A stretch of DNA of 62,284 bases, counting the filler. It is 9 parts of 9 records of this genome, joined end to end, with 100 filler letters (N's around TTAATTAATTAA, not from the genome) between each part and the next. Parts side by side here need not be neighbours in the genome. Positions count along the whole stretch, not along the records: positions 19,391 to 24,827 come from SRR31156797_37304; 8 more parts are not named here. One strand, given 5' to 3'. The notes below the pieces were generated by a model. It did no database searches, was not told where the DNA came from, and saw only the letters and a list, made by a program, of their open reading frames with translations. A program made the position numbers and the translations under genes. This document shows positions 1 through 62,284 of this stretch, in pieces. The first letter of the stretch is position 1; every line of letters begins with the position of its first letter.

Positions 1-728
1 TGGCACAACTGAAATACATTCTTCCTCGACTTGTTTCAAAAAACACGGCCATGTCAAGACTCACCGGAGGCATCGGAGGAAGGGGGCCTGGTGAAACCCG
101 TCTTGAGATTAACCGCAGACGGGCAAGAGACCGGATCAAACGGCTCGAAAAAGAGGTCTCCAACGTTCAGAAAAGCCGTGGGCAGCAGCGGAGCCGAAGA
201 GACAAAAAAGGACTGCCGATCATCTCCATCATCGGCTACACCAACGCGGGAAAATCAACACTGCTCAACCAGTTGACCCAAAGCCGTGTTTTGGCTGAAA
301 ACAAGCTTTTCGCAACATTGGATCCGTCAAGCAGGAGACTGCGGTTTCCCCAGGACATCGAGGTCATTATCACCGATACGGTCGGCTTCATCCGGGATCT
401 ACCCAAAGAATTGATGGCGGCATTCAAGGCAACCCTGGAAGAGCTGGAAAGCGCTGATTTGCTGCTGCATGTCATCGATGTGAGCAATCCGCGCCATCCG
501 GATCAAATTCACTCCGTAGAAAAGATCCTCGATGAACTGCAACTCAATCAAATCCCAACGCTACGCGTACTCAACAAACTCGACCGAATCAGGGAAGATG
601 AACGCGATACGGTGGAACAACGCCTCGACGGCGTTGCGGTCAGCGCGCTGACCCGGTCTTCCTTAAAACCCCTATCGCGAATGATGCAAGCACAGGTGGA
701 ACACCTTTTTCGCAACACCCGCAGGTAA
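1..728 (+). CDS. hflX: GTPase HflX (5'-truncated by window start)
   Basis: The frame is open from the window start ([10 protein letters not shown]...[18 protein letters not shown]) and contains G1 [15 protein letters not shown]3 DTVGF and G4 NKLD. Confidence 0.97.
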
Positions 729-1260
729 CGCCTTCCAACGAAAAACTTTCTATGAGATCAGCCCCCTATAGGGCCGAACGAATATCTACGGCCTTCATTT
801 AGTGTTCAGATCCAAGAAGGATGTTACAAACCATCTGCCGTTTACACCGGTCCGAACGCGACATTCTCATCATGTTGATGTCACTGCCTCTTGATTCTGC
901 CATAAAATGCCATACAATAGGGATGAATCAATCAATTTTTGCGGAATCGTGGTGTGTTTGGATATTCCGTAGGACTTTTTCAGTCTCACCAACAAGGAAA
1001 TCTATTTCCTGGTTGCCAATTAAAAATTTTAATCGTTTGTTTGGCCCTGAATAGCAAACGACCCATTTTCTGGATAGATAAAGGTAGACCTTCAAACCCG
1101 TATGTCTAACTGCTGTCCTGTTCGATTTTCGCTGAGTCTGCGCTGTTTCATTTCACGTCACCATTAATTTCAATCGACATACGGCTTTCTTGTTCAAGTG
1201 CTGTTACGTCTTCAGCTTGGTCCGTTTAAAATCACCGAATAACTAAAGCCATTGAGGTGT

Positions 1261-1277
1261 TTGGCCTGTACCCTGCC
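1261..1277 (+). promoter_or_regulatory. Putative sigma-54 (-24/-12) promoter of the eCIS operon
   Basis: TTGGCCTGTACCCTGC has exact GG-N10-GC spacing (GG 1263-1264, GC 1275-1276), about 65 nt upstream of the AGGAGG-preceded ATG at 1340. Confidence 0.55.
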
Positions 1278-1339
1278 TGAAGACCTCGTATGGATTCACA
1301 TCAATCAAGGTTGGAGGTTCATGAACAGGAGGCCAAATT

Positions 1340-1711
1340 ATGAGTCATTCAATTCAGTTTAACTTTGTCGCCAGTGTCAGTGGTGGACCAACCATTTCGG
1401 GAAGCTGTGACATGGGTGCAGCGGTCTACAGCATGATGAATGTGACCGTCCCTGCCGGAGGATCAGCAGAGCTGGACACATCACCGAGTGCGAAAGGCAA
1501 GCTGCTGATCGTCACGGCAGACAGTTATGAGGGGATCACCTATACCGTTACGGGGGGAGTTACCGCCACACTCGATGCCCCCCATCTTTTGCTGGGCTCC
1601 GGTGCAGTAGGATTGCTCAACAGCGGAAATCCCGTTGAAACGATCACATTCAACAGTACCGCAACCGAGGACGTTGACATTACTCTCATGCTCGGTCGTG
1701 ATGCATCCTAA
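1340..1711 (+). CDS. Hypothetical beta-rich protein, first gene of the contractile injection system operon
   Basis: 123-aa ORF with strong SD (AGGAGG), co-oriented directly upstream of the sheath gene. Confidence 0.8.
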   Translation: MSHSIQFNFVASVSGGPTISGSCDMGAAVYSMMNVTVPAGGSAELDTSPSAKGKLLIVTADSYEGITYTVTGGVTATLDAPHLLLGSGAVGLLNSGNPVETITFNSTATEDVDITLMLGRDAS

Positions 1712-1778
1712 AAGATCGCCGCGCCTCATTCTTTTTCTGATGAGTGTCCGGTAATGTGAAACTCAAAGGAGAATTTAA

Positions 1779-3317
1779 ATGCCAGTTACCACTACTTATC
1801 CCGGGGTTTATATCGAAGAGCTTCCCAGTGGTGTACGTACAATTGTCGGCGTAGCCACTTCGATAACAGCGTTTATTGGCCGGGCCAAAAAAGGACCGGT
1901 ACATCATCCGGTCAGAATAGCCAGTTTTGGTGATTATGACCGGGTTTTTGGTGGTTTATGGAGTGAAAGTTCCATGAGCCATGCAGTTCGCCATTTTTTT
2001 CAAAACGGAGGAACCAACGCCATTATTGTTCGTGTGGAAAACGGCAGTTTGACGGCAAACGTCACGACCGGAGGATTCCAGCTCGAAACAGCGTGGAAAA
2101 ATCTCGATAATCCGGGGGATTGGGGGAACTACCTATCCGCCGAGGTTGACACCGATGCCGCCAGCAGTGAGGTATTTAACCTGATTTTACGCCTCCACGA
2201 AGAAACGAACACCACAAGCACCGTTGTGGCAACGGAGACCTTCCGGAATCTTTCAACCGACGCAACCTCCCCACGCTTTATCGTCACCGTTCTCCAGCAG
2301 GAATCATACCTGGCCCGCATCACCGATGGAACGCCCTTACCCGGAACCTTGATTGATGACGGACCGGCGATGTTTACCGGCGGCGACGAGGGTGTCGCCA
2401 TTACCGATACAGAAATTCAGGGTGACCCGTCAAACAAAGAGGGATTGTACGCCCTTGAAGATGCAGATCTGTTCAACCTGCTCTACATCCCTCCACTTTC
2501 AGCAGGCACGCTACCGGATCCAACGGCCACCCTCGGCCCTGCGTTGGACTATTGCCAGAAGCGACGGGCGATGCTCCTCCTGGACCCCCCGACAACTTGG
2601 GTAGACATCGCTTCCGCGGAAAGCGGCGTCAGCGCCCTGATGAGCAGTGTCGGCGGTGCAGGGCTGGCCATTAACAGCATGGCCTATTTCCCGAATCTGC
2701 GGATGCCGGATCCACTGCAAGAAAACCGTTTGACCAGCTTTCCACCGGGCGGGGCCGTGGCCGGGCTGATTGCCCGCACGGACGCCAATCGAGGCATTTG
2801 GAAAGCCCCTGCCGGGATCGAGGCCTCGTTTGTCGGCGTGGGTGAAATGTCGATTCGAATGACGGATCCGGAAAACGGCCGGCTCAACCCTCTGGGCCTC
2901 AACTGTTTGCGGACGATACCACCCTATGGCCACATTTCCTGGGGGGCGCGCACCCTGGCCGGCGATGACCGCATCGCCTCGGAGTGGAAGTACATCCCGG
3001 TCCGACGCACCGCGCTCTACATCGAAGAGAGCCTTTATCGAGGTTTGCACTGGGTCGTTTTCGAACCCAACGATGAATCGCTGTGGGCCCAAATACGCCT
3101 CAACGTTGGGGCGTTTATGAAAAACATGTTCCGCCAGGGCGCATTTCAAGGCACAGCGGCCCGTGAGGCCTATCTCGTCAAATGTGACACCGAAACCAAT
3201 CCGCAAGATCAAATTGATCGGGGTATTGTCACTGTTTACGTCGGCTTCGCGCCACTTAAACCGGCCGAGTTCGTCATTATTCAAATTCAGCAGCTCGCTG
3301 GTCAGCTGGAGGTTTAG
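1779..3317 (+). CDS. Contractile tail sheath protein (eCIS/Afp/PVC-type)
   Basis: N-terminal TYPGVYIEE...TAFIGRAKKGP; C-terminal RGIWKAPAG, WGARTL, WKYIPVRR, WVVFEPN, FAPLKPAEF. Confidence 0.95.
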   Translation: MPVTTTYPGVYIEELPSGVRTIVGVATSITAFIGRAKKGPVHHPVRIASFGDYDRVFGGLWSESSMSHAVRHFFQNGGTNAIIVRVENGSLTANVTTGGFQLETAWKNLDNPGDWGNYLSAEVDTDAASSEVFNLILRLHEETNTTSTVVATETFRNLSTDATSPRFIVTVLQQESYLARITDGTPLPGTLIDDGPAMFTGGDEGVAITDTEIQGDPSNKEGLYALEDADLFNLLYIPPLSAGTLPDPTATLGPALDYCQKRRAMLLLDPPTTWVDIASAESGVSALMSSVGGAGLAINSMAYFPNLRMPDPLQENRLTSFPPGGAVAGLIARTDANRGIWKAPAGIEASFVGVGEMSIRMTDPENGRLNPLGLNCLRTIPPYGHISWGARTLAGDDRIASEWKYIPVRRTALYIEESLYRGLHWVVFEPNDESLWAQIRLNVGAFMKNMFRQGAFQGTAAREAYLVKCDTETNPQDQIDRGIVTVYVGFAPLKPAEFVIIQIQQLAGQLEV

Positions 3318-3319
3318 AC

Positions 3320-3844
3320 ATGGCACAATTTACCGTAAATGCACAGCGATTCGATCCGTACAAGAATTTCAAATTCCGCGTCAAATGGGATGGCCGGTAC
3401 GTGGCGGGCATCAGCAAGGTAGGGGCCCTCAAACGCACAACCGAGGTTGTGGAACACCGCGAGGGCGGAGACCCTAGCTCTGTGCGCAAATCACCCGGTC
3501 AAACCAAATACGAAGCCATTACGTTCGAACGCGGCGTGACCCACGACAAAGACTTTGAACAGTGGGCCAATAAAGTGTGGAATTTCGGATCCGGCCTGGG
3601 GTCGGAGGTTTCCCTGGCCGACTTCCGCAAAGATCTGATCATCGAGATGTACAACGAGGCCGGACAGTTGGTCAAAGCCTACCAGGTGTTCCGCTGCTGG
3701 GTGTCCGAGTACCAGGCGCTGCCGGAACTCGATGCCAGCGCCAATGCAGTGGCCATTGAGATGATGAAACTCGAAAACGAAGGGTGGGAACGGGATTACG
3801 ACGTTGTTGAACCCGGCGAAGCGTCGTTTACCGAACCGGCTTGA
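3320..3844 (+). CDS. Tail tube protein (T4 gp19-like, eCIS-type)
   Basis: DPYKNFKFRV, EHREGG, KYEAITFERG and CWVSEY motifs; starts 2 nt after the sheath stop. Confidence 0.95.
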   Translation: MAQFTVNAQRFDPYKNFKFRVKWDGRYVAGISKVGALKRTTEVVEHREGGDPSSVRKSPGQTKYEAITFERGVTHDKDFEQWANKVWNFGSGLGSEVSLADFRKDLIIEMYNEAGQLVKAYQVFRCWVSEYQALPELDASANAVAIEMMKLENEGWERDYDVVEPGEASFTEPA

Positions 3845-3876
3845 TTGACGGAAACGTTGAGGCGTGAGGTCAGCTG

Positions 3877-4575
3877 ATGATGAATGCTGCAAAACTGCTT
3901 GAAATTTGGGAAGCGGGGCATACAGCCGCACCGGTGGAACGTATTTTTATGCTCCTGGCGGCCGGCTATCCGGAGATTTCACCGACCCGGATCGGCCGCC
4001 TGACACTGGGGGAAAAAGAGGCCCGTCTTCTCCTCCTTCGAGAACAGTTGTTCGGTGCAACAGTGGAGTGCGTCGTTGACTGCCGCCGCTGCGGGGAGCG
4101 TCTGGAGTTTGATTTTTCGGCGGCGGATATCAGCGCGGTGGACTACCGTCCAAATCGCGGACCGATGGATGACGGCCGGGGGCTGACCGTGAGGCCCCTG
4201 ACCCTCGATGATTTGCGATTGGCCGCTGGGAGTGGCCGGTTTCTCTTGGACCGCGCCCTTGGTCAGTCCGATCGGCGAAAAGATCCGCTTGTCTCCGATG
4301 CGCTTTCGTCGGATGCGGTCAGCCGGGTAACCGCATTGCTGCAGGAGCTAGACCCGCTGATGAATATCCATCTCGATCTGCTCTGCCCCGGGTGCAGCGC
4401 GCGCTGGTCGGCCCCCTTCGAAGCGATTTCGTATGTATGGACGGAAATTGAGCACTGGGGAGCGCACATCCTGCGAATGGTACATCGTCTGGCTACGGCC
4501 TATGGCTGGTCCGAGCGGGACATATTGGCAATGAGCCCCAGACGGAGGCAGCAATACGCGGAGATGATCCCATGA
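3877..4575 (+). CDS. eCIS baseplate/assembly protein (T4 gp26-like) with two CxxC motifs
   Basis: CRRC and CPGC motifs; C-terminal VHRLATAYGWSERDILAMSPRRRQQY; follows the tube gene. Confidence 0.8.
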   Translation: MMNAAKLLEIWEAGHTAAPVERIFMLLAAGYPEISPTRIGRLTLGEKEARLLLLREQLFGATVECVVDCRRCGERLEFDFSAADISAVDYRPNRGPMDDGRGLTVRPLTLDDLRLAAGSGRFLLDRALGQSDRRKDPLVSDALSSDAVSRVTALLQELDPLMNIHLDLLCPGCSARWSAPFEAISYVWTEIEHWGAHILRMVHRLATAYGWSERDILAMSPRRRQQYAEMIP

Positions 4576-5066
4576 ACATGGACTTTTTCAATCGCCTGGC
4601 GGCGGCGGCCGTCAAACCCGGTGGGAGCATCCGACCACGAAGGATGAGCCGTTTCGAAAACCCTGCCGAAAACCCGACAGAGGAAGAAATCAACCCGTCT
4701 GAAGACCTGTCGGAAACCCATGCACCAACGGTGACAGAGCCCCATGCGCCGGCTCCGGATCCGTCACGGTTTCCGCCCACGTTTGAAACCATCGAAAACC
4801 GGGAGGAAAAGGGCAACACCGGTCAATCCATGAAAACGGAAAGGAACGCAAGGCGGACGGCAGCGTCCATCCCCCCGAGTGCCGATCCATTGCCACAGCA
4901 GCCGAGACCTGCCGAAAGGATGGATCAAAGCGTTTTTTGGGAACAGCGGGAAGCGGATCTGCCTGAAAAAAGTCTGCCTGTGGTCGACATCGGCCCGCCC
5001 CCCCGGCAAAAGAACCGGCAGGAACGGGAAGGTGAAGTCGCCGACCGGCCGCTGCAAACCATCCGA
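4572..5066 (+). CDS. Pro/Glu-rich low-complexity eCIS-associated hypothetical protein (3'-truncated)
   Basis: ATGA overlap with the previous gene; frame open to the contig end. Confidence 0.65.
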
Positions 5067-5166
5067 NNNNNNNNNNNNNNNNNNNNNNNNNNNNNNNNNN
5101 NNNNNNNNNNTTAATTAATTAANNNNNNNNNNNNNNNNNNNNNNNNNNNNNNNNNNNNNNNNNNNN
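5067..5166. other. Artificial contig linker
   Basis: N44-TTAATTAATTAA-N44. Confidence 0.99.
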
Positions 5167-5349
5167 ATATATCACACACCAGATATCTGTCAAGGGGATT
5201 TTATCTCTTGGGTGTTTCTGGCATCTGGAATGGTATGAGAGTTGTAACAACGTGTTGGGGCGTTATTTTATGCAATGCGGAGCGCGAGGTGTGGGCGATG
5301 TCAAGGCTGACCAAGAAGAGTTTCTTTTATGATATACTGAATTTACTTG

Positions 5350-5468
5350 GAAGGGGGGAGGTTACCCTGCTGAGAGGAGGGAAGCAGGGTAACCTTTTGG
5401 GAGATAACTACATTGTGTGAAGTGGAGGTCATTTTCGCCAAGGGGGTAGGTGCGGAAATGACCTTGTA
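5350..5468 (-). ncRNA. Candidate sigma-54-dependent small RNA with two hairpins and C-rich loops
   Basis: Stems at 5426-5438/5452-5464 and a perfect 13-bp stem at 5359-5371/5383-5395. The predicted TSS (~5468) lies just 5' of the first stem. No convincing ORF. Confidence 0.5.
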
Positions 5469-5478
5469 ATTATGTATA

Positions 5479-5495
5479 TGCATAAGGTGTGCCAA
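5479..5495 (-). promoter_or_regulatory. Sigma-54 promoter
   Basis: Minus strand reads TTGGCACACCTTATGCA, a near-consensus TGGCAC-N5-(T/A)TGCA. Confidence 0.75.
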
Positions 5496-5965
5496 GGGGG
5501 AAAAGATGTGGTTTCTTGGCTATCCTCAAGTGGTGAGAGTTTTTGCGGCGGTATTTTGAGGTCGAAGAGTTTGGGCCTGGTGTGAACTAATCGACAAAAT
5601 TGTATCTGTAATGTCTGTTAAACTACGTTATTGGTAACTATTCAGCAGCACCTCACAGAGGCTGCGCTTACGTCGCCGCACAATCAGACAGGAAAACAAA
5701 GCATACTATTGATATCCAGCCTGCTTTTGCGCATCTGGAGCACGGCTGAACAGGTGCAACTCGAGGCTAAGCCGAGGTTTTTGTATTCGCTGAATGGTTA
5801 CCGTTATTGTAACATTACTTGAAGAACGCTTTTTGCAGAACTTCGGGTGTAGGTACTTCTTTGGTGATGGTTTCTTGATTAGTGAGCTGTGGCAGGTATA
5901 ATGCTTTTATTAGAATGGAGTATGGAGATGTAAAATTACTGTCTCTTTAATATCTTTTTTTAAGA

Positions 5966-6349
5966 GTGAGGTGGAGCGTGTCGTTGGGTACAATCACAGA
6001 TGGTTTTATGGAAACCATAGATTCTATTTTTGAAAAAATCGGAGTTTTGCTGGAAAAAACTCACTTGCCGGAGCAGGTAAGTGAAGTCGATTTTTCAGGC
6101 TTGTTCACCAACCCCTGGTTTTTTGTCCCGTTTATCGCATTGGTCGCTTATATGCTCTATAAGCAGTCATTCCGTGATTTGACGATCATGGCCTTGCTGA
6201 TGGGGGTTTGGTATGCATCGGGAACCGAGTATATGCAGACCTTGGTCGTTGGAGAGGATCTGCAGGTGAGCAAAGTTCTGCCAGTGTTATTTGGAGCTGC
6301 AGGAGTACTAGGCTTTATTATTTATCTTTTGTTTGGTCGCTCCGACTGA
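5966..6349 (+). CDS. Hypothetical membrane protein (true start may be the downstream Met of METIDS)
   Basis: Three hydrophobic segments; a TTGATT-16-TATAAT promoter-like element lies at 5875-5902. Confidence 0.75.
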   Translation: MRWSVSLGTITDGFMETIDSIFEKIGVLLEKTHLPEQVSEVDFSGLFTNPWFFVPFIALVAYMLYKQSFRDLTIMALLMGVWYASGTEYMQTLVVGEDLQVSKVLPVLFGAAGVLGFIIYLLFGRSD

Positions 6350-6394
6350 ACGTTTCAAGTAGATGCAAAGAAAAACCTTTATCCTTTTGGTGAC

Positions 6395-7480
6395 GTGACA
6401 AGGGCTATGAAGTACCGCGACGCAATATTTGTAATTTCCGAAGAATTATCCTGCCCTATTTACAATGTAGGAGAGGAATTTAAAGTTGAAGACATGGCCC
6501 TGACGGTCCCTGAAGCAAAACCCGCCTGTCTGCTGTTGGTGCAGGAGGTGCTGAAGATTGTTTCCAATCAGCAGAGTATGGAACGATTCACTCCTCAGGG
6601 GATCAGGAAGACGAAGTTTACTTGTGGGGGGTGCACTGGCCTTATCCGTTTTGAATTTAAAAAGGAAAAAGGGTTTGCCACTCTACAGATGAAATTGTTG
6701 GCAGCAGCTGAGCAGCGGCAGCGAATGAAGCATGTAGATAAATTCTATGACCTATTGCGCAAACTAGATATCTTTGAGCCCTTGGAAGAAGATAGTCTTC
6801 GTGATCTGTCTGCCCTGTTGGAGTTGAAAGAGTATGGAGTTAATAAAATAATCCTCAAAAAAGGTGACCCCGGCACAAGCCTGTATATCGTAGTGGAAGG
6901 AAAAGTTGCCGTTGTCAATGATGATGGGCAGACTTTATCAGAGATGAACGTTGGGGATGTTTTTGGTGAAATGAGTCTTCTTTCAGGGGAGCCGGTAACC
7001 ACATCCATTCATTCCCGGGAGCGAACCAAACTTGCCACACTTTCAAGTAAGGATTTTAAGCATGTGCTTAATAAGTATCCAGTCCTGCAGGTTTTCTTTT
7101 ATCGTCTGCTGGTTGAAAGGGCCCAGGCAAACAGCCTACGCTCAGGCACCATAAGCTCAGGGATGACAGGTAAACTATCCGATATTCACCCGGTGGAGCT
7201 TTTTCAGCTTATTAATACAAGTACAAAAACCGGCAAGGTAGAGCTGCTGTTTGAAGACGGCAAAGCCACTGTCTTGTTCAACGAGGGAGAGTTGGTGCAG
7301 GCAGTACATGGTAATCTTGCAGGTAAAGAGGCTTTCTTCGCGTTGCTGGCCAAATCGGACGGTACCTTTACCTATACCTCAAGTATATCAGAGGAAGCTG
7401 CGGCGCTACCGGTGATAGGCGGTTTTATGGGCTTGGTCATGGAAGGTATGCGTCGTATTGATGAACAGAGTGAAGAGTAG
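6395..7480 (+). CDS. Cys-rich N-domain + cyclic-nucleotide-binding domain + DUF4388 (PatA_N-like) protein
   Basis: cNMP motifs KKGDPGTSLYIVVEGKV and VFGEMSLL; C-terminal GMTGKLSDIHPVELFQLI...TGKVEL...FNEGELVQA. Confidence 0.85.
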   Translation: MTRAMKYRDAIFVISEELSCPIYNVGEEFKVEDMALTVPEAKPACLLLVQEVLKIVSNQQSMERFTPQGIRKTKFTCGGCTGLIRFEFKKEKGFATLQMKLLAAAEQRQRMKHVDKFYDLLRKLDIFEPLEEDSLRDLSALLELKEYGVNKIILKKGDPGTSLYIVVEGKVAVVNDDGQTLSEMNVGDVFGEMSLLSGEPVTTSIHSRERTKLATLSSKDFKHVLNKYPVLQVFFYRLLVERAQANSLRSGTISSGMTGKLSDIHPVELFQLINTSTKTGKVELLFEDGKATVLFNEGELVQAVHGNLAGKEAFFALLAKSDGTFTYTSSISEEAAALPVIGGFMGLVMEGMRRIDEQSEE

Positions 7481-7579
7481 ATTTCTGCAACTGTCCAGCA
7501 GTTATAGGTCGAGGTAATACGAGGTTATTGGTTATTCGTTGAAGAGGTCTTTTTTGGTTCACTTTTGGTGATCCCCGAG

Positions 7580-8788
7580 TCAAACCTTGCTGAAGATGAG
7601 GCATGCGTTGGTTCCGCCAAAACCATAGCTGTTGCTCATTACATTTTTGAGAGTGATGCTGCGATTCTCAGTGAGGATATTCATTGAGGCGGCTTCAGGC
7701 TCCATCTCCTCTATATTTGCGGATCCGCATACAAAGTTATTGGTGAGCATAAGGAGTGAGTAAATTGCTTCATGCACACCTGCAGCCCCTAGTGAATGGC
7801 CTGATATTGATTTGGTGGAGCTTATCAGGGGGCTTTCTTCGCCGAAAACCGTGCTAATAGCCTTGAGCTCAACCAAATCGCCTACCGGAGTTGAGGTCCC
7901 GTGGGCATTGATGTAGTCAATAGCCGGAGAGTTTTCTCCCATGGCAAATTTAATGCACCTTACAGCACCTTCGCCGGACGGGATGACCATTTGGCTACCG
8001 TCTGCTGTTGCACCATAACCGACTATTTCGCCATAAATGCTTGCCCCTCTTTGACGAGCCCGTTCAAATTCTTCCAGAACAACAACTCCCCCTCCGTTGG
8101 CTACAACAAAACCATCCCTGTTGGTGTCGTATGGGCGTGATGCCTGCTCCGGTGTTTGATTAAATTTGGTGGTAAGGGCACCCATGGCGTCAAACATGGC
8201 TGTTTGGGACCAGTGCTCCTCGTCTGAGCCACCGGCAAAAACAATGTCCTGTTTGCCGAGTTGGATCTGCTCCATGGCTGCACCGATACAGTGCGAGCCA
8301 GTTGCACAGGCTGAAGAGATAGAGTAGCAAAGTCCCAGGATTTGGTAAGCGCTGGTAAGGCAGGCTGATACTGTACTGCTCATGGTACGAGGGACCATGA
8401 AGGGGCTCAATCGTTTAAGACCTTTTTTGCGCATGATATCTGCCGTCGCAACGACGTTTTCTGCAGAAGTTCCGCCAGATCCTATGATAAGGCCTGTCCG
8501 CGGATGTGATATCTCGTCAGTACGCAGACCAGCATCTTCGATTGCCTGTTGCATGGCGATAAAAGCATAAGCTGCCGCGTTACCCATGAAACGAAGTTGC
8601 TTTTTGTCAATGAACTGTTTGACGTCGACCGTTGTGAATCCCCCTAGCTGGGAGCGGAGGCCAAGTTCTTGATATGGCTGGTGGAAGTGAATTCCTGACT
8701 GCATTTGCTGCAGTGAGTGAAGTACCTCATCTATTGTGTTTCCCAGCGGTGAGACTATTCCAAGTCCTGTGATAACTACTCTACGCAT
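7580..8788 (-). CDS. fabB: Beta-ketoacyl-ACP synthase I
   Basis: Start [10 protein letters not shown] at 8788; [28 protein letters not shown] and [10 protein letters not shown] motifs. Confidence 0.93.
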
Positions 8789-9221
8789 ATTTTTCTCTTT
8801 GACGGCCTTGTCATTATACTGCTTGGTAACAATCTGCCAGGATGGAACAGTTAAAGCAAAGCCGGAGCTTGTTACCGCTTTATCCTTTTTAACAAAATGA
8901 ACGGGAATCATAGCAAAAAAACAATTTTTAGGACAAGTACTTTATGGTTATTTTTGATGAGTTACCTCTCTACTGGGTGTGTTTCGGTCAGGTGTGGTGT
9001 TTTGGTCAGGAAAAAGGTAGCGGGGGATTGCCTAATTATTTCCACTAGAAAGGGGGAATCAAGGTTGCAAATAATGAGCTGAGCATTACTGTTAATTTTA
9101 CTTGAAAGCCAGCAGCAACAGCTTCATGCGCCTGTGCTGGCAGCTTTGAGAATTGTTCGCGCAAGATAAAGAAAATGAGTTTTGTGAAAGTAGAAACAAC
9201 TACCTGGAAAAAGGAGTAAAT

Positions 9222-9728
9222 ATGCTAAAGAAAAAATTGCAGAAAGCCTTGAACGATCAGATTAATGCTGAAATGTATTCGTCTTATCTTTACCTGTCCA
9301 TGGAATCCTATTTCCAATCAATAAGTCTCGGCGGCTTTGCAAGTTGGATGCGTGGTCAGGTCCAGGAGGAATTGATGCATGGTATGAAATTTTATGATTT
9401 TGTTGTTGAGCGAGGCGGTAGGGTAACACTTGATGCCATTGCTAAACCTGAAGCGCAATGGAAGTCTCCTTTGGATGCTTTTGAAGCTATTCTCAAGCAT
9501 GAGCAGCATGTAACCAGTCTGGTTAACGATCTGGTCAATCTTGCGATCAGTGAAAAAGATCATGCTACCAATATCTTTTTGCAGTGGTTTGTGTCTGAAC
9601 AGGTGGAGGAAGAGGCAACTGTAGGTGGTATTGTTGACCGGTTGAACTTGATTAAGGATAATCCATCGGGACTTTTCATGCTTGACGCCGAGCTGGGTAA
9701 GCGGGTTTTTAATCCGGCCGGTGAATAA
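9222..9728 (+). CDS. ftnA: Non-heme ferritin
   Basis: QINAEMYSSYLY, EELMHG and LQWFVSEQVEEE ferroxidase motifs; SD AAGGAG before ATG 9222. Confidence 0.93.
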   Translation: MLKKKLQKALNDQINAEMYSSYLYLSMESYFQSISLGGFASWMRGQVQEELMHGMKFYDFVVERGGRVTLDAIAKPEAQWKSPLDAFEAILKHEQHVTSLVNDLVNLAISEKDHATNIFLQWFVSEQVEEEATVGGIVDRLNLIKDNPSGLFMLDAELGKRVFNPAGE

Positions 9729-9752
9729 CGACAACAGAGGCAACTGGAAAAG

Positions 9753-10454
9753 GTGAGCAGTAGAAGGTTAAAAAAACAAATTTTACCGATGCTAGAGCAG
9801 CAGAGCCATGATGCTATCCAGAAGCATTTGCGGACGTTACCTGCCAAGGATGTGATCAATGTTCTGTTTTCTGCCATATGCAGAGAAGTGCCGAGGATTC
9901 GATGGGTGGCAATTCGCTGCATGGGAGAAACCGTGACACGTCTGGCTGAGGAGAATATGGAGGAGGCGCGGGTTATCATGCGTCGCCTCCTGTGGAGTCT
10001 TAACGATGAATCCGGCGGGATCGGTTGGGGCGCACCAGAAAGCTTGGCAGAGATTATGTGTCATCAAGCGCAGCTTGCAGAAGAATATTGTCATATGCTG
10101 GTTTCCTACATGCAGAAAGATGGGGATGAGCTACTGCAGGACGGTAATTTTCTTGAACTTCCTGCGCTGCAAAGAGGTCTTTTGTGGGGAGTGGGACGTC
10201 TTGCCGGAAGTCGTCCTGAACTTTTATCCACCAAGGTGTCTTTTAATGATGTGACTCCTTTTCTTTCCTCATCAGATCCTGAAATTTGCGGATTAGCCGC
10301 GAGAATTACCAGAAGTCTTGATATGATTGAAGCGAAATCGGATTTGGATAAACTTACGGGTGACAAGAGAGAGTTGCTTATATATGAGGATGGCCGACTG
10401 CAGGCCTTTACAGTAGGGGAGCTTGCTGGCTCAGCCCTGGAAGGGATGCAGTGA
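9753..10454 (+). CDS. DVU0298-family HEAT-repeat protein
   Basis: Signature MRRLLWSLNDESGGIGWGAPE...LQRGLLWGVGRLA. Confidence 0.85.
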   Translation: MSSRRLKKQILPMLEQQSHDAIQKHLRTLPAKDVINVLFSAICREVPRIRWVAIRCMGETVTRLAEENMEEARVIMRRLLWSLNDESGGIGWGAPESLAEIMCHQAQLAEEYCHMLVSYMQKDGDELLQDGNFLELPALQRGLLWGVGRLAGSRPELLSTKVSFNDVTPFLSSSDPEICGLAARITRSLDMIEAKSDLDKLTGDKRELLIYEDGRLQAFTVGELAGSALEGMQ

Positions 10455-10455
10455 T

Positions 10456-11715
10456 ATGGCAATGTTACCTTTTTCTACAGTAGCTTTTGTCCAGTTTACC
10501 ATTCAGGCAGGCCGTCCTGAGCAAAATTTACAAACTGTTACTGAGCTGCTTGAGCAAAATACTCTGGTAGGTCAGACGTTATTTGTTTTACCTGAGTTGT
10601 GGGCAACCGGATTTGATTATCCACGCACCGAAGAATTGGCAGCCCAAACGCCTGTATTCCTTGAGGCACTTAGAGTGTTGGCAACTCGCTATAGTGTTTT
10701 TTTTGCTGGTTCTCTGGCTGAGCAGGATTCGGGTGGAGGTCTGCCATACAATACCTTGTTTCTGGTTGGGCCCACAGGAGTAATCGGTCGCTTGCCTAAA
10801 CAGTATCTCTTTTCTGCCTGGCAGGAAGATAGCTATTACAGGCCCGGGCAAGATTGTGTCCCGATGGAAACAGAATGGGGGCCTGTCGGAGGGCTGGTTT
10901 GTTATGATCTGCGTTTTCCAGAGGTTGCTAGAGAACAAGCATTTTCTGGGACTTGTTTATTACTGGTTAGCGGTCAATGGCCGGCTGCGAGGCTTGATCA
11001 CTGGCAGGCACTGCTTAAGGCCCGTGCCATAGAAAACCAAGTGTATATAGTGGCGGCAAATGGGTGTGGAATGAGCGGTGAGATGGAACTTGCCGGTCAT
11101 TCCATGGTGGTGGCTCCGGACGGCACAGTAATACAAGAGGCTGGAGCGACTCCCATTATAGCCGGGGCAGAGCTGGATGCTGATTTTATTGACACAACTC
11201 GGCGTCGTTTTTGCCCTCCAGGAGAACGTCCCTGGCGGAAAAGTGATGAGCAGAAAATAGTCTCATTGCCAGTTTTGCAGAACACGCTCAGGTCCATAGG
11301 CCGGCAAGGCGGTAGGGTTGCATTTACCAACGGGTGTTTTGATATTTTGCATGCAGGCCATGTGAGCTATTTGGAGCAGGCCAGGTCCACTGCAGACTGC
11401 CTTGTTGTTGGGTTGAACAGTGACAGCTCGATAAGCAGATTAAAAGGACCTTCTCGTCCGGTGAACAGAGAACAGGATCGGGCCAGGGTGCTTGCCGCCT
11501 TAGGGTGCGTTGATTTTATAGTCTTGTTTGCTGACGATACACCCCTTGACCTGATCACAGCTCTTCTTCCAAATGTACTGGTTAAAGGGGCTGACTGGGC
11601 AGAAGATGATATTGTTGGTGGTCGGGAGGTAAAGGCGGCTGGCGGCAGGGTGGAACGTATTGCCTTTCAGTACGACAGGTCAACCACCAAGGTTATTGAA
11701 AAAATTCGTCAATAA
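10456..11715 (+). CDS. Fusion of a carbon-nitrogen hydrolase (nitrilase/omega-amidase fold) and D-glycero-beta-D-manno-heptose-1-phosphate adenylyltransferase (HldC/RfaE2)
   Basis: N-half LPELW, K, VCYDLRFPE, ARAIENQ; C-half FTNGCFDILHAGHVSYL, GLNSDSS, LVKGADW, STT. Confidence 0.9.
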   Translation: MAMLPFSTVAFVQFTIQAGRPEQNLQTVTELLEQNTLVGQTLFVLPELWATGFDYPRTEELAAQTPVFLEALRVLATRYSVFFAGSLAEQDSGGGLPYNTLFLVGPTGVIGRLPKQYLFSAWQEDSYYRPGQDCVPMETEWGPVGGLVCYDLRFPEVAREQAFSGTCLLLVSGQWPAARLDHWQALLKARAIENQVYIVAANGCGMSGEMELAGHSMVVAPDGTVIQEAGATPIIAGAELDADFIDTTRRRFCPPGERPWRKSDEQKIVSLPVLQNTLRSIGRQGGRVAFTNGCFDILHAGHVSYLEQARSTADCLVVGLNSDSSISRLKGPSRPVNREQDRARVLAALGCVDFIVLFADDTPLDLITALLPNVLVKGADWAEDDIVGGREVKAAGGRVERIAFQYDRSTTKVIEKIRQ

Positions 11716-11744
11716 AGTTTTTCTATTTATTATCTCTGCAAGGA

Positions 11745-11948
11745 GTGGTCAATATGACAACCATTAAAATAGACGGTATGAAGTGTCAACATTGTGTAAG
11801 CAGTGTGCAGAAAGGATTGGAAGCTCTTGAGGCTGTTACAGGGGTGCAGGTTGATCTCGAAGCCAAGGAGGCTCGCTTTGAGGGAGAAGTGGATCTGCAG
11901 CTAGTCAAAGCTGTCATTGCTGAAAAAGGGTTCTCTGTGGTGGAGTAG
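11745..11948 (+). CDS. Heavy-metal-associated (CopZ-like) chaperone
   Basis: 67 aa with the GMKCQHC metal-binding motif. Confidence 0.9.
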   Translation: MVNMTTIKIDGMKCQHCVSSVQKGLEALEAVTGVQVDLEAKEARFEGEVDLQLVKAVIAEKGFSVVE

Positions 11949-12036
11949 CTCTTGGGCAGGTGTTGTTCAATTTGTCCGGTGGGCTCAGTGGAAGTTCTTG
12001 GGGGCCTGACTAGTAGGCCGGCGGTGCACAAAGAAT

Positions 12037-12082
12037 ATAAAAGCGTGATGCTCAGTACACCTCCTAGCATTCACGCTTTTAT
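12037..12082. terminator. Bidirectional intrinsic terminator
   Basis: ATAAAAGCGTGA...TCACGCTTTTAT inverted repeat between convergent genes. Confidence 0.7.
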
Positions 12083-12109
12083 TTAATAAATTGGGAATGA
12101 GACGAGTAG

Positions 12110-13387
12110 CTATCGCATCAATCGGAAAATTTGGCGCATATCACGAAATGTGATCCAACCGTCATCGTCAAGGTCGCACTCTGCAAAGACTGATGCCGAC
12201 TGCCCGAGATATGGTCGCATCGCACTCATGTCTTTCCTGTTTACATCACCATCATTGTTTATATCTCCATGGATGGTATCTGCAAGATTTTCAACGTTAA
12301 TGTCAAACAGTGACGTGGTGCCGCTTACTTCATTTGCAACGGCCAGCATTGGGTTTCCTGTTGGACTGTCCAAAGCCGGAATAAACGCTATGCCTTCCGG
12401 ACCAAGGTCACCAGCAGTTCCAGCTTCCGGGTCACCAGTAAAGTTGCGGTTGTTGACGTATTGAATGAACTCAGGTGTCTCCGGGGTACTTACATCAAAC
12501 ACCATGATGCCGCCAATACGCTCCAGTCCAACAAAAACAAAATGCCGGCCCTTGATGATACCGTGAGTTACTCCTTCCGGCTCAGGGCCTTTATTGTCGC
12601 TTCGTTTATCGAAGTCGTCGTTGTCATCATTGCTGCTGTTAAAGTACTCCGGATAAACAGATGCAGTTATCTGCTCAAGCAGGTTGCCGCTGTCATACAC
12701 TTGTTTGAACTTCTTCTTTCTTTGCTTCCAAATGGAAAAAGACCTGGTTCCATAACTGTACAACTCATCGTGATCGCCATCATTATCCACATCACCCAGC
12801 GTGGTTGTAATACCAAGGCGGCCTAGATTGGCATTATCTTGGAGAGTTTCAGCATCAGTAAAGGCGTCAGGGTCAAGAATGAGATCTTTTACGCGTTCCT
12901 CTTCACTAAATCCATCATAATCGCGAGCATCACCTTCATTTGCGGTGATTATATAATTTTCGCCGTTAACAATAAAAGATGTTAGAGCATCTGGCTGGTA
13001 CATGCCAAAAAGGTTGGGCCATGATGTAATATTGATAGCGTCATCCTTGTCTGAAGCATCAAGCCCATTACCTGCAACGCTATGATCTTTGTATCCAAAT
13101 GATATTATTCTGGTAATGGTGTTGTTCCTCAGGCTAAGCTGGGCCATTGCGTTATTTTCCTGCAGACTGATCCACGCTGTGCTGGAATCAGGGGAAACAG
13201 CAATGTATTCAGGTTCAAAATCCTGAGCAGGAGTTGCCCCGGGACCAAAGACACGGATACCAGCTTTTTTCAGTTTTTTACCCCGTCTATTGAACTTGCT
13301 GAAATCTGCTGTCCGAACCCGAGCATTCTTGAGGCCCCTACTGATATCGATGATGGATACTGAACCTTCGGGATCTATTGTATAATC
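12110..13387 (-). pseudogene. Choice-of-anchor I family alkaline-phosphatase-like protein with C-terminal dockerin-like domain; 5' part separated by an insertion
   Basis: The frame extends upstream of the listed ORF (DYTIDPEGSVSIIDIS...DFEPEYIAV...LQENNA, ANEGDARD, RSDNKGPEPEG, GDLGPEG, NEVSGT). Family similarity stops abruptly at 13387, and an in-frame stop follows. Confidence 0.75.
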
Positions 13388-13416
13388 GTAACCGCCTAAA
13401 GAACCCCATCTTCAAC
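13388..13416 (+). mobile_element. Probable IS66-family terminal inverted repeat at the contig end
   Basis: GTAACCGCCTAAAGAACCCCATCTT starts exactly where gene similarity ends. IS66 ends begin with GTAA, and the contig breaks right after. Confidence 0.55.
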
Positions 13417-13516
13417 NNNNNNNNNNNNNNNNNNNNNNNNNNNNNNNNNNNNNNNNNNNNTTAATTAATTAANNNNNNNNNNNNNNNNNNNNNNNNNNNN
13501 NNNNNNNNNNNNNNNN
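13417..13516. other. Artificial contig linker
   Basis: N44-TTAATTAATTAA-N44. Confidence 0.99.
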
Positions 13517-13934
13517 ATTCGGACTTGCTGGTTTAAGAATAGGCTACGGGCTTATGCCGGCATGGCTAAAATCCCAGTATATGAAGATCGCAACACCTTT
13601 CAATGTAAGTCTGGCTGCTGTCAAAGCAGGCATTGCAGCACTTTCCGATAAAGAATATCTTGAAAATAGTATCTCTATGGTAAGAAATGGACGTGCTTTG
13701 CTTGCAGAAAACATTCCATTTAAAGTGCATGATTCCCAGGCAAATTTTGTGCTGGTGGATGTGGCTCCAATGGTAGCTGCGGATGTCGCAGAATCTTTCA
13801 TGAAGAAAGGTATTATTGTCAGGGATTGCAGGTCATTTAAAAATGCAGGTAATTCAATGATACGTGTCACTGTGGGGACTCAACAGCAGAATGAAAAAGT
13901 AGTTGAGGCCTTTAACGAAGTAAAGGCACAGTGA
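13517..13934 (+). CDS. hisC: Histidinol-phosphate aminotransferase (5'-truncated)
   Basis: [26 protein letters not shown] and IRVTVGT motifs. Confidence 0.88.
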
Positions 13935-14306
13935 TTAATACACTTTGTTAATTTTCATAAGTGGGTAGTCAAGTTCGGTGTCAAAAGCCATGCTGACATC
14001 CACTTTTGCACTTTTGTAGCTGGCAGTGATTTTTACATCCAGCATACGTCCTTCAAGTTCGCAGTATCCATACTCATTGTTTAGTTTTGAGCGTATCATA
14101 TCCCTGTTGATGGATACTTTAATGTTCTCTACACATGGTTGGACCGAAATGCTTTCCTGTACTGCTTTTTCAAGACTGTCAACGGTTCTGAGATTAACAG
14201 GCGAGCCAGTGAACTGGTGATAAAGCGCACCGAGTTTTATGCCTGCCTCAAAAAGAACATTATCCCTGTCAGTAATTGTTTCGCTTTCCTGCATGATCTT
14301 CCTCAT
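13935..14306 (-). CDS. mptD: Archaeal dihydroneopterin aldolase (DUF372)
   Basis: FEAGIKLGALYHQFTGSPV...YCELEGRML...YPLM family signature. Confidence 0.88.
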   Translation of the reverse strand: MRKIMQESETITDRDNVLFEAGIKLGALYHQFTGSPVNLRTVDSLEKAVQESISVQPCVENIKVSINRDMIRSKLNNEYGYCELEGRMLDVKITASYKSAKVDVSMAFDTELDYPLMKINKVY

Positions 14307-14974
14307 GTAGTGGTTTTGATAATAGGTGAAGCAACATATATTGCCATTATTCCTGACAATAAGGATGCCAGTAAGTGCGTGTATTCAATATTGACAATAT
14401 ATGAAACTATTGTTGCTGCAAAGATTAGTGTAAGTGGTATCAGTATTTGCTTATTTCTAACTTTCATATATGGGAAATCACTTATCATCAGAATGCCCAG
14501 TATCACTGCAATAGCAGCCATTACATATTCGTTAAAGAACTGCTCTCCCATAAGCAGGTATGAGCACATAACAATTCCACCAGCTGTTATTGGAAGCCCG
14601 CTAAATGAATTAAGCTCCGTGTGCATGGTGTTGAATCTTGCAAGTCTCAGTATTCCGCATATAAAGTAAAACGCAAGGGCTGGAAGTACTATGTACTGTA
14701 ACCCGTTTTCAACAATAGAATATGTGATAATCACAGGCGTTACTCCAAAAGAAATGACATCTGCAAGCGAATCAAGGTTTCCGCCTATTTCGCTTGATGA
14801 GAACTTTCTCGCAATATGTCCGTCAATGCCGTCTGCAACTGCAGCAATAAGCACCAGGATTGGTGCAAGATAAGTGAAATTGTCAATTACGATCAGAATC
14901 GCTATTACCCCACACAATGAATTAAGGAGAGTAACAAAATCCGGTAATTTCAAAGTATGGAGTATCTGGTTCAC
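14303..14974 (-). CDS. pssA: Archaetidylserine synthase (CDP-alcohol phosphatidyltransferase)
   Basis: DGIDGHIAR...GGNLDSLADVISFGVTP, RLARFN and FSGLP motifs. Confidence 0.92.
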   Translation of the reverse strand: MNQILHTLKLPDFVTLLNSLCGVIAILIVIDNFTYLAPILVLIAAVADGIDGHIARKFSSSEIGGNLDSLADVISFGVTPVIITYSIVENGLQYIVLPALAFYFICGILRLARFNTMHTELNSFSGLPITAGGIVMCSYLLMGEQFFNEYVMAAIAVILGILMISDFPYMKVRNKQILIPLTLIFAATIVSYIVNIEYTHLLASLLSGIMAIYVASPIIKTTT

Positions 14975-14979
14975 ATCCT

Positions 14980-15588
14980 TTATTTTATTCTGGCAATGAC
15001 AGTTTCACCGGCAAATACTCTGTCACCTTTTTTAATTGCAATGTCAAACTTCTCAGGAATTGTAACATCGACCCTTGATCCGAACCTGATCATGCCAAAA
15101 CGCTGTCCTTGTTTCATATAGTCTCCTTCCTGTACATAGGACACTATCCTGCGTGTGACTGTTCCGGCAATCTGGATAACCTCTACTATACCGTGTTCTG
15201 TTTCTATGAGTGTGTGGCTTCTTTCATTGCGATGTGAATCCTTGCAGAAAGCAGGAATATACCCACCTTTCTTGTGTTCAATCATGTGTACTTTTCCGTC
15301 AATGGGAGCCCTGTTGACATGTACATTCTGGAAGTTCATGAATATGCAGATTTTGCGACCTCGTATGTCGACGATTTTTCCATCTGCAGGCGAAAGCATG
15401 TAACTTTCATGTTCCTTTACTTCCCTTTCAGGATCCCTGAAAAAGAAAAAGAAGAATATAGTTACTGCTAGTGAAAGTAATGCAATTTCTCCTGTATGCG
15501 GTAAATTATACAAAAAATATGCAAGTGAGCTGAGCGCACCTACGGCGATGGATGTTAAAATCCAGGGAAAAGAACCTTTTGCAAGCAT
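14980..15588 (-). CDS. psd: Archaetidylserine/phosphatidylserine decarboxylase
   Basis: FFRDPER, SPADG, VHVNRAP and the pyruvoyl cleavage site FGSRVD. Confidence 0.93.
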   Translation of the reverse strand: MLAKGSFPWILTSIAVGALSSLAYFLYNLPHTGEIALLSLAVTIFFFFFFRDPEREVKEHESYMLSPADGKIVDIRGRKICIFMNFQNVHVNRAPIDGKVHMIEHKKGGYIPAFCKDSHRNERSHTLIETEHGIVEVIQIAGTVTRRIVSYVQEGDYMKQGQRFGMIRFGSRVDVTIPEKFDIAIKKGDRVFAGETVIARIK

Positions 15589-16404
15589 TTACTGGTTTCC
15601 TACTACTTTATAGAATAGCTTCTGAATGAACCTGCTGACCAATAGCCATACTCCTTCGATCAGATCTATGAGTTCAGGCAGGATGCGCATGACCGCGTAT
15701 GCTATTACGAATAATGCAATACCTGATCCTATCTTGGCGATAGTATGGTGGGCGATCTCAAAACTATTTGGGCCGAACCACTGGTATCCATAAGCTACAA
15801 TTACAAAAACATCTCTTATTATATTTAATATGTATATGACAGGTACTGATGCAATAAATGCGGCAGCCAGTCTTTTGACGGGTGCATTTACCGATGCAAT
15901 CAGTCCTATAAACATGGCTATACTTTCGATGGCAGTACATGCAAGGATGATCTGGACCTGATATCCATTAAGGGCTATTTTGTTCCATGCTGTCATTGTT
16001 GCCGGGATTCCAAGGGAATTCAACATCCAATATACATTATCTGTTACCTGGGAAATGATCCAGATGTTTAAGACTTCCATCTGTGCGAATGGGAAATAGA
16101 ACAGTGAACCCAGTGCGGTTGCACTTGTTGCCATGGTTGTTATGTCAGGAGCCGGGACTAAGCCTTCCCTGTACTCTTTGAGCATAGTGTATCCAATTAT
16201 GAGGCATACTATGCCCACGGCGATTACCAGAAATACATTGAAATAATCAGCAATTTCTATATAGTGTAGTGGCTGATAGAACCAGTGTAAGGAAAAAAAT
16301 CCCCAACCTGCTGCAGATACTGCTCTGCGTACTTTCATGCTCTTTGGCAGGACAGAGCCTGTAAGCATGAAAACAACTGCAATCCATAGGATATTCTCAA
16401 TCAT
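15589..16404 (-). CDS. artA: Archaeosortase A
   Basis: Multi-TM protein with ILACTAIES, NIIRDVF and FEIAHHTIAK motifs. Confidence 0.9.
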   Translation of the reverse strand: MIENILWIAVVFMLTGSVLPKSMKVRRAVSAAGWGFFSLHWFYQPLHYIEIADYFNVFLVIAVGIVCLIIGYTMLKEYREGLVPAPDITTMATSATALGSLFYFPFAQMEVLNIWIISQVTDNVYWMLNSLGIPATMTAWNKIALNGYQVQIILACTAIESIAMFIGLIASVNAPVKRLAAAFIASVPVIYILNIIRDVFVIVAYGYQWFGPNSFEIAHHTIAKIGSGIALFVIAYAVMRILPELIDLIEGVWLLVSRFIQKLFYKVVGNQ

Positions 16405-16470
16405 TTAAGCACACCTTTAATAGGTATGCCTTCTATATATTTGATGTAGTGTATTAAGTTTTTGTTCCTC

Positions 16471-16887
16471 ATGCGCCCTAAGACTCCCAAATTAACAGTT
16501 GATGCAGTAATCATATTGGACAAAAAGATCGTTCTGATCGAAAGAAAAAATCCTCCTTTTCAGGGTAAATTTGCTCTTCCAGGTGGTTTTGTAGATGTCG
16601 GCGAGACAACTGAAGAAGCTGTTGCGCGTGAAGTTATGGAAGAAACAGGTCTTGAAACAGAAATAGTTAAGTTACTTGGAGTATATTCAGAACCTTCGCG
16701 CGATCCTCGTGGGCATACTGTGAGCATAGTTTATATGGTACGGGGTGAAGGTGTTCCAAAGGCTGCTTCGGATGCACAGGGAGTGAATTTATTCGATCTT
16801 CTGGATATGCCGGAAATGGCTTTTGACCATAACTTAATAATAGATAATGCGAGAAGTGATATTTATGGAATTTTGTCCCGAATGTAA
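16471..16887 (+). CDS. NUDIX hydrolase
   Basis: Nudix box GGFVDVGETTEEAVAREVMEETGL; RDPRGH; AFDH. Confidence 0.92.
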   Translation: MRPKTPKLTVDAVIILDKKIVLIERKNPPFQGKFALPGGFVDVGETTEEAVAREVMEETGLETEIVKLLGVYSEPSRDPRGHTVSIVYMVRGEGVPKAASDAQGVNLFDLLDMPEMAFDHNLIIDNARSDIYGILSRM

Positions 16888-17179
16888 AAGTATGATGTTC
16901 CCTTCAGGTGGTTCCTTCAAGTGTAGAAAGTGTGGTTTTGAAAAGGGCAAACAGGAAGGTTCTGGTTCCCTTGTTTCTAAGGCCGAAAGGGAGAAGAGAG
17001 AGGTTACAGTGCTTGAGGGCAATGTGGATCAGGGACTTCCAACAACCACTGCCAGATGTGAAGAATGTGGTCATAACGTTGCATATTGGTGGTTGCGTCA
17101 GTTAAGGTCTGCAGATGAGTCAGAAACACGTTTTTTCAAGTGCACAAAATGTGGTTGTACCTGGCGTGAATATGACTGA
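16865..17179 (+). CDS. tfs: Archaeal transcription factor S (TFS)
   Basis: Two zinc ribbons (CPEC/CRKC, CEEC/CTKC) and the QLRSADE acidic hairpin. Confidence 0.92.
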   Translation: MEFCPECKSMMFPSGGSFKCRKCGFEKGKQEGSGSLVSKAEREKREVTVLEGNVDQGLPTTTARCEECGHNVAYWWLRQLRSADESETRFFKCTKCGCTWREYD

Positions 17180-17287
17180 TACTTTTGTATCTGTTATGTT
17201 CTGTGATCTCATAGGTTCTTAAAAGAAAACTTATATTACTTAGTAGATATAATGTCGTAAAAATTCAAATTATGGTGGCAAATCAAG

Positions 17288-18025
17288 ATGTTCAAGGCAA
17301 CGATTGACGCAGATATCTTAAAAACTGCAATTGAAACACTATCAGTTCTTGTTGATGAAGCAAGATTCAGGATATCTCCTGAAGGAATAAATGTTCGGGC
17401 TGTGGACCCTGCAAATGTGGCCATGGTCAGTTTTGAACTAAACTCAAGTGCCTTTGATGAGTTCAATGCAGATGATTGTGAGATTGGTATGGACCTTTCC
17501 AAAATAAACGACATTTTTGGCGTTGCAGGAAAGGATGAAAAAGTTGTCATGGAGCTTGATGAGATGTCCCAGAAGATGTCCCTGCATCTTGGCGGACTGT
17601 CTTACACCCTGGCATTGCTCGATCCTTCAACCATCAGGGCAGAGCCAAGAATTCCACAGCTTGAGCTTCCTGCTGAGGTTGTTCTTAATGGAAAAGACCT
17701 CCAGAGGGCTGTAAAAGCTGCTGAGAAGATCAGTGATCACATGTTACTTGGTATAGATGAGGATGTTTTCTATATGGAAGCCGAAGGTGACACCGATCGT
17801 GTGCGTCTTGATATGGCTCGTGATACGCTTATCGACCTTAAAACCGGCGAAGCACGTTCATTGTTCTCTCTGGACTACCTGTCGGATATAGTTAAGCCGG
17901 CATCCCGGTCCAATGAAATTACAGTCGAGCTTGGAAAGGATTTCCCTGTCAAGATAGGTTTCTCCATTGCAAACGGTTCAGGGAAGGTAGGTTATCTCCT
18001 GGCTCCAAGGATCGAATCTGATTAA
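17288..18025 (+). CDS. pcn: DNA polymerase sliding clamp PCNA
   Basis: AVDPANVAMV, FSLDYL and C-terminal YLLAPRIE. Confidence 0.96.
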   Translation: MFKATIDADILKTAIETLSVLVDEARFRISPEGINVRAVDPANVAMVSFELNSSAFDEFNADDCEIGMDLSKINDIFGVAGKDEKVVMELDEMSQKMSLHLGGLSYTLALLDPSTIRAEPRIPQLELPAEVVLNGKDLQRAVKAAEKISDHMLLGIDEDVFYMEAEGDTDRVRLDMARDTLIDLKTGEARSLFSLDYLSDIVKPASRSNEITVELGKDFPVKIGFSIANGSGKVGYLLAPRIESD

Positions 18026-18028
18026 TCT

Positions 18029-19093
18029 ATGGAAGAAAAGGACTTTGCCTTATATCCTTATATTTCCGGGGCATCAGTACATGTAAAAAGCCTCGGAGTC
18101 TCCCTTGATCGTCTGGTGACTTCAAGGGCAATGGATTCTGCACGTATACGCGGAAAAGAGCGTGTTTTGCAGGCCATTGAAGGTGAACTTACAAAACCAA
18201 ATATTTCAGCTTCAGATGAGCAGAAAATTCTGCTGGAGCTTCTTTCCTATCCATTTTCGCGGATACTTGTTTCATGTGTTGATGATTCTTTTCTTACCCG
18301 CAGGTATTGTCTTGCTGAGGCAGTTGCTTCGTACAAGCTGCTAAAAACCCAGGATCATGCTTTTTTCATGGAATTTGCCTCTGATTTCGGTGTTTATCCA
18401 GATGAAAGTGAGGCTGGTTTCAAGCTACATTTTACTTCATATATCAAAATGGCAAGTTCGCTCAAGGCAATGGAGTGGAAGCTTGTAAATCGCAAACTGC
18501 GACATGGGAATGTGAACGTCTCAAAGGAAGAGTTTGCCCGTTTGTTGCAGGAACTGATAAAATCCCGTGTTGAACTTAATCTTCCAATGCCGGTACCTGA
18601 AGAACTGGCCCTAGCCTGTGAGCCTTATCTTAAGGAGGTAAGAGAGGCTCTTGAAGAAAGAAAAAGTACTTTTGGGGAATCTGAGTTTGAGTCCGTTGAG
18701 ACTGATCTCTTCCCACCGTGCATAACCCATGCCATTGCAAACACACAGGCAGGTGTGAACCTTGCTCATTCTATGCGCTTTGCAATGACTGCTTTTCTGC
18801 TGACTATCGGTATGACTGTGGATGATATCATCAATATGTTTGCAACATCTCCTGATTTTGATGTTGAGAAGGCAAGGTATCAGGTGGAACACATTGCCGG
18901 TTCATCAGGTACACACTATAAACCACCTTCATGTTCAACCATGCAGACTTACGGCAATTGCTACGCTCCTGATGCAATGTGTAAAAAGATAAGTCATCCT
19001 TTGAATTACTACAGCCGCAAAGTCTGGTTTAAAAAAAGGGATGCACAAAGACCGGTTGGGGCAAGCGTTGCAGAAAAAGCAACTGGTGAATGA
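18029..19093 (+). CDS. priL: DNA primase large subunit
   Basis: FPPCI, NLAHSMRF, YQVEHI, YKPPSCSTM...C...C..ISHPLNYY Fe-S motifs. Confidence 0.94.
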   Translation: MEEKDFALYPYISGASVHVKSLGVSLDRLVTSRAMDSARIRGKERVLQAIEGELTKPNISASDEQKILLELLSYPFSRILVSCVDDSFLTRRYCLAEAVASYKLLKTQDHAFFMEFASDFGVYPDESEAGFKLHFTSYIKMASSLKAMEWKLVNRKLRHGNVNVSKEEFARLLQELIKSRVELNLPMPVPEELALACEPYLKEVREALEERKSTFGESEFESVETDLFPPCITHAIANTQAGVNLAHSMRFAMTAFLLTIGMTVDDIINMFATSPDFDVEKARYQVEHIAGSSGTHYKPPSCSTMQTYGNCYAPDAMCKKISHPLNYYSRKVWFKKRDAQRPVGASVAEKATGE

Positions 19094-19119
19094 TTAATTT
19101 TTAGTTAAAAAGAAGCTAA

Positions 19120-19137
19120 GGGAGGATGATTCCTCCC
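19120..19137. terminator. Short hairpin between convergent genes
   Basis: GGGAGGA-TGAT-TCCTCCC. Confidence 0.4.
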
Positions 19138-19290
19138 ATGTGTTTACTTTGCCTTAACATTGGTTGAGTTTCGTTCTGTGACTTCCATAATTATAATTTT
19201 ATGGTGGGGTTATTCCACATGGTTCAAGATTTATAGTGAAATCAGTTCCATGTACTGTTATGTCTCCAGCTAACGTTTTAATAGTTGCCG

Positions 19291-19390
19291 NNNNNNNNNN
19301 NNNNNNNNNNNNNNNNNNNNNNNNNNNNNNNNNNTTAATTAATTAANNNNNNNNNNNNNNNNNNNNNNNNNNNNNNNNNNNNNNNNNNNN
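19291..19390. other. Artificial contig linker
   Basis: N44-TTAATTAATTAA-N44. Confidence 0.99.
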
Positions 19391-21595
19391 AGGAATCCGG
19401 CCTTTGAAGCTGTGGAGCGAGCTGGTTCTGAAGTTATTCGCCAAGGTGAAAAAGCGGCCCTGAGATTCAAGCAATTTCAAAAGGAACGGGATGATCTTTA
19501 TCTCTTAAAGCTCGAGGGGGAGTTTTCCGACCTGGAACGGGAATTTCATACAAATGAAAATACCCTCGAGGGAGAAAACGCCCAGGGATCCCATGACCGC
19601 GGACTGGCGCAGTACGACCAGTGGAACTCCGAATTTGCCGAACGGCTGCAGAACGATTATCAGCGGATGGCTTGGGCTCCGCGCATCGAACGGCGGCGCC
19701 AGGCCGGGCTTTCCATGCGCGCCCAGTGGGAAGCGACCCAACACCAGCAATTGAAGGTTGAGCGCCAGAAGGGCCTATTTACAAGGCTTGGTATGGAATC
19801 CAAGTTATACGCCAATAACCCGGCCCGCTTGAAACAATTGATAACAGATTACAACGAGGATGTCGCAAACCTACGGGCCGGGCACGATAACACGGCCCTA
19901 AAGCAGGCGGCGGAAAATTTAGTATGGTCCACGGCCATACAGGCCAGGATAAACGGAAAGCAGTATGCATCGGCGGAAGAACTACTGCAAACGATCAGCA
20001 ACCAGGGCCGGATCCCGGCTGATTTAGAGGCTAAATTAAGGCGTAGTTTAAAGGTTGCTTCTTCCGACGCTCAAATTGATCAAGCGTATATGAGTTTCGA
20101 CGGCCAGGACCCACAACTCGCAGCGATGGATGTTATGGAAAATCCATCAAAATATGGGCTCAATGCCAAAGAAGCTCATCAGGTCGCAAGTATGTTGATG
20201 GCCAAGGATTCAATGCAGCAAGCCCTGGAAAAGGAAACTTTAAAACTGAACATACAAAAGGATTTAAATTCTTACAGCGCCGCGATGCTCAAGAATGATT
20301 ATGTATCCGCCATGAAAACCATTGCGAATTCGAAATCTATTAAACCTTTAGACAAATTGAAATTAATCGATGATGCCCAAAAAGGCATGGTTACGACCAA
20401 GCCGCAAGATTGGCAGATTGCACTGGCCATGATCATGGAAGGAAAGGTTACAGATTTAAATCAATTGATCAGGTTTGGCGTTCGGGCGGATAAATGGCAG
20501 GAAGCCCAAAAAGAGATAGAGGCGTACAAAGAACGGAACGATTTTGGCGATAATATATTCGAGAACCGTGTACAGTCTTTTGAGCTGAAATATAAGGATA
20601 AGAGAGAAGCAGCGATAAAGGGCGCCAAGTTCCGGACGTTGCTAAATCAAATAGCTAAGCTGGAAAAGATTACTAATCATAGCGACCCTAAAATGCATCA
20701 ACTGGCCGACATAGTTGAAGGCATGATGGAAGAAAAAGGGAGTTGGTTCAATATCTTTTCCGATAAAACTTCCGAAGCAGATATGGCATTAGAAGAGTTG
20801 GTTCTAAAGGGAAAACTCGAACGCTACAAATATTATAACCTCGCTATTCCGGAAGCAACCAAAGAAGAAGTCCGCCAAGTATACGAAATTCTCTGGAAAC
20901 GGCAAACGCCTTTTGACGTTGAATCGTATAGCCGGGCTGCTTTAAAGGCGGTCCGATCAGGCAAAACACTGGATGAAATAATAGATAGTGTTGTTCTGCC
21001 AGAGGGTTTTGAACACTTAGCAGAAAAATACGAAAAATTGGAAGTTGCAGATGCAATAACCTTTTTAAACGAAATGGGCGTTGAGGTTACTCCTAAATCT
21101 GTTGATGAAACGCTAGAACAGGCAAGAGCTACGATGGCGCCGGCCAAGGCTCCGGAAGCAGTGCCGGTGGAATATCCGGATCCGCTTATAACCTATTTTA
21201 CAAGCTCAGGACTAACTCGTGGCGAAAAGGAAATTGCTGATGAAAACGTACTCGAGGGGATACCTGAAGAGGCAATCATAGAAATCAGGGATTTGCTGAT
21301 TGCCGATAACACTAAGCCTACTCCCTTTAAAATCAGGAAGATGTGGGAAGCACAACCCGAGTTGCACCGAAAATACATTAAAAAATCATATTTAATTCCT
21401 CCGGATGCGGGACTCAGGCCCTTAATTGATACTAAGGATATGGTGGATGCTGTAAAAGCAAAAAGCATTGCCGAATTGACACGACGCGGCTTTTACGCCC
21501 TGGGGGGAGTGGGCGAAGCCATATCGGAAAAATTTATAGATCCCGCCAGTGAAGCAATCAAGCATAGCAGGGAGCTTTTAAAAGATGAGGAATAA
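19391..21595 (+). CDS. Large helical phage protein, probable internal virion/ejection protein (5'-truncated)
   Basis: More than 727 aa, frame open to the contig start, charged and helix-like, overlapping the next large virion-type gene; no enzymatic motif recognised. Confidence 0.6.
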   Translation, partial: RNPAFEAVERAGSEVIRQGEKAALRFKQFQKERDDLYLLKLEGEFSDLEREFHTNENTLEGENAQGSHDRGLAQYDQWNSEFAERLQNDYQRMAWAPRIERRRQAGLSMRAQWEATQHQQLKVERQKGLFTRLGMESKLYANNPARLKQLITDYNEDVANLRAGHDNTALKQAAENLVWSTAIQARINGKQYASAEELLQTISNQGRIPADLEAKLRRSLKVASSDAQIDQAYMSFDGQDPQLAAMDVMENPSKYGLNAKEAHQVASMLMAKDSMQQALEKETLKLNIQKDLNSYSAAMLKNDYVSAMKTIANSKSIKPLDKLKLIDDAQKGMVTTKPQDWQIALAMIMEGKVTDLNQLIRFGVRADKWQEAQKEIEAYKERNDFGDNIFENRVQSFELKYKDKREAAIKGAKFRTLLNQIAKLEKITNHSDPKMHQLADIVEGMMEEKGSWFNIFSDKTSEADMALEELVLKGKLERYKYYNLAIPEATKEEVRQVYEILWKRQTPFDVESYSRAALKAVRSGKTLDEIIDSVVLPEGFEHLAEKYEKLEVADAITFLNEMGVEVTPKSVDETLEQARATMAPAKAPEAVPVEYPDPLITYFTSSGLTRGEKEIADENVLEGIPEEAIIEIRDLLIADNTKPTPFKIRKMWEAQPELHRKYIKKSYLIPPDAGLRPLIDTKDMVDAVKAKSIAELTRRGFYALGGVGEAISEKFIDPASEAIKHSRELLKDEE

Positions 21596-24500
21596 AACCG
21601 GTTGGGACACCGCCAGGCTGGAAGAAGATACGCCGGGGCAGGCATGGGACCCGCTGAGGCTGGATGAAGCTGAAAAAGAGGCCTTACAAGAATCGTATGA
21701 GCGGAGCCAGGGCGTTAATCCTGATGATGCGGCCGCGGCTATGCGGTTTTCGCCGAACTCGCCATATACGCCGGAAGCAATTGTTGAATCCCCGGAATTG
21801 ATGAAAAAGGCGAAAAATCCGCCTCCTGATTTGAAAAAGGTGCGAAAAGAAGCGCCCACGCTGGCTGAATGGCTGGCGAACCCTCAGAAGTTTGTTGTGG
21901 CACAGGATGATATCGGAGCCCTTATAAAAGTTGAACGCGGGATCCAAAAAGCGCAGAAATGGTTGCGGAAGCGGACGGCGATTGAAGATGCTGTTTTTGG
22001 GGCAATGGGAGTGGATACTGACAGCCGGCTCTATCACTTGGCTATGTTTCCACTCAGAATGGATCTTGGAGAGAGACTCGATAAATCGTTAAGGAGCGGC
22101 GTTTACTCGGCTGCAGGGGGCATGGCTTCGGGGGCGAAGTGGCTAATCGGCGGGGCGCGGCGATCCAGGGCTCTCGATCTTTTATCACGAGAACTGCACA
22201 ACGCGGCGAATTTTACGGCGCCGCCGGATCCCGATCTGTTGGACAAAGCCGCACAGGCCGGCGGTTCCATGGCCACCTTTTTTATCCCCGGGTTGGGAAT
22301 TGCCAAAGGTGCGAGTTGGGCGGCCAGTGTAACGCCCAGGTTGGCCAGATGGCTCGGGGCCAGCTCCATGACCATCTTGGAATCCATGGCTGAAGCCGGA
22401 GGAGTTTACGAGGAAACACTGCAAGGCGGGGGCAGCGAGAAGCTTGCAAACGAGCGTGCGACGAAAACATTTTGGATGAATGTTCCGTTGCTTGCGATCA
22501 CTAATAAACTGGGAATTTTCGGTGAAACGGGCGGCGATCTGTGGCGGCTTGGTATTTCTGGCCTTTTGGAGGGCGGGCAGGAAATAGGCCAGGAAAAGAT
22601 ATCTTCCGGCGTAATGGGCCGGGAGATGACCTTGAGAGATTATCTTGAGGTTGGCGGCTTAGGAATGGTTTTCGGCGGTGGGGCCGGTGTGGCTGCGCGG
22701 AGAGCGCTTCCGGGGGCCAGTGCTGATGATCAGCCGCAAACAACGCCAAGGGCCAAGGCCGCGGCTCAGGCTGTGCTTAATGAGGCTGAAAAGGGGCTGA
22801 AGGATTCGGCCCTGGCTGATCGATCACCGGAAGATCTGAAAGAATTCATGAATGATTTGGGGGCGGCATATAATGTGCCGGAAAAAGTATATATCGAACC
22901 CGAAAACCTGACGACGCTGTTTCAGGTTGGGGGCTCTTTTGCCGATAGCGTGAAAACCGATGAGCAACAACAACAGGTTGAGGATCCCGTTGACGCTGCG
23001 GAAATTTTAGAGGATCTGGGCATAACCGAAGAAACTTATTATCAAGCCCTGGAAACGGGCGCGCCGATTGGAATTGAATTCGGCCAGCTTGGCCATGTAA
23101 TCAAAAAGCCGACCTGGAAGAAAATAAAACCGCATTTATCGTTTGATCCGGCATCAGACCTGGTGGAAGCGGAAAAGGGAATTCAGCAGGCTTTCCGCGA
23201 GAATCGCGGTTTGACTATCGAGCAGGAAGAACGAATCAGAAAAGATATAAAGGATTCCGGCCGCCCTGACCAAGACGCGGACATTGCCATAGGTTTGCTT
23301 AATGCCCGGGCGCGGGTTTGGGCAGGCACCACAGGACGGGATCCGGGCCAATATCTTAATGAACAGTGGAAACTGAGGTTTGAAAAGGGGGATGACCGCC
23401 TAATTGAAGAATTGATTGCGGAGAGCAATAAAAAGCATCCTCAGTTGAAAAAAACTAAAAGACTGTTCTCCGTTAAAGGTTGGGGCCCTGAATTTACTCA
23501 ATTCAGCGGTAAGCCTCATGAGGCAATCAGGCACCTTATGGATGTGCAGGACGGCTACGTTCCGGCCGCCATATCCCGCCCGGATATCGGGGATATAGAT
23601 TTTGTTTGGGGCCGCGGGGGACCAAACGGTTATGGGCTGGCTCATATCCTGGATGAGCGCGGAATACAGAAAGGTTTAGGAATACTTCTTCGGTTGCCTG
23701 ATCTCATCACCAAGGGAGCATTAGTACACAGGCCTAAATACCCTGGAAGGGCTTATATCGCAAATCCCGATACGGAAATTATTATTAGGTTGGATTGGGA
23801 TAAGAAAAAGCGGAATTGGGTATTAACAACTTATTTTAAGTACAATTACGGATCCCCCGCTTCGACCGGTCGTCTGACAAATAGTCGAACTGTCGGTGAT
23901 GGACAGCACCTTCCTCCATCACACGAGGGATCTAATAAAAGTTTAAACGAAACAACGGATGATGTCAACGGGCCTGTTGAGCTTCAAGGCACAATAAATT
24001 TTAAAAACATTCGGGATGTTATCATTTCTTTTTTTCAGGCAGCGGATATCACCACGGCGCCGCATGAAATTTTCCATCTTTTTCAGGCTGATCTTGAAAC
24101 TTTGGGAAAACCTGGTTATGGCCAGGATCCCGATGTCGGACGGGATTATGAGATTGCCTGCAAATTTGTAGGGGCGAAAGTCGGAGAGACCTGGACACGC
24201 AAGCAACATGAAAAATTTGCTGAAGAGGGCGTAAAATACTTGATAAACGGCCAGGCTCCGACTGCGGAACTCAGGCCGCTATTTACTCGCATGAAAGATT
24301 GGTTTTTGGATGTTTATGATTCTGTTGTGCACGGGACAGCCAAGATCGAAGTAAGCCCGGAAATGCGCGGCGTGTTTGATCGGTTGCTGGCAACCAAGGA
24401 AGAATTGGCGGACGCTCAAGAGGCGTTGGAACTGGTAAGCGCGTTTGGCGATCAGCCGGTGCGACCGCAAGATGTGCCTCCGGATGATTGGAAAGAATAT

Positions 24501-24827
24501 GAAAAAGCCGCGGGTAACGCATCTTCCGCTGCGGAAGAAGCAGCCCAGAAAAAAAGAATAAAAGAACTGGATGATCAGCGCCGGCAATGGAAAAAGGAAG
24601 GCCGGGCAGAGGCGAACGCCGATCTGAGAATTGAGCGCGTTACGGATATCGTTAAAAGGGGCGGGATCCGGAGAGGCAGCCTGTTTGAGTATGATGCTGA
24701 AACCGTGACTCAGTTGAGCAAACTCAGGCCCGGATTGATCACCAAGAAAGGCAAATTATCTCTTGATGAGCTGGCTGAAGAATACGGAATGAGCAGCGAT
24801 GAGCTTTTCGAGGCTTTAATGGAAACC
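21585..24827 (+). CDS. Phage large polyvalent protein: Gly-rich hydrophobic N-region, PBECR1-type (barnase/EndoU/colicin E5-D/RelE fold) RNase domain, HExxH zincin-like domain (3'-truncated)
   Basis: GDIDFVWG...GYGLAHI...NWVLTTY (~23480-23845) and AADITTAPHEIFH...HEKFAE...GQAPT...LF..MKDWFLDVY (~24000-24330). Confidence 0.8.
23851..23932 (-). ncRNA. Candidate 82-nt three-way-junction RNA antisense to the linker after the RNase domain
   Basis: 9-bp closing stem GAUCCCUCG/CGGGGGAUC, 8-bp GUGAUGGA/UCCAUCAC and 7-bp UUCGACU/GGUCGAA. Both wobble pairs are G-U only on the minus strand. The RNA starts at the predicted TSS of the adjacent promoter. Confidence 0.6.
23940..23968 (-). promoter_or_regulatory. 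Intragenic antisense sigma-70 promoter
   Basis: TTGACA (23968-23963), 17-nt spacer, TAAACT (23945-23940). Confidence 0.7.
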
Positions 24828-24927
24828 NNNNNNNNNNNNNNNNNNNNNNNNNNNNNNNNNNNNNNNNNNNNTTAATTAATTAANNNNNNNNNNNNNNNNN
24901 NNNNNNNNNNNNNNNNNNNNNNNNNNN
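24828..24927. other. Artificial contig linker
   Basis: N44-TTAATTAATTAA-N44. Confidence 0.99.
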
Positions 24928-24957
24928 TATCAGTATCAGTATCAGTATCAGTATCAG
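24928..24957. repeat. Hexanucleotide tandem repeat (TATCAG)x5+ inside clpV, encoding (DT)n
   Basis: Five perfect copies running into the contig end. Confidence 0.9.
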
Positions 24958-26485
24958 ATGATATTTGCTGCTCTCTGCTTTCCAACAACTCAGTACGTAA
25001 ACGAATGATTTCCTCAATATGGGTTTTCTGCTCTAACCAACGCTCAGTGAGTTCAGACTTTTCAGCTTCATCCTTACGCTCTTTTTCCAGCAGCTCTTCT
25101 AGCCACTGCAAATCGACTTCATGCCCTAAAAATTGAGCTCTTTCTATCATCTCGATCTCAGCTTTTCTCTGATGATGAGTTGACTCAAGTGACGCAATTC
25201 GTTTTGGCGGTGTTGAGATATTTATTGCGATACGCGCACACGCCGTATCCAGCACATCGATAGCTTTATCAGGCAGTTGACTCCCTGGAATGTATCGAGC
25301 AGAAAGCTCTGCAGCAGCAGTTAAAGCATCATCGGTAATAATGACCTGGTGCGCTTTTTCATACACAGGATACAGTCCACGAAGAATGTCTACCGCTTGC
25401 TCAATACTCGGTTCATTGAGCTTCACCAATTGGAAACGACGCGCTAGCGCTGGATCTTTTTCAAAATACTTTTTGTATTCTTTCCATGTCGTTGCCGCAA
25501 CCGTGCTTAACTCACCGCGCGCTAACGCAGGTTTAAGCAGATTGGCCGCATCACTCCCACCTTCTTGGTTACCTGCCCCAATTAGCGTATGTGCTTCATC
25601 AATAAATAAGATTATGGGTTTTGGTGACTGTTTGATCGCTTCAATGACGCTGTTTAAACGTTTTTCAAACTCGCCTTTTACCGAAGCTCCAGCTTGAAGC
25701 AAGCCTAAATCGAGAGACCATAACTCAACGTTTTTTAACTGCGCAGGGACAGCACCAGACTCAACGCGTAGTGCAAGCCCTTCAAACATGGCGCTCTTAC
25801 CAACACCTGCATCACCCACAACTATCGGATTATTTTTTCTCCGACGACATAGAATGTCGATCATTAAGTTCAGTTCTTCATCACGACAAAGAACAGGGTC
25901 TAAAGCCCCATCTCGCGCTTGAGCTGAGACATGGGTACAGTACTTTTCAAGTACAGACTCATTTTTAGGGCTTTCTACAACCGAAGACTTGCTTGCTGAA
26001 GGGGCAACTTTCGTTTCTGAAGAGTTTTCAACAATGGCAGAGAAATTTTTCTTCAACCCTTCTCGGTTAACGTCTGAAAATATTTTGGCTAACGATTCAG
26101 AGAGGTATCGAGTTGGGTTAATCAAAGCGGCCAATAATATCGCTCCTGATCTCAGCTCTGCTTGTTCCAGTTCTGTGGTTGAAAGCAACCATGCTTCTTG
26201 CAGTAGCTCCACCAGCAAAGGCGAAAATGCTGGGTAAGTATCAAGCGATTGTTCATATGGGTATGACTTAGCAATGGCTTGCTTTAACGCCTCTGGCTCA
26301 ATGTTCGCAAGCTTAAGAACCACTCGAATATCCGATAATGGATTATCCAGTAGTACTTCTAAATAGTGCTGCAAGGTCACTTCTGAGTGTTGACGTTCAA
26401 TACAAAGAGAAGCGGCTTGCTCAAGCGCAAGCTTGCTCTGATCATTTAATTTAGATATGAGTGTGGGCAATTCAATACGGATCAC
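24928..26485 (-). CDS. tssH: T6SS AAA+ ATPase ClpV/TssH (3'-truncated)
   Basis: RRRKNNPIVVGDAGVGKS, LFIDEAH, KPALARGEL and LPDKAIDVLDTAC; T6SS context. Confidence 0.95.
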
Positions 26486-26514
26486 TGTGTTAACCTAGCC
26501 TAGTTTATAGTTAT

Positions 26515-27288
26515 TTAAAGTATTTGATTTAGTTGTATTAATATGTCGCTGGATTTGCTGTGAAGGAAATAGCTGTACATAACAAACGCACCACCACACA
26601 GAGCTGTAAAACCAGCGAGTACAGCCCAGATTGGTACCTGATAAGCCAAATTGTATTTTGATTTAACGGCATTATTTGATAAGCCAGTGAGAACTTCAGG
26701 TTCGGTTCCATTGACCTCTTTAAGCCGTTCATATAGCTGAACAATGACCTTTTCTCTTTCTGCCGAACCACCATCCATCACTCGATATTTGCCTTCAAAA
26801 CCTAATATCAAACAGTGATAAATGAACTCCAGTAACTCCCGATATCGGTGAGCATCCGTTTCCAACCGACCTAAAATAGAGAAGACTTTCTCCCCACCCC
26901 AGGTTTCATTGTGAAAACGAGAAAGCATGGAATGCTCTGCCCACTCACTTAAGGATCCCCACTCCGTTCCCAATACGGCTTCGTCTAAAAATGCACAAAG
27001 CACATAGCGGTAAGCCATTAAGGTGGCAGGATCGATTCCTTGTTCAGTCAGCGAAATTTCTATCGCTTTCACTTCATTAACAGCTTGATGATAAATTTCA
27101 CCAACGGTTTCACAGTGAGAGAGTGTTCTGACTCTCATAGACAAGCCAAACAGCGGGATCGCGGCATCAATGAAGACATTGGACAAATTGTCACGAAGTT
27201 GAAACCAGTAGTCTTGATCCGCGTTGATTTTCTCCACGTCATCAAATAGCAGTTGGCTAAATTGGCCAGTTTTTTTACTTGCTACCAT
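26515..27288 (-). CDS. tssL: T6SS membrane protein TssL/DotU
   Basis: RYVLCAFLDEAV, FHNETWGGEKVF, LGFEGKY and a C-terminal TM segment. Confidence 0.95.
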   Translation of the reverse strand: MVASKKTGQFSQLLFDDVEKINADQDYWFQLRDNLSNVFIDAAIPLFGLSMRVRTLSHCETVGEIYHQAVNEVKAIEISLTEQGIDPATLMAYRYVLCAFLDEAVLGTEWGSLSEWAEHSMLSRFHNETWGGEKVFSILGRLETDAHRYRELLEFIYHCLILGFEGKYRVMDGGSAEREKVIVQLYERLKEVNGTEPEVLTGLSNNAVKSKYNLAYQVPIWAVLAGFTALCGGAFVMYSYFLHSKSSDILIQLNQIL

Positions 27289-27290
27289 GG

Positions 27291-28625
27291 TTAATCCCTA
27301 ATTGCCCAAAACTGAATATCTAGATCATCAAATGCAGCCGCAATATGGAATGCGAATCCAGTTGATTTACGAAGCATCGCCCAAGAAGAGCTGGTTTTAT
27401 CAAGTTGGTAGTAAATATATCCGGCATGGTACGGTAAATGACGCGGTGCTACCGGAAGTGGCAGTAAAGTAATCCCCGGAAGCTGGAGAGAAATAAGCTC
27501 TCGAATCTTCTCAACCGAAGAGACTTTGGTCTGCTGAACAAACTGACGACGCAGCTCATCGAGAGGAAGTCGCGCTTTAACCGAAATAATAAATTCAGCG
27601 CTATCTATCAGTTGTAGATCGTGAATAGCCGCAACATGCAAGCCATATTTACGTTTTTCGATCTGGATCGATACAGCTTTCGGCTCGATAACCACGCTCA
27701 AGCTTTGACGTAAATGACGAATGAGCGGGCCAAAAGACTCACTCGGCATTTCATGGTTATAGCTTGGCAACTTCGGCGGTAAACGACTTTCATCGGTAAA
27801 GGTCGACAACTCACCACTGATCAAAGAAAGGGATTCGAATAGACGTTCTGGGTGCAAACTTGATAACTGAGCTAAATGTTGCATCTGAGGTTGTAAACGG
27901 TTCAGAGTTTGCAACAACATAAAATCGGCAACATCGGCAACAGAGCCTTGCGATGGCACGCTAATACGTTGGGCGATATTTTTTGCGCGCTCTTTCAACA
28001 GTCCCGACATCTCATTGATAAAACGATGTAAAGCCTCATTTCTTGCAACATTGTAATGACAAGGGATGAAATCTGGGTCAAGCACCACACTGCCATCTGG
28101 GCGTTTTTCCAAGATCCGAGCAATAGCAATCGACGCATACGCACTGCGATCATCTTTTTGCAGCATGAGCTTAATCTTTGCTGGAGACACATCGATGTTA
28201 GTGGTGTCACCTTGTACGGTATGTACATCAACCACTTCTAATGCGCGGCTTGCATAACGTCCTGTACCATGTTCCTCTGGCCAACTGACTTCCATCAGAG
28301 CTTCACTTTTGAGCGGTACCGCTAAATAGACGATCTGATTCGCCAGCGATGAGTCAACGATTTCTAATGCTTCTGGTATTAAATCCTCTTGTGGGATACG
28401 GAATGTTAAACCGTCCGGCATAACACCAACCGCTCGGTCGATAGCAATTCGTCCAAACGACAAATACTCCGGGTTAAGAGATAGCTCTGATACCCCATAT
28501 AAATAGTGACCCACTGACCGAATACGTTCGTCAATATGGTACTCAAAGTGACGTTGTTGTTGCTGGAAATGTTGAGGCTTGATAAACAAACCTTCTTTCC
28601 AAATCACACGATTTCGTGCATACAT
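27291..28625 (-). CDS. tssK: T6SS baseplate protein TssK
   Basis: VIWKEGLFIKPQHFQQ...LPVAPRHLPYHAG...FWAIR. Confidence 0.96.
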   Translation of the reverse strand: MYARNRVIWKEGLFIKPQHFQQQQRHFEYHIDERIRSVGHYLYGVSELSLNPEYLSFGRIAIDRAVGVMPDGLTFRIPQEDLIPEALEIVDSSLANQIVYLAVPLKSEALMEVSWPEEHGTGRYASRALEVVDVHTVQGDTTNIDVSPAKIKLMLQKDDRSAYASIAIARILEKRPDGSVVLDPDFIPCHYNVARNEALHRFINEMSGLLKERAKNIAQRISVPSQGSVADVADFMLLQTLNRLQPQMQHLAQLSSLHPERLFESLSLISGELSTFTDESRLPPKLPSYNHEMPSESFGPLIRHLRQSLSVVIEPKAVSIQIEKRKYGLHVAAIHDLQLIDSAEFIISVKARLPLDELRRQFVQQTKVSSVEKIRELISLQLPGITLLPLPVAPRHLPYHAGYIYYQLDKTSSSWAMLRKSTGFAFHIAAAFDDLDIQFWAIRD

Positions 28626-28630
28626 TATTT

Positions 28631-29107
28631 CTATTCCACCTTATCCAATTTGACTTCGTAATCTTTAAACAACATTAAAAGGTGATACTCTCTGCCTGAG
28701 TTAAGAACCTTCACTGATTGCTTCCATTCACTGATTTCAGGATCGGAAAAGTGCGCAATAACCCCGATATAGTTCGTGTCTTCATCCACCTTAATTTCAT
28801 TAACAAACTTAAATTGATTGGGTGTCAGCACGTAGTCATAGTTCTTAATGAAATTACTACGTAGTGCTTTCTCGTAGTCCGATTTCAACTGGTCATAACC
28901 TGCTGACATAAACATTGAATCGTCTTTTAGCTCAATAACTTGGACTTCAACCGGAGATGCCTCTCCCCATACATTTGGATTGACTCGGGTATCCGCGACT
29001 AAACTAAATGTCACTTTTGTTGGCTGCTCTGCGGGAGGCAGTTCGTCATTTGAACTACAGGCCACCAGCAGCAATACACTGACATGCAATAACCACTTCT
29101 GAATCAC
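28631..29107 (-). CDS. tssJ: T6SS lipoprotein TssJ
   Basis: Lipobox LVAC; VNPN...ASPVEVQVIELKDDS. Confidence 0.93.
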   Translation of the reverse strand: MIQKWLLHVSVLLLVACSSNDELPPAEQPTKVTFSLVADTRVNPNVWGEASPVEVQVIELKDDSMFMSAGYDQLKSDYEKALRSNFIKNYDYVLTPNQFKFVNEIKVDEDTNYIGVIAHFSDPEISEWKQSVKVLNSGREYHLLMLFKDYEVKLDKVE

Positions 29108-29109
29108 AG

Positions 29110-30564
29110 TTATAACTCCTGTTGTTTCTCACGAATTTTTCCGTCATACGATTGTTCAAAAATCTCCCAAAAGAGTTTTTCAAAACCACTTTGACGATCC
29201 GAAATCAGTTCTTGGTAATAACTACAATACATTTCCCAAGCCCATGCCTGCTCTGACTGAGCTTCTATATCGGTATTACGCTTGTAGCTATAGAATCGAC
29301 GCATTAACACCTGAGGCGAAAATGCTTTTAATATTTGCCTTAGAGCTTCAGACGTCGCGTGTTGGACGGCTTCATTATGATCGCAGACGCTTTTTAGGCT
29401 TTCTGAAATCGCGGCTGGAGCAGACAAGTGAACAAGACTTTTATCCTTGTCATACATGGTACCAATGGTTTGCTCGTAACTGAGTCCAAGCCTTAACGGG
29501 TTATCTTCAATAGGTTGAAGCTTACGATTCATCGAACCACTTCTACTGGTATTGACCTGTTGATTTATCTCTAGTATTCCTTTGATACAAGCCTGTAACG
29601 ACAAACCAAACTCTTGCGATAGAAAGTGCATTCGCTTCATATCATGACCATCGCTGATATGAGCACCTAAACCTTCTAGTATTGGTCCCGTAAGGAGGTG
29701 GCTAGACCTACCGTCTTCGCTTTCCTGCAGTGATAACGCTTTAGTGACTTCATCTTCGACGAAGCTCAGTTCATTCTCATCCATTTCTGGGCCCTTAAGT
29801 GCATCATTGTTAATGTCAAAACTAGGTGATTGAAAATGCTTGTAATGGGGCATGTCCTTACCTGTTTCTGTTGACGTTTGGTGAACAGCCTTCTGAACAC
29901 TGCTCGCAGTCTTTGTTAGATAAATCGATGAAGATATCTCAGAGCCTCGATCAAAATTTTCAGCACATCCTTCTGCATTTCTGGCGAAGCCATCTTGAGA
30001 TAGTAAGTAACTACTTACGCTTGCATCTTCTTTTGTTCTATCCGGCTCCGAAATAAGGTCAGCATCGGTATCACAACTGATCACATCATCGAGCATGGCG
30101 ACGGGGTCTGAAGAAACTGGCTCAGGTTCAATACCAATAACACCACCTTCAAACTCAATGTTTAAGAGAGTGTTATGGGAGAAACTCAGCAATCCATCCA
30201 GTTGTGAATCGGAGTTTTCACTAATGTATGAATGATCCAATATTGCTCTGATCCGATAGCGTCCAATCCGGATTTCATCGTTGTGCTGTAATCGAGCTAA
30301 CCTTCCCTTACCAATTGGCATTGAAGCGCTATTGATGTATGTGAAGCCCGACAGGTCTCTGAGACAGACATAGTTGTCAATTTCAACCAGTTCACAATGA
30401 CGCTCTCCAATGCTCATTTGGTGGTCTTTCAACCACCAATCAGCGTAACGACTTGAACCAATCACTGCGCCTGAATGATTGCAGGTAAACTGAGGCGTTA
30501 CTCCAGCGTCCAACTGTTCAGAATTAACAACCAACAAGGTGAGCGGCTTCTTTATTTGCCCCAT
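29110..30564 (-). CDS. tagH: T6SS FHA-domain protein TagH/Fha
   Basis: N-terminal FHA-like region (IGSS...WWL.D...ERHC...IRIGRY), C-terminal QPIEDNPLRL; position in the cluster. Confidence 0.88.
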   Translation of the reverse strand: MGQIKKPLTLLVVNSEQLDAGVTPQFTCNHSGAVIGSSRYADWWLKDHQMSIGERHCELVEIDNYVCLRDLSGFTYINSASMPIGKGRLARLQHNDEIRIGRYRIRAILDHSYISENSDSQLDGLLSFSHNTLLNIEFEGGVIGIEPEPVSSDPVAMLDDVISCDTDADLISEPDRTKEDASVSSYLLSQDGFARNAEGCAENFDRGSEISSSIYLTKTASSVQKAVHQTSTETGKDMPHYKHFQSPSFDINNDALKGPEMDENELSFVEDEVTKALSLQESEDGRSSHLLTGPILEGLGAHISDGHDMKRMHFLSQEFGLSLQACIKGILEINQQVNTSRSGSMNRKLQPIEDNPLRLGLSYEQTIGTMYDKDKSLVHLSAPAAISESLKSVCDHNEAVQHATSEALRQILKAFSPQVLMRRFYSYKRNTDIEAQSEQAWAWEMYCSYYQELISDRQSGFEKLFWEIFEQSYDGKIREKQQEL

Positions 30565-30566
30565 CG

Positions 30567-31580
30567 TTATTGCCTCACTTGAATCAGGACTTGTTTCTCC
30601 CTATCTTTACAGCCAAGAAAAGACGTCCAACCGAGCGCAGTGCCATGACTGCGGCTAATTGAAAAATCTTGATATTCACCGTCATCAAGAACCAGTTCCA
30701 AATCAAATGCCAATTGGTCTCGCAACATAAGTTCCACCAATTTACACAGTGACTTAAACTCTTTTCCTAAAGGTAAAAAATCGGTAAATCGCTCTCGCGA
30801 CAACTGCTCAATCCGAATCGCAAACTTACCTTTACAATCCATGACGGACTCACCAATAACCGTATCGACGCCCAAACAGGAACTGTTCATTCCCAGAGAC
30901 AAACGTTGAGACTCGTCAATTTTCACCTTGCGTTTAACCCATTGACGAATATGAACGTTCGGCAAATCAAAGCAGTGTGCCAGTACCCCGGCAATCACTT
31001 GCGGAGAGCGATTTCGTCCCGCCAGCATCCCTGAGTAGGCCAGCATCTTGCACCAATTGATCGGTGTTTCACCTCGTAGCTCTACGTCGCCTAATCCAAC
31101 CAAAGCAAACAGTTGTGAAGAGAACTTATCTTGAGCATCCGGTTGGAAACGCACGTAGTAACGATATTTACGCCAAATCCGATAGATCAAATTGATCAAT
31201 CGGTTGTTAAAAAAATTAAAGAAGGGTTGCTTTAACCCATCAAACTCTTCATTGACTAACTGTTCTGTAATAAAACCCGGCAGTGGCGATTGAGCACCCG
31301 ACAATCCAAAGAAATTGGTCTGTAAGGTCATTCTGTTATTTTCGAGCAACTCAAAAGAAACCACATCCGCTCTGGCGAAACCGAGACTGGTATTTGCGCC
31401 AAAAACAAGCTGACAATACCGCTCCCATTCATCAGAATCGGCATTGAGCATTCTCGATTTCTGTATAAGTTCGACCAGCTGATAGAAGTTATAAGTGTGC
31501 GCTGTGGTAGACAGTTCCGGATGTAATACCGCCACACTTTCTTCTATATCAACGGCTGCATTCCGACCTGGCTGTCCCAT
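30567..31580 (-). CDS. tssG: T6SS baseplate protein TssG
   Basis: YNFYQLVEL, FFGLSGAQSPLP, FFNNRL and LGWTSFLG. Confidence 0.95.
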   Translation of the reverse strand: MGQPGRNAAVDIEESVAVLHPELSTTAHTYNFYQLVELIQKSRMLNADSDEWERYCQLVFGANTSLGFARADVVSFELLENNRMTLQTNFFGLSGAQSPLPGFITEQLVNEEFDGLKQPFFNFFNNRLINLIYRIWRKYRYYVRFQPDAQDKFSSQLFALVGLGDVELRGETPINWCKMLAYSGMLAGRNRSPQVIAGVLAHCFDLPNVHIRQWVKRKVKIDESQRLSLGMNSSCLGVDTVIGESVMDCKGKFAIRIEQLSRERFTDFLPLGKEFKSLCKLVELMLRDQLAFDLELVLDDGEYQDFSISRSHGTALGWTSFLGCKDREKQVLIQVRQ

Positions 31581-33313
31581 GTGTATTTCTCTTTATTAGT
31601 CACGTTAATAAGTTCCAGCTGATGAAATGAGTTAATGCTGGCGTACAATGCAAAGAAGTGGTTTAAAACGGTTCCAAATAAAAACAGTTCTCCCTCCGAT
31701 CCAAATCCATCTTGATCAATATAGAGAGAAGAACACAAACCTCTTACCGGAAGGCCTTGTACTAACTTATCAATGGGGCGAGATTCAACTTTGACAATCG
31801 CTTGTAAACGACGCTTAGCGATCCTTTCAGCCTGACGATCGTATAAGGCACGAAAATCGTAAGCCCTTAATACAGAACTCAAGGCATCTTTAGACAGCAA
31901 AGACAAATAGTTCAGAGACAAATTTGAAATCAGAGTCCATAGCAAACTACCATCGAGAATCGGCCTCAACGGCTGAGAAGGGACGGTGATGTTTTCAAAC
32001 GTTGCGAAGTTGGGGGAAGTATCTGTCGCTTGACAAATATCACCGATACCAAGATCTAAAGGCAGTAAGCGATTGGAACAGGTCAGCTTAATCGATATGG
32101 TTTCATCCACTCCGATCGATTGAGTCTCGTCACTCCGCATAAACGAAATGAAAGATTCAAAGCCATCACCACGAATACTGTCTTTGAGACGAGTACGGTA
32201 ATAAAGAGCTTTACGATCACGAACCCTTTCAATCTCATGCTGAAAACTTTCAAATGCTGAATAGACACGTTTTTCATTACGCCCATTATGCGAGGTGTCC
32301 GTTCTATCCTTCCAACCTTCAACTCGGTCAACACTAAACACTTCATAGTGTTTTGGATAACGCGTAGAAGGTATCAATGGGTATTCTGGCTTGCGACCAT
32401 GCAAATCTATGGGTTCAGCATCATGCTCAAACAAATTGATAACGGGCGTGCAGTAAAGTTGAAAGCTGTCGCGTCCAATGTGCATGTTTTGTGGCAGAGT
32501 TTTCGTAAACTTAATCGCCAACACAAACTCACGCTGCTCGGCATCAAAAATGACTCTGTCAAAACCTTTCACATCAAAAAAGTGGAAAGCTTCGGGAAAC
32601 GAAAGATACTCTTGTAATACGCGGTAACCTTCATAAACATTGGTTGGATAAGGCAAAAGAGCTTGCTCTTTTTCAAATCCAACATTGGCAAAAGCGCCCT
32701 TAGCCAGTCTTTGCTCTTTGCCGTCTATCTCAACACTCAAACGATCAAGATAGTGATTTAGCCACAAGTACAATGTTTGCGAAGTGTAATTATCACCACC
32801 TAAGTAGAAACGTAAGCTATCAAGCTGTACATCTTTAATTGACACGTTTTTGTCAAACCTCATCGTCAACTTCAACAAAGAGGTTTCACGAGTATGTTCA
32901 ACACGTACATCAACGCAGTTCACTGGATATACATTCACATCTCGACAAGTTCTGAAATGACATCTCGTCCCCATGACAGCGTTGCTATCTAATTGAGTTC
33001 CACGTTTAATCAGCGACTTCTCACTCAATCCCTTATTAGGCTTGAATGAGACAATACTCATGCTCGGAACGGGGCGTAAATAATTTGGCCAAAGCATATT
33101 GATCATCGAGTGAGTCAGTTCTGGAAACTCATCGTCGACCTTTTCTCTTAAGCGAGCGGTGAGGAACGCAAAACCCTCGAGCAAGCGTTCCACATCAGGA
33201 TCTACCGTACGTCCATGTAAAAAACGGGAAAGTTGAGGATGAATTTCACAAAACTCTTTACCCTGTTCTTTAAGAAAAGAGAGCTCTTCTCTAAAGTATT
33301 TATTTTGGGTCAT
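31544..33313 (-). CDS. tssF: T6SS baseplate protein TssF
   Basis: DPDVERLLEGFAFL, LYCTPVINLF, WTLISNLSLNYLSL and YASINSF. Confidence 0.96.
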   Translation of the reverse strand: MTQNKYFREELSFLKEQGKEFCEIHPQLSRFLHGRTVDPDVERLLEGFAFLTARLREKVDDEFPELTHSMINMLWPNYLRPVPSMSIVSFKPNKGLSEKSLIKRGTQLDSNAVMGTRCHFRTCRDVNVYPVNCVDVRVEHTRETSLLKLTMRFDKNVSIKDVQLDSLRFYLGGDNYTSQTLYLWLNHYLDRLSVEIDGKEQRLAKGAFANVGFEKEQALLPYPTNVYEGYRVLQEYLSFPEAFHFFDVKGFDRVIFDAEQREFVLAIKFTKTLPQNMHIGRDSFQLYCTPVINLFEHDAEPIDLHGRKPEYPLIPSTRYPKHYEVFSVDRVEGWKDRTDTSHNGRNEKRVYSAFESFQHEIERVRDRKALYYRTRLKDSIRGDGFESFISFMRSDETQSIGVDETISIKLTCSNRLLPLDLGIGDICQATDTSPNFATFENITVPSQPLRPILDGSLLWTLISNLSLNYLSLLSKDALSSVLRAYDFRALYDRQAERIAKRRLQAIVKVESRPIDKLVQGLPVRGLCSSLYIDQDGFGSEGELFLFGTVLNHFFALYASINSFHQLELINVTNKEKYTWDSQVGMQPLI

Positions 33314-33318
33314 ATCAA

Positions 33319-33493
33319 TTAATACACTCGATATTTTCCGTTATTGTCCAACAACAGACTTAAGCAGATCTGCTCGCTTAAAGCGGCACTGTTAAGATCA
33401 GCCGTAATATAAAACCTAAGGATCATTGAGTTATGTAAATCACTGTCAGCCTTAACGTATATATTCTTCAACCGAGGTTCATAGCGCTCGAGA
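33319..33493 (-). CDS. tssE: T6SS baseplate protein TssE (3' end only)
   Basis: ...ERYEPRL...EQICLSLLLDNNGKYRVY* directly upstream of tssF. Confidence 0.8.
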
Positions 33494-33593
33494 NNNNNNN
33501 NNNNNNNNNNNNNNNNNNNNNNNNNNNNNNNNNNNNNTTAATTAATTAANNNNNNNNNNNNNNNNNNNNNNNNNNNNNNNNNNNNNNNNNNNN
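33494..33593. other. Artificial contig linker
   Basis: N44-TTAATTAATTAA-N44. Confidence 0.99.
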
Positions 33594-34028
33594 CATTTTC
33601 CATCTTCTTCTTTCAGCGTATCTTGTGAACATTCTGAATAAGTCTGATGCAAATAGAGCTGCTTCATCTCCACCAGCTCCACCTCTGATCTCGATAATAA
33701 CGTTTTTCTCATCATTAGGATCTTTTGGAAGTAAAAGAACTTTAAGTTCTTCTTCTAAATCTGGTAATTGAGCTTCTATCTCTTTTATTTCATCATACAT
33801 CATTGATTTCATTTCATCATCGGATTCAGCTTTAACATCTTCTTTTAAACCTAAATACTCATCTTTTAATTCTCTATACTCTTTATATTTTTCTACGATT
33901 TCATTCATACTCGAAAGAGCTTTATTATATTCCATTAACTTCTTAGGATCTGACGCTACTTCCGGTGTAGAAAGTAAAGTCGTAAGTTCCTCATGTTTTT
34001 TTACAACTTCATCCAGTTTATCAAACAT
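33594..34028 (-). CDS. prfA: Peptide chain release factor 1 (3'-truncated)
   Basis: [29 protein letters not shown]. Confidence 0.95.
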
Positions 34029-34029
34029 T

Positions 34030-34947
34030 TTATTTTGTTTCCTCCTCTAGTTCTTTTGCATTATCGATTTCCTGTCCTAATGCTGCTTTAAGAGCAACAA
34101 TACTTACTTCTAACTGATCTAAGTCAGGTTCTTTTGTAGTGATAGTTTGTACTTTTAAACCCGGTGCAGCTAAAAGCTTAACAAAAAAATTATCTAAATG
34201 TTTACTTGTATATTTTTGTACTTCATACGATACTCCCGCAACAAATGGAAGTAAAGCTAATCTAACTCCCGTTTTAAGAAGTTGCTTAAATAAAAGTGTT
34301 TCCGGTTTTGGCAGAAACATATCTATACTGAAGAAAATAACTATACTACAAAGCATTACTATTATTAAAAATGATGTCCCGCACCTTGGGTGTAATGTTG
34401 TATACTTTGCTGCATTCTCTTTTGTTAAATCATCTCCATTTTCAAATGCATAAATTGCCTTATGCTCAGCACCGTGATACTGAAATACTCTTCTAATATC
34501 TTTTGAAAATGATATTACATATACATAAGTTATAAATATTACTAATCTCAATACTGCTTCAACTATATTAGCTAATCCAGTACTATTTGGGAAGATAAAC
34601 CCACTTATTAGTGAAGGTAGAAGCATAAATATTCCGACACCAATTGCCATTGATAAAAATAGAGTTAAACCTAATTGAAAATCAGTTAGTTCCTCTTCTT
34701 CTTCTCCTGCCTGTTCAGCAGAAAAAGTGAGCTCTTTAATCCCAACAAGTAAGCTTTCTATTAGAACAAATCCACCTCTTAAAAAAGGAATTTTTGTTAT
34801 TTTCTTATTTCTCTCACCAAGCTCTTTTTTTCTGTACACTATCTCGCCATCAGGTCTTCGAACTGCAGTTGCTATTGCTGAAGTTCCCTTCATCATAACA
34901 CCTTCGATTACCGCTTGCCCGCCAACATTTACCGGTTTTTTGTCCAC
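34030..34947 (-). CDS. DUF1385 membrane protein
   Basis: [29 protein letters not shown] and TTKEP. Confidence 0.93.
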
Positions 34948-35120
34948 TTGCCTCTCCTCTCAACTTTACCATAAAAAGCCTGACTTTCCATGATAAATTC
35001 CTGATACAGTTTCTAGATTATAACACAGATAAGCTTAAATATCAAGATTGACAAAACTACTCTCACTATGCTAATTTAGAATTAATTTTATAGCACCAAT
35101 CTTAAATTTTCAATAAAAAA

Positions 35121-35150
35121 ACTCTCTGTTTTATTATATAAACAGAGAGT
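35121..35150 (-). terminator. Intrinsic terminator after the diguanylate cyclase gene
   Basis: ACTCTCTGTTT/AAACAGAGAGT stem followed by a U-tract on the minus strand. Confidence 0.75.
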
Positions 35151-35156
35151 AGTTTT

Positions 35157-36182
35157 TTATCCTTCTTTTTCCATATAACTAATTCTATTTCTTCCATTTT
35201 CCTTTGCTTTGTACAGTGCTTCATCAGCTGTATTTATTGCTTCTTCCATGGTTATATTGCCACAAGGAACAAAAGTCGTGATTCCAATACTTACTGTCAC
35301 ATATTTAGAAACATCAGATTTTTCATGGATAATTTTCAAGTCCTCAATTGTCACACGTAACTTTTCTGATACTTGTTTTGCTCCTGCTTCGGCAGTATTA
35401 GGTAAAATTAATACGAATTCCTCTCCACCATATCTTGCTCCAAAATCACCCGGGCGTCTAACAGATGATGCTACAGTTTTCCCTATCTGTCTTAAACAGT
35501 TGTCTCCAGCAATATGTCCATACATATCGTTATATCTTTTGAAAAAATCTATATCAAGCATAACTAAAGATAATGAAGAGTTATCACGTCTGCACCTTCT
35601 CCATTCCCTATCGAGCATATGATCGAATGACCTTCTATTAGGTATCCCCGTTAGGCCATCATGTGATGATAAATGTTCAAGTAATGTATTAGCTTCTTCC
35701 AGCTCTTTTTGAACTTTATGAAGTTCTTTTATTTTATCCTGTAACTCAAACGCAAGTGATTGATAAAGCTTTTTTTGTCTAAAAAGTTCAACAAAAACTT
35801 TTATTTTACTTTTTAGTATCGAATTATTTATCGGTTTATAGATATAATCTACAGCTCCTGCTTCATAACCTTTAAAGATAAACTCTTCATCTTTACTATT
35901 TGCAGTAATAAAAATTATCGGAATAAATCTTGTTTTTTCCATTCCACGCAATAATTCTGCCGTTTCGAAGCCATCCATAAACGGCATCTGTACATCCATT
36001 AATATTAATGAAAAATCATAATCTAAAACTTTAGAGAGAGCTTCTTCTCCCGATCCGGCTTTAATAATATGAAGTTTTTCATCTAATAAAAGCTGTTCCA
36101 AAGAATATAAGTTCTCTGGTCTATCATCTACAATCAATACATTTATTTTTCCTAAATTATCCCTTGAATCTATTATAGCCAT
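35157..36182 (-). CDS. Response-regulator diguanylate cyclase (REC-GGDEF)
   Basis: REC (VDD, MDVQMP) plus DGLTGIPNRR, DIDFFK, I-site RPGD and GGEEF. Confidence 0.95.
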   Translation of the reverse strand: MAIIDSRDNLGKINVLIVDDRPENLYSLEQLLLDEKLHIIKAGSGEEALSKVLDYDFSLILMDVQMPFMDGFETAELLRGMEKTRFIPIIFITANSKDEEFIFKGYEAGAVDYIYKPINNSILKSKIKVFVELFRQKKLYQSLAFELQDKIKELHKVQKELEEANTLLEHLSSHDGLTGIPNRRSFDHMLDREWRRCRRDNSSLSLVMLDIDFFKRYNDMYGHIAGDNCLRQIGKTVASSVRRPGDFGARYGGEEFVLILPNTAEAGAKQVSEKLRVTIEDLKIIHEKSDVSKYVTVSIGITTFVPCGNITMEEAINTADEALYKAKENGRNRISYMEKEG

Positions 36183-36197
36183 TAAACTCCCTCCACT

Positions 36198-36761
36198 CTA
36201 ACTATTTGCATTATTTAAAAATTCAGAAATCGCCTGCAAACCAAGAGTTCCATCAACTTTTGTTTTTTTTATTGCAGCAAGTGGCATTATATCTACTTCA
36301 GATTCTTCAGGTATTTGAACAAGAACCGTTCCTCCACACTTTTTAATATAGCTAAGTCCTTCAGAACCGTCATAATTAGCACCTGTTAAAATAATACCAA
36401 TTAGTCTATCTCTATATACCTCTGCTGCTGTTTCAAATAAAACATCAATTGAAGGTCTTGAAAAACAAACTTTCTCACTGGAATCAAAAGAGATCGATTT
36501 ATCCATCTCTACCATCATATGATAATTTGGTGGAGCTAAATAAATATTACCCTTTTCAACTTTCTCTTTTTCTTCTGCTTCTTTTACATTTAATTCCGTA
36601 ACCTCATCAAGAATTTTTACCAAATAGTTCTCTGAATAAGGACTGGTATGTTGAACAACTAATACAGGTAGTTCTAAATCTTTCTTTAGTTTCATGATGA
36701 TTTCACGTAAAGCATCTATTCCACCTGTTGAGGCTCCAATCACTGCTGCTTCATATCTCAC
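36198..36761 (-). CDS. cheB: Stand-alone CheB-type methylesterase
   Basis: IGASTGG, VQH, RPSIDVLF and LTGANYDG; no REC domain. Confidence 0.9.
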   Translation of the reverse strand: MRYEAAVIGASTGGIDALREIIMKLKKDLELPVLVVQHTSPYSENYLVKILDEVTELNVKEAEEKEKVEKGNIYLAPPNYHMMVEMDKSISFDSSEKVCFSRPSIDVLFETAAEVYRDRLIGIILTGANYDGSEGLSYIKKCGGTVLVQIPEESEVDIMPLAAIKKTKVDGTLGLQAISEFLNNANS

Positions 36762-36791
36762 AATACCACCTCTATTTTATCATTTATTAAA

Positions 36792-37643
36792 TCAAATTAT
36801 AACTTTTTTATATATTTTTGCACTTGAATTACTAACCTCAAACATTTTTAATTCCTCTTTGCTTTTCAGCGCTTCTTTTATTCCAACCGCTAAATAACCT
36901 CCGTGAACCAAACTATCTGAGAACAGTTTAATAACTTTACTTTGCAACTCTCTATTAAAATAGATCATTACATTTCTGCAGATAATCAAATTCATTTCAC
37001 CAAAAACACCATCAGTAACTAAATTATGATTAGAAAAAAGAATATTTTTTTTAATTTTTTCATCTAAAATAACATAATTATAGTTTGCACGATAGTAATC
37101 AGAAAATTCTGCTTTCCCACCGGCTAATTGATAGTTATATGTATATTCTTTTACTTTATTTATATCATATATTCCTTCACGTGCAACTTTTATAACATCC
37201 TCATTAAAATCTGTAGCGTATATCTGTGTTCTATCATAAAGGCCCTCCTCCATCAGCATTATAGCCACAGAGTATACTTCCTCTCCTGTTGAACAGCCCG
37301 CATGCCATATCTTGATAAAAGGATATGTTTGCAAAATCGGAATTATTGTTTTACGAAGAGACAGATAAAATTTAGGATCTCTAAACATCTCAGTAACATT
37401 TATAGAAAAATCTTTTAATATTTTATCAAACATTTCTCTATTGTATAAAAGCTCATGTTGAAGTTCTGATATAGAGTTTAGATGAGTTTCAGAGGCTAGT
37501 CTATATCTTATTCTTCTCTTAATATGCATTCTTGAGTAATCCAGAAAATTATAACCATATTTTAGTTTAATTGCATTTAGTAATAGTTCTACTTCGATAT
37601 CTTCAATATCAAGTTCGTCAATAAAATTCATTAGTATAACCAC
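36792..37643 (-). CDS. cheR: CheR-type protein-glutamate methyltransferase
   Basis: INVTEMFRDP, IWHAGCSTGEEVYS and CRNVMIYF. Confidence 0.93.
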   Translation of the reverse strand: MVILMNFIDELDIEDIEVELLLNAIKLKYGYNFLDYSRMHIKRRIRYRLASETHLNSISELQHELLYNREMFDKILKDFSINVTEMFRDPKFYLSLRKTIIPILQTYPFIKIWHAGCSTGEEVYSVAIMLMEEGLYDRTQIYATDFNEDVIKVAREGIYDINKVKEYTYNYQLAGGKAEFSDYYRANYNYVILDEKIKKNILFSNHNLVTDGVFGEMNLIICRNVMIYFNRELQSKVIKLFSDSLVHGGYLAVGIKEALKSKEELKMFEVSNSSAKIYKKVII

Positions 37644-39566
37644 ACCCTTAATAAAGAAAGTAGTTTTTCAATATCAACAGGTTTTGACATATAGTCATTT
37701 GCTCCTGCTTCTATACATTTTTCTCTATCTTCTTTCATAGCTTTTGCAGTAAGTGCTATAATAGGGATGTCTCCTCCTTTTTCTAATCCTCTTATTTTTC
37801 TCATTGCTGTGTATCCATCCATTTCAGGCATCATAATATCCATGAGTATCAGATCCAGTTCCTCTTGTTGGAATTTTTCTATACTCTCTATACCGTTTCT
37901 TGCAATAGATACCTTTGCTCCATTATTTTCCAAAACACTGGATAATGCAAATAAATTCCTTACATCATCGTCTACTAACAGTAATCTTTTTCCAGATAAT
38001 GATTTACCTGGATTTGATGTTTTTGTTTTTATTTCAGTTTTTCTCGGTTCTTTTATTTTTTTCTCAGGAACTTCCTTATCCAAATGATGTAAAAACAGTT
38101 TTACTTCATCTAATAGTCTATCCATATATTTAGGACCTTTTACAACTATCGTTTCAGCATATTTTTTTATTCTAGCATCTTCATCAACAGTTAGTTTTTT
38201 ATCTGTATAAGTTACAATTGGAGTTTGAGAAATATCATTTGTTCTGATTTTTTCCAATAACTCTATTCCGTTATCACCATCAATTCCAAGGTCTAGAATC
38301 ACGCAATCATATAGCGAATCTCCTAATTTCTCTATCAAATCTTTTCCTGTAGCAACATGCACTATATCAACTCCGGGATTTCTCTTTTTCACAAAACCTT
38401 CTAAAAGCTCATTTTCTTCCAGGTCATTTTCAGCTATTATTAGTTTTTTTATATTTTTTAGTTTTTTTACTTTTGAGAACATACTGTCTAACTCAGCAAC
38501 AGTTACAGGTTTTTGAATATATTCAACTATTGAAGCTCTTTCAGCAACTTCAGGTTTATCACTGGCTGACATTATATGCACTGGAATATTTTTAGTTTTA
38601 CTATTTGCTCTTAATTTTTCCAGTACTTCCCATCCATCAATTCCAGGTAAACCTAAATCAAGAATTATTGCATCAGGCATTTTTTCATTTGCTAATATTA
38701 GGCCGCCTTCTCCTTCTGTTGCCGTGAAAACTCTAAATTTCTTATTCCTTGCAATATCAGATAAAACATGTAAAAATTGTGCATCATCATCTATTATTAA
38801 AATTGTTCTTTCTTCGTTTTCTCCACTTCCCTCATTCAGGTCATAACTGGCATTTTTTTCCATAAAATCAAGTGCTGATTCCTGAGCTCCTGAGTCTGAG
38901 CTCTTTTCATCCTTAATTTCTACTGTTTCTTTACTTATTTTTTCTTTATTCTTTCTTTCTTTTCTTATTTCTTCTTTTTCTTCTCTTATTTCCTCTGCTA
39001 CTTTTTCTACCACCTGATCATCTTCCGTATAATTTGTAAGTGGAAGTGTTATTATAAACTTACTTCCTTTACCTTCTTCACTTTCAACACTTATATCACC
39101 TTTTAATATTCTAGATAGTTCTCTCGAAATCGATAATCCTAATCCCGTTCCTCCATATTGTCTGCTTATTGTACCGTCCACTTGTTGAAATGCTTCAAAA
39201 ATTAAACGTTTTTTCTCCGTCGGGATACCGATTCCTGTATCACTTACCGCTATCTCAACTAAGGGTTCTTCTGAATCTCGTGGTGATTTTCTAATTGTTA
39301 GTACTATTTCTCCTGTTCTGGTAAATTTAAGAGCATTAGAGTAAAGATTTCTTATAACTTGTAAAAGTTTATTATGATCAGTTTCAATTAATCTTTCAGA
39401 AAGATTATCCAGAATCTCTGTTCTTAATTCCAAACCTTTTTGTTTTGCAATTTGAGTAAAAGTGTTTTTTATATATCTTTCTATTTCTCTTAACTGCATA
39501 AACTCAAAATTAACATCCATTTTACCTGCTTCAATTTTTGATAAATCTAAAATATCATTAATTAAA
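37631..39566 (-). CDS. Hybrid histidine kinase with three receiver domains (5'-truncated)
   Basis: INDILDLSKIEAGK, NLYSNALKFT, DTGIGI and YGGTGLGL, followed by three REC-like domains. Confidence 0.92.
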
Positions 39567-39666
39567 NNNNNNNNNNNNNNNNNNNNNNNNNNNNNNNNNN
39601 NNNNNNNNNNTTAATTAATTAANNNNNNNNNNNNNNNNNNNNNNNNNNNNNNNNNNNNNNNNNNNN
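39567..39666. other. Artificial contig linker
   Basis: N44-TTAATTAATTAA-N44. Confidence 0.99.
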
Positions 39667-40390
39667 AGTGAACCATTGCAAGGTTATCTATCTTTGCACA
39701 AGAGATAAATTCGTTATTGATCCCTGTAATTGATCCTTTTTCAATTTCGTATAAGTATAATTCGAAATCAAGAATATCATCTGCATCAACTTTTAGCTCT
39801 TCAGCTAATAACTTCATTAGGAAATTATCCTTTTCCAGTTGATCTCCCAATAATCCAACAACCGGCAGGATATCAGTTTGTCTATTTAGCTCTCTTTTAT
39901 CCATTCCTTTAGATTGGTGAATAGCTAAGTTTGGAATTACTAAGCTGGATTTTTTAATATTAACAAGTTTAATAGAGGGGACAAGAGAATTCTCTTCTCT
40001 AACAGCAACTCTCCCTGCAAAGCTAAGAGGTCTGTCGAACCAAGTATTAATAATTGGGCCTCCGTAAACCTCTATGTTTAATTTCAAGTATGAGTTATTA
40101 TCCATTTCAGGATTTGGTTTAATTTTAAATCCAGGTGAATCAGTATGACTTCCAATTATTTTAAATCCATCGTTTTCAAGCTCTCCGTTTCCAACAGTGA
40201 ATGCAAAAAGAGATGAGTTGTTTTTAGTTAAGAAATATTTTCCACCTTTTTTAAGTTTCCATTTATCTGTATCATTAAGTTTAGTGAATCCGTTAGCTAG
40301 TAGAAATTTACCACTCTCTGTAACTGAATGAAAAGCTGATGGTGATTTTTCTACGAAATTGATTAATTCTGTAGCGAATATATTACTCAT
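39667..40390 (-). CDS. M18 family aminopeptidase (3'-truncated)
   Basis: SPSAFH, GSHTDSP, EVYGG..INTWFDRPLS, IPNLAIH and DNL. Confidence 0.93.
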
Positions 40391-40427
40391 TTTATATTTC
40401 CTCCAATTAATAGTTTTTCATAAGTCA

Positions 40428-40453
40428 GGGCTGACATGGGAGTCAGCCCCTAC
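40428..40453 (-). repeat. GTAG-type REP-like palindrome
   Basis: GTAG-GGGCTGAC-TCCCAT-GTCAGCCC, a GC-rich island in AT-rich intergenic DNA. Confidence 0.6.
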
Positions 40454-40471
40454 GAAAATAAATTTTATTTA

Positions 40472-41971
40472 TTATAAATTATAGATTTTACCAAATTTAT
40501 TCTCTAGGTAAGTACAGTAGTAATCCGGATTTAACTCTTCTCCCGTCATCTCTTTGATGATCTCAAGAGGAGTTCTGCTCATACCAAATGAGTGGATTTT
40601 TTCGGCAAGATATTTTTTGATCTCTTTAAATTTTCCTTCCAGTAGAAGTTTGTCTATATCCAAATCTTTCTCGATTTGAACCATCATTTGTGATGCATAG
40701 GCATTTCCAAGTGCATATGATGGGAAATATCCGAATAGTCCCGCTGACCAGTGTACGTCTTGAAGCACTCCTTGTGAGTTAGACGGTGGTGTAAGTCCTA
40801 AGTATTCTTCCATTTTTTCATTCCAAATTTTAGGTAGCTCATTTATATCTACATTTCCGTTAAATAACATTTTCTCTATTTCATATCTGATCATTACATG
40901 TAGAGAGTAAGTTAGTTCATCAGCTTCTACTCTGATAAGTGAAGATTCAACTTTATTGATAGCTTTGTAGAAATCTTCCAGTGTTAACTCTTCGAATTTA
41001 GGGAAAAACTCTATTAGTTTTTTATAGATAGGTTTCCAGAATTCAAGGCTTCTACCAAATAAATTCTCATACATTCTTGATTGAGATTCATGGATTCCCA
41101 TTGATGTACCTTGTCCAAGTATAGTTTGAGATACTTCGTTCGCGATTCCCTGTTCATAGATACCGTGCCCGCCTTCATGTAGTACCGAGAATACAGAAGA
41201 TAAGATATTTTTTGCATAATAATGACTTGTGATCCTAACATCGTTATTATCAAAGTGAAGTGTAAATGGATGCACACTCTCTTTTAATATTCCTCTTTCG
41301 AATTCGAAATCAATATATGACGCTAAGTATTTAGCAAATTTCTTTTGCTTATCAATTGAAAACTCCTCTTCCAGAAGTTCAGAATTTATTTTCGTTTCAC
41401 TATTTTGGATTTTCTTTAATAATGGCACGATTCTTTCTCTAAGTGCATCGAAGAATTTATCGGCTCTCTCTATTGTTAAACCAGGTTCATAATCATCAAG
41501 AAGAGTATTATAGGGATGTTCGTTATATCCTCTGTACTCAATGAATTTTTTATTAAAATTAATGATTTTTTCTAACATTGGAGCGAATGAAGCAAAATCA
41601 TTTTTTCCTTTAGCTTCTGCCCAAACTTGTTGAGATTTAGTTAATAGTTTTTGATATTCTGAGTATTCTTCAATAGGGATTTTTGTTGCTCTGTCATATT
41701 GTTTTCTTAATTCTTTAACAACTCTTTGGTCAAGATCAGAAATTTCCGAAGGATTTTCTTCTAAAATTTCGATCATGTTTTTAGTTTCGTCAGAGATAAG
41801 TAATTTATGGTTTTCTTCTACTAAAAGTCCGATTGTTTCAGAGGCTTTTTCCACTGCCATTCTCGGAGCTTCAGTTTCAAGATCCCACTGTAACATTCCC
41901 AGTGCATGTTCGTATGCTTTCATTTTTGCTAATGTTTTATTTAATTGATCTAATATGCTTTGTATATTCAT
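40472..41971 (-). CDS. M32 carboxypeptidase
   Basis: HPF, HEGGH, HESQSR, IRVEADE, QDVHWS and GYFPSYALG; start Met at 41971 with SD. Confidence 0.95.
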   Translation of the reverse strand: MNIQSILDQLNKTLAKMKAYEHALGMLQWDLETEAPRMAVEKASETIGLLVEENHKLLISDETKNMIEILEENPSEISDLDQRVVKELRKQYDRATKIPIEEYSEYQKLLTKSQQVWAEAKGKNDFASFAPMLEKIINFNKKFIEYRGYNEHPYNTLLDDYEPGLTIERADKFFDALRERIVPLLKKIQNSETKINSELLEEEFSIDKQKKFAKYLASYIDFEFERGILKESVHPFTLHFDNNDVRITSHYYAKNILSSVFSVLHEGGHGIYEQGIANEVSQTILGQGTSMGIHESQSRMYENLFGRSLEFWKPIYKKLIEFFPKFEELTLEDFYKAINKVESSLIRVEADELTYSLHVMIRYEIEKMLFNGNVDINELPKIWNEKMEEYLGLTPPSNSQGVLQDVHWSAGLFGYFPSYALGNAYASQMMVQIEKDLDIDKLLLEGKFKEIKKYLAEKIHSFGMSRTPLEIIKEMTGEELNPDYYCTYLENKFGKIYNL

Positions 41972-42071
41972 GTGTTCAAACTCTCCTTTTTCTAGAAAAA
42001 TAGTAATGCCAAGTATTAGACAAATCTCTAACATATAATTATAAACTTATTCTGATATAAAATCAAAAAAA

Positions 42072-42144
42072 TTTGCCGTGGATTTAGCGGATTTATTTGG
42101 ATAGAAGATATTATCCAATTATATCAGCGTTTATCCGCGGCAAA
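42072..42144. repeat. Long imperfect intergenic hairpin
   Basis: Outer stem TTTGCCGTGGAT...ATCCGCGGCAAA with inner stem TTGGATA/TATCCAA. Confidence 0.55.
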
Positions 42145-42156
42145 AACTAATTGTAA

Positions 42157-43611
42157 TTATTCAGCAAAGAAATAAAATAGTGTTTTAACAAATTGTCCTG
42201 TTCCCCCATATGTGTAGAAACTGTATGGAGTATCGGCAAATACCGTACCAGCTATATCAATATGAATCCAAGGTTTGTCTTGTACAAACTTTTCTATAAA
42301 TTTAGCAGCAGTAATTGCTCCGGCAGCTCTCCCACCAGTATTTTTCATATCTGCTACTTTTGAATCAAGTAGTTTCTCATACTCAGGGAAGTTAGGTAGT
42401 GGCCAAACTCTTTCATCAGCTTTTTTTGCTGCTTTTTCCATTTGTGACCATAATTTTTTATTATTACTTACTCCTACAGTTGTAGTTTTACCCAGAGCGA
42501 TTATTGCAGCTCCTGTAAGTGTAGCAACATCAACTATTTTTGACACTTTATGTTTCTCGATTGCATAGTGGATAGCATCTACCAGAGTTAATCTTCCTTC
42601 TGCATCGGTATTGTTTATCTCAATAGTTTTACCAGCCATTGAATCGATGATATCTCCCGGTCTGTAGCTGTTACCGTTAATTGAGTTTTCACATGCTGCA
42701 ATAACTGCAACAACGTTTTTCTTAACTTTCATTTTAGCAAGGGCAGCCATAGTTCCAATTACTGTAGCAGCTCCTCCCATGTCACATCTCATAGTTTCCA
42801 TACCGGCAGTTGGTTTAATTGATAAACCTCCGGTATCATATGTTAGTCCTTTTCCGATTAGTCCGAAAACTTCATCACTTGACGGGTCTCCCATATGCTT
42901 CATTACAATAAGCTTTGGTCTATAGTCAGCAGCTCTTGCTACTGCCATGAATGCTTCCATTTGGTTTTCTACGATATATTCTTCATCGAAAACTTCTACT
43001 TCGTAACCATATTTTTTAGAAAGTTCTACAGCTTTTTTAGCTAGAGTTTCAGGATAGATTACGTTCGCAGGTTCGTTTACAAGGTCTCTTGTAATTAGAC
43101 AAGTTTTAGCCAGAACAATTGATTCAGAGATTTTTTTCTGATCCATTCCTTTAACTAAACCATCTTTGAACTCTGCATAGATTTCGATTTCTCTTTGTGA
43201 TTCTTTCTTGTTAGATTTATATTTATCAAATTTGTATTGCGAAAAAATAGATGCCTCAACAACTGCATTTGGCAGGTTAAGAGCTTCCTCATTTATATAA
43301 ATTAGAGTAGATTTATTCCCCTCTGATGCTTTTAAAGCTTTATATACAGTTTTTCTGAATTGATCAGAATTAAAGTCACTTTTCTTACCAAGTCCGGCTA
43401 TAATTACTTCACTGACATTACCATTGATTTCAGTAAATAATTTTAGTATTTGTCCCTCTTTCCCTTTAAATTCATTAAGGGTAGCGGATTTTTCAATTAA
43501 TTTAATATGATTTTCCAAAAGTGGATTAGTGATCTTTAATTTTCCTTCAAAGTTAAAAAATATAAAAGACTCGTACGATTTAGACGTATTGTCAGTAAAA
43601 TTTAGTTTCAT
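42157..43611 (-). CDS. pepA: M17 leucyl aminopeptidase
   Basis: GKGLTYDTGG, MRCDMGGAA and NTDAEGRL; promoter TTGATA-17-TATAAT upstream. Confidence 0.95.
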   Translation of the reverse strand: MKLNFTDNTSKSYESFIFFNFEGKLKITNPLLENHIKLIEKSATLNEFKGKEGQILKLFTEINGNVSEVIIAGLGKKSDFNSDQFRKTVYKALKASEGNKSTLIYINEEALNLPNAVVEASIFSQYKFDKYKSNKKESQREIEIYAEFKDGLVKGMDQKKISESIVLAKTCLITRDLVNEPANVIYPETLAKKAVELSKKYGYEVEVFDEEYIVENQMEAFMAVARAADYRPKLIVMKHMGDPSSDEVFGLIGKGLTYDTGGLSIKPTAGMETMRCDMGGAATVIGTMAALAKMKVKKNVVAVIAACENSINGNSYRPGDIIDSMAGKTIEINNTDAEGRLTLVDAIHYAIEKHKVSKIVDVATLTGAAIIALGKTTTVGVSNNKKLWSQMEKAAKKADERVWPLPNFPEYEKLLDSKVADMKNTGGRAAGAITAAKFIEKFVQDKPWIHIDIAGTVFADTPYSFYTYGGTGQFVKTLFYFFAE

Positions 43612-43701
43612 ATTTCCTCCTAAAATAATTAACACAATAAATCATTATACAATAAAACCGTTGATTTATCAACGTTTTTTAGTTGATAATCCTATATTTT
43701 A

Positions 43702-43730
43702 TTGATATACTATTACTGTTAATATACAAT
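43702..43730 (+). promoter_or_regulatory. Sigma-70-type promoter upstream of the uORF and EamA gene
   Basis: TTGATA-17-TACAAT. Confidence 0.5.
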
Positions 43731-43766
43731 TTTTAGAAAAAGTGAAAAACAATAGGAGGATTCAGC

Positions 43767-43817
43767 ATGTATTTTGATGAATTATTTGAAAATGATCAAC
43801 CTGTGTCTGCTAAATAG
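43767..43817 (+). CDS. 16-aa small ORF / leader peptide MYFDELFENDQPVSAK
   Basis: Perfect AGGAGG SD 7 nt before the ATG; followed immediately by the GGCAGAG-GCAA-CTCTGTC hairpin. Confidence 0.5.
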   Translation: MYFDELFENDQPVSAK

Positions 43818-43906
43818 GGCAGAGGCAACTCTGTCTGTATAAATTTACTTAAAAATATAAGTGAACTATATAGGATTTAAATAGTTAACTTCAGACGGAG
43901 GAAAAA

Positions 43907-44788
43907 ATGAATAATAATAAATTTTTAGGAGCAATATTTTTGTCAGGAGCAGCCTCGATTTGGGGTGGAATGTATGTAGTGAGCAAATTTGTACTTGAAT
44001 TTATCCCACCATTAACTTTGGTATGGTTGAGATATATAGTTGCTTTTGTAACTTTATTTGCAGTTTTGAAATTTTCCGAGAAAAAAAGCGGAAAAGTCAA
44101 AATTACGAAACGTGATTGGAAGCAGATATTTTTAATTGCTTTTGTAGGTTACTTTATATCAATAGCATTTCAATTTGCAGGGACGAAACTATCCGATGCA
44201 CATACAGGATCGTTGATAACATCTGCAACACCTGCATTTCTGGTTATATTTGCTAGAATTATTTTAAAAGAAAAATTAACTCTTCGAAAAGTAATAGCAT
44301 TAGTTTTATCAACAATAGGAATAGTTGTAGTTGTTGGAACAGGAGGACAGCATTCTGATACTTATATAACGGGAAGTTTGATGCTTATTGTCGCGGCGAC
44401 AACATGGGCGCTTTTAAGTATATTCGTAAAGATTGCATCAAGAAATATCCCGATTTTGGTTATAACAACTTATGCAGTGTTGCTAGCACTGCTTATGATG
44501 ACACCGTTTATGCTATTTGAACTGATTACAACAAAACTAGTACTAAGTAACTCGTATATAATTCCCGGGATATTATATCTGGGAGTTGTAGCAACTGCAC
44601 TCGCTTTTTTCCTATGGAATAAAGGGGTGGAGATGATGGATGCAGGAGTTGGTTCATTGTTTTTCTTTTTTCAGCCAATTAGCGGATCATTATTAGGTTA
44701 CTTGATACTTAAGGAAACATTGACGATGAATTTTTTTGCAGGAGCATTTTTGATACTACTTGGAGTATTTTTTGTGATAAGAGAATAG
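43907..44788 (+). CDS. DMT/EamA family transporter
   Basis: About 10 hydrophobic segments with a two-fold EamA repeat pattern (IWGG...SK; P.TLVWLRY). Confidence 0.92.
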   Translation: MNNNKFLGAIFLSGAASIWGGMYVVSKFVLEFIPPLTLVWLRYIVAFVTLFAVLKFSEKKSGKVKITKRDWKQIFLIAFVGYFISIAFQFAGTKLSDAHTGSLITSATPAFLVIFARIILKEKLTLRKVIALVLSTIGIVVVVGTGGQHSDTYITGSLMLIVAATTWALLSIFVKIASRNIPILVITTYAVLLALLMMTPFMLFELITTKLVLSNSYIIPGILYLGVVATALAFFLWNKGVEMMDAGVGSLFFFFQPISGSLLGYLILKETLTMNFFAGAFLILLGVFFVIRE

Positions 44789-44800
44789 AATAAATTAACG

Positions 44801-44836
44801 AATCCCCTTCTTTGATTGAAAGAGGGGGATTTTTTT
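44801..44836 (+). terminator. Intrinsic terminator
   Basis: AATCCCCTTCTTT...AAAGAGGGGGATT followed by a T-tract. Confidence 0.8.
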
Positions 44837-45036
44837 CTTTTAAAAATAATAACATAAATTATTATAATTTGAATTATTATAATTTTAATAGATAAGCGAG
44901 GGTTTTTGTTACTAAAATAGTAAGGTATTTTGCTTTGAAGTGAGTATAATAATAAAGGATGACTAATAAAAATAATGGTAGCAAAATAGCAATAATATTA
45001 GATAGCGAAAAAGGGGTTATCAAGAGGAGGTTTGAA

Positions 45037-45405
45037 ATGAGTCAAGAGATAGTTGTAGTTTACAGATGGACTGCCAAACCTGAGAAATTAGATGAGCTTA
45101 AAGCAATATACAAAGAGGTATTAAAGGAAATGGAAAATAATGAACCCGGGACACTTAAAATGGATTGTTATTTCTCGGATGAGACAAACTCGATAATTGT
45201 ACATGATGTGTTTGTTGATGAGAATGCGCTGGGAGTTCATCTGGGAGGAACAGCGGCTAAGCATTTTCCAAAGCTTGCTGAAATAGCAGTACCGGGGCCT
45301 TTCTTCTTTTGCGGAGATGTACCGGAAGAGTTAAAACAAGCTGCTGAGAATATGAGAATGGGGGCTGTTTTCGCAGAGAAAGCTTTTGGATTTGAGAGAG
45401 CTTAA
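45037..45405 (+). CDS. ABM-fold (putative quinol monooxygenase-like) protein
   Basis: WTAKPEK...NEPGTL pattern; AGGAGG SD before ATG 45037. Confidence 0.75.
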   Translation: MSQEIVVVYRWTAKPEKLDELKAIYKEVLKEMENNEPGTLKMDCYFSDETNSIIVHDVFVDENALGVHLGGTAAKHFPKLAEIAVPGPFFFCGDVPEELKQAAENMRMGAVFAEKAFGFERA

Positions 45406-45473
45406 AGCGAGAAATAACCTTCGTATAGGAATTAGTTTAAACATATTCTACATATATATTTTAATAATAATAA

Positions 45474-45506
45474 AGGCATGTTTGATTAGTTAATTCAAAC
45501 ATGCCT
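45474..45506. terminator. Bidirectional terminator
   Basis: AGGCATGTTTGA/TCAAACATGCCT between convergent genes. Confidence 0.7.
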
Positions 45507-45537
45507 ACTTTAAAATTAAAGTTATAAATTTACTTCT

Positions 45538-46095
45538 CTACTCTGTCCAATACTCAGGTTTATTCATGGCATCAGCACAAATAACTCTTCCCGAGTTCTT
45601 TAGGATTTCATCCATTGAAGTCAGAGGCATATACATCCATGCATCATGATTTACTTCATCAATTGGATATGTTGCCTCGTATCCGATCTCTTTAATTGCA
45701 TTATTGATAAAGCCGTATTTAGGGTAATATGTAGGATGACCTAATACGAATACGACATCAACAGCCATACCTTTTAGTATTTTCACTCCCTTTTCTATAA
45801 GAGCTCCTCCGATTCCTTTACTTTGACACTCTTTTATTACTCCTAGAGGGGCTAATATATATGTAGAGAGATGATTATTCTCTATAGTTGCTTTGGTAAA
45901 AAACACATGTCCAACAGCCTTTTCACCATCGTATGCCATAAGTGAAACAATGGGTTCGGCACTTTGATCAAGCATTAAATCTGATACTAATACCTGTATC
46001 TCCTCAGCTCCATAGTTTTCGAATGAATCCATGTATACTTCTAAGATTTCTTCTTTGTTATTTACATTAACTTCTTTTATAGTTATATTATTCAA
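45538..46095 (-). CDS. GNAT N-acetyltransferase (YhbS-like)
   Basis: LAPLGV...QSKGIGGALI and VFVLGHPTYYPKYGF. Confidence 0.92.
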   Translation of the reverse strand: MNNITIKEVNVNNKEEILEVYMDSFENYGAEEIQVLVSDLMLDQSAEPIVSLMAYDGEKAVGHVFFTKATIENNHLSTYILAPLGVIKECQSKGIGGALIEKGVKILKGMAVDVVFVLGHPTYYPKYGFINNAIKEIGYEATYPIDEVNHDAWMYMPLTSMDEILKNSGRVICADAMNKPEYWTE

Positions 46096-46114
46096 TCTTC
46101 TTCTCCTTGGTATA

Positions 46115-46243
46115 GGAAAAGCCTTCGGTTCAAAAAATTAAAAAGAGACCGAAGCTCTTTCCAAAACTTTAAAAATTTATATATTATGTCATAATAAAAA
46201 TATTATTAGAATATTTTTACTACTATCAAAAAAACACCTCCTT
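46115..46243 (-). promoter_or_regulatory. Candidate leader-peptide attenuator upstream of the GNAT gene
   Basis: SD AAGGAGGTG plus 7-codon uORF TTG-IVVKIF (46229-46206), then mutually exclusive hairpins at 46162-46115. Confidence 0.5.
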
Positions 46244-46316
46244 GAAATACATTAAATATTTAGATATATTTTTCAAAAGATATATCCTATATAAATTTTA
46301 GTTTCTTTTTGATACA

Positions 46317-46416
46317 NNNNNNNNNNNNNNNNNNNNNNNNNNNNNNNNNNNNNNNNNNNNTTAATTAATTAANNNNNNNNNNNNNNNNNNNNNNNNNNNN
46401 NNNNNNNNNNNNNNNN
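46317..46416. other. Artificial contig linker
   Basis: N44-TTAATTAATTAA-N44. Confidence 0.99.
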
Positions 46417-46420
46417 AGTC

Positions 46421-46576
46421 ATGAAAAAATTACTGAGTCTAATAGCGGTTTTCGTTCTTGTTTTTTCCACCATGGCCTATGCGGGCGGCGACCAGGTATG
46501 CGGCGACAAGGCGGCCGGCCCGGCCGGGTCAACCGGAGGCGGCAAGGTTGAACAAAACCAACCTCCAGCCGATTAA
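46421..46576 (+). CDS. 51-aa small secreted protein (below the ORF-track cutoff)
   Basis: MKKLLSLIAVFVLVFSTMAYA signal peptide followed by GGDQVCGDKAAGPAGSTGGGKVEQNQPPAD. Confidence 0.7.
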   Translation: MKKLLSLIAVFVLVFSTMAYAGGDQVCGDKAAGPAGSTGGGKVEQNQPPAD

Positions 46577-46741
46577 CCCAAAGATAATTCCGAATCCGAA
46601 AAGATTTTCAAACAGTATTATGATCCGGCGTACTACGCGGCGCCGGACGAATTAACTTACCTTTAAAAACTTGACATAAAAGGGCATAGCTGATCAAACT
46701 CCGGTTACAGGCCTGATTGATCGACCGGAGAATACTGATTA

Positions 46742-47302
46742 ATGCCCTACCTGATTTTCGTCATACTGGCTTTGGCCGGGATTCTTTTTGTTATTAAAAT
46801 ATGTTATGTGCTCAGTACGGCCGGGGCCGTGCATGTCACCCAGGGCGCCTTGTTCGTTTCGACATCCCGGATCCGCATAAACGCCTTTCTGGAGGCTTTG
46901 CCCATGCAACCGGGGCAGGTCTTGTATGACCTGGGATGCGGGGACGGCCGCGTTTTACGGGCCGCCAACCGGCGATACGGGGTCAGGGCCGTCGGCTTTG
47001 AAATTAATCCCATGGCCTACTTTCTAGCCAAAATCAAAAGTATTGGCCGCAATGGGGTGAAGATCAAATACGGCGGTTTCAACGCCCATAACATTGGCGA
47101 AGCCGATGTCGTCTTTTGCTACCTGTTTCCCGATGTTCTTAAAGCAATCCGGGACAAGATGGAATCAGAGTTAAAACCCGGAGCCTATATAGTGTCCTGC
47201 AATTTTCCCTTACCCGGTCTGAGCCCGGAAAGGGTAATCAGGCCTCAACCGGCCCTGCATGCAGACCCTATTTACATATACCGCCGTAAAGCGTCAGCCT
47301 AG
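46742..47302 (+). CDS. Membrane-anchored class I SAM-dependent methyltransferase
   Basis: N-terminal TM, YDLGCGDGR, GFEINP and DVVFCYLFP. Confidence 0.9.
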   Translation: MPYLIFVILALAGILFVIKICYVLSTAGAVHVTQGALFVSTSRIRINAFLEALPMQPGQVLYDLGCGDGRVLRAANRRYGVRAVGFEINPMAYFLAKIKSIGRNGVKIKYGGFNAHNIGEADVVFCYLFPDVLKAIRDKMESELKPGAYIVSCNFPLPGLSPERVIRPQPALHADPIYIYRRKASA

Positions 47303-47454
47303 TCTTTGCGGCCCGATACGCATCGGATATGCCCGCTTTTATCCTACCAAACACCGGTTCCGGAGCTTCCCACAGGAGATAAGTCTTGATTTTTAAGGCA
47401 ATATTCTGATAATGTAAGATTGCTCGATCATAGAAGGCAACCGGTGAAAAGGCC

Positions 47455-47925
47455 ATGAAAATAGGAGTTCTATCGGATACTCATCTCCATAATGTATCCG
47501 GGGATTTACGCCGGATAGTGGAGGAGCGTTTCCGGGACTCGGACATGATTCTTCATGCCGGAGATATTGTATCGGGCGCTGTTTTGTCCTATCTTGAATC
47601 TTCGGGAGTAATAGCTGTTCGCGGCAACATGGATATGGCCGCGGTCAGTCAGACCTTGCCCATTAAGAGAGTGGTCAAGGCTGGTCCCTTTAAAATAGGC
47701 CTGATACACGGTTTCGGGGCTCCGCGCGGGTTGGCCGAACAGCTTCGGTTGGAATTTGACGATATCGACTGCCTGGTATTCGGGCATAGTCATCAACCGA
47801 TGAACCTTGTTGTCGGTTCGGAACTCTGGTTCAACCCCGGCAGCGCCGGCGAAGGCGGGCGGGGCTCAATAGGGATGCTCCATGTCGGGGAAAAAATCGA
47901 GGGTGAAATTATTGAGAATTATTAG
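47455..47925 (+). CDS. YfcE/Vps29-like metallophosphoesterase
   Basis: SDTH, HAGD, VRGNMD, FGHSH and NPGS. Confidence 0.92.
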   Translation: MKIGVLSDTHLHNVSGDLRRIVEERFRDSDMILHAGDIVSGAVLSYLESSGVIAVRGNMDMAAVSQTLPIKRVVKAGPFKIGLIHGFGAPRGLAEQLRLEFDDIDCLVFGHSHQPMNLVVGSELWFNPGSAGEGGRGSIGMLHVGEKIEGEIIENY

Positions 47926-47934
47926 GAGTAGTGG

Positions 47935-48444
47935 ATGAAGAACCTTTGGGCGCCCTGGCGCATGACTTATATATTGGGTGAAGACGAGCAGGCCAAAAAC
48001 GAGTCCTGCATTTTTTGCGTTGACGAGGATAAAAACGGGCCGGACAAGGACCGCCTGATTCTTTTTACGGGCCGTCTGAGCATGGTCATGATGAACAAAT
48101 ATCCTTATAATAACGGTCACCTGCTGGTTGCCCCCCGTCGTCATGTCCCGGCGCCGGCGGATTTAACCATCGATGAGATGACCGACCTGATGGTAAAGGT
48201 CCGCGATTCCATTGATATCATGCGTAAGGAATCCAACCCGGACGGATTCAACGTGGGTTTGAATCTGGGACGGGTTGCAGGGGCCGGCGTTGAAGAGCAC
48301 ATGCATTTTCATATTGTGCCCAGGTGGAACGGCGATACGAACTTCATGACCGTTTTTGACGACATCCGGGTCGTGCCTGAACACCTTAACGCTTCTTTCG
48401 ACCGATTGGTGAAATATTTCAACAATCTGGAGGACAAGGCATGA
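47935..48444 (+). CDS. HIT family hydrolase
   Basis: LWAPWR, CIFC, NKYPYNNGH and HMHFHIVPRW. Confidence 0.93.
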   Translation: MKNLWAPWRMTYILGEDEQAKNESCIFCVDEDKNGPDKDRLILFTGRLSMVMMNKYPYNNGHLLVAPRRHVPAPADLTIDEMTDLMVKVRDSIDIMRKESNPDGFNVGLNLGRVAGAGVEEHMHFHIVPRWNGDTNFMTVFDDIRVVPEHLNASFDRLVKYFNNLEDKA

Positions 48445-48815
48445 AGTCGGTCAAAGCCGTTGCTTTAGGACTGTTTGTCATACTCCTGATCCTGTTTGTC
48501 GTTCAAAATCTGCAAGCCTTGTCCCATAGCGAAAGCCTGAAGCTGGACATTTTAGTCACATCTTTCAGCACGCCGCCGCTTATGATGGCCCTTTTGCTGC
48601 TGGCCTGCCTGGCCATCGGATATTTAACGGCTTACTTGCTGGGATTTACGGAAAGAAGAAAATTGAAAAAATCGCTTAAAAGCCTGCAATCAAGGCTTTC
48701 ACGAACCGAAGAGGAGCTCCATTCCCTTCGTAATTTGCCCATAACCGGCGACCCGGGAGCGCCGGTTGAAAACGGCCTGGTTAATGTTAACGGGTCGAAC
48801 AGTGAAGTAGGTTAA
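48441..48815 (+). CDS. lapA: LPS assembly protein LapA-like
   Basis: Two TM segments (FVVQN) plus a coiled coil, upstream of the lapB-like gene. Confidence 0.75.
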   Translation: MKSVKAVALGLFVILLILFVVQNLQALSHSESLKLDILVTSFSTPPLMMALLLLACLAIGYLTAYLLGFTERRKLKKSLKSLQSRLSRTEEELHSLRNLPITGDPGAPVENGLVNVNGSNSEVG

Positions 48816-48819
48816 GGAT

Positions 48820-50172
48820 ATGTGGTCCGCGCCTGTTGACATACCGGGCTTAAATATACAAGTAACCGTATTGCAGTTTACTATCCTGGTTGGATTTATC
48901 TCGCTGATAATAGGTTATTTATTGGCCATGGCCTTCTTACGTCGCCCCAAAATCGATCCGGAACTGGAAGCGGCCAAGGGCAAGGAAAGAGCCACCAGCA
49001 ACGTGGCTTTTATGAAAGGGATAAATTATATCCTTTCCGAAAAGCATGACCAGGCAATCGAAGAGTTAACCCGAGCGGTAAGCGTGGATACGGAAACAGT
49101 GGAAACATACGTGGCCTTGGGCAACCTGTTCCGCCGCAACGGTGAGATCGACCGGGCCATCCGAATTCGGCAGAGTATTATTCTGAGGCCGAACATAGAT
49201 GAAAAAGCTTTGCTGCAGGCCAAATATGATTTGGGCCTTGATTATAAGAGGGGCGGATTTTACGAGAGGGCCTTGCAGACTTTTGAAGAAGTGACCACGG
49301 CGGCCCCGGGCATGATCGACGCCCACCGTCAATTGGTGCAGATTTACGAGGAGACCAGGGATTGGGACAAGGCGGCGCAGTCCGCGGAAAAAATCGGCAG
49401 AATCACCGGGGAGCGCCCGCTGAACGTATTGGCCCACTACCAGGTTGAAAGGGGCAAGGATCTTTTTGAGCAGGGTCTTGGCGCGCAAGCCAAAAATGCC
49501 TACAAAAAAGCCATATCAATGCACCCGGGGTGCGTTGACGCGTACCTGCACATGGGCGATTTGCTGTTACATGAAAGAAAGGCGAAAAAGGCCCTGGCCA
49601 TTTGGCGCAAGCTTATCGATGTGGCTCCGGACATGACTTTCCTGGTTTTCGGAAGGTTGGCCCGGCTTATGGCCGTGATTAGGGATTTACGCCCGGTCGA
49701 AGCGTTTTTAAAAGAGTGCGCTTCCGTGGGGTCCAATCCTCTCGCCCACCTGACCCTGGCCCGGCTTTTGGCAGAACAGGGCAAGGCCGACCAGGCCATT
49801 GAAGAACTGAACAAAGCCCTTGCCCTGGATGATGTTTTTATGGAAGCCAGAAAAGAACTGGGGCTGCTGCTTCTTTCCATGGGACGCAACGAAGAAGCAT
49901 TGGAAGCTTACAGGGAAATGCTGGACAAGATATCAGGGAGGGAAGCATCTTTTCAATGTGAAAGTTGCGGTTTTGAATCCAATGCATTAAGGTGGCGCTG
50001 TCCGCAGTGTCTCAATTGGGACACGGTTTCATTGAAAAAGCAGCTTCCCCGGCTTTTGGCCCCCGGCCCGGAGCCTTATCCTGTTAAACAGCCCCAAACG
50101 GTTGAAGAGCCGTCCGGGGAAAAAGACCAGCCCCCGCCTGACAAGGAGGTATTGCTTCCGGAGGACGCCTGA
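48820..50172 (+). CDS. lapB: LPS assembly protein LapB-like (TPR + rubredoxin-type CxxC...CxxC)
   Basis: N-terminal TM, ALGNLFRRNGEIDRAIRIRQ, TPRs, and CESCGF...WRCPQCLNW. Confidence 0.85.
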   Translation: MWSAPVDIPGLNIQVTVLQFTILVGFISLIIGYLLAMAFLRRPKIDPELEAAKGKERATSNVAFMKGINYILSEKHDQAIEELTRAVSVDTETVETYVALGNLFRRNGEIDRAIRIRQSIILRPNIDEKALLQAKYDLGLDYKRGGFYERALQTFEEVTTAAPGMIDAHRQLVQIYEETRDWDKAAQSAEKIGRITGERPLNVLAHYQVERGKDLFEQGLGAQAKNAYKKAISMHPGCVDAYLHMGDLLLHERKAKKALAIWRKLIDVAPDMTFLVFGRLARLMAVIRDLRPVEAFLKECASVGSNPLAHLTLARLLAEQGKADQAIEELNKALALDDVFMEARKELGLLLLSMGRNEEALEAYREMLDKISGREASFQCESCGFESNALRWRCPQCLNWDTVSLKKQLPRLLAPGPEPYPVKQPQTVEEPSGEKDQPPPDKEVLLPEDA

Positions 50173-50179
50173 TTTAGAT

Positions 50180-52801
50180 ATGGCCAAACTCACTCCCATG
50201 TTAAAACAGTACTTCGACATCAAGGAGAAGTACCCCGACGCTATTCTGTTCTTCCGTATGGGCGATTTTTATGAGATGTTTTTCGAGGACGCCGTCCAGG
50301 CGGCCCCCATTTTGGAAATAGCGCTCACCTCCCGTTCCAAGCACCATGGACAGGATATTCCCATGTGCGGTGTGCCGTATCATGCCGCGGAATCATATAT
50401 CAACCGCCTTATAAACAGCGGCGTCAAGGTGGCTGTTTGCGACCAGGTCGAAGATCCCAGGAAAGCCAAAGGCATAGTGGCCAGGGATGTCACGCGTGTT
50501 GTGACTCCGGGCATGGTTGTATCAGCCGAATTTGACGACCCCAAGTCATCCAGGTACATGGCCGCGATTGCGGGTTTCACCCTGGACGATGGAAACGCTA
50601 TATACGGCCTGGCCGCCATGGACGTCAGCACGGGCGAGTTTTTCCTGACTCAGGTTGCGAGCCGCGCCCAGTTGTTTGAGGAACTGGCCAGGCTGGGACC
50701 GGCCGAAGTATTGGTCAGCATTGAAGACGAACACGGCCTTTCCGAGCTTACGGAAGAATTGAACCTTTATTCAACCGCTTATGAAAAAGTCGCCTTTGAA
50801 GCCGGACGGGCCAAGTCGGTTCTGGCAGCTCATTTCGGCCTTCATGCCCTGACCGGTTTCGGCATCATCGACTTGCAAGCTGGAATGGCCGCGGCCGGCG
50901 CGGCGTTGCTGTACGCCCAGGAAAACCAGGGCCGGGACCTCAGCCATGTAGACCGTATTAGGATTTATCGCGTCAACGACTTCATGGTTCTGGACGAAAC
51001 GACCAAAAGAAACCTGGAGTTGTTTCACACTTTAAGAGACAGAACCAGGACCGGGTCTTTATTGGGGCTTTTGGATGCAACCATAACGGCCATGGGGGGA
51101 AGAAAATTCAAATCGTGGCTGGGAGCGCCTCTGGTGGAACGCACACGGATTGCCGAAAGACACGATGCGGTTGAATCTCTGATTTTGGACGGTTTGAAGC
51201 GGGCCGACCTGCGCGAGGAAATGGCCGGGATTCACGACCTTGAAAGATTGACCGGCAGGATATCATTGAACCGGGCCTCGCCAAGGGATTTGTCGTCATT
51301 AAAAAACAGCCTTAATAAACTGCCTAGGCTCAAGAGCATTCTACTGGACGGGACGTCCGGTTTGATTCACGAACTTGGGGAAAACCTGGATCCACTAGAA
51401 GACCTGGCTCTTTTAATCGAGACGGCCATTGTGGACGAACCGCCTTTGAACCTCAAGGAGGGAGGTCTTTTCCGCCAGGGGTACAACAGCGACCTTGATG
51501 AATTCATTTCCATCATGTCCGATGGAAAAGGCTGGATCGCCCGCCTTGAAAAACAGGAACGGGAGCGGACAGGCATTTCATCGTTGAAAGTCGGATTCAA
51601 CCGTGTATTCGGCTATTATATAGAAATCACAAAGGCCAACCTGGACCTGGCGCCGGAAGAGTACATGCGCAAGCAGACCCTGGCCGGCGCCGAAAGATTT
51701 ATAACTCCGGAATTAAAAGAAAGAGAAGAAAAGATTCTTACCGCGGGCGAGCGCCGCACTGAACTGGAGCTTGAGCTTTACGAAGAATTGAGGGGCAAAG
51801 TTACGGCCCAGGCGTCCAGACTCAGAGAATGCGCGGATATGTTGGCCGCGGTTGACGTTCTGGCGGCCATGGCCGAAGTCGCGGTCAAATACGATTATGT
51901 CCGGCCCGAACTATTGGACGAGGATATTATCGAAATTACAGGGGGGCGGCATCCGGTTATCGAGCAGACCTTAAAGGGCGAGCCTTTTGTGGCCAACGAC
52001 CTTTACCTGGATAATGAATCTCAACAGGTCCTTATTATAACCGGCCCGAACATGGCCGGGAAATCCACCATTCTTCGGCAGACGGCCCTGATTGTGCTTA
52101 TGGCCCAGGTCGGCTGCTTTGCGCCGGCGGAAAAAGCGCGTTTGGGTCTGGTGAACAGGATTTTCACCCGGGTGGGAGCGTCGGACGATCTGAGTCGCGG
52201 CAGGTCCACCTTTATGGTGGAAATGAATGAAACCGCCCAGATATTAAACCAGGCCACGCCCAAAAGTCTGGTAATATTGGATGAAATCGGCCGGGGCACC
52301 AGCACTTTCGACGGGCTTTCAATCGCTTGGGCCGTGGCCGAATACCTGCACGACCTGGACAATATTGGCGCAAGAACGCTTTTTGCCACCCATTACCATG
52401 AACTCGTGCAATTGGCCCAGACAAAGTCGAGAGTGAAAAATTTCAACGTAGCGGTCAAGGAATGGGAAGGCAGGGTTATATTTTTAAGAAAAATGGTCCC
52501 CGGAGGCACAAGTAGAAGCTATGGCCTGGCCGTGGCCAGGCTGGCCGGCCTCCCTGCCGATGTATTGGTCAGGGCGTCCGAAGTATTGGAAAACCTGGAA
52601 TACGGCGGGCCGGATGCAACAGGCCTGCCGAAGCTGAATGGTCCAAAACGCCGAACCAGGCATTCGCCTTCACAGTTAAACCTTTTCAGTCCGGATGACA
52701 GCAGCGGGCTGTCCAAAGAGATAAGCAGCATTGATATAAATGAACTTACTCCGCTGGAAGCGATGAACAAACTGGCTGAACTCAAAAGGCTGGCTGAATG
52801 A
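50180..52801 (+). CDS. mutS: DNA mismatch repair protein MutS
   Basis: TPMLKQY, FRMGDFYEMF, GPNMAGKST, DEIGRGTST and THYHEL. Confidence 0.98.
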   Translation: MAKLTPMLKQYFDIKEKYPDAILFFRMGDFYEMFFEDAVQAAPILEIALTSRSKHHGQDIPMCGVPYHAAESYINRLINSGVKVAVCDQVEDPRKAKGIVARDVTRVVTPGMVVSAEFDDPKSSRYMAAIAGFTLDDGNAIYGLAAMDVSTGEFFLTQVASRAQLFEELARLGPAEVLVSIEDEHGLSELTEELNLYSTAYEKVAFEAGRAKSVLAAHFGLHALTGFGIIDLQAGMAAAGAALLYAQENQGRDLSHVDRIRIYRVNDFMVLDETTKRNLELFHTLRDRTRTGSLLGLLDATITAMGGRKFKSWLGAPLVERTRIAERHDAVESLILDGLKRADLREEMAGIHDLERLTGRISLNRASPRDLSSLKNSLNKLPRLKSILLDGTSGLIHELGENLDPLEDLALLIETAIVDEPPLNLKEGGLFRQGYNSDLDEFISIMSDGKGWIARLEKQERERTGISSLKVGFNRVFGYYIEITKANLDLAPEEYMRKQTLAGAERFITPELKEREEKILTAGERRTELELELYEELRGKVTAQASRLRECADMLAAVDVLAAMAEVAVKYDYVRPELLDEDIIEITGGRHPVIEQTLKGEPFVANDLYLDNESQQVLIITGPNMAGKSTILRQTALIVLMAQVGCFAPAEKARLGLVNRIFTRVGASDDLSRGRSTFMVEMNETAQILNQATPKSLVILDEIGRGTSTFDGLSIAWAVAEYLHDLDNIGARTLFATHYHELVQLAQTKSRVKNFNVAVKEWEGRVIFLRKMVPGGTSRSYGLAVARLAGLPADVLVRASEVLENLEYGGPDATGLPKLNGPKRRTRHSPSQLNLFSPDDSSGLSKEISSIDINELTPLEAMNKLAELKRLAE

Positions 52802-54549
52802 GAAAAAAAGCTCCTGTACACCTTATATGGATATTGCTGATCCTGTCATGTTTTGCCCTGCCGGCTTATGCAGCGTCGGAAAAGTCTCTTTTTCAGAATG
52901 CTGAAAAGGCCAGGAAAAGCTTTGAGGCGGACAAAAAGGCCCGTAAGCTGCGCCATAAATGGATAAAAGTTATTGAGAATTACGAACGGGTTTTTAAAAA
53001 ATATCCCAAGGGGAAGTATACGGGAAAATCGCTGACCGAAGCTGGAGAACTGTATTACGGGTTGTACAAGATTTCCAAGCGGGATTCGGATTTGAAAAAC
53101 TCTTTGAATTATCACAAAAGAGTCACCAGGGAGTTTTCAAAGTCGAGCCGGGCGGCCAGGTCCCAGTACCGAATCGGAGAAATTATATACAGGCGGCAAA
53201 ATGATCCGGACAGGGCTTATGTGGAGTTGCTCAAGGTCGAATTGAATCACCCGTCCAGTAAATCCGATGTCGCGGCCGCGCGTAAGCTGATGGCTAAGAT
53301 ATCAGGCAGCCCCAGCCGGGCGGCAGTAAGCGAGCCGGCCAGGAAAGACCCCAAAACGCCTGTTAAAAAGAATTCTAAAATCATGGGCTTGCGGCACTGG
53401 CACAATAAGACTTACAGCCGGGTGGCCATTGATTTGAACAGGGAAGTTGATTTCAAGGATCATCTGCTCCGCCCGAACGCCAAGCTCAACCAGCCCATGA
53501 GGCTTTACCTTGACATAGAAGACGCTGTTATCGGTCCGGGAGTGAGGGAAGAAGTTCCCATAAGGGACGGGCTGCTTCAAAGGGCCCGGGTGGCCCAGTA
53601 CGACAAGGAAACCGTCCGGGTGGTCCTGGATATTCAGAATATTCACAATTACCGGATTTTTTCCTTAACCGACCCTTTCAGGATAGTGGTCGACGTGACC
53701 GGTCGAATGGAAAAAGGGGCGGCGGGTAAAAAGAATAACAGCGTCGCGGCCAAAAAAGACAAGCCGCTGAAAGACCTTCGCGCAACCGCCATGAAAAGGG
53801 ACAAGACGCCGCGCGGCCGGGTGAAAAATACGCCGGACCAGGCGTCGCTGGCCAGGCAGCTGGGATTGGATATAAAAAAGGTGGTTATAGATCCCGGGCA
53901 CGGAGGCAAGGATCGTGGAGCCACGGGAATAACCGGACTTAAAGAAAAAGACCTGACTCTGAAGGTGGCCAGGATTTTGGCCGCGAAAATAAAGAAAAAC
54001 CTTGGTCTGGAAGTTGTCCTTACCAGGGACAAGGACGTATTTCTGCCTTTGGAAGAACGGACGGCCAAGGCGAACACTCACGGGGCCGACCTATTCATCT
54101 CCATACACGCCAATGCGCATAACAGTTCGAAAGTGAACGGTATAGAAACTTACGTCCTTAACATTGCCACCGACAAGGAGGCCATGCGCGTGGCGGCCAG
54201 GGAAAACGCCACCACAAGCAAGAGAATGAGCGATCTGCAGATTATTTTGGGCGACCTGATGCTCAATTCAAAAATAGCCGAATCGTACAGACTGGGCGCC
54301 AAGGTCCATAAGGCAACGGTTTCCAGGGTAAAGAGAAGCTATAAGGACCTGCATAATTTAGGTTTGAAAAAGGCGCCTTTTTACGTCCTGATCGGAGCCA
54401 ATATGCCGTCGATACTTATCGAACTGGGCTTTATATCCAATAAAAAAGAGGAAGCCCGCCTTAAGAATAAAAAATATCTCGACAAACTTACCGACGGCAT
54501 AGTCGACGGCATAAAGGCTTATAAAAAATCCATTAAAGCATCTTCGTGA
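52798..54549 (+). CDS. N-acetylmuramoyl-L-alanine amidase with TPR-like and AMIN domains
   Basis: Signal peptide, VRVVLD (AMIN), IDPGHGGKD, ISIHANA and LIELGFISN. Confidence 0.93.
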   Translation: MRKKAPVHLIWILLILSCFALPAYAASEKSLFQNAEKARKSFEADKKARKLRHKWIKVIENYERVFKKYPKGKYTGKSLTEAGELYYGLYKISKRDSDLKNSLNYHKRVTREFSKSSRAARSQYRIGEIIYRRQNDPDRAYVELLKVELNHPSSKSDVAAARKLMAKISGSPSRAAVSEPARKDPKTPVKKNSKIMGLRHWHNKTYSRVAIDLNREVDFKDHLLRPNAKLNQPMRLYLDIEDAVIGPGVREEVPIRDGLLQRARVAQYDKETVRVVLDIQNIHNYRIFSLTDPFRIVVDVTGRMEKGAAGKKNNSVAAKKDKPLKDLRATAMKRDKTPRGRVKNTPDQASLARQLGLDIKKVVIDPGHGGKDRGATGITGLKEKDLTLKVARILAAKIKKNLGLEVVLTRDKDVFLPLEERTAKANTHGADLFISIHANAHNSSKVNGIETYVLNIATDKEAMRVAARENATTSKRMSDLQIILGDLMLNSKIAESYRLGAKVHKATVSRVKRSYKDLHNLGLKKAPFYVLIGANMPSILIELGFISNKKEEARLKNKKYLDKLTDGIVDGIKAYKKSIKASS

Positions 54550-54595
54550 GTCGGCCGGTGCGGCTGCGGAAATAATGTATAAATTCAAGTAATAC

Positions 54596-54620
54596 GGGCG
54601 CCCACAGGGGGGCGCCCCTA
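54596..54620 (-). repeat. GTAG-type REP-like palindrome at the contig end
   Basis: Minus strand (G)TAG-GGGCGCCC-CCCTGT-GGGCGCCC; the contig ends in it. Confidence 0.65.
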
Positions 54621-54720
54621 NNNNNNNNNNNNNNNNNNNNNNNNNNNNNNNNNNNNNNNNNNNNTTAATTAATTAANNNNNNNNNNNNNNNNNNNNNNNN
54701 NNNNNNNNNNNNNNNNNNNN
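54621..54720. other. Artificial contig linker
   Basis: N44-TTAATTAATTAA-N44. Confidence 0.99.
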
Positions 54721-55321
54721 TAAAGGTGTTATAAAAGAGGATTTTGATCCTTTAGCTATTGCACAAGAGTATTCAGCAAATGGAGCAAATGCAATCTCTG
54801 TTTTAACAGAACCTCACTATTTCCAAGGAAATTTAGAGTATTTAACTCAAATAAGAAGATATGTTCCAACACCAGTTCTTAGAAAAGATTTTATCTTAGA
54901 TAAGTATCAAATCGTAGAAGCTTTAGTTTATGGAGCTGACTTTATTTTACTTATTGCAAAAAGTTTAAGTACAAAAGATTTAAAAGAGCTTTATGAGTAT
55001 GCACTTCATTTAGGTTTAGAAGTATTAGTTGAAATACATGATAAAGAAGACTTAAAAAAAGCTATGCATTGTGGTGCAAATATTATTGGTATCAATCATA
55101 GAAATCTTGAAACATTTGAAATGGATATGAATCTTTGTGATGAATTAATTCCAATGATTCCAAATGGAAAAATCATTGTAGCTGAATCAGGGGTTTCAAA
55201 TATTGAGACTATTAAAAGATTAAATTCAATAGGAGCAGATGCCTTTTTAATTGGGGAACACTTTATGAGAGTTCCAAGTATTGAGGAGGAGCTAAAAAGC
55301 TTCAAAAATGCTTTAGCGTAA
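54721..55321 (+). CDS. trpC: Indole-3-glycerol phosphate synthase (5'-truncated)
   Basis: [34 protein letters not shown] and FLIGEHFM. Confidence 0.95.
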
Positions 55322-55340
55322 GATTACGCTAAGGCATTTT
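55305..55340. terminator. Inverted repeat spanning both convergent stop codons
   Basis: AAAATGCTTTAGCGTAA-GA-TTACGCTAAGGCATTTT. Confidence 0.55.
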
Positions 55341-55985
55341 GTCTATTTTTGTTTTAACTTCTTTTATATGTAGTTTTAATGCATTTTTAATTACTTCTAC
55401 AAAATTGCTTTCTAAACCTGTTTGATAATAACCTTTTGTAAAGACATTTATTTCATCTTCTTTTGTTGTGTTTATCTTTAAGTTTGTAGCTATTTCTGTA
55501 CTTAAAGTAATAGCCCAAAAACCAGGTGTCATCCAAGTCCAAAACTTATTTATATCAACATTTACAATCTTAGTATCAGTAGTAATATTTTTTTCATCTT
55601 TAATAACTTGATATCCTGATTCTAAAAAAGCTATTTTAATATTTTCTTTCATTAAAGAACTAACCGTTTGACCTTCTTTTAATAAAATGTCACCTAATCC
55701 TTTACCATAGCTATTTCTTTTTCTTGCTATAGCTCTTGCTTGTACTTCTTTAGTATTAATTTCATCAGGGCTTAAAGATGGAATATTTGGGTCTCTAGGA
55801 TTAAATTCAAATCTTCTATTATCTTTTACTTCTTTTATAAAAACACTTAATTGTGAGTTGTTATTTACTTTTGTTTCTTTTGCCTCTTGCTTGATAGTTA
55901 CTTCACCACGCTTGATTGCACAACCACTTAGAATAAATACTAAAGAGATTGGAATTAATGCTAATAATAAATTTTTAATCTTCAT
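55329..55985 (-). CDS. Lipoprotein (YajG-like)
   Basis: Lipobox LSGC; VFIKEVKDNR...ARKRNSYGKGLGDI. Confidence 0.7.
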   Translation of the reverse strand: MKIKNLLLALIPISLVFILSGCAIKRGEVTIKQEAKETKVNNNSQLSVFIKEVKDNRRFEFNPRDPNIPSLSPDEINTKEVQARAIARKRNSYGKGLGDILLKEGQTVSSLMKENIKIAFLESGYQVIKDEKNITTDTKIVNVDINKFWTWMTPGFWAITLSTEIATNLKINTTKEDEINVFTKGYYQTGLESNFVEVIKNALKLHIKEVKTKIDKMP

Positions 55986-55995
55986 GTTTTACCTT

Positions 55996-56781
55996 TTATT
56001 GTAGAGAGAAGTCTATTTCTTCTTCAAGTTCTTTAATCCAGATATTGTAGTTATTATGAATATTATAATGAGTATCTGCACCTAACTTTTCACTTGTAAT
56101 ATAAGTGATACTATAACTATTTAAACTATAATCAATTCTAACGAAAGCTGTATGAACTCTTCTTACAACTTTTGCTAAGATAAAGCCATCTTCTTGTTTG
56201 CTCATAACCCAGCTAATCTTTTCTCCTGCATTTAGAATTTTTTCTTCTATTTTAGATAGTGAATTATAGTTTTTATTAATTTTTTTATTTACAACATTAT
56301 AAATAGGTTTGTATTTATTATTTCCCGCATCTAAGGGATTTTTCTTATACTCATTAGATAACTTTTCTGCCTCAATTAAAGAAGAAGTCATCTTTAAAGG
56401 AGTTAACTTAGCATCAATTTGATTTTCCAAGTTTCTTACCCACCCATTATAGTTTTTATGAATAGTGTTTTTAGAGCTATCATAATTTAAATTTTCTGCT
56501 TCTAGAAGTTTTATTGAGTAAGAGTTTTTATCAAAAGAGATAGATACTTTTGCAACATGGTCTCTGATTACAAGTTTACCAATAATTGTATTTTCATCAG
56601 TTTGTTTCATACTCCATCCAAGAAACTTTCCTGATTGGATAATTGCATTGTAAACAGTTTGGTTTTGGGGTTTTGTAGAGAAGTTTTTTGTTTCAACATT
56701 ATATACTTTATTGATTCCACAACCAACAAATAATAAAGCTAATAATGAAAGAACTAAAGAATGAAGAATACTCTTTTTCAT
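55996..56781 (-). CDS. Lipoprotein with a tandemly duplicated ~100-aa domain
   Basis: Lipobox FVGC; two copies of YNV...W.M...R.H.A...SYSI...IH.NYN.W...LE..ID. Confidence 0.8.
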   Translation of the reverse strand: MKKSILHSLVLSLLALLFVGCGINKVYNVETKNFSTKPQNQTVYNAIIQSGKFLGWSMKQTDENTIIGKLVIRDHVAKVSISFDKNSYSIKLLEAENLNYDSSKNTIHKNYNGWVRNLENQIDAKLTPLKMTSSLIEAEKLSNEYKKNPLDAGNNKYKPIYNVVNKKINKNYNSLSKIEEKILNAGEKISWVMSKQEDGFILAKVVRRVHTAFVRIDYSLNSYSITYITSEKLGADTHYNIHNNYNIWIKELEEEIDFSLQ

Positions 56782-56876
56782 GTATTTCCTTTTAAATGAT
56801 TTAGGAAATTATTTTATCAAAAAGAAGCTATTAAATATATTTATTTTAGTTATATTTTAGAAGAAAAGAAGAACTA

Positions 56877-58376
56877 TTAAAGCTCTTCTTCAAATACTTT
56901 ACTTAGAATTTCACTTTCACTAAGTTCTTTTTTAACCTCAGTTTTAGGAGGGTTTTTAATAAGAAGAACCATCTCTTTTAAATCATCTAAGTTATATTTT
57001 GTAAGGTTGTTGATTAAAGTATCGTTAATCATCTCTTTTTTAAGAGTATCGTTATTTATCATTTTACCAATAACAGTTTGAAGGTTTTTTCTTGTTCTTT
57101 CAAATACTTGCTCTTCTTCTGTTAATACTTTAAACTCTTTTTCAATATAAGCAATAAGGCTATCACCTTTATATTTATAAGTTTTAACAGTATTATAAAC
57201 AAACTCTTGAGATTTTACATCTTCAACGTAAACATTTGTAAATACATATCCACCAACTGCAACTAATCCAACTAAAGATTTAACAGGATTGTGTGAACAA
57301 ATAAAGTCTTCTTTTACTCTTACTGGTGCATACTCTAAAGATGTAATGTTGTTTCTTAATACAATGAAGTTTTTATTTACTTCAATTGGTCCACCTTTTA
57401 GTGAAACTAATTCATTTTTAAAAGCAAGAAAATCTCCATCAACTCTTTTTGGACTTCCTTCAAGTGTTGTAAGTTCATTATCACTTACATCAAAGTCACC
57501 TTCAACTTCATGAAATCTAAGGGGAAGTTTTGAAAGGTTTTCTAACTTTCCTGCAAGTCTTACATCTCCATGAACTCTTACTGAGTTATCTGGTAAAACA
57601 TGATATTTTTTGATACCCATTCTATGAAGCCATCTTTCTACTTCATCTCTTGTAGTTAAGGCAAGAAGTGGTTTATAGATGTGACCAATAACTTCTTCAC
57701 CTTTATATTTCCACATTTTCTTTTCTTCATCAAAGTTTCTAGAAATGTGATTTAAAGAGATATCCGTAAATAGGTTCCATGAAATTTCATCTGCAATATC
57801 ATTTAGATTTTTAAGTTGATTCCAATAACAAACATAGTCTTGACCAACAGTAATTGGACCACCTCTTAAAAGTTCTAATCTATTTTTAGAACAGTCAAAA
57901 GTACCTTCTACATATTTTGGTCCACCTTCTAAAGATGTAATTACATTATTTGAACAGTTAAAGTAGTTTGTAATACTTCTTGGAGCACCCTCAATAGACT
58001 CTAATCTATTATTGGAACAGTTATAATATCCAGCAACTTCTTTTGGTCCATATGAAAGGTTATTTTTGATTTCATTATTTGAGCAGTCAAAGTCTCCAAC
58101 TTCATTTGGAGCACCAAAAAGTGATGTTAATTGATTATGTGAACAGTTAAAGTCTCTCACTACTTTTTTAGGAGAACCTTTTAGGCTTGTTAAATTATTG
58201 TTTGACACATTGAAATATCCATCTACAACATCAAATTTTACAGGAAGTTCTGGTTCATCAATTTTTCCTTCAAGATTTACACTACCGTGAACAGTGATAT
58301 ATAAATCTTCTGAAATAGTAAAATTTTCTATTCCTTTTTTAGTCAACCATTTTTTAACATCAATTACATTATCCAT
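56877..58376 (-). CDS. Protein with two blocks of ~22-aa LRR-like repeats
   Basis: Repeat LTSLEGxPxxVxGxFxCSxNx occurs about 7 times and then about 4 times, each block behind a similar cap domain. Confidence 0.85.
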   Translation of the reverse strand: MDNVIDVKKWLTKKGIENFTISEDLYITVHGSVNLEGKIDEPELPVKFDVVDGYFNVSNNNLTSLKGSPKKVVRDFNCSHNQLTSLFGAPNEVGDFDCSNNEIKNNLSYGPKEVAGYYNCSNNRLESIEGAPRSITNYFNCSNNVITSLEGGPKYVEGTFDCSKNRLELLRGGPITVGQDYVCYWNQLKNLNDIADEISWNLFTDISLNHISRNFDEEKKMWKYKGEEVIGHIYKPLLALTTRDEVERWLHRMGIKKYHVLPDNSVRVHGDVRLAGKLENLSKLPLRFHEVEGDFDVSDNELTTLEGSPKRVDGDFLAFKNELVSLKGGPIEVNKNFIVLRNNITSLEYAPVRVKEDFICSHNPVKSLVGLVAVGGYVFTNVYVEDVKSQEFVYNTVKTYKYKGDSLIAYIEKEFKVLTEEEQVFERTRKNLQTVIGKMINNDTLKKEMINDTLINNLTKYNLDDLKEMVLLIKNPPKTEVKKELSESEILSKVFEEEL

Positions 58377-58613
58377 TAAGTGCCTTTAAAATATTTATAA
58401 ATATTCATAAAATTATAAAGATTGTACCATATTTTATTTTACACTTTTATTTACAAATTAAAAGTTTTTTGTTATAAATGTAATATACTAGTGTAGAGTC
58501 TATATATAGGAGTATAAGAGCCATTTGAAAATATGGAAAATGTTCTTTAATAATAATTAGAATAAATAAAAAAGAAAGTTATATAAATAGTTATTTTTTT
58601 AAAGATACAAAAA

Positions 58614-59051
58614 TTAATTTGTATCTTTTTTTCTTGATTTTATTAATGTAATTAGTCCAAAAATACCAAATAAGAAACCTAAAGCAGAAATCATATTTAG
58701 GTATCTATCATATGGAGTTTTTTCAAACTCTTTTACATTTTTGTTTTCATCAACTGTAATATGAAAACTTTTTAGGTGTGAACCATGGTCACTAGGAACA
58801 TCAATATCAACTCTCCATTTACCATGTGAATCTGGAATAAATGCAAAATTTCCATTTAGGTCTGTCTTACCCTTTGTAAATGGAAGTGAACTCTCAGGAG
58901 CATAAATAGTAACCTTTGCATTATCAATTGCTATATTGTTTGGTGCAGTTACTCTAACTCCTACCGCACCATCAACAATATCATAGAATACACCATGGGC
59001 AAATAGTGAAATGTTTAATATAAAAGTAAATAATAGAGTTTTAAACAACAT
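58614..59051 (-). CDS. CbiL/NikL-like membrane-anchored protein (carboxypeptidase-regulatory-like fold)
   Basis: Signal peptide then mature N-terminal His (A-HG), GKTDLNGNFAF.P...GKW, a second His motif and a C-terminal TM. Confidence 0.65.
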   Translation of the reverse strand: MLFKTLLFTFILNISLFAHGVFYDIVDGAVGVRVTAPNNIAIDNAKVTIYAPESSLPFTKGKTDLNGNFAFIPDSHGKWRVDIDVPSDHGSHLKSFHITVDENKNVKEFEKTPYDRYLNMISALGFLFGIFGLITLIKSRKKDTN

Positions 59052-59053
59052 AA

Positions 59054-59746
59054 TTACTTAACTTCAAATGAGATACTACTTTGAATAGTGATATTACTTA
59101 CTTTTGGGTCACTTAATTCACTTGTATAGTATTGAGCTGCAATAATTTGTAAACCTTTTGATTTTACAGGGATATTTGCAATACCATATTTATTTGTTTT
59201 TATATTTAAGTCTTCATAATCAGATGTTTCAAAACCAGCACCTTCTAAAGCTTTTCCATCTTTAATAACAAGTACAGGTAGTTTATCACCAACTTTTATT
59301 GTAAGTGGATTAATTAAAGGTACAACCTCAAGAGGAAGTCCAGATGGTTTTAGAAAACTTTCATTCCAGTCAAAGAATCTTTTTCCATATTTAATACTTT
59401 TTAGAGTATTGTAAACGATACCATCATATTTTGATGGGTCAACATTCTCATATCCATTTTCACCTTTAACCCAATAACCAGCATCAAAGATTAAACTCAT
59501 CATCGCAGGTTTTTTAGCAGTTAATAAAACAGGTTGTTTTTTCGAGTAATCAATTCCTGTATTAATCTCTTTGTTGTTAATATCAAAAGCTAAAGCACCT
59601 TTTAATTGACTTGATTTATATTCTTGGAACCCTCCATGAGCCCAGAAGCTTGCTTTATATGTGTTATTTTCTGCTTTTTGTGCAGTAATTTGGTGTGCAA
59701 ACAGTGTTGCAGTAGATAATAGTAGTGAAAGTGTAAGTTTTTTCAT
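59054..59746 (-). CDS. DUF4198 (Ni/Co uptake-associated) periplasmic protein
   Basis: Signal peptide then A-HQ; SIKYGK, GLPLEVVPLINP...VGD.L.VLV...GK.L and KTNKYG.A. Confidence 0.8.
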   Translation of the reverse strand: MKKLTLSLLLSTATLFAHQITAQKAENNTYKASFWAHGGFQEYKSSQLKGALAFDINNKEINTGIDYSKKQPVLLTAKKPAMMSLIFDAGYWVKGENGYENVDPSKYDGIVYNTLKSIKYGKRFFDWNESFLKPSGLPLEVVPLINPLTIKVGDKLPVLVIKDGKALEGAGFETSDYEDLNIKTNKYGIANIPVKSKGLQIIAAQYYTSELSDPKVSNITIQSSISFEVK

Positions 59747-59865
59747 TATATTCCTTCAAATGTAATTTTGATGGATTTTATTTGAAAAAGATTAAAGAAG
59801 CAATAGAATTTTGAGAATCTTATGTATTTTTAGAACAAGGAGATTTAAATAAAAGAAAAAATCTT

Positions 59866-60543
59866 TTATTTAAATAGTGTTGAACCAACTCTAATCATAT
59901 TTGAACCACAAGCAATAGCTAGTTCAAAATCTGAGCTCATTCCCATAGAACAATATTTTGCTCCATGTTTTTTTAGTTCGTCGAAAATAGACTTTGTCGT
60001 AGTAAAAGAGTCTTTAATAGTATTTCTATCCTCAACGTGTGCCCCAATACTCATAACACCTTTAAGTCTTATATTTGGACACTCATTTAAAATCTTCTCA
60101 TATATTTCAATAGCATCTTCTGGCATAACACCTGTTTTACTATCTTCTTTTGCTGAGTTTATTTGAAGTAGACATGACATCTTTTTATTCTTAGCTTCAA
60201 GTTTTTTATTTAACTCTTGAGCTAACTCTAAAGAGTCAAGTGATTGTACTAAAGTAGGGTTTAAATCAATTAAGTTATTGATTTTATTTTTTTGTAGTCT
60301 TCCTACAAAATGCCATTCAAGAGGAAGTTCTTCTAGGTCAGTAGATTTTTGTTTTAAATCTTGAACTTTGTTTTCCCCAAAAGCTCTTTGACCAGCACTA
60401 TATAAAGTTGCTACATCTTCACTAGTAGAGTATTTTGAAATACCAATGATTTTTACAATATGGTGTTCAGATACTCTAAGTCTTGCAGCTTCTACTTTTG
60501 AAATAACTTTGTCTAAATTTTCTACAGCTTTAGTTTTATCCAT
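59866..60543 (-). CDS. yggS: PLP homeostasis protein YggS
   Basis: FGENKVQ, WHFVGRLQKNK, SMGMSSDF and IRVGS. Confidence 0.95.
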   Translation of the reverse strand: MDKTKAVENLDKVISKVEAARLRVSEHHIVKIIGISKYSTSEDVATLYSAGQRAFGENKVQDLKQKSTDLEELPLEWHFVGRLQKNKINNLIDLNPTLVQSLDSLELAQELNKKLEAKNKKMSCLLQINSAKEDSKTGVMPEDAIEIYEKILNECPNIRLKGVMSIGAHVEDRNTIKDSFTTTKSIFDELKKHGAKYCSMGMSSDFELAIACGSNMIRVGSTLFK

Positions 60544-60547
60544 TTAT

Positions 60548-61603
60548 TTATCCTAAAAATAATCTATTAATATCGTTATATATACCAAGAAGCATTAGTG
60601 AAGCTAAAATTACCCATCCCATGATAGTTAAATACATAAATACTCTATCACTTGGCTTTCTTCTTGCAATAATCTCATATAGGTTAAACATAATATGTCC
60701 ACCATCAAGAGCTGGAATAGGAAGTAAATTTAATACTCCTAAGTTAACAGAAATCAAAGCAGTAATTGCAAGTAGGGCAATTATTGATGATTCACTTGCA
60801 TCTGAGATAACTTTTCCTATTGTAATAACTCCACCAATTTCACTACTTGGAATTATTCCTTGAATTAGTTTTTGAACTCCTAGGAAAATCATTTTAGATG
60901 ACTCAATTGTTTTATCCCAAGCAAAAGAGATAGCACTTATTGGGTCATGGTAAATTGTTACAATTTTTGGAGCAGGAGAGATACCAATCATTCTTTTTTT
61001 GATATTTTCCCTAAACATATTTTGTGCATCAGAGATATGAGGATTAATAACTTTAGAAATAAGTTGACCATCTCTTTTTATATAAAATTGTAAGGCACCA
61101 TTTGTAGAAGTGATAGTTTCACCTATTTGTTCCCATGTTTTAACTTCAGTGTCATTAATTCTAATGATTTCATCACCAGCTTTAATTCCAGCTTTAAGAG
61201 CAGGAGAGTTTTCTTGAACTTTCCCTACAGTAGGGCTTAAAGAGTTTGCACCTGCTAGAGCAATTACAAAGTATAAAATAGCAGCAAGAATAAAGTTTGC
61301 AAAAGGACCTGCAAAAAGTATAACTATTCTTTGCCAAGGCTTTTTATTGTTATATGAGTCACTTCCATCTTCATGAAGACCAGGTTTTGTATCATCTTGA
61401 CCTTTCATTTGAACATAACCACCAAGAGGAATTAAAGCAATTTGCCATCTTGTTCCTCTCCATACTTTAGAGTAAATTTGTTTTCCAAATCCAATTGAAA
61501 AAACATTTACAGTTACTCCAAAGTATCTTGCAGCTAAAAAATGTCCTAACTCATGAAAGAATACTAAAAATGAAAGTACAAGTAAAAAAGTTATAGTACC
61601 CAA
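60548..61603 (-). CDS. rseP: RIP metalloprotease RseP
   Basis: HELGH, AGPFAN, a PDZ domain and NLLPIPALDGGH. Confidence 0.96.
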   Translation of the reverse strand: MGTITFLLVLSFLVFFHELGHFLAARYFGVTVNVFSIGFGKQIYSKVWRGTRWQIALIPLGGYVQMKGQDDTKPGLHEDGSDSYNNKKPWQRIVILFAGPFANFILAAILYFVIALAGANSLSPTVGKVQENSPALKAGIKAGDEIIRINDTEVKTWEQIGETITSTNGALQFYIKRDGQLISKVINPHISDAQNMFRENIKKRMIGISPAPKIVTIYHDPISAISFAWDKTIESSKMIFLGVQKLIQGIIPSSEIGGVITIGKVISDASESSIIALLAITALISVNLGVLNLLPIPALDGGHIMFNLYEIIARRKPSDRVFMYLTIMGWVILASLMLLGIYNDINRLFLG

Positions 61604-61618
61604 TTGTTTTCCTTATGG

Positions 61619-62161
61619 TTATATCTTATAGTAATCTCTTAAATATTCATATCCAGAATATAAAGTTAAAATTACTGCAATCCATAAAAGTGCAGTTGCA
61701 AATGGCCAGTTCATAATTAAGAACCCTATAGCAATCATTTGAACAACAGTTTTAATTTTTCCTGCCATTGTAGAAGCAACACTTTTACCTTCACTTACAG
61801 CAACAACACGAAGTCCTGTGATAAAAAACTCCCTTGAAAGTATTAAAAATACTGCCCAAGCAGAAGCTCTATCAATAATCATAAGACCAATAAATCCAGC
61901 AAGCATTAACATTTTGTCTGCAAGTGGATCTAAAATTGCACCTAATTTTGTCATTTGATCCCATTTTCTAGCAATAAAACCATCAAAGAAATCAGTAACA
62001 GATGCAATTACAAAAATTAAACCAGCAAAGTAATCAAACCAAGAAGGGTGCCAAGAAGCAAAAAGAGAAAAGTCTCTTTCCACTAAGAACCATAGCATTA
62101 GCGGGGCTAATGCTATTCTGAAAAGAGCCAAAGCATTTGGTAAGTTTAAGGCTTTAGACAT
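61619..62161 (-). CDS. pgsA: CDP-diacylglycerol--glycerol-3-phosphate 3-phosphatidyltransferase
   Basis: NLPN, TDFFDGFIAR...GAILDPLADK, REFFITGLR and GKIKT. Confidence 0.96.
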   Translation of the reverse strand: MSKALNLPNALALFRIALAPLMLWFLVERDFSLFASWHPSWFDYFAGLIFVIASVTDFFDGFIARKWDQMTKLGAILDPLADKMLMLAGFIGLMIIDRASAWAVFLILSREFFITGLRVVAVSEGKSVASTMAGKIKTVVQMIAIGFLIMNWPFATALLWIAVILTLYSGYEYLRDYYKI

Positions 62162-62284
62162 TATTTAAACGTTGTCCCGCCATCAACGATTAGTGTATGA
62201 CCTGTAACCCATGAAGCATCATTTGTACATAAGAAGTAACAAGATTGTGCTAAGTCTTCAGGTTGACCAATTCTATTTAATGGA
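62161..62284 (-). CDS. Short-chain dehydrogenase/enoyl-ACP reductase-like protein (3' end only)
   Basis: PLNRIGQPEDLA...ASWVTGHTLIVDGGTTFK*; TAATG overlap with the pgsA start. Confidence 0.8.
   Translation of the reverse strand, partial: PLNRIGQPEDLAQSCYFLCTNDASWVTGHTLIVDGGTTFK

Follow-up and report, generated by a model that had tools for sequence, protein, structure and literature searches.

Does the stretch of codons that follows a predicted RNase domain in a giant phage protein act as a plain linker, or does it carry a gene on the opposite strand? The question arises at a locus in a window of 62,284 nucleotides (filler included), which is the whole stretch of DNA analysed in this study. 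A first-pass annotation of its sequence had proposed an antisense promoter and a small structured RNA directly behind a PBECR RNase domain. Of the predicted RNases that are packed into virions and injected by phages, few are as common as PBECR domains.

The Polyvalent Protein and Its RNase Domain

The locus lies in an open reading frame on the plus strand (21585–24827) that encodes at least 1081 aa, is open at the contig end, and is adjoined from position 24828 by the contig spacer N44-TTAATTAATTAA-N44. Residues 36–123 of its product were assigned to the LPD22 domain on the plus strand (Pfam, E 1.1e-10). The Pfam envelope of PBECR1, a BECR-fold domain predicted to be an RNase, covers residues 662–752 (nt 23568–23840; E 1.4e-8, 35.6 bits vs. 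a cut-off of 27.6), and in alignments A1 and A8 the stretch kept among relatives begins ahead of this envelope, at 23472. From Pfam and these alignments, the domain was delimited as 23472–23840 (plus strand). With an LPD-type module and PBECR1 above the Pfam cut-off, the product is a polyvalent phage protein with PBECR1, of the class of Iyer et al. 2017. The next conserved module, at 23988–24794 (plus strand), was located by alignment with P0003 and opens directly past the promoter-bearing linker; a phrog_9880 match spans residues 802–1070. PBECR1 relatives are annotated as 'DarB-like' or occur in portal or MuF contexts.

Predicted Promoter and RNA in the Window

The minus-strand hexamer pair TTGACA and TAAACT with a 17-nt spacer (23968–23940) is present as the first-pass annotation had claimed. 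The promoter motif search placed the -35 hexamer at 23963–23968, 134 nt past the domain end, and the -10 hexamer at 23940–23945, both on the minus strand. The site has a 10/12 match and is the top one of the 9 sites within 21000–26000. Next to it, a small RNA of about 82 nt is predicted on the minus strand at 23851–23932, antisense to the linker codons GSPASTGRLTNSRTVGDGQHLPPSHEGS. The three-way junction proposed for this segment was reproduced by folding from 23932 to 23851 (MFE -35.1 kcal/mol, z-score -2.87), with a closing stem of 10 bp and hairpins of 8 and 7 bp, and 1 of the 200 shuffles folded as well. The plus-strand fold of the same segment reached -29.1 kcal/mol (z -2.56). On the minus strand, the closing stem P1 pairs 23923–23932, whose first base is the predicted +1, with 23851–23860, and the two G-U pairs attributed to it are real. 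Hairpin P2 (23896–23922, minus strand) has 8 bp and an 11-nt loop that starts with GGA, likewise in relatives; hairpin P3 (23861–23889, minus strand), recognised in the fold and in relatives, has 7 bp and a 15-nt loop. A GGAG-like conserved stretch in P2, which we take to resemble the RegB target, is recorded as a lead only.

The suggested likeness to tRNA did not hold. ARAGORN predicted 0 genes in the window, and the heptamer UUCGACU, taken for a T-loop motif, is base-paired as the 5' strand of P3 and is not in the loop. The search of the RNA segment that had been advised returned neither a family nor a tRNA: Rfam 15 gave no match within 23851–23932 at E <= 10, and no match at E <= 1 was obtained at the RNA position of 20 relatives. 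The sole Rfam match at E <= 1 among these 20 loci, to an unrelated miRNA model, lies elsewhere in L008. A 27-codon minus-strand ORF within the window RNA was rejected, as it is not kept in relatives whose sequences were inspected by eye.

In modelled transcripts of 93–113 nt, the probability of the P1 closing stem was 0.96–1.0; it was about 0.5–0.6 at 133–233 nt and 0.02 at 333 nt, so the window junction is predicted by this modelling to be outcompeted in long read-through transcripts. A clear terminator or U-rich tail was not found at the window copy.

Taken alone, the promoter and fold signals of the window are not beyond chance. The whole window contains 28 promoter-like sites at >=10/12 vs. 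20.3 +/- 4.6 in Markov simulations, the GC-adjusted fold of the RNA segment ranks 30 among 20,253 windows, and loci of equal stability number 13 per strand, the minus strand included. Codon-preserving controls, the comparison named in the first-pass annotation, matched the fold in 8 of 2000 cases with codon-order shuffling, in 23 of 2000 with synonymous permutation within the region, and in 97 of 2000 with synonymous resampling. The feature is considered real because of the comparison with relatives and not because of the window signals.

Promoter Position in Relatives

Three scans with the window protein yielded 1, 2, and 5 loci, and the best domain identity to the window among these eight first loci was 47%; the A8 scan raised this value to 49% (L033). 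A close relative alignable as DNA was not found. A word-index protein search gave 1 and 3 matches, tblastn gave no match on plasmids, and PF18809 was present in only 2 of the 401 sampled genomes of one phylum. The discovery set comprised 20 non-redundant PBECR1 loci. The independent set of 47 loci came from the A8 scan; 80 new loci (215 kb) were retrieved out of 303 IMG/VR relatives. Minus-strand promoter-like sites were counted at >=9/12 in the interval of +105 to +175, measured from where the domain ends.

The enrichment of antisense promoter-like sites downstream of PBECR1, for which the first-pass annotation had advised a test, was observed in both sets. The site occurred in 14 of the 20 discovery loci (expected fraction 0.077, p 6e-12), with 0 loci on the plus strand and no more than 3 loci at other offsets, and in 22/47 loci of the independent set (expected 0.051, p 1.7e-16), with 1 on the plus strand. 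At >=10/12, 12 of the 47 independent loci retained a site vs. 0.007 expected. By bins, the independent set had 20 sites at +105 to +139, 5 at +140 to +174, and from 0 to 4 elsewhere, and the promoter-like site of the window falls within the interval where its relatives have theirs. The spacer was exactly 17 nt in 16 of the 25 independent sites, and the distance from the -10 hexamer to the 5' end of the model match was 2–13 nt in 18/19 loci. The hexamers, a spacer of 16–18 nt, and the conserved position upstream of the RNA identify the site as a predicted sigma-70-type promoter.

Structure Model, Covariation, and Strand Specificity

Folding from the predicted +1, sequence by sequence, gave the same three-way junction in most loci, and RNAs of a different shape in L010 and L030. 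A MAFFT alignment of all RNAs left the stems unaligned; therefore, a covariance model was seeded with three sequences, the window and two relatives (R1). Outside its seed, R1 matched L006 (E 4.9e-7), L003 (E 1.3e-4), and L013 (E 3.1e-4) in the expected place and strand. A second model, R2, was built without the window and detected the window RNA with 49.1 bits (E 1.1e-9) at exactly 23851–23932, the runner-up in the window having 14.1 bits. In the 80 new loci, R2 produced 20 matches at E <= 1, all 20 on the minus strand and directly after the domain, and with filters off, 12 further on-target matches at E <= 0.1. Whole-genome searches gave exactly one match each, adjoining PBECR1, in BcepMigl, Itty13, Atu_ph08, and BPP-1, no match in PBC5, and 0 matches in the genomes behind L002 and L003. 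Since the known L003 copy was missed too, the first-look filter of the search is unreliable for R2. One R2 match, L002:2735-2813 (E 3.3e-4), precedes the recognised domain and follows an ORF without a Pfam match. Among 70 non-redundant loci, an R2 match (E <= 0.1) was present only in 34 and a promoter-like site (>=9/12) in 37, and 18 loci had neither.

Covariation of the fold among relatives, another test named in the first-pass annotation, was recovered in A7 and, for independent loci, in A9: 24 of the 25 pairs changed on both sides in each. Paired cells amounted to 94.1% in A7 vs. 54.7% in shuffles, of which 0/500 reached the value (slid controls, 35–48%), and to 90.6% vs. 57.8% in A9; the shuffle statistics are inflated by the fit of both alignments to the model and by the shared phylogeny of the loci. 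Some loop nucleotides are constant while the stems vary freely, the non-coding L004 included; in coding copies this loop conservation could partly reflect peptide constraints.

The same material points to one transcribed strand, because G-U cells numbered 46 vs. 6 A-C cells and the minus strand was more stable than the plus strand in 56/68 loci vs. 47% of control blocks. In a model-free test, the block directly 3' of the domain ranked first in stability among the minus-strand folds of its locus in 28/68 cases (3.3 expected), and in 6/68 cases when the plus strand was tested. At least 5 T within the 9 nt past the RNA were found at 19/34 matches vs. 9.1% of control positions, and this U-rich tail shares one strand with the promoter-like site. 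Compensatory changes together with strand specificity define a structured RNA family, predicted here from the aligned sequences.

Genomic Context and Linkage to PBECR1

After the solo PBECR1 genes of L004 and L006, the RNA is located in non-coding DNA and followed by a scaffold gene; after the portal-PBECR1 fusion of L001, it is also in non-coding DNA and followed by MuF. In long polyvalent ORFs, the frame stays open beyond the domain for 60 codons or more (59/70 loci). Loci with tandem PBECR1 domains (L056 and L091) have a separate RNA copy after each domain. The only constant neighbour of the RNA is PBECR1. The RNA ends at the domain boundary, leaving the RNase codons and ribosome-binding sites uncovered. 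In L004 and L006, the interval from the solo PBECR1 gene to the structural gene that follows contains no immunity ORF, and a conserved plus-strand small ORF at the solo loci was rejected for want of a common place or frame.

The element is known from dozens of phages and, judging from these comparisons, is almost certainly a conserved antisense RNA linked to PBECR1. Promoter, RNA, and PBECR1 travel as a unit in four settings, in agreement with the mobile cassette that had been suggested for the window; this idea is supported because the promoter position, covariation, and strand asymmetry of the trio hold across relatives. The available part of the only paper found to name PBECR1 (PMC5512222) neither mentions an RNA alongside this domain nor describes an immunity protein for PBECR domains.

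Proposed Function and Alternative Explanations

As the comparison of loci shows, the 'linker' of about 45 codons past PBECR1 is a small RNA gene on the opposite strand, with a predicted sigma-70-type promoter, a predicted start 7–8 nt past the -10 hexamer, and some 80 nt of RNA. This RNA consists of the P1 closing stem with the P2 and P3 hairpins, P1 being followed in many relatives by a U-rich, intrinsic-stop-like tail. Each domain copy has one such gene, whether it is solo, at the end of a portal protein, or inside a giant polyvalent protein. Within an ORF, the antisense orientation allows the RNA gene to bring start and stop signals of its own without cutting short the mRNA of the protein. 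The RNA may be the cognate neutraliser of the RNase, that is, an 'immunity' or antitoxin RNA, made by the host RNA polymerase in the lysogen or producer cell, so that a packaged, injectable RNase would stay harmless to the cell producing it. The most likely route would be binding of the RNA to the domain as a structured pseudo-substrate, in a type III-like manner, and pairing with mRNA would be a less likely one. The whole account, including the neutraliser function, is judged from the analysis as a whole to have nearly an even chance of being correct. PBECR1 and its trailing antisense RNA may also form a toxin-immunity cassette of a new kind, whose immunity factor would be a structured RNA gene opposite the linker codons of the protein itself. 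RNase domain and RNA neutraliser could then be shuffled jointly and in-frame among portal proteins, MuF proteins, and giant polyvalent proteins in many lineages of phages. This wider proposal is put forward tentatively.

An antisense mechanism would be just as compatible with the strict cis-antisense position. As in type I toxin-antitoxin (TA) systems or with lambda OOP, the RNA could pair with the perfectly complementary part of the late mRNA just 3' of the RNase-coding part and cause decay, cleavage, or a ribosome block without protein binding, which would silence the RNase-bearing protein where its expression is leaky or mistimed; we regard this reading as rather unlikely. The RNA is always exactly opposite its candidate target mRNA and convergent with the domain, and a host-type promoter would make its expression independent of the phage late programme. 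Stem-loops with exposed loops, typical of antisense RNAs that start pairing by loop-loop contacts, are also part of its architecture. However, in polyvalent genes the pairing site is kilobases from the start codon and pairing would hit the protein in its entirety; the RNA, by contrast, goes with the RNase domain alone, one per copy, and stops at its boundary without reaching the RNase codons or the ribosome-binding site. Nor would a simple antisense RNA need a conserved three-way junction, covariation in 24/25 pairs, and conserved loops. Strict domain linkage and the conserved tertiary-type architecture would also suit a working partner of PBECR1 (a cofactor, guide, scaffold, or packaged companion) or a decoy against host defence rather than a neutraliser; RNA-binding roles for inactive PBECR domains, with host RNA-based defences as possible targets, are proposed in the accessible portion of PMC5512222. 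Placing a cofactor under a sigma-70-type promoter that opposes the late operon is not an obvious means of expressing it along with a late protein, and we consider such a role improbable.

The signals could also be by-products of a protein- or DNA-level feature, such as a processing site, a small fused immunity peptide, a DNA hairpin, or a recombination site. Coding copies do have weak peptide patterns in common: for example, the window and L007 share G-x-x-[LIV]-P, and Helicobacter phages share KGETLPLNS. In L004 and L006, small ORFs on the plus strand also overlap the region. Nevertheless, the element is present where the ORF has already ended (L001, L004, and L006), with no plus-strand ORF common to those loci in place or frame, and base pairs are kept by compensatory changes while the amino acids alter. 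The excess of G-U over A-C cells and the greater minus-strand stability indicate one transcribed strand, on which the promoter and U-rich tail also lie; this reading is largely refuted and very improbable. Chance might have brought a promoter-like hexamer pair together with a stable fold in a linker of higher GC content, and within the window both signals are indeed ordinary, but the arrangement repeats at the same distance and strand in relatives with 27–49% identical domains (p 1e-11 to 1e-16), and the independent set agrees. Refuted by the promoter enrichment, R2 matches, covariation, and model-free fold test, coincidence retains a negligible probability.

If the RNA does act as a neutraliser, it would be the first case in which immunity to a phage effector delivered by the virion is provided by an RNA, as well as a systematic case of a non-coding RNA gene within coding sequence. 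An antisense RNA gene in the 'linker' would offer a concrete, testable answer to how the producer cell tolerates PBECR RNases. The predicted structured RNA family is new and absent from Rfam. Seemingly featureless linkers of giant phage proteins can, on this evidence, be functional opposite-strand genes, and such genes would escape gene callers and RNA-motif searches limited to intergenic DNA. A design principle is also suggested, in that a promoter and a terminator inside an ORF would spare the mRNA only in the antisense orientation.

Comparison with Known Systems

At about 80 nt, the PBECR1 RNA is close in size to Rfam families and tRNA-like RNAs and, like them, has its two ends paired in a closing stem, but it has three helices vs. 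four in tRNA-like RNAs. In type III TA systems (ToxIN, CptIN, and TenpIN), according to the available part of PMC11980606, a structured small RNA is likewise genetically linked to an endoribonuclease, which it neutralises by direct binding, the putative mode of action proposed here; these systems, too, reside on phages and mobile elements. A type III antitoxin is an array of tandem direct repeats that precedes the toxin gene on the same strand and is processed by the toxin. This arrangement was not found at PBECR1, where one copy of the RNA lies downstream on the other strand, under its own predicted promoter, and where the domain has the BECR fold and is not ToxN-like.

Type I TA systems, exemplified among those with nuclease toxins by SymE/SymR and by RalR/RalA (cited in the accessible text of PMC5576092), likewise have a cis-encoded antisense RNA with its own promoter beside the toxin gene, and prophage-borne examples exist. 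As in type I systems, where the antisense RNA is complementary to the toxin mRNA, the PBECR1 RNA is opposite the mRNA directly 3' of the domain. However, type I RNAs act on a dedicated small toxin mRNA, whereas the PBECR1 RNA is inside a multi-kilobase ORF, overlaps neither the start region nor the RNase codons, and folds into a conserved three-way junction. As a putative toxin, the predicted RNase domain in a protein of at least 1081 aa is also unlike the small membrane peptide of a typical type I pair. Among type I pairs, txpA/RatA and bsrG/SR4 have convergent antisense RNAs that overlap at the 3' end.

Lambda OOP, about 77 nt long, is a phage antisense RNA that has a promoter and a terminator of its own and runs convergently with a phage gene whose 3' end it overlaps. 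The PBECR1 RNA is likewise a short, convergent phage antisense RNA. OOP does not sit in-frame inside a coding linker, is not linked to a nuclease domain, and is not known to have a conserved three-way junction. Finally, the BECR-fold nucleases with immunity proteins (colicin E5/D, polymorphic, and MuF toxins) have, in the available parts of PMC5576092 and PMC5512222, the neutraliser directly downstream of the BECR or other toxin domain and inherited with it as a cassette. Those neutralisers are proteins encoded on the same strand, whereas at PBECR1, which has no such ORF, the predicted RNA gene takes that position.

Composition of the Window and the PBECR1-Containing Contig

The window consisted of nine contig pieces joined by N44-TTAATTAATTAA-N44 spacers (16 N-runs within 5067-54720, e.g., 24828-24927), and the GC content differed between pieces from about 0.3 to 0.7. 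Archaeal-type genes for PCNA and the large subunit of primase were located at 17288-19093 on one contig, and bacterial genes for type VI secretion (TssF, VasE, and FHA) and MutS at 27291-33313 and 50102-52801 on other contigs. Archaeal and bacterial genes on neighbouring contigs identify the record as a mixed bin or co-assembly, so that the neighbours do not reveal which host the phage contig belongs to. The phage contig (19391-24827) contains two ORFs, both on the plus strand. A 727-aa ORF (19412-21595), which has no match in Pfam or PHROG, lies upstream of a polyvalent phage protein ORF (21585-24827, open at the contig end) and overlaps its start by 11 nt. The polyvalent protein comprises LPD22 (residues 36-123), the predicted BECR-fold RNase domain PBECR1 (residues 662-752), and a phrog_9880 module (residues 802-1070). 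Its nearest full-coverage relative, protein P0003, was 38% identical, with a linker of similar length and unrelated sequence.

The Antisense Element in the Window

The first-pass annotation had placed a promoter and a tRNA-sized structured RNA antisense to this ORF, just past the PBECR1 domain. The TTGACA-17 nt-TAAACT site is present at 23968-23940 (minus strand), and the RNA at 23932-23851 (minus strand) folds into a closing stem (P1) and two hairpins (P2 and P3) at -35.1 kcal/mol. The likeness to tRNA was rejected: ARAGORN found nothing, and the heptamer taken for a T-loop is base-paired within P3. No Rfam family matched the window element or the corresponding RNAs of 20 related loci. A 27-codon ORF with its AUG inside P2 is readable on the RNA strand (23837-23920, minus strand); an obvious ribosome-binding site is missing, and the ORF was not conserved in the relatives inspected.

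The window contained 28 promoter-like sites of at least 10/12 versus 20.3 ± 4.6 expected, and, after GC correction, 13 of its minus-strand loci folded as well as the RNA. The fold stability of the RNA was reached or exceeded by 97/2000 sequences under synonymous resampling, 23/2000 under synonymous permutation within the region, and 8/2000 under codon-order shuffling. No terminator was found 3′ of the window RNA, and the junction was replaced by alternative folds once the transcript exceeded approximately 130 nt. On the window data alone, chance was considered a very probable explanation, which the comparison with relatives overturned.

Promoter Position in PBECR1 Relatives

PBECR1 loci were gathered from phage records and from collections of viral, metagenomic, and genomic sequences, and each was anchored at the residue aligned with the Y of 'VLTTY' in the window. 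Minus-strand sites of at least 9/12 were detected 105-175 nt past the anchor in 14 of 20 non-redundant loci (expected fraction 0.077, p 6e-12). In the same loci, the plus strand had 0 sites in this interval, and control offsets never gave more than 3 loci. In the initial set of sites, picked out by eye, the spacer was nearly always 17 nt. For an independent test, IMG/VR was scanned with a 21-sequence domain alignment; 303 relatives were found, and 80 loci were taken, yielding 49 new clusters, 47 of which were usable. The enrichment of antisense promoter-like sites was confirmed, with sites in the pre-set interval in 22/47 independent loci (expected fraction 0.051, p 1.7e-16), sites of at least 10/12 in 12/47 (expected fraction 0.007), and a plus-strand site in 1 of 47. 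The +105 to +139 bin held 20 sites, the neighbouring +140 to +174 bin 5, and every other bin 0-4.

Named carriers include Burkholderia phage BcepMigl, Pseudomonas phage Itty13, Agrobacterium phage Atu_ph08, Sinorhizobium phage PBC5, and Bordetella phage BPP-1. The family also takes in Helicobacter and Campylobacter phages, with extended -10 boxes replacing the -35 element. In four Helicobacter phage loci (L015, L018, L022, and L023), a TGnTAnAAT extended -10 box with no -35 lies some 105-120 nt past the end of the domain, and this is the expected form of Helicobacter promoters. The P2 hairpin of these four copies is palindromic, and the sense strand encodes a conserved peptide, KGETLP.

RNA Structure and Covariation

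Minus strands folded from the predicted start displayed the same design locus after locus despite unrelated sequences. In single-locus folds, the closing stem starts at or a few bases from the predicted +1 and is followed by two hairpins; an extra small hairpin in some loci produces a four-way junction. A covariance model seeded with the window and two relatives (R1) matched non-seed loci L006 (E 4.9e-7), L003 (1.3e-4), and L013 (3.1e-4) at the predicted place and strand and, more weakly, L001, L016, L017, and L004. A second model (R2), seeded with nine relatives and leaving the window out, recovered the window RNA at exactly 23851-23932 (49.1 bits, E 1.1e-9), the runner-up in the window scoring 14.1 bits. 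Across five whole phage genomes, R2 matched exactly once in four, each time adjoining PBECR1, and not at all in PBC5. In the 80 IMG/VR loci (215 kb), R2 with default filters gave 20 matches at E ≤ 1, all 20 on the minus strand and starting 3-40 nt past the domain match; 12 more on-target matches at E ≤ 0.1 appeared with filters off.

Covariation was seen in the nine-sequence alignment, where 94.1% of cells were paired versus 54.7% after shuffling and 0/500 shuffles reached the observed value. Two-sided changes occurred in 24/25 pairs, and pairing fell to 35-48% when the 3′ partners were displaced by 1 to 3 columns. The shuffle counts overstate the case, since both covariation alignments were built to fit the model and come from related loci. 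An independent alignment of 15 distinct rows gave 90.6% versus 57.8%, again with 24/25 pairs. Single-sequence folds and a test free of covariance models agree with these alignments. In the latter, folds were ranked within each locus by GC-adjusted stability, and the 82-nt block just past the domain came first on the minus strand in 28/68 loci (expected 3.3) and on the plus strand in only 6/68. The strands were strongly asymmetric, with 46 G-U cells versus 6 A-C cells, and the minus strand was more stable in 56/68 target blocks (mean difference -4.5 kcal/mol) versus 47% of 1471 control blocks. The stems vary freely, and the conserved unpaired positions are few: G-G-U at the inner end of P1, a GGA/GAG stretch leading into the loop of P2, and the GUC-rich P3 loop.

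Family Anatomy and Unusual Loci

In total, 70 non-redundant loci were tabulated, the window among them. In 59/70 loci, the ORF extends 60 codons or more beyond the domain, placing the RNA within coding sequence, and in 9/70 it ends at most 20 codons after the domain end. A model match at E ≤ 0.1 (the E-values coming from searches of differing size) was present in 34/70 loci, a promoter-like site of at least 9/12 in 37/70, at least one of the two in 52/70, and both in 19/70; in 18/19 of the last, the match starts 2-13 nt after the -10 hexamer. In L004 and L006, a solo PBECR1 gene precedes the RNA gene, which occupies an intergenic gap ahead of a scaffold gene; the order in L001 is portal-PBECR1 fusion, RNA, and MuF. 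At least five T within 9 nt after the RNA were observed for 19/34 matches versus 9.1% of control positions, and P1 with its T-rich tail resembles an intrinsic stop. Where the RNA lies inside an ORF, the T-run falls on the conserved E/K codons at the end of the domain.

Two apparently off-target R2 matches (L056:1038-1117 and L091:2185-2267) each trail a second PBECR1 domain of the same protein, one RNA copy thus following each of two domains in L056 (1038-1117 and 1551-1630) and L091 (1559-1637 and 2185-2267). The near identity of the two copies in L056 points to a recent tandem duplication of the entire cassette. In L002, a second R2 match (2735-2813, minus strand; 26.7 bits, E 3.3e-4) was detected upstream of the recognised PBECR1 domain, lying 30 nt after an ORF (1824-2705) without a Pfam match; a divergent domain with an RNA of its own and a false match are both candidate explanations. 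In some portal-PBECR1 loci, strong antisense promoters (10-11/12), as in L010 (about 1840-1935, minus strand) and L030 (downstream of the portal-PBECR1 gene), accompany RNAs of a different fold, with two or more hairpins and a canonical GC-stem/U-run terminator, which R2 does not match. In phage PBC5 (L019, NC_003324.1), PBECR1 and its trailing RNA lie in a stretch without annotated features (locus positions 1490-3120), flanked by two CDSs each named 'DarB-like antirestriction'.

Overall, the comparison of relatives shows a discrete predicted antisense RNA element coupled physically to each PBECR1 domain. The structure of the element is under selection, and the RNA strand carries signals resembling a promoter and a stop; the earlier cassette reading is thereby supported.

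Proposed Function

The antisense RNA would be transcribed by the host polymerase and would act on the RNase. We favour a neutraliser that would bind PBECR1 directly, as an immunity/antitoxin RNA or a pseudo-substrate, because the RNA goes with the RNase domain rather than with other parts of the protein, overlaps neither the RNase codons nor any start region, retains a specific three-dimensional design and specific loop nucleotides, and occupies the place usual for the immunity gene of a BECR toxin. Only the antisense orientation allows an RNA gene with its own promoter and stop to be embedded in an ORF while the mRNA continues, which would account for the constant arrangement with no need of an antisense mechanism. 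The main rival is a cis-antisense silencer like those of type I systems or lambda OOP RNA. The RNA may also act as a cofactor, and explanations at the peptide or DNA level only, as well as chance, can largely be dismissed. Should direct RNA immunity be true, the reading would be considerably bolder.

The top of P2 carries, in most members, a purine-rich GGAG/GGAGG-like stretch (window 23912-23918, minus strand) that is Shine-Dalgarno-like. It also resembles the GGAG target of RegB, a BECR-fold phage RNase, and offers a lead as to what PBECR1 may cut.

Comparison with Known Systems

In the literature searched, one paper names PBECR1 (PMC5512222), and the words 'antisense', 'noncoding', and 'small RNA' are absent from its main text. 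The literature search found no paper combining jhp1044 with antisense, and nothing related among the papers listed for BECR with antisense RNA or in passages of PMC11980606. The element trailing PBECR1 would work like a toxin-linked antitoxin RNA. In type III systems, the antitoxin consists of tandem repeats on the same strand and upstream, a layout that the PBECR1-trailing RNA fails to follow; type I systems would have a different kind of target, and their RNAs are not embedded in an ORF as this element is. For these reasons, the element is filed as a candidate toxin-linked small RNA and as a new RNA family.
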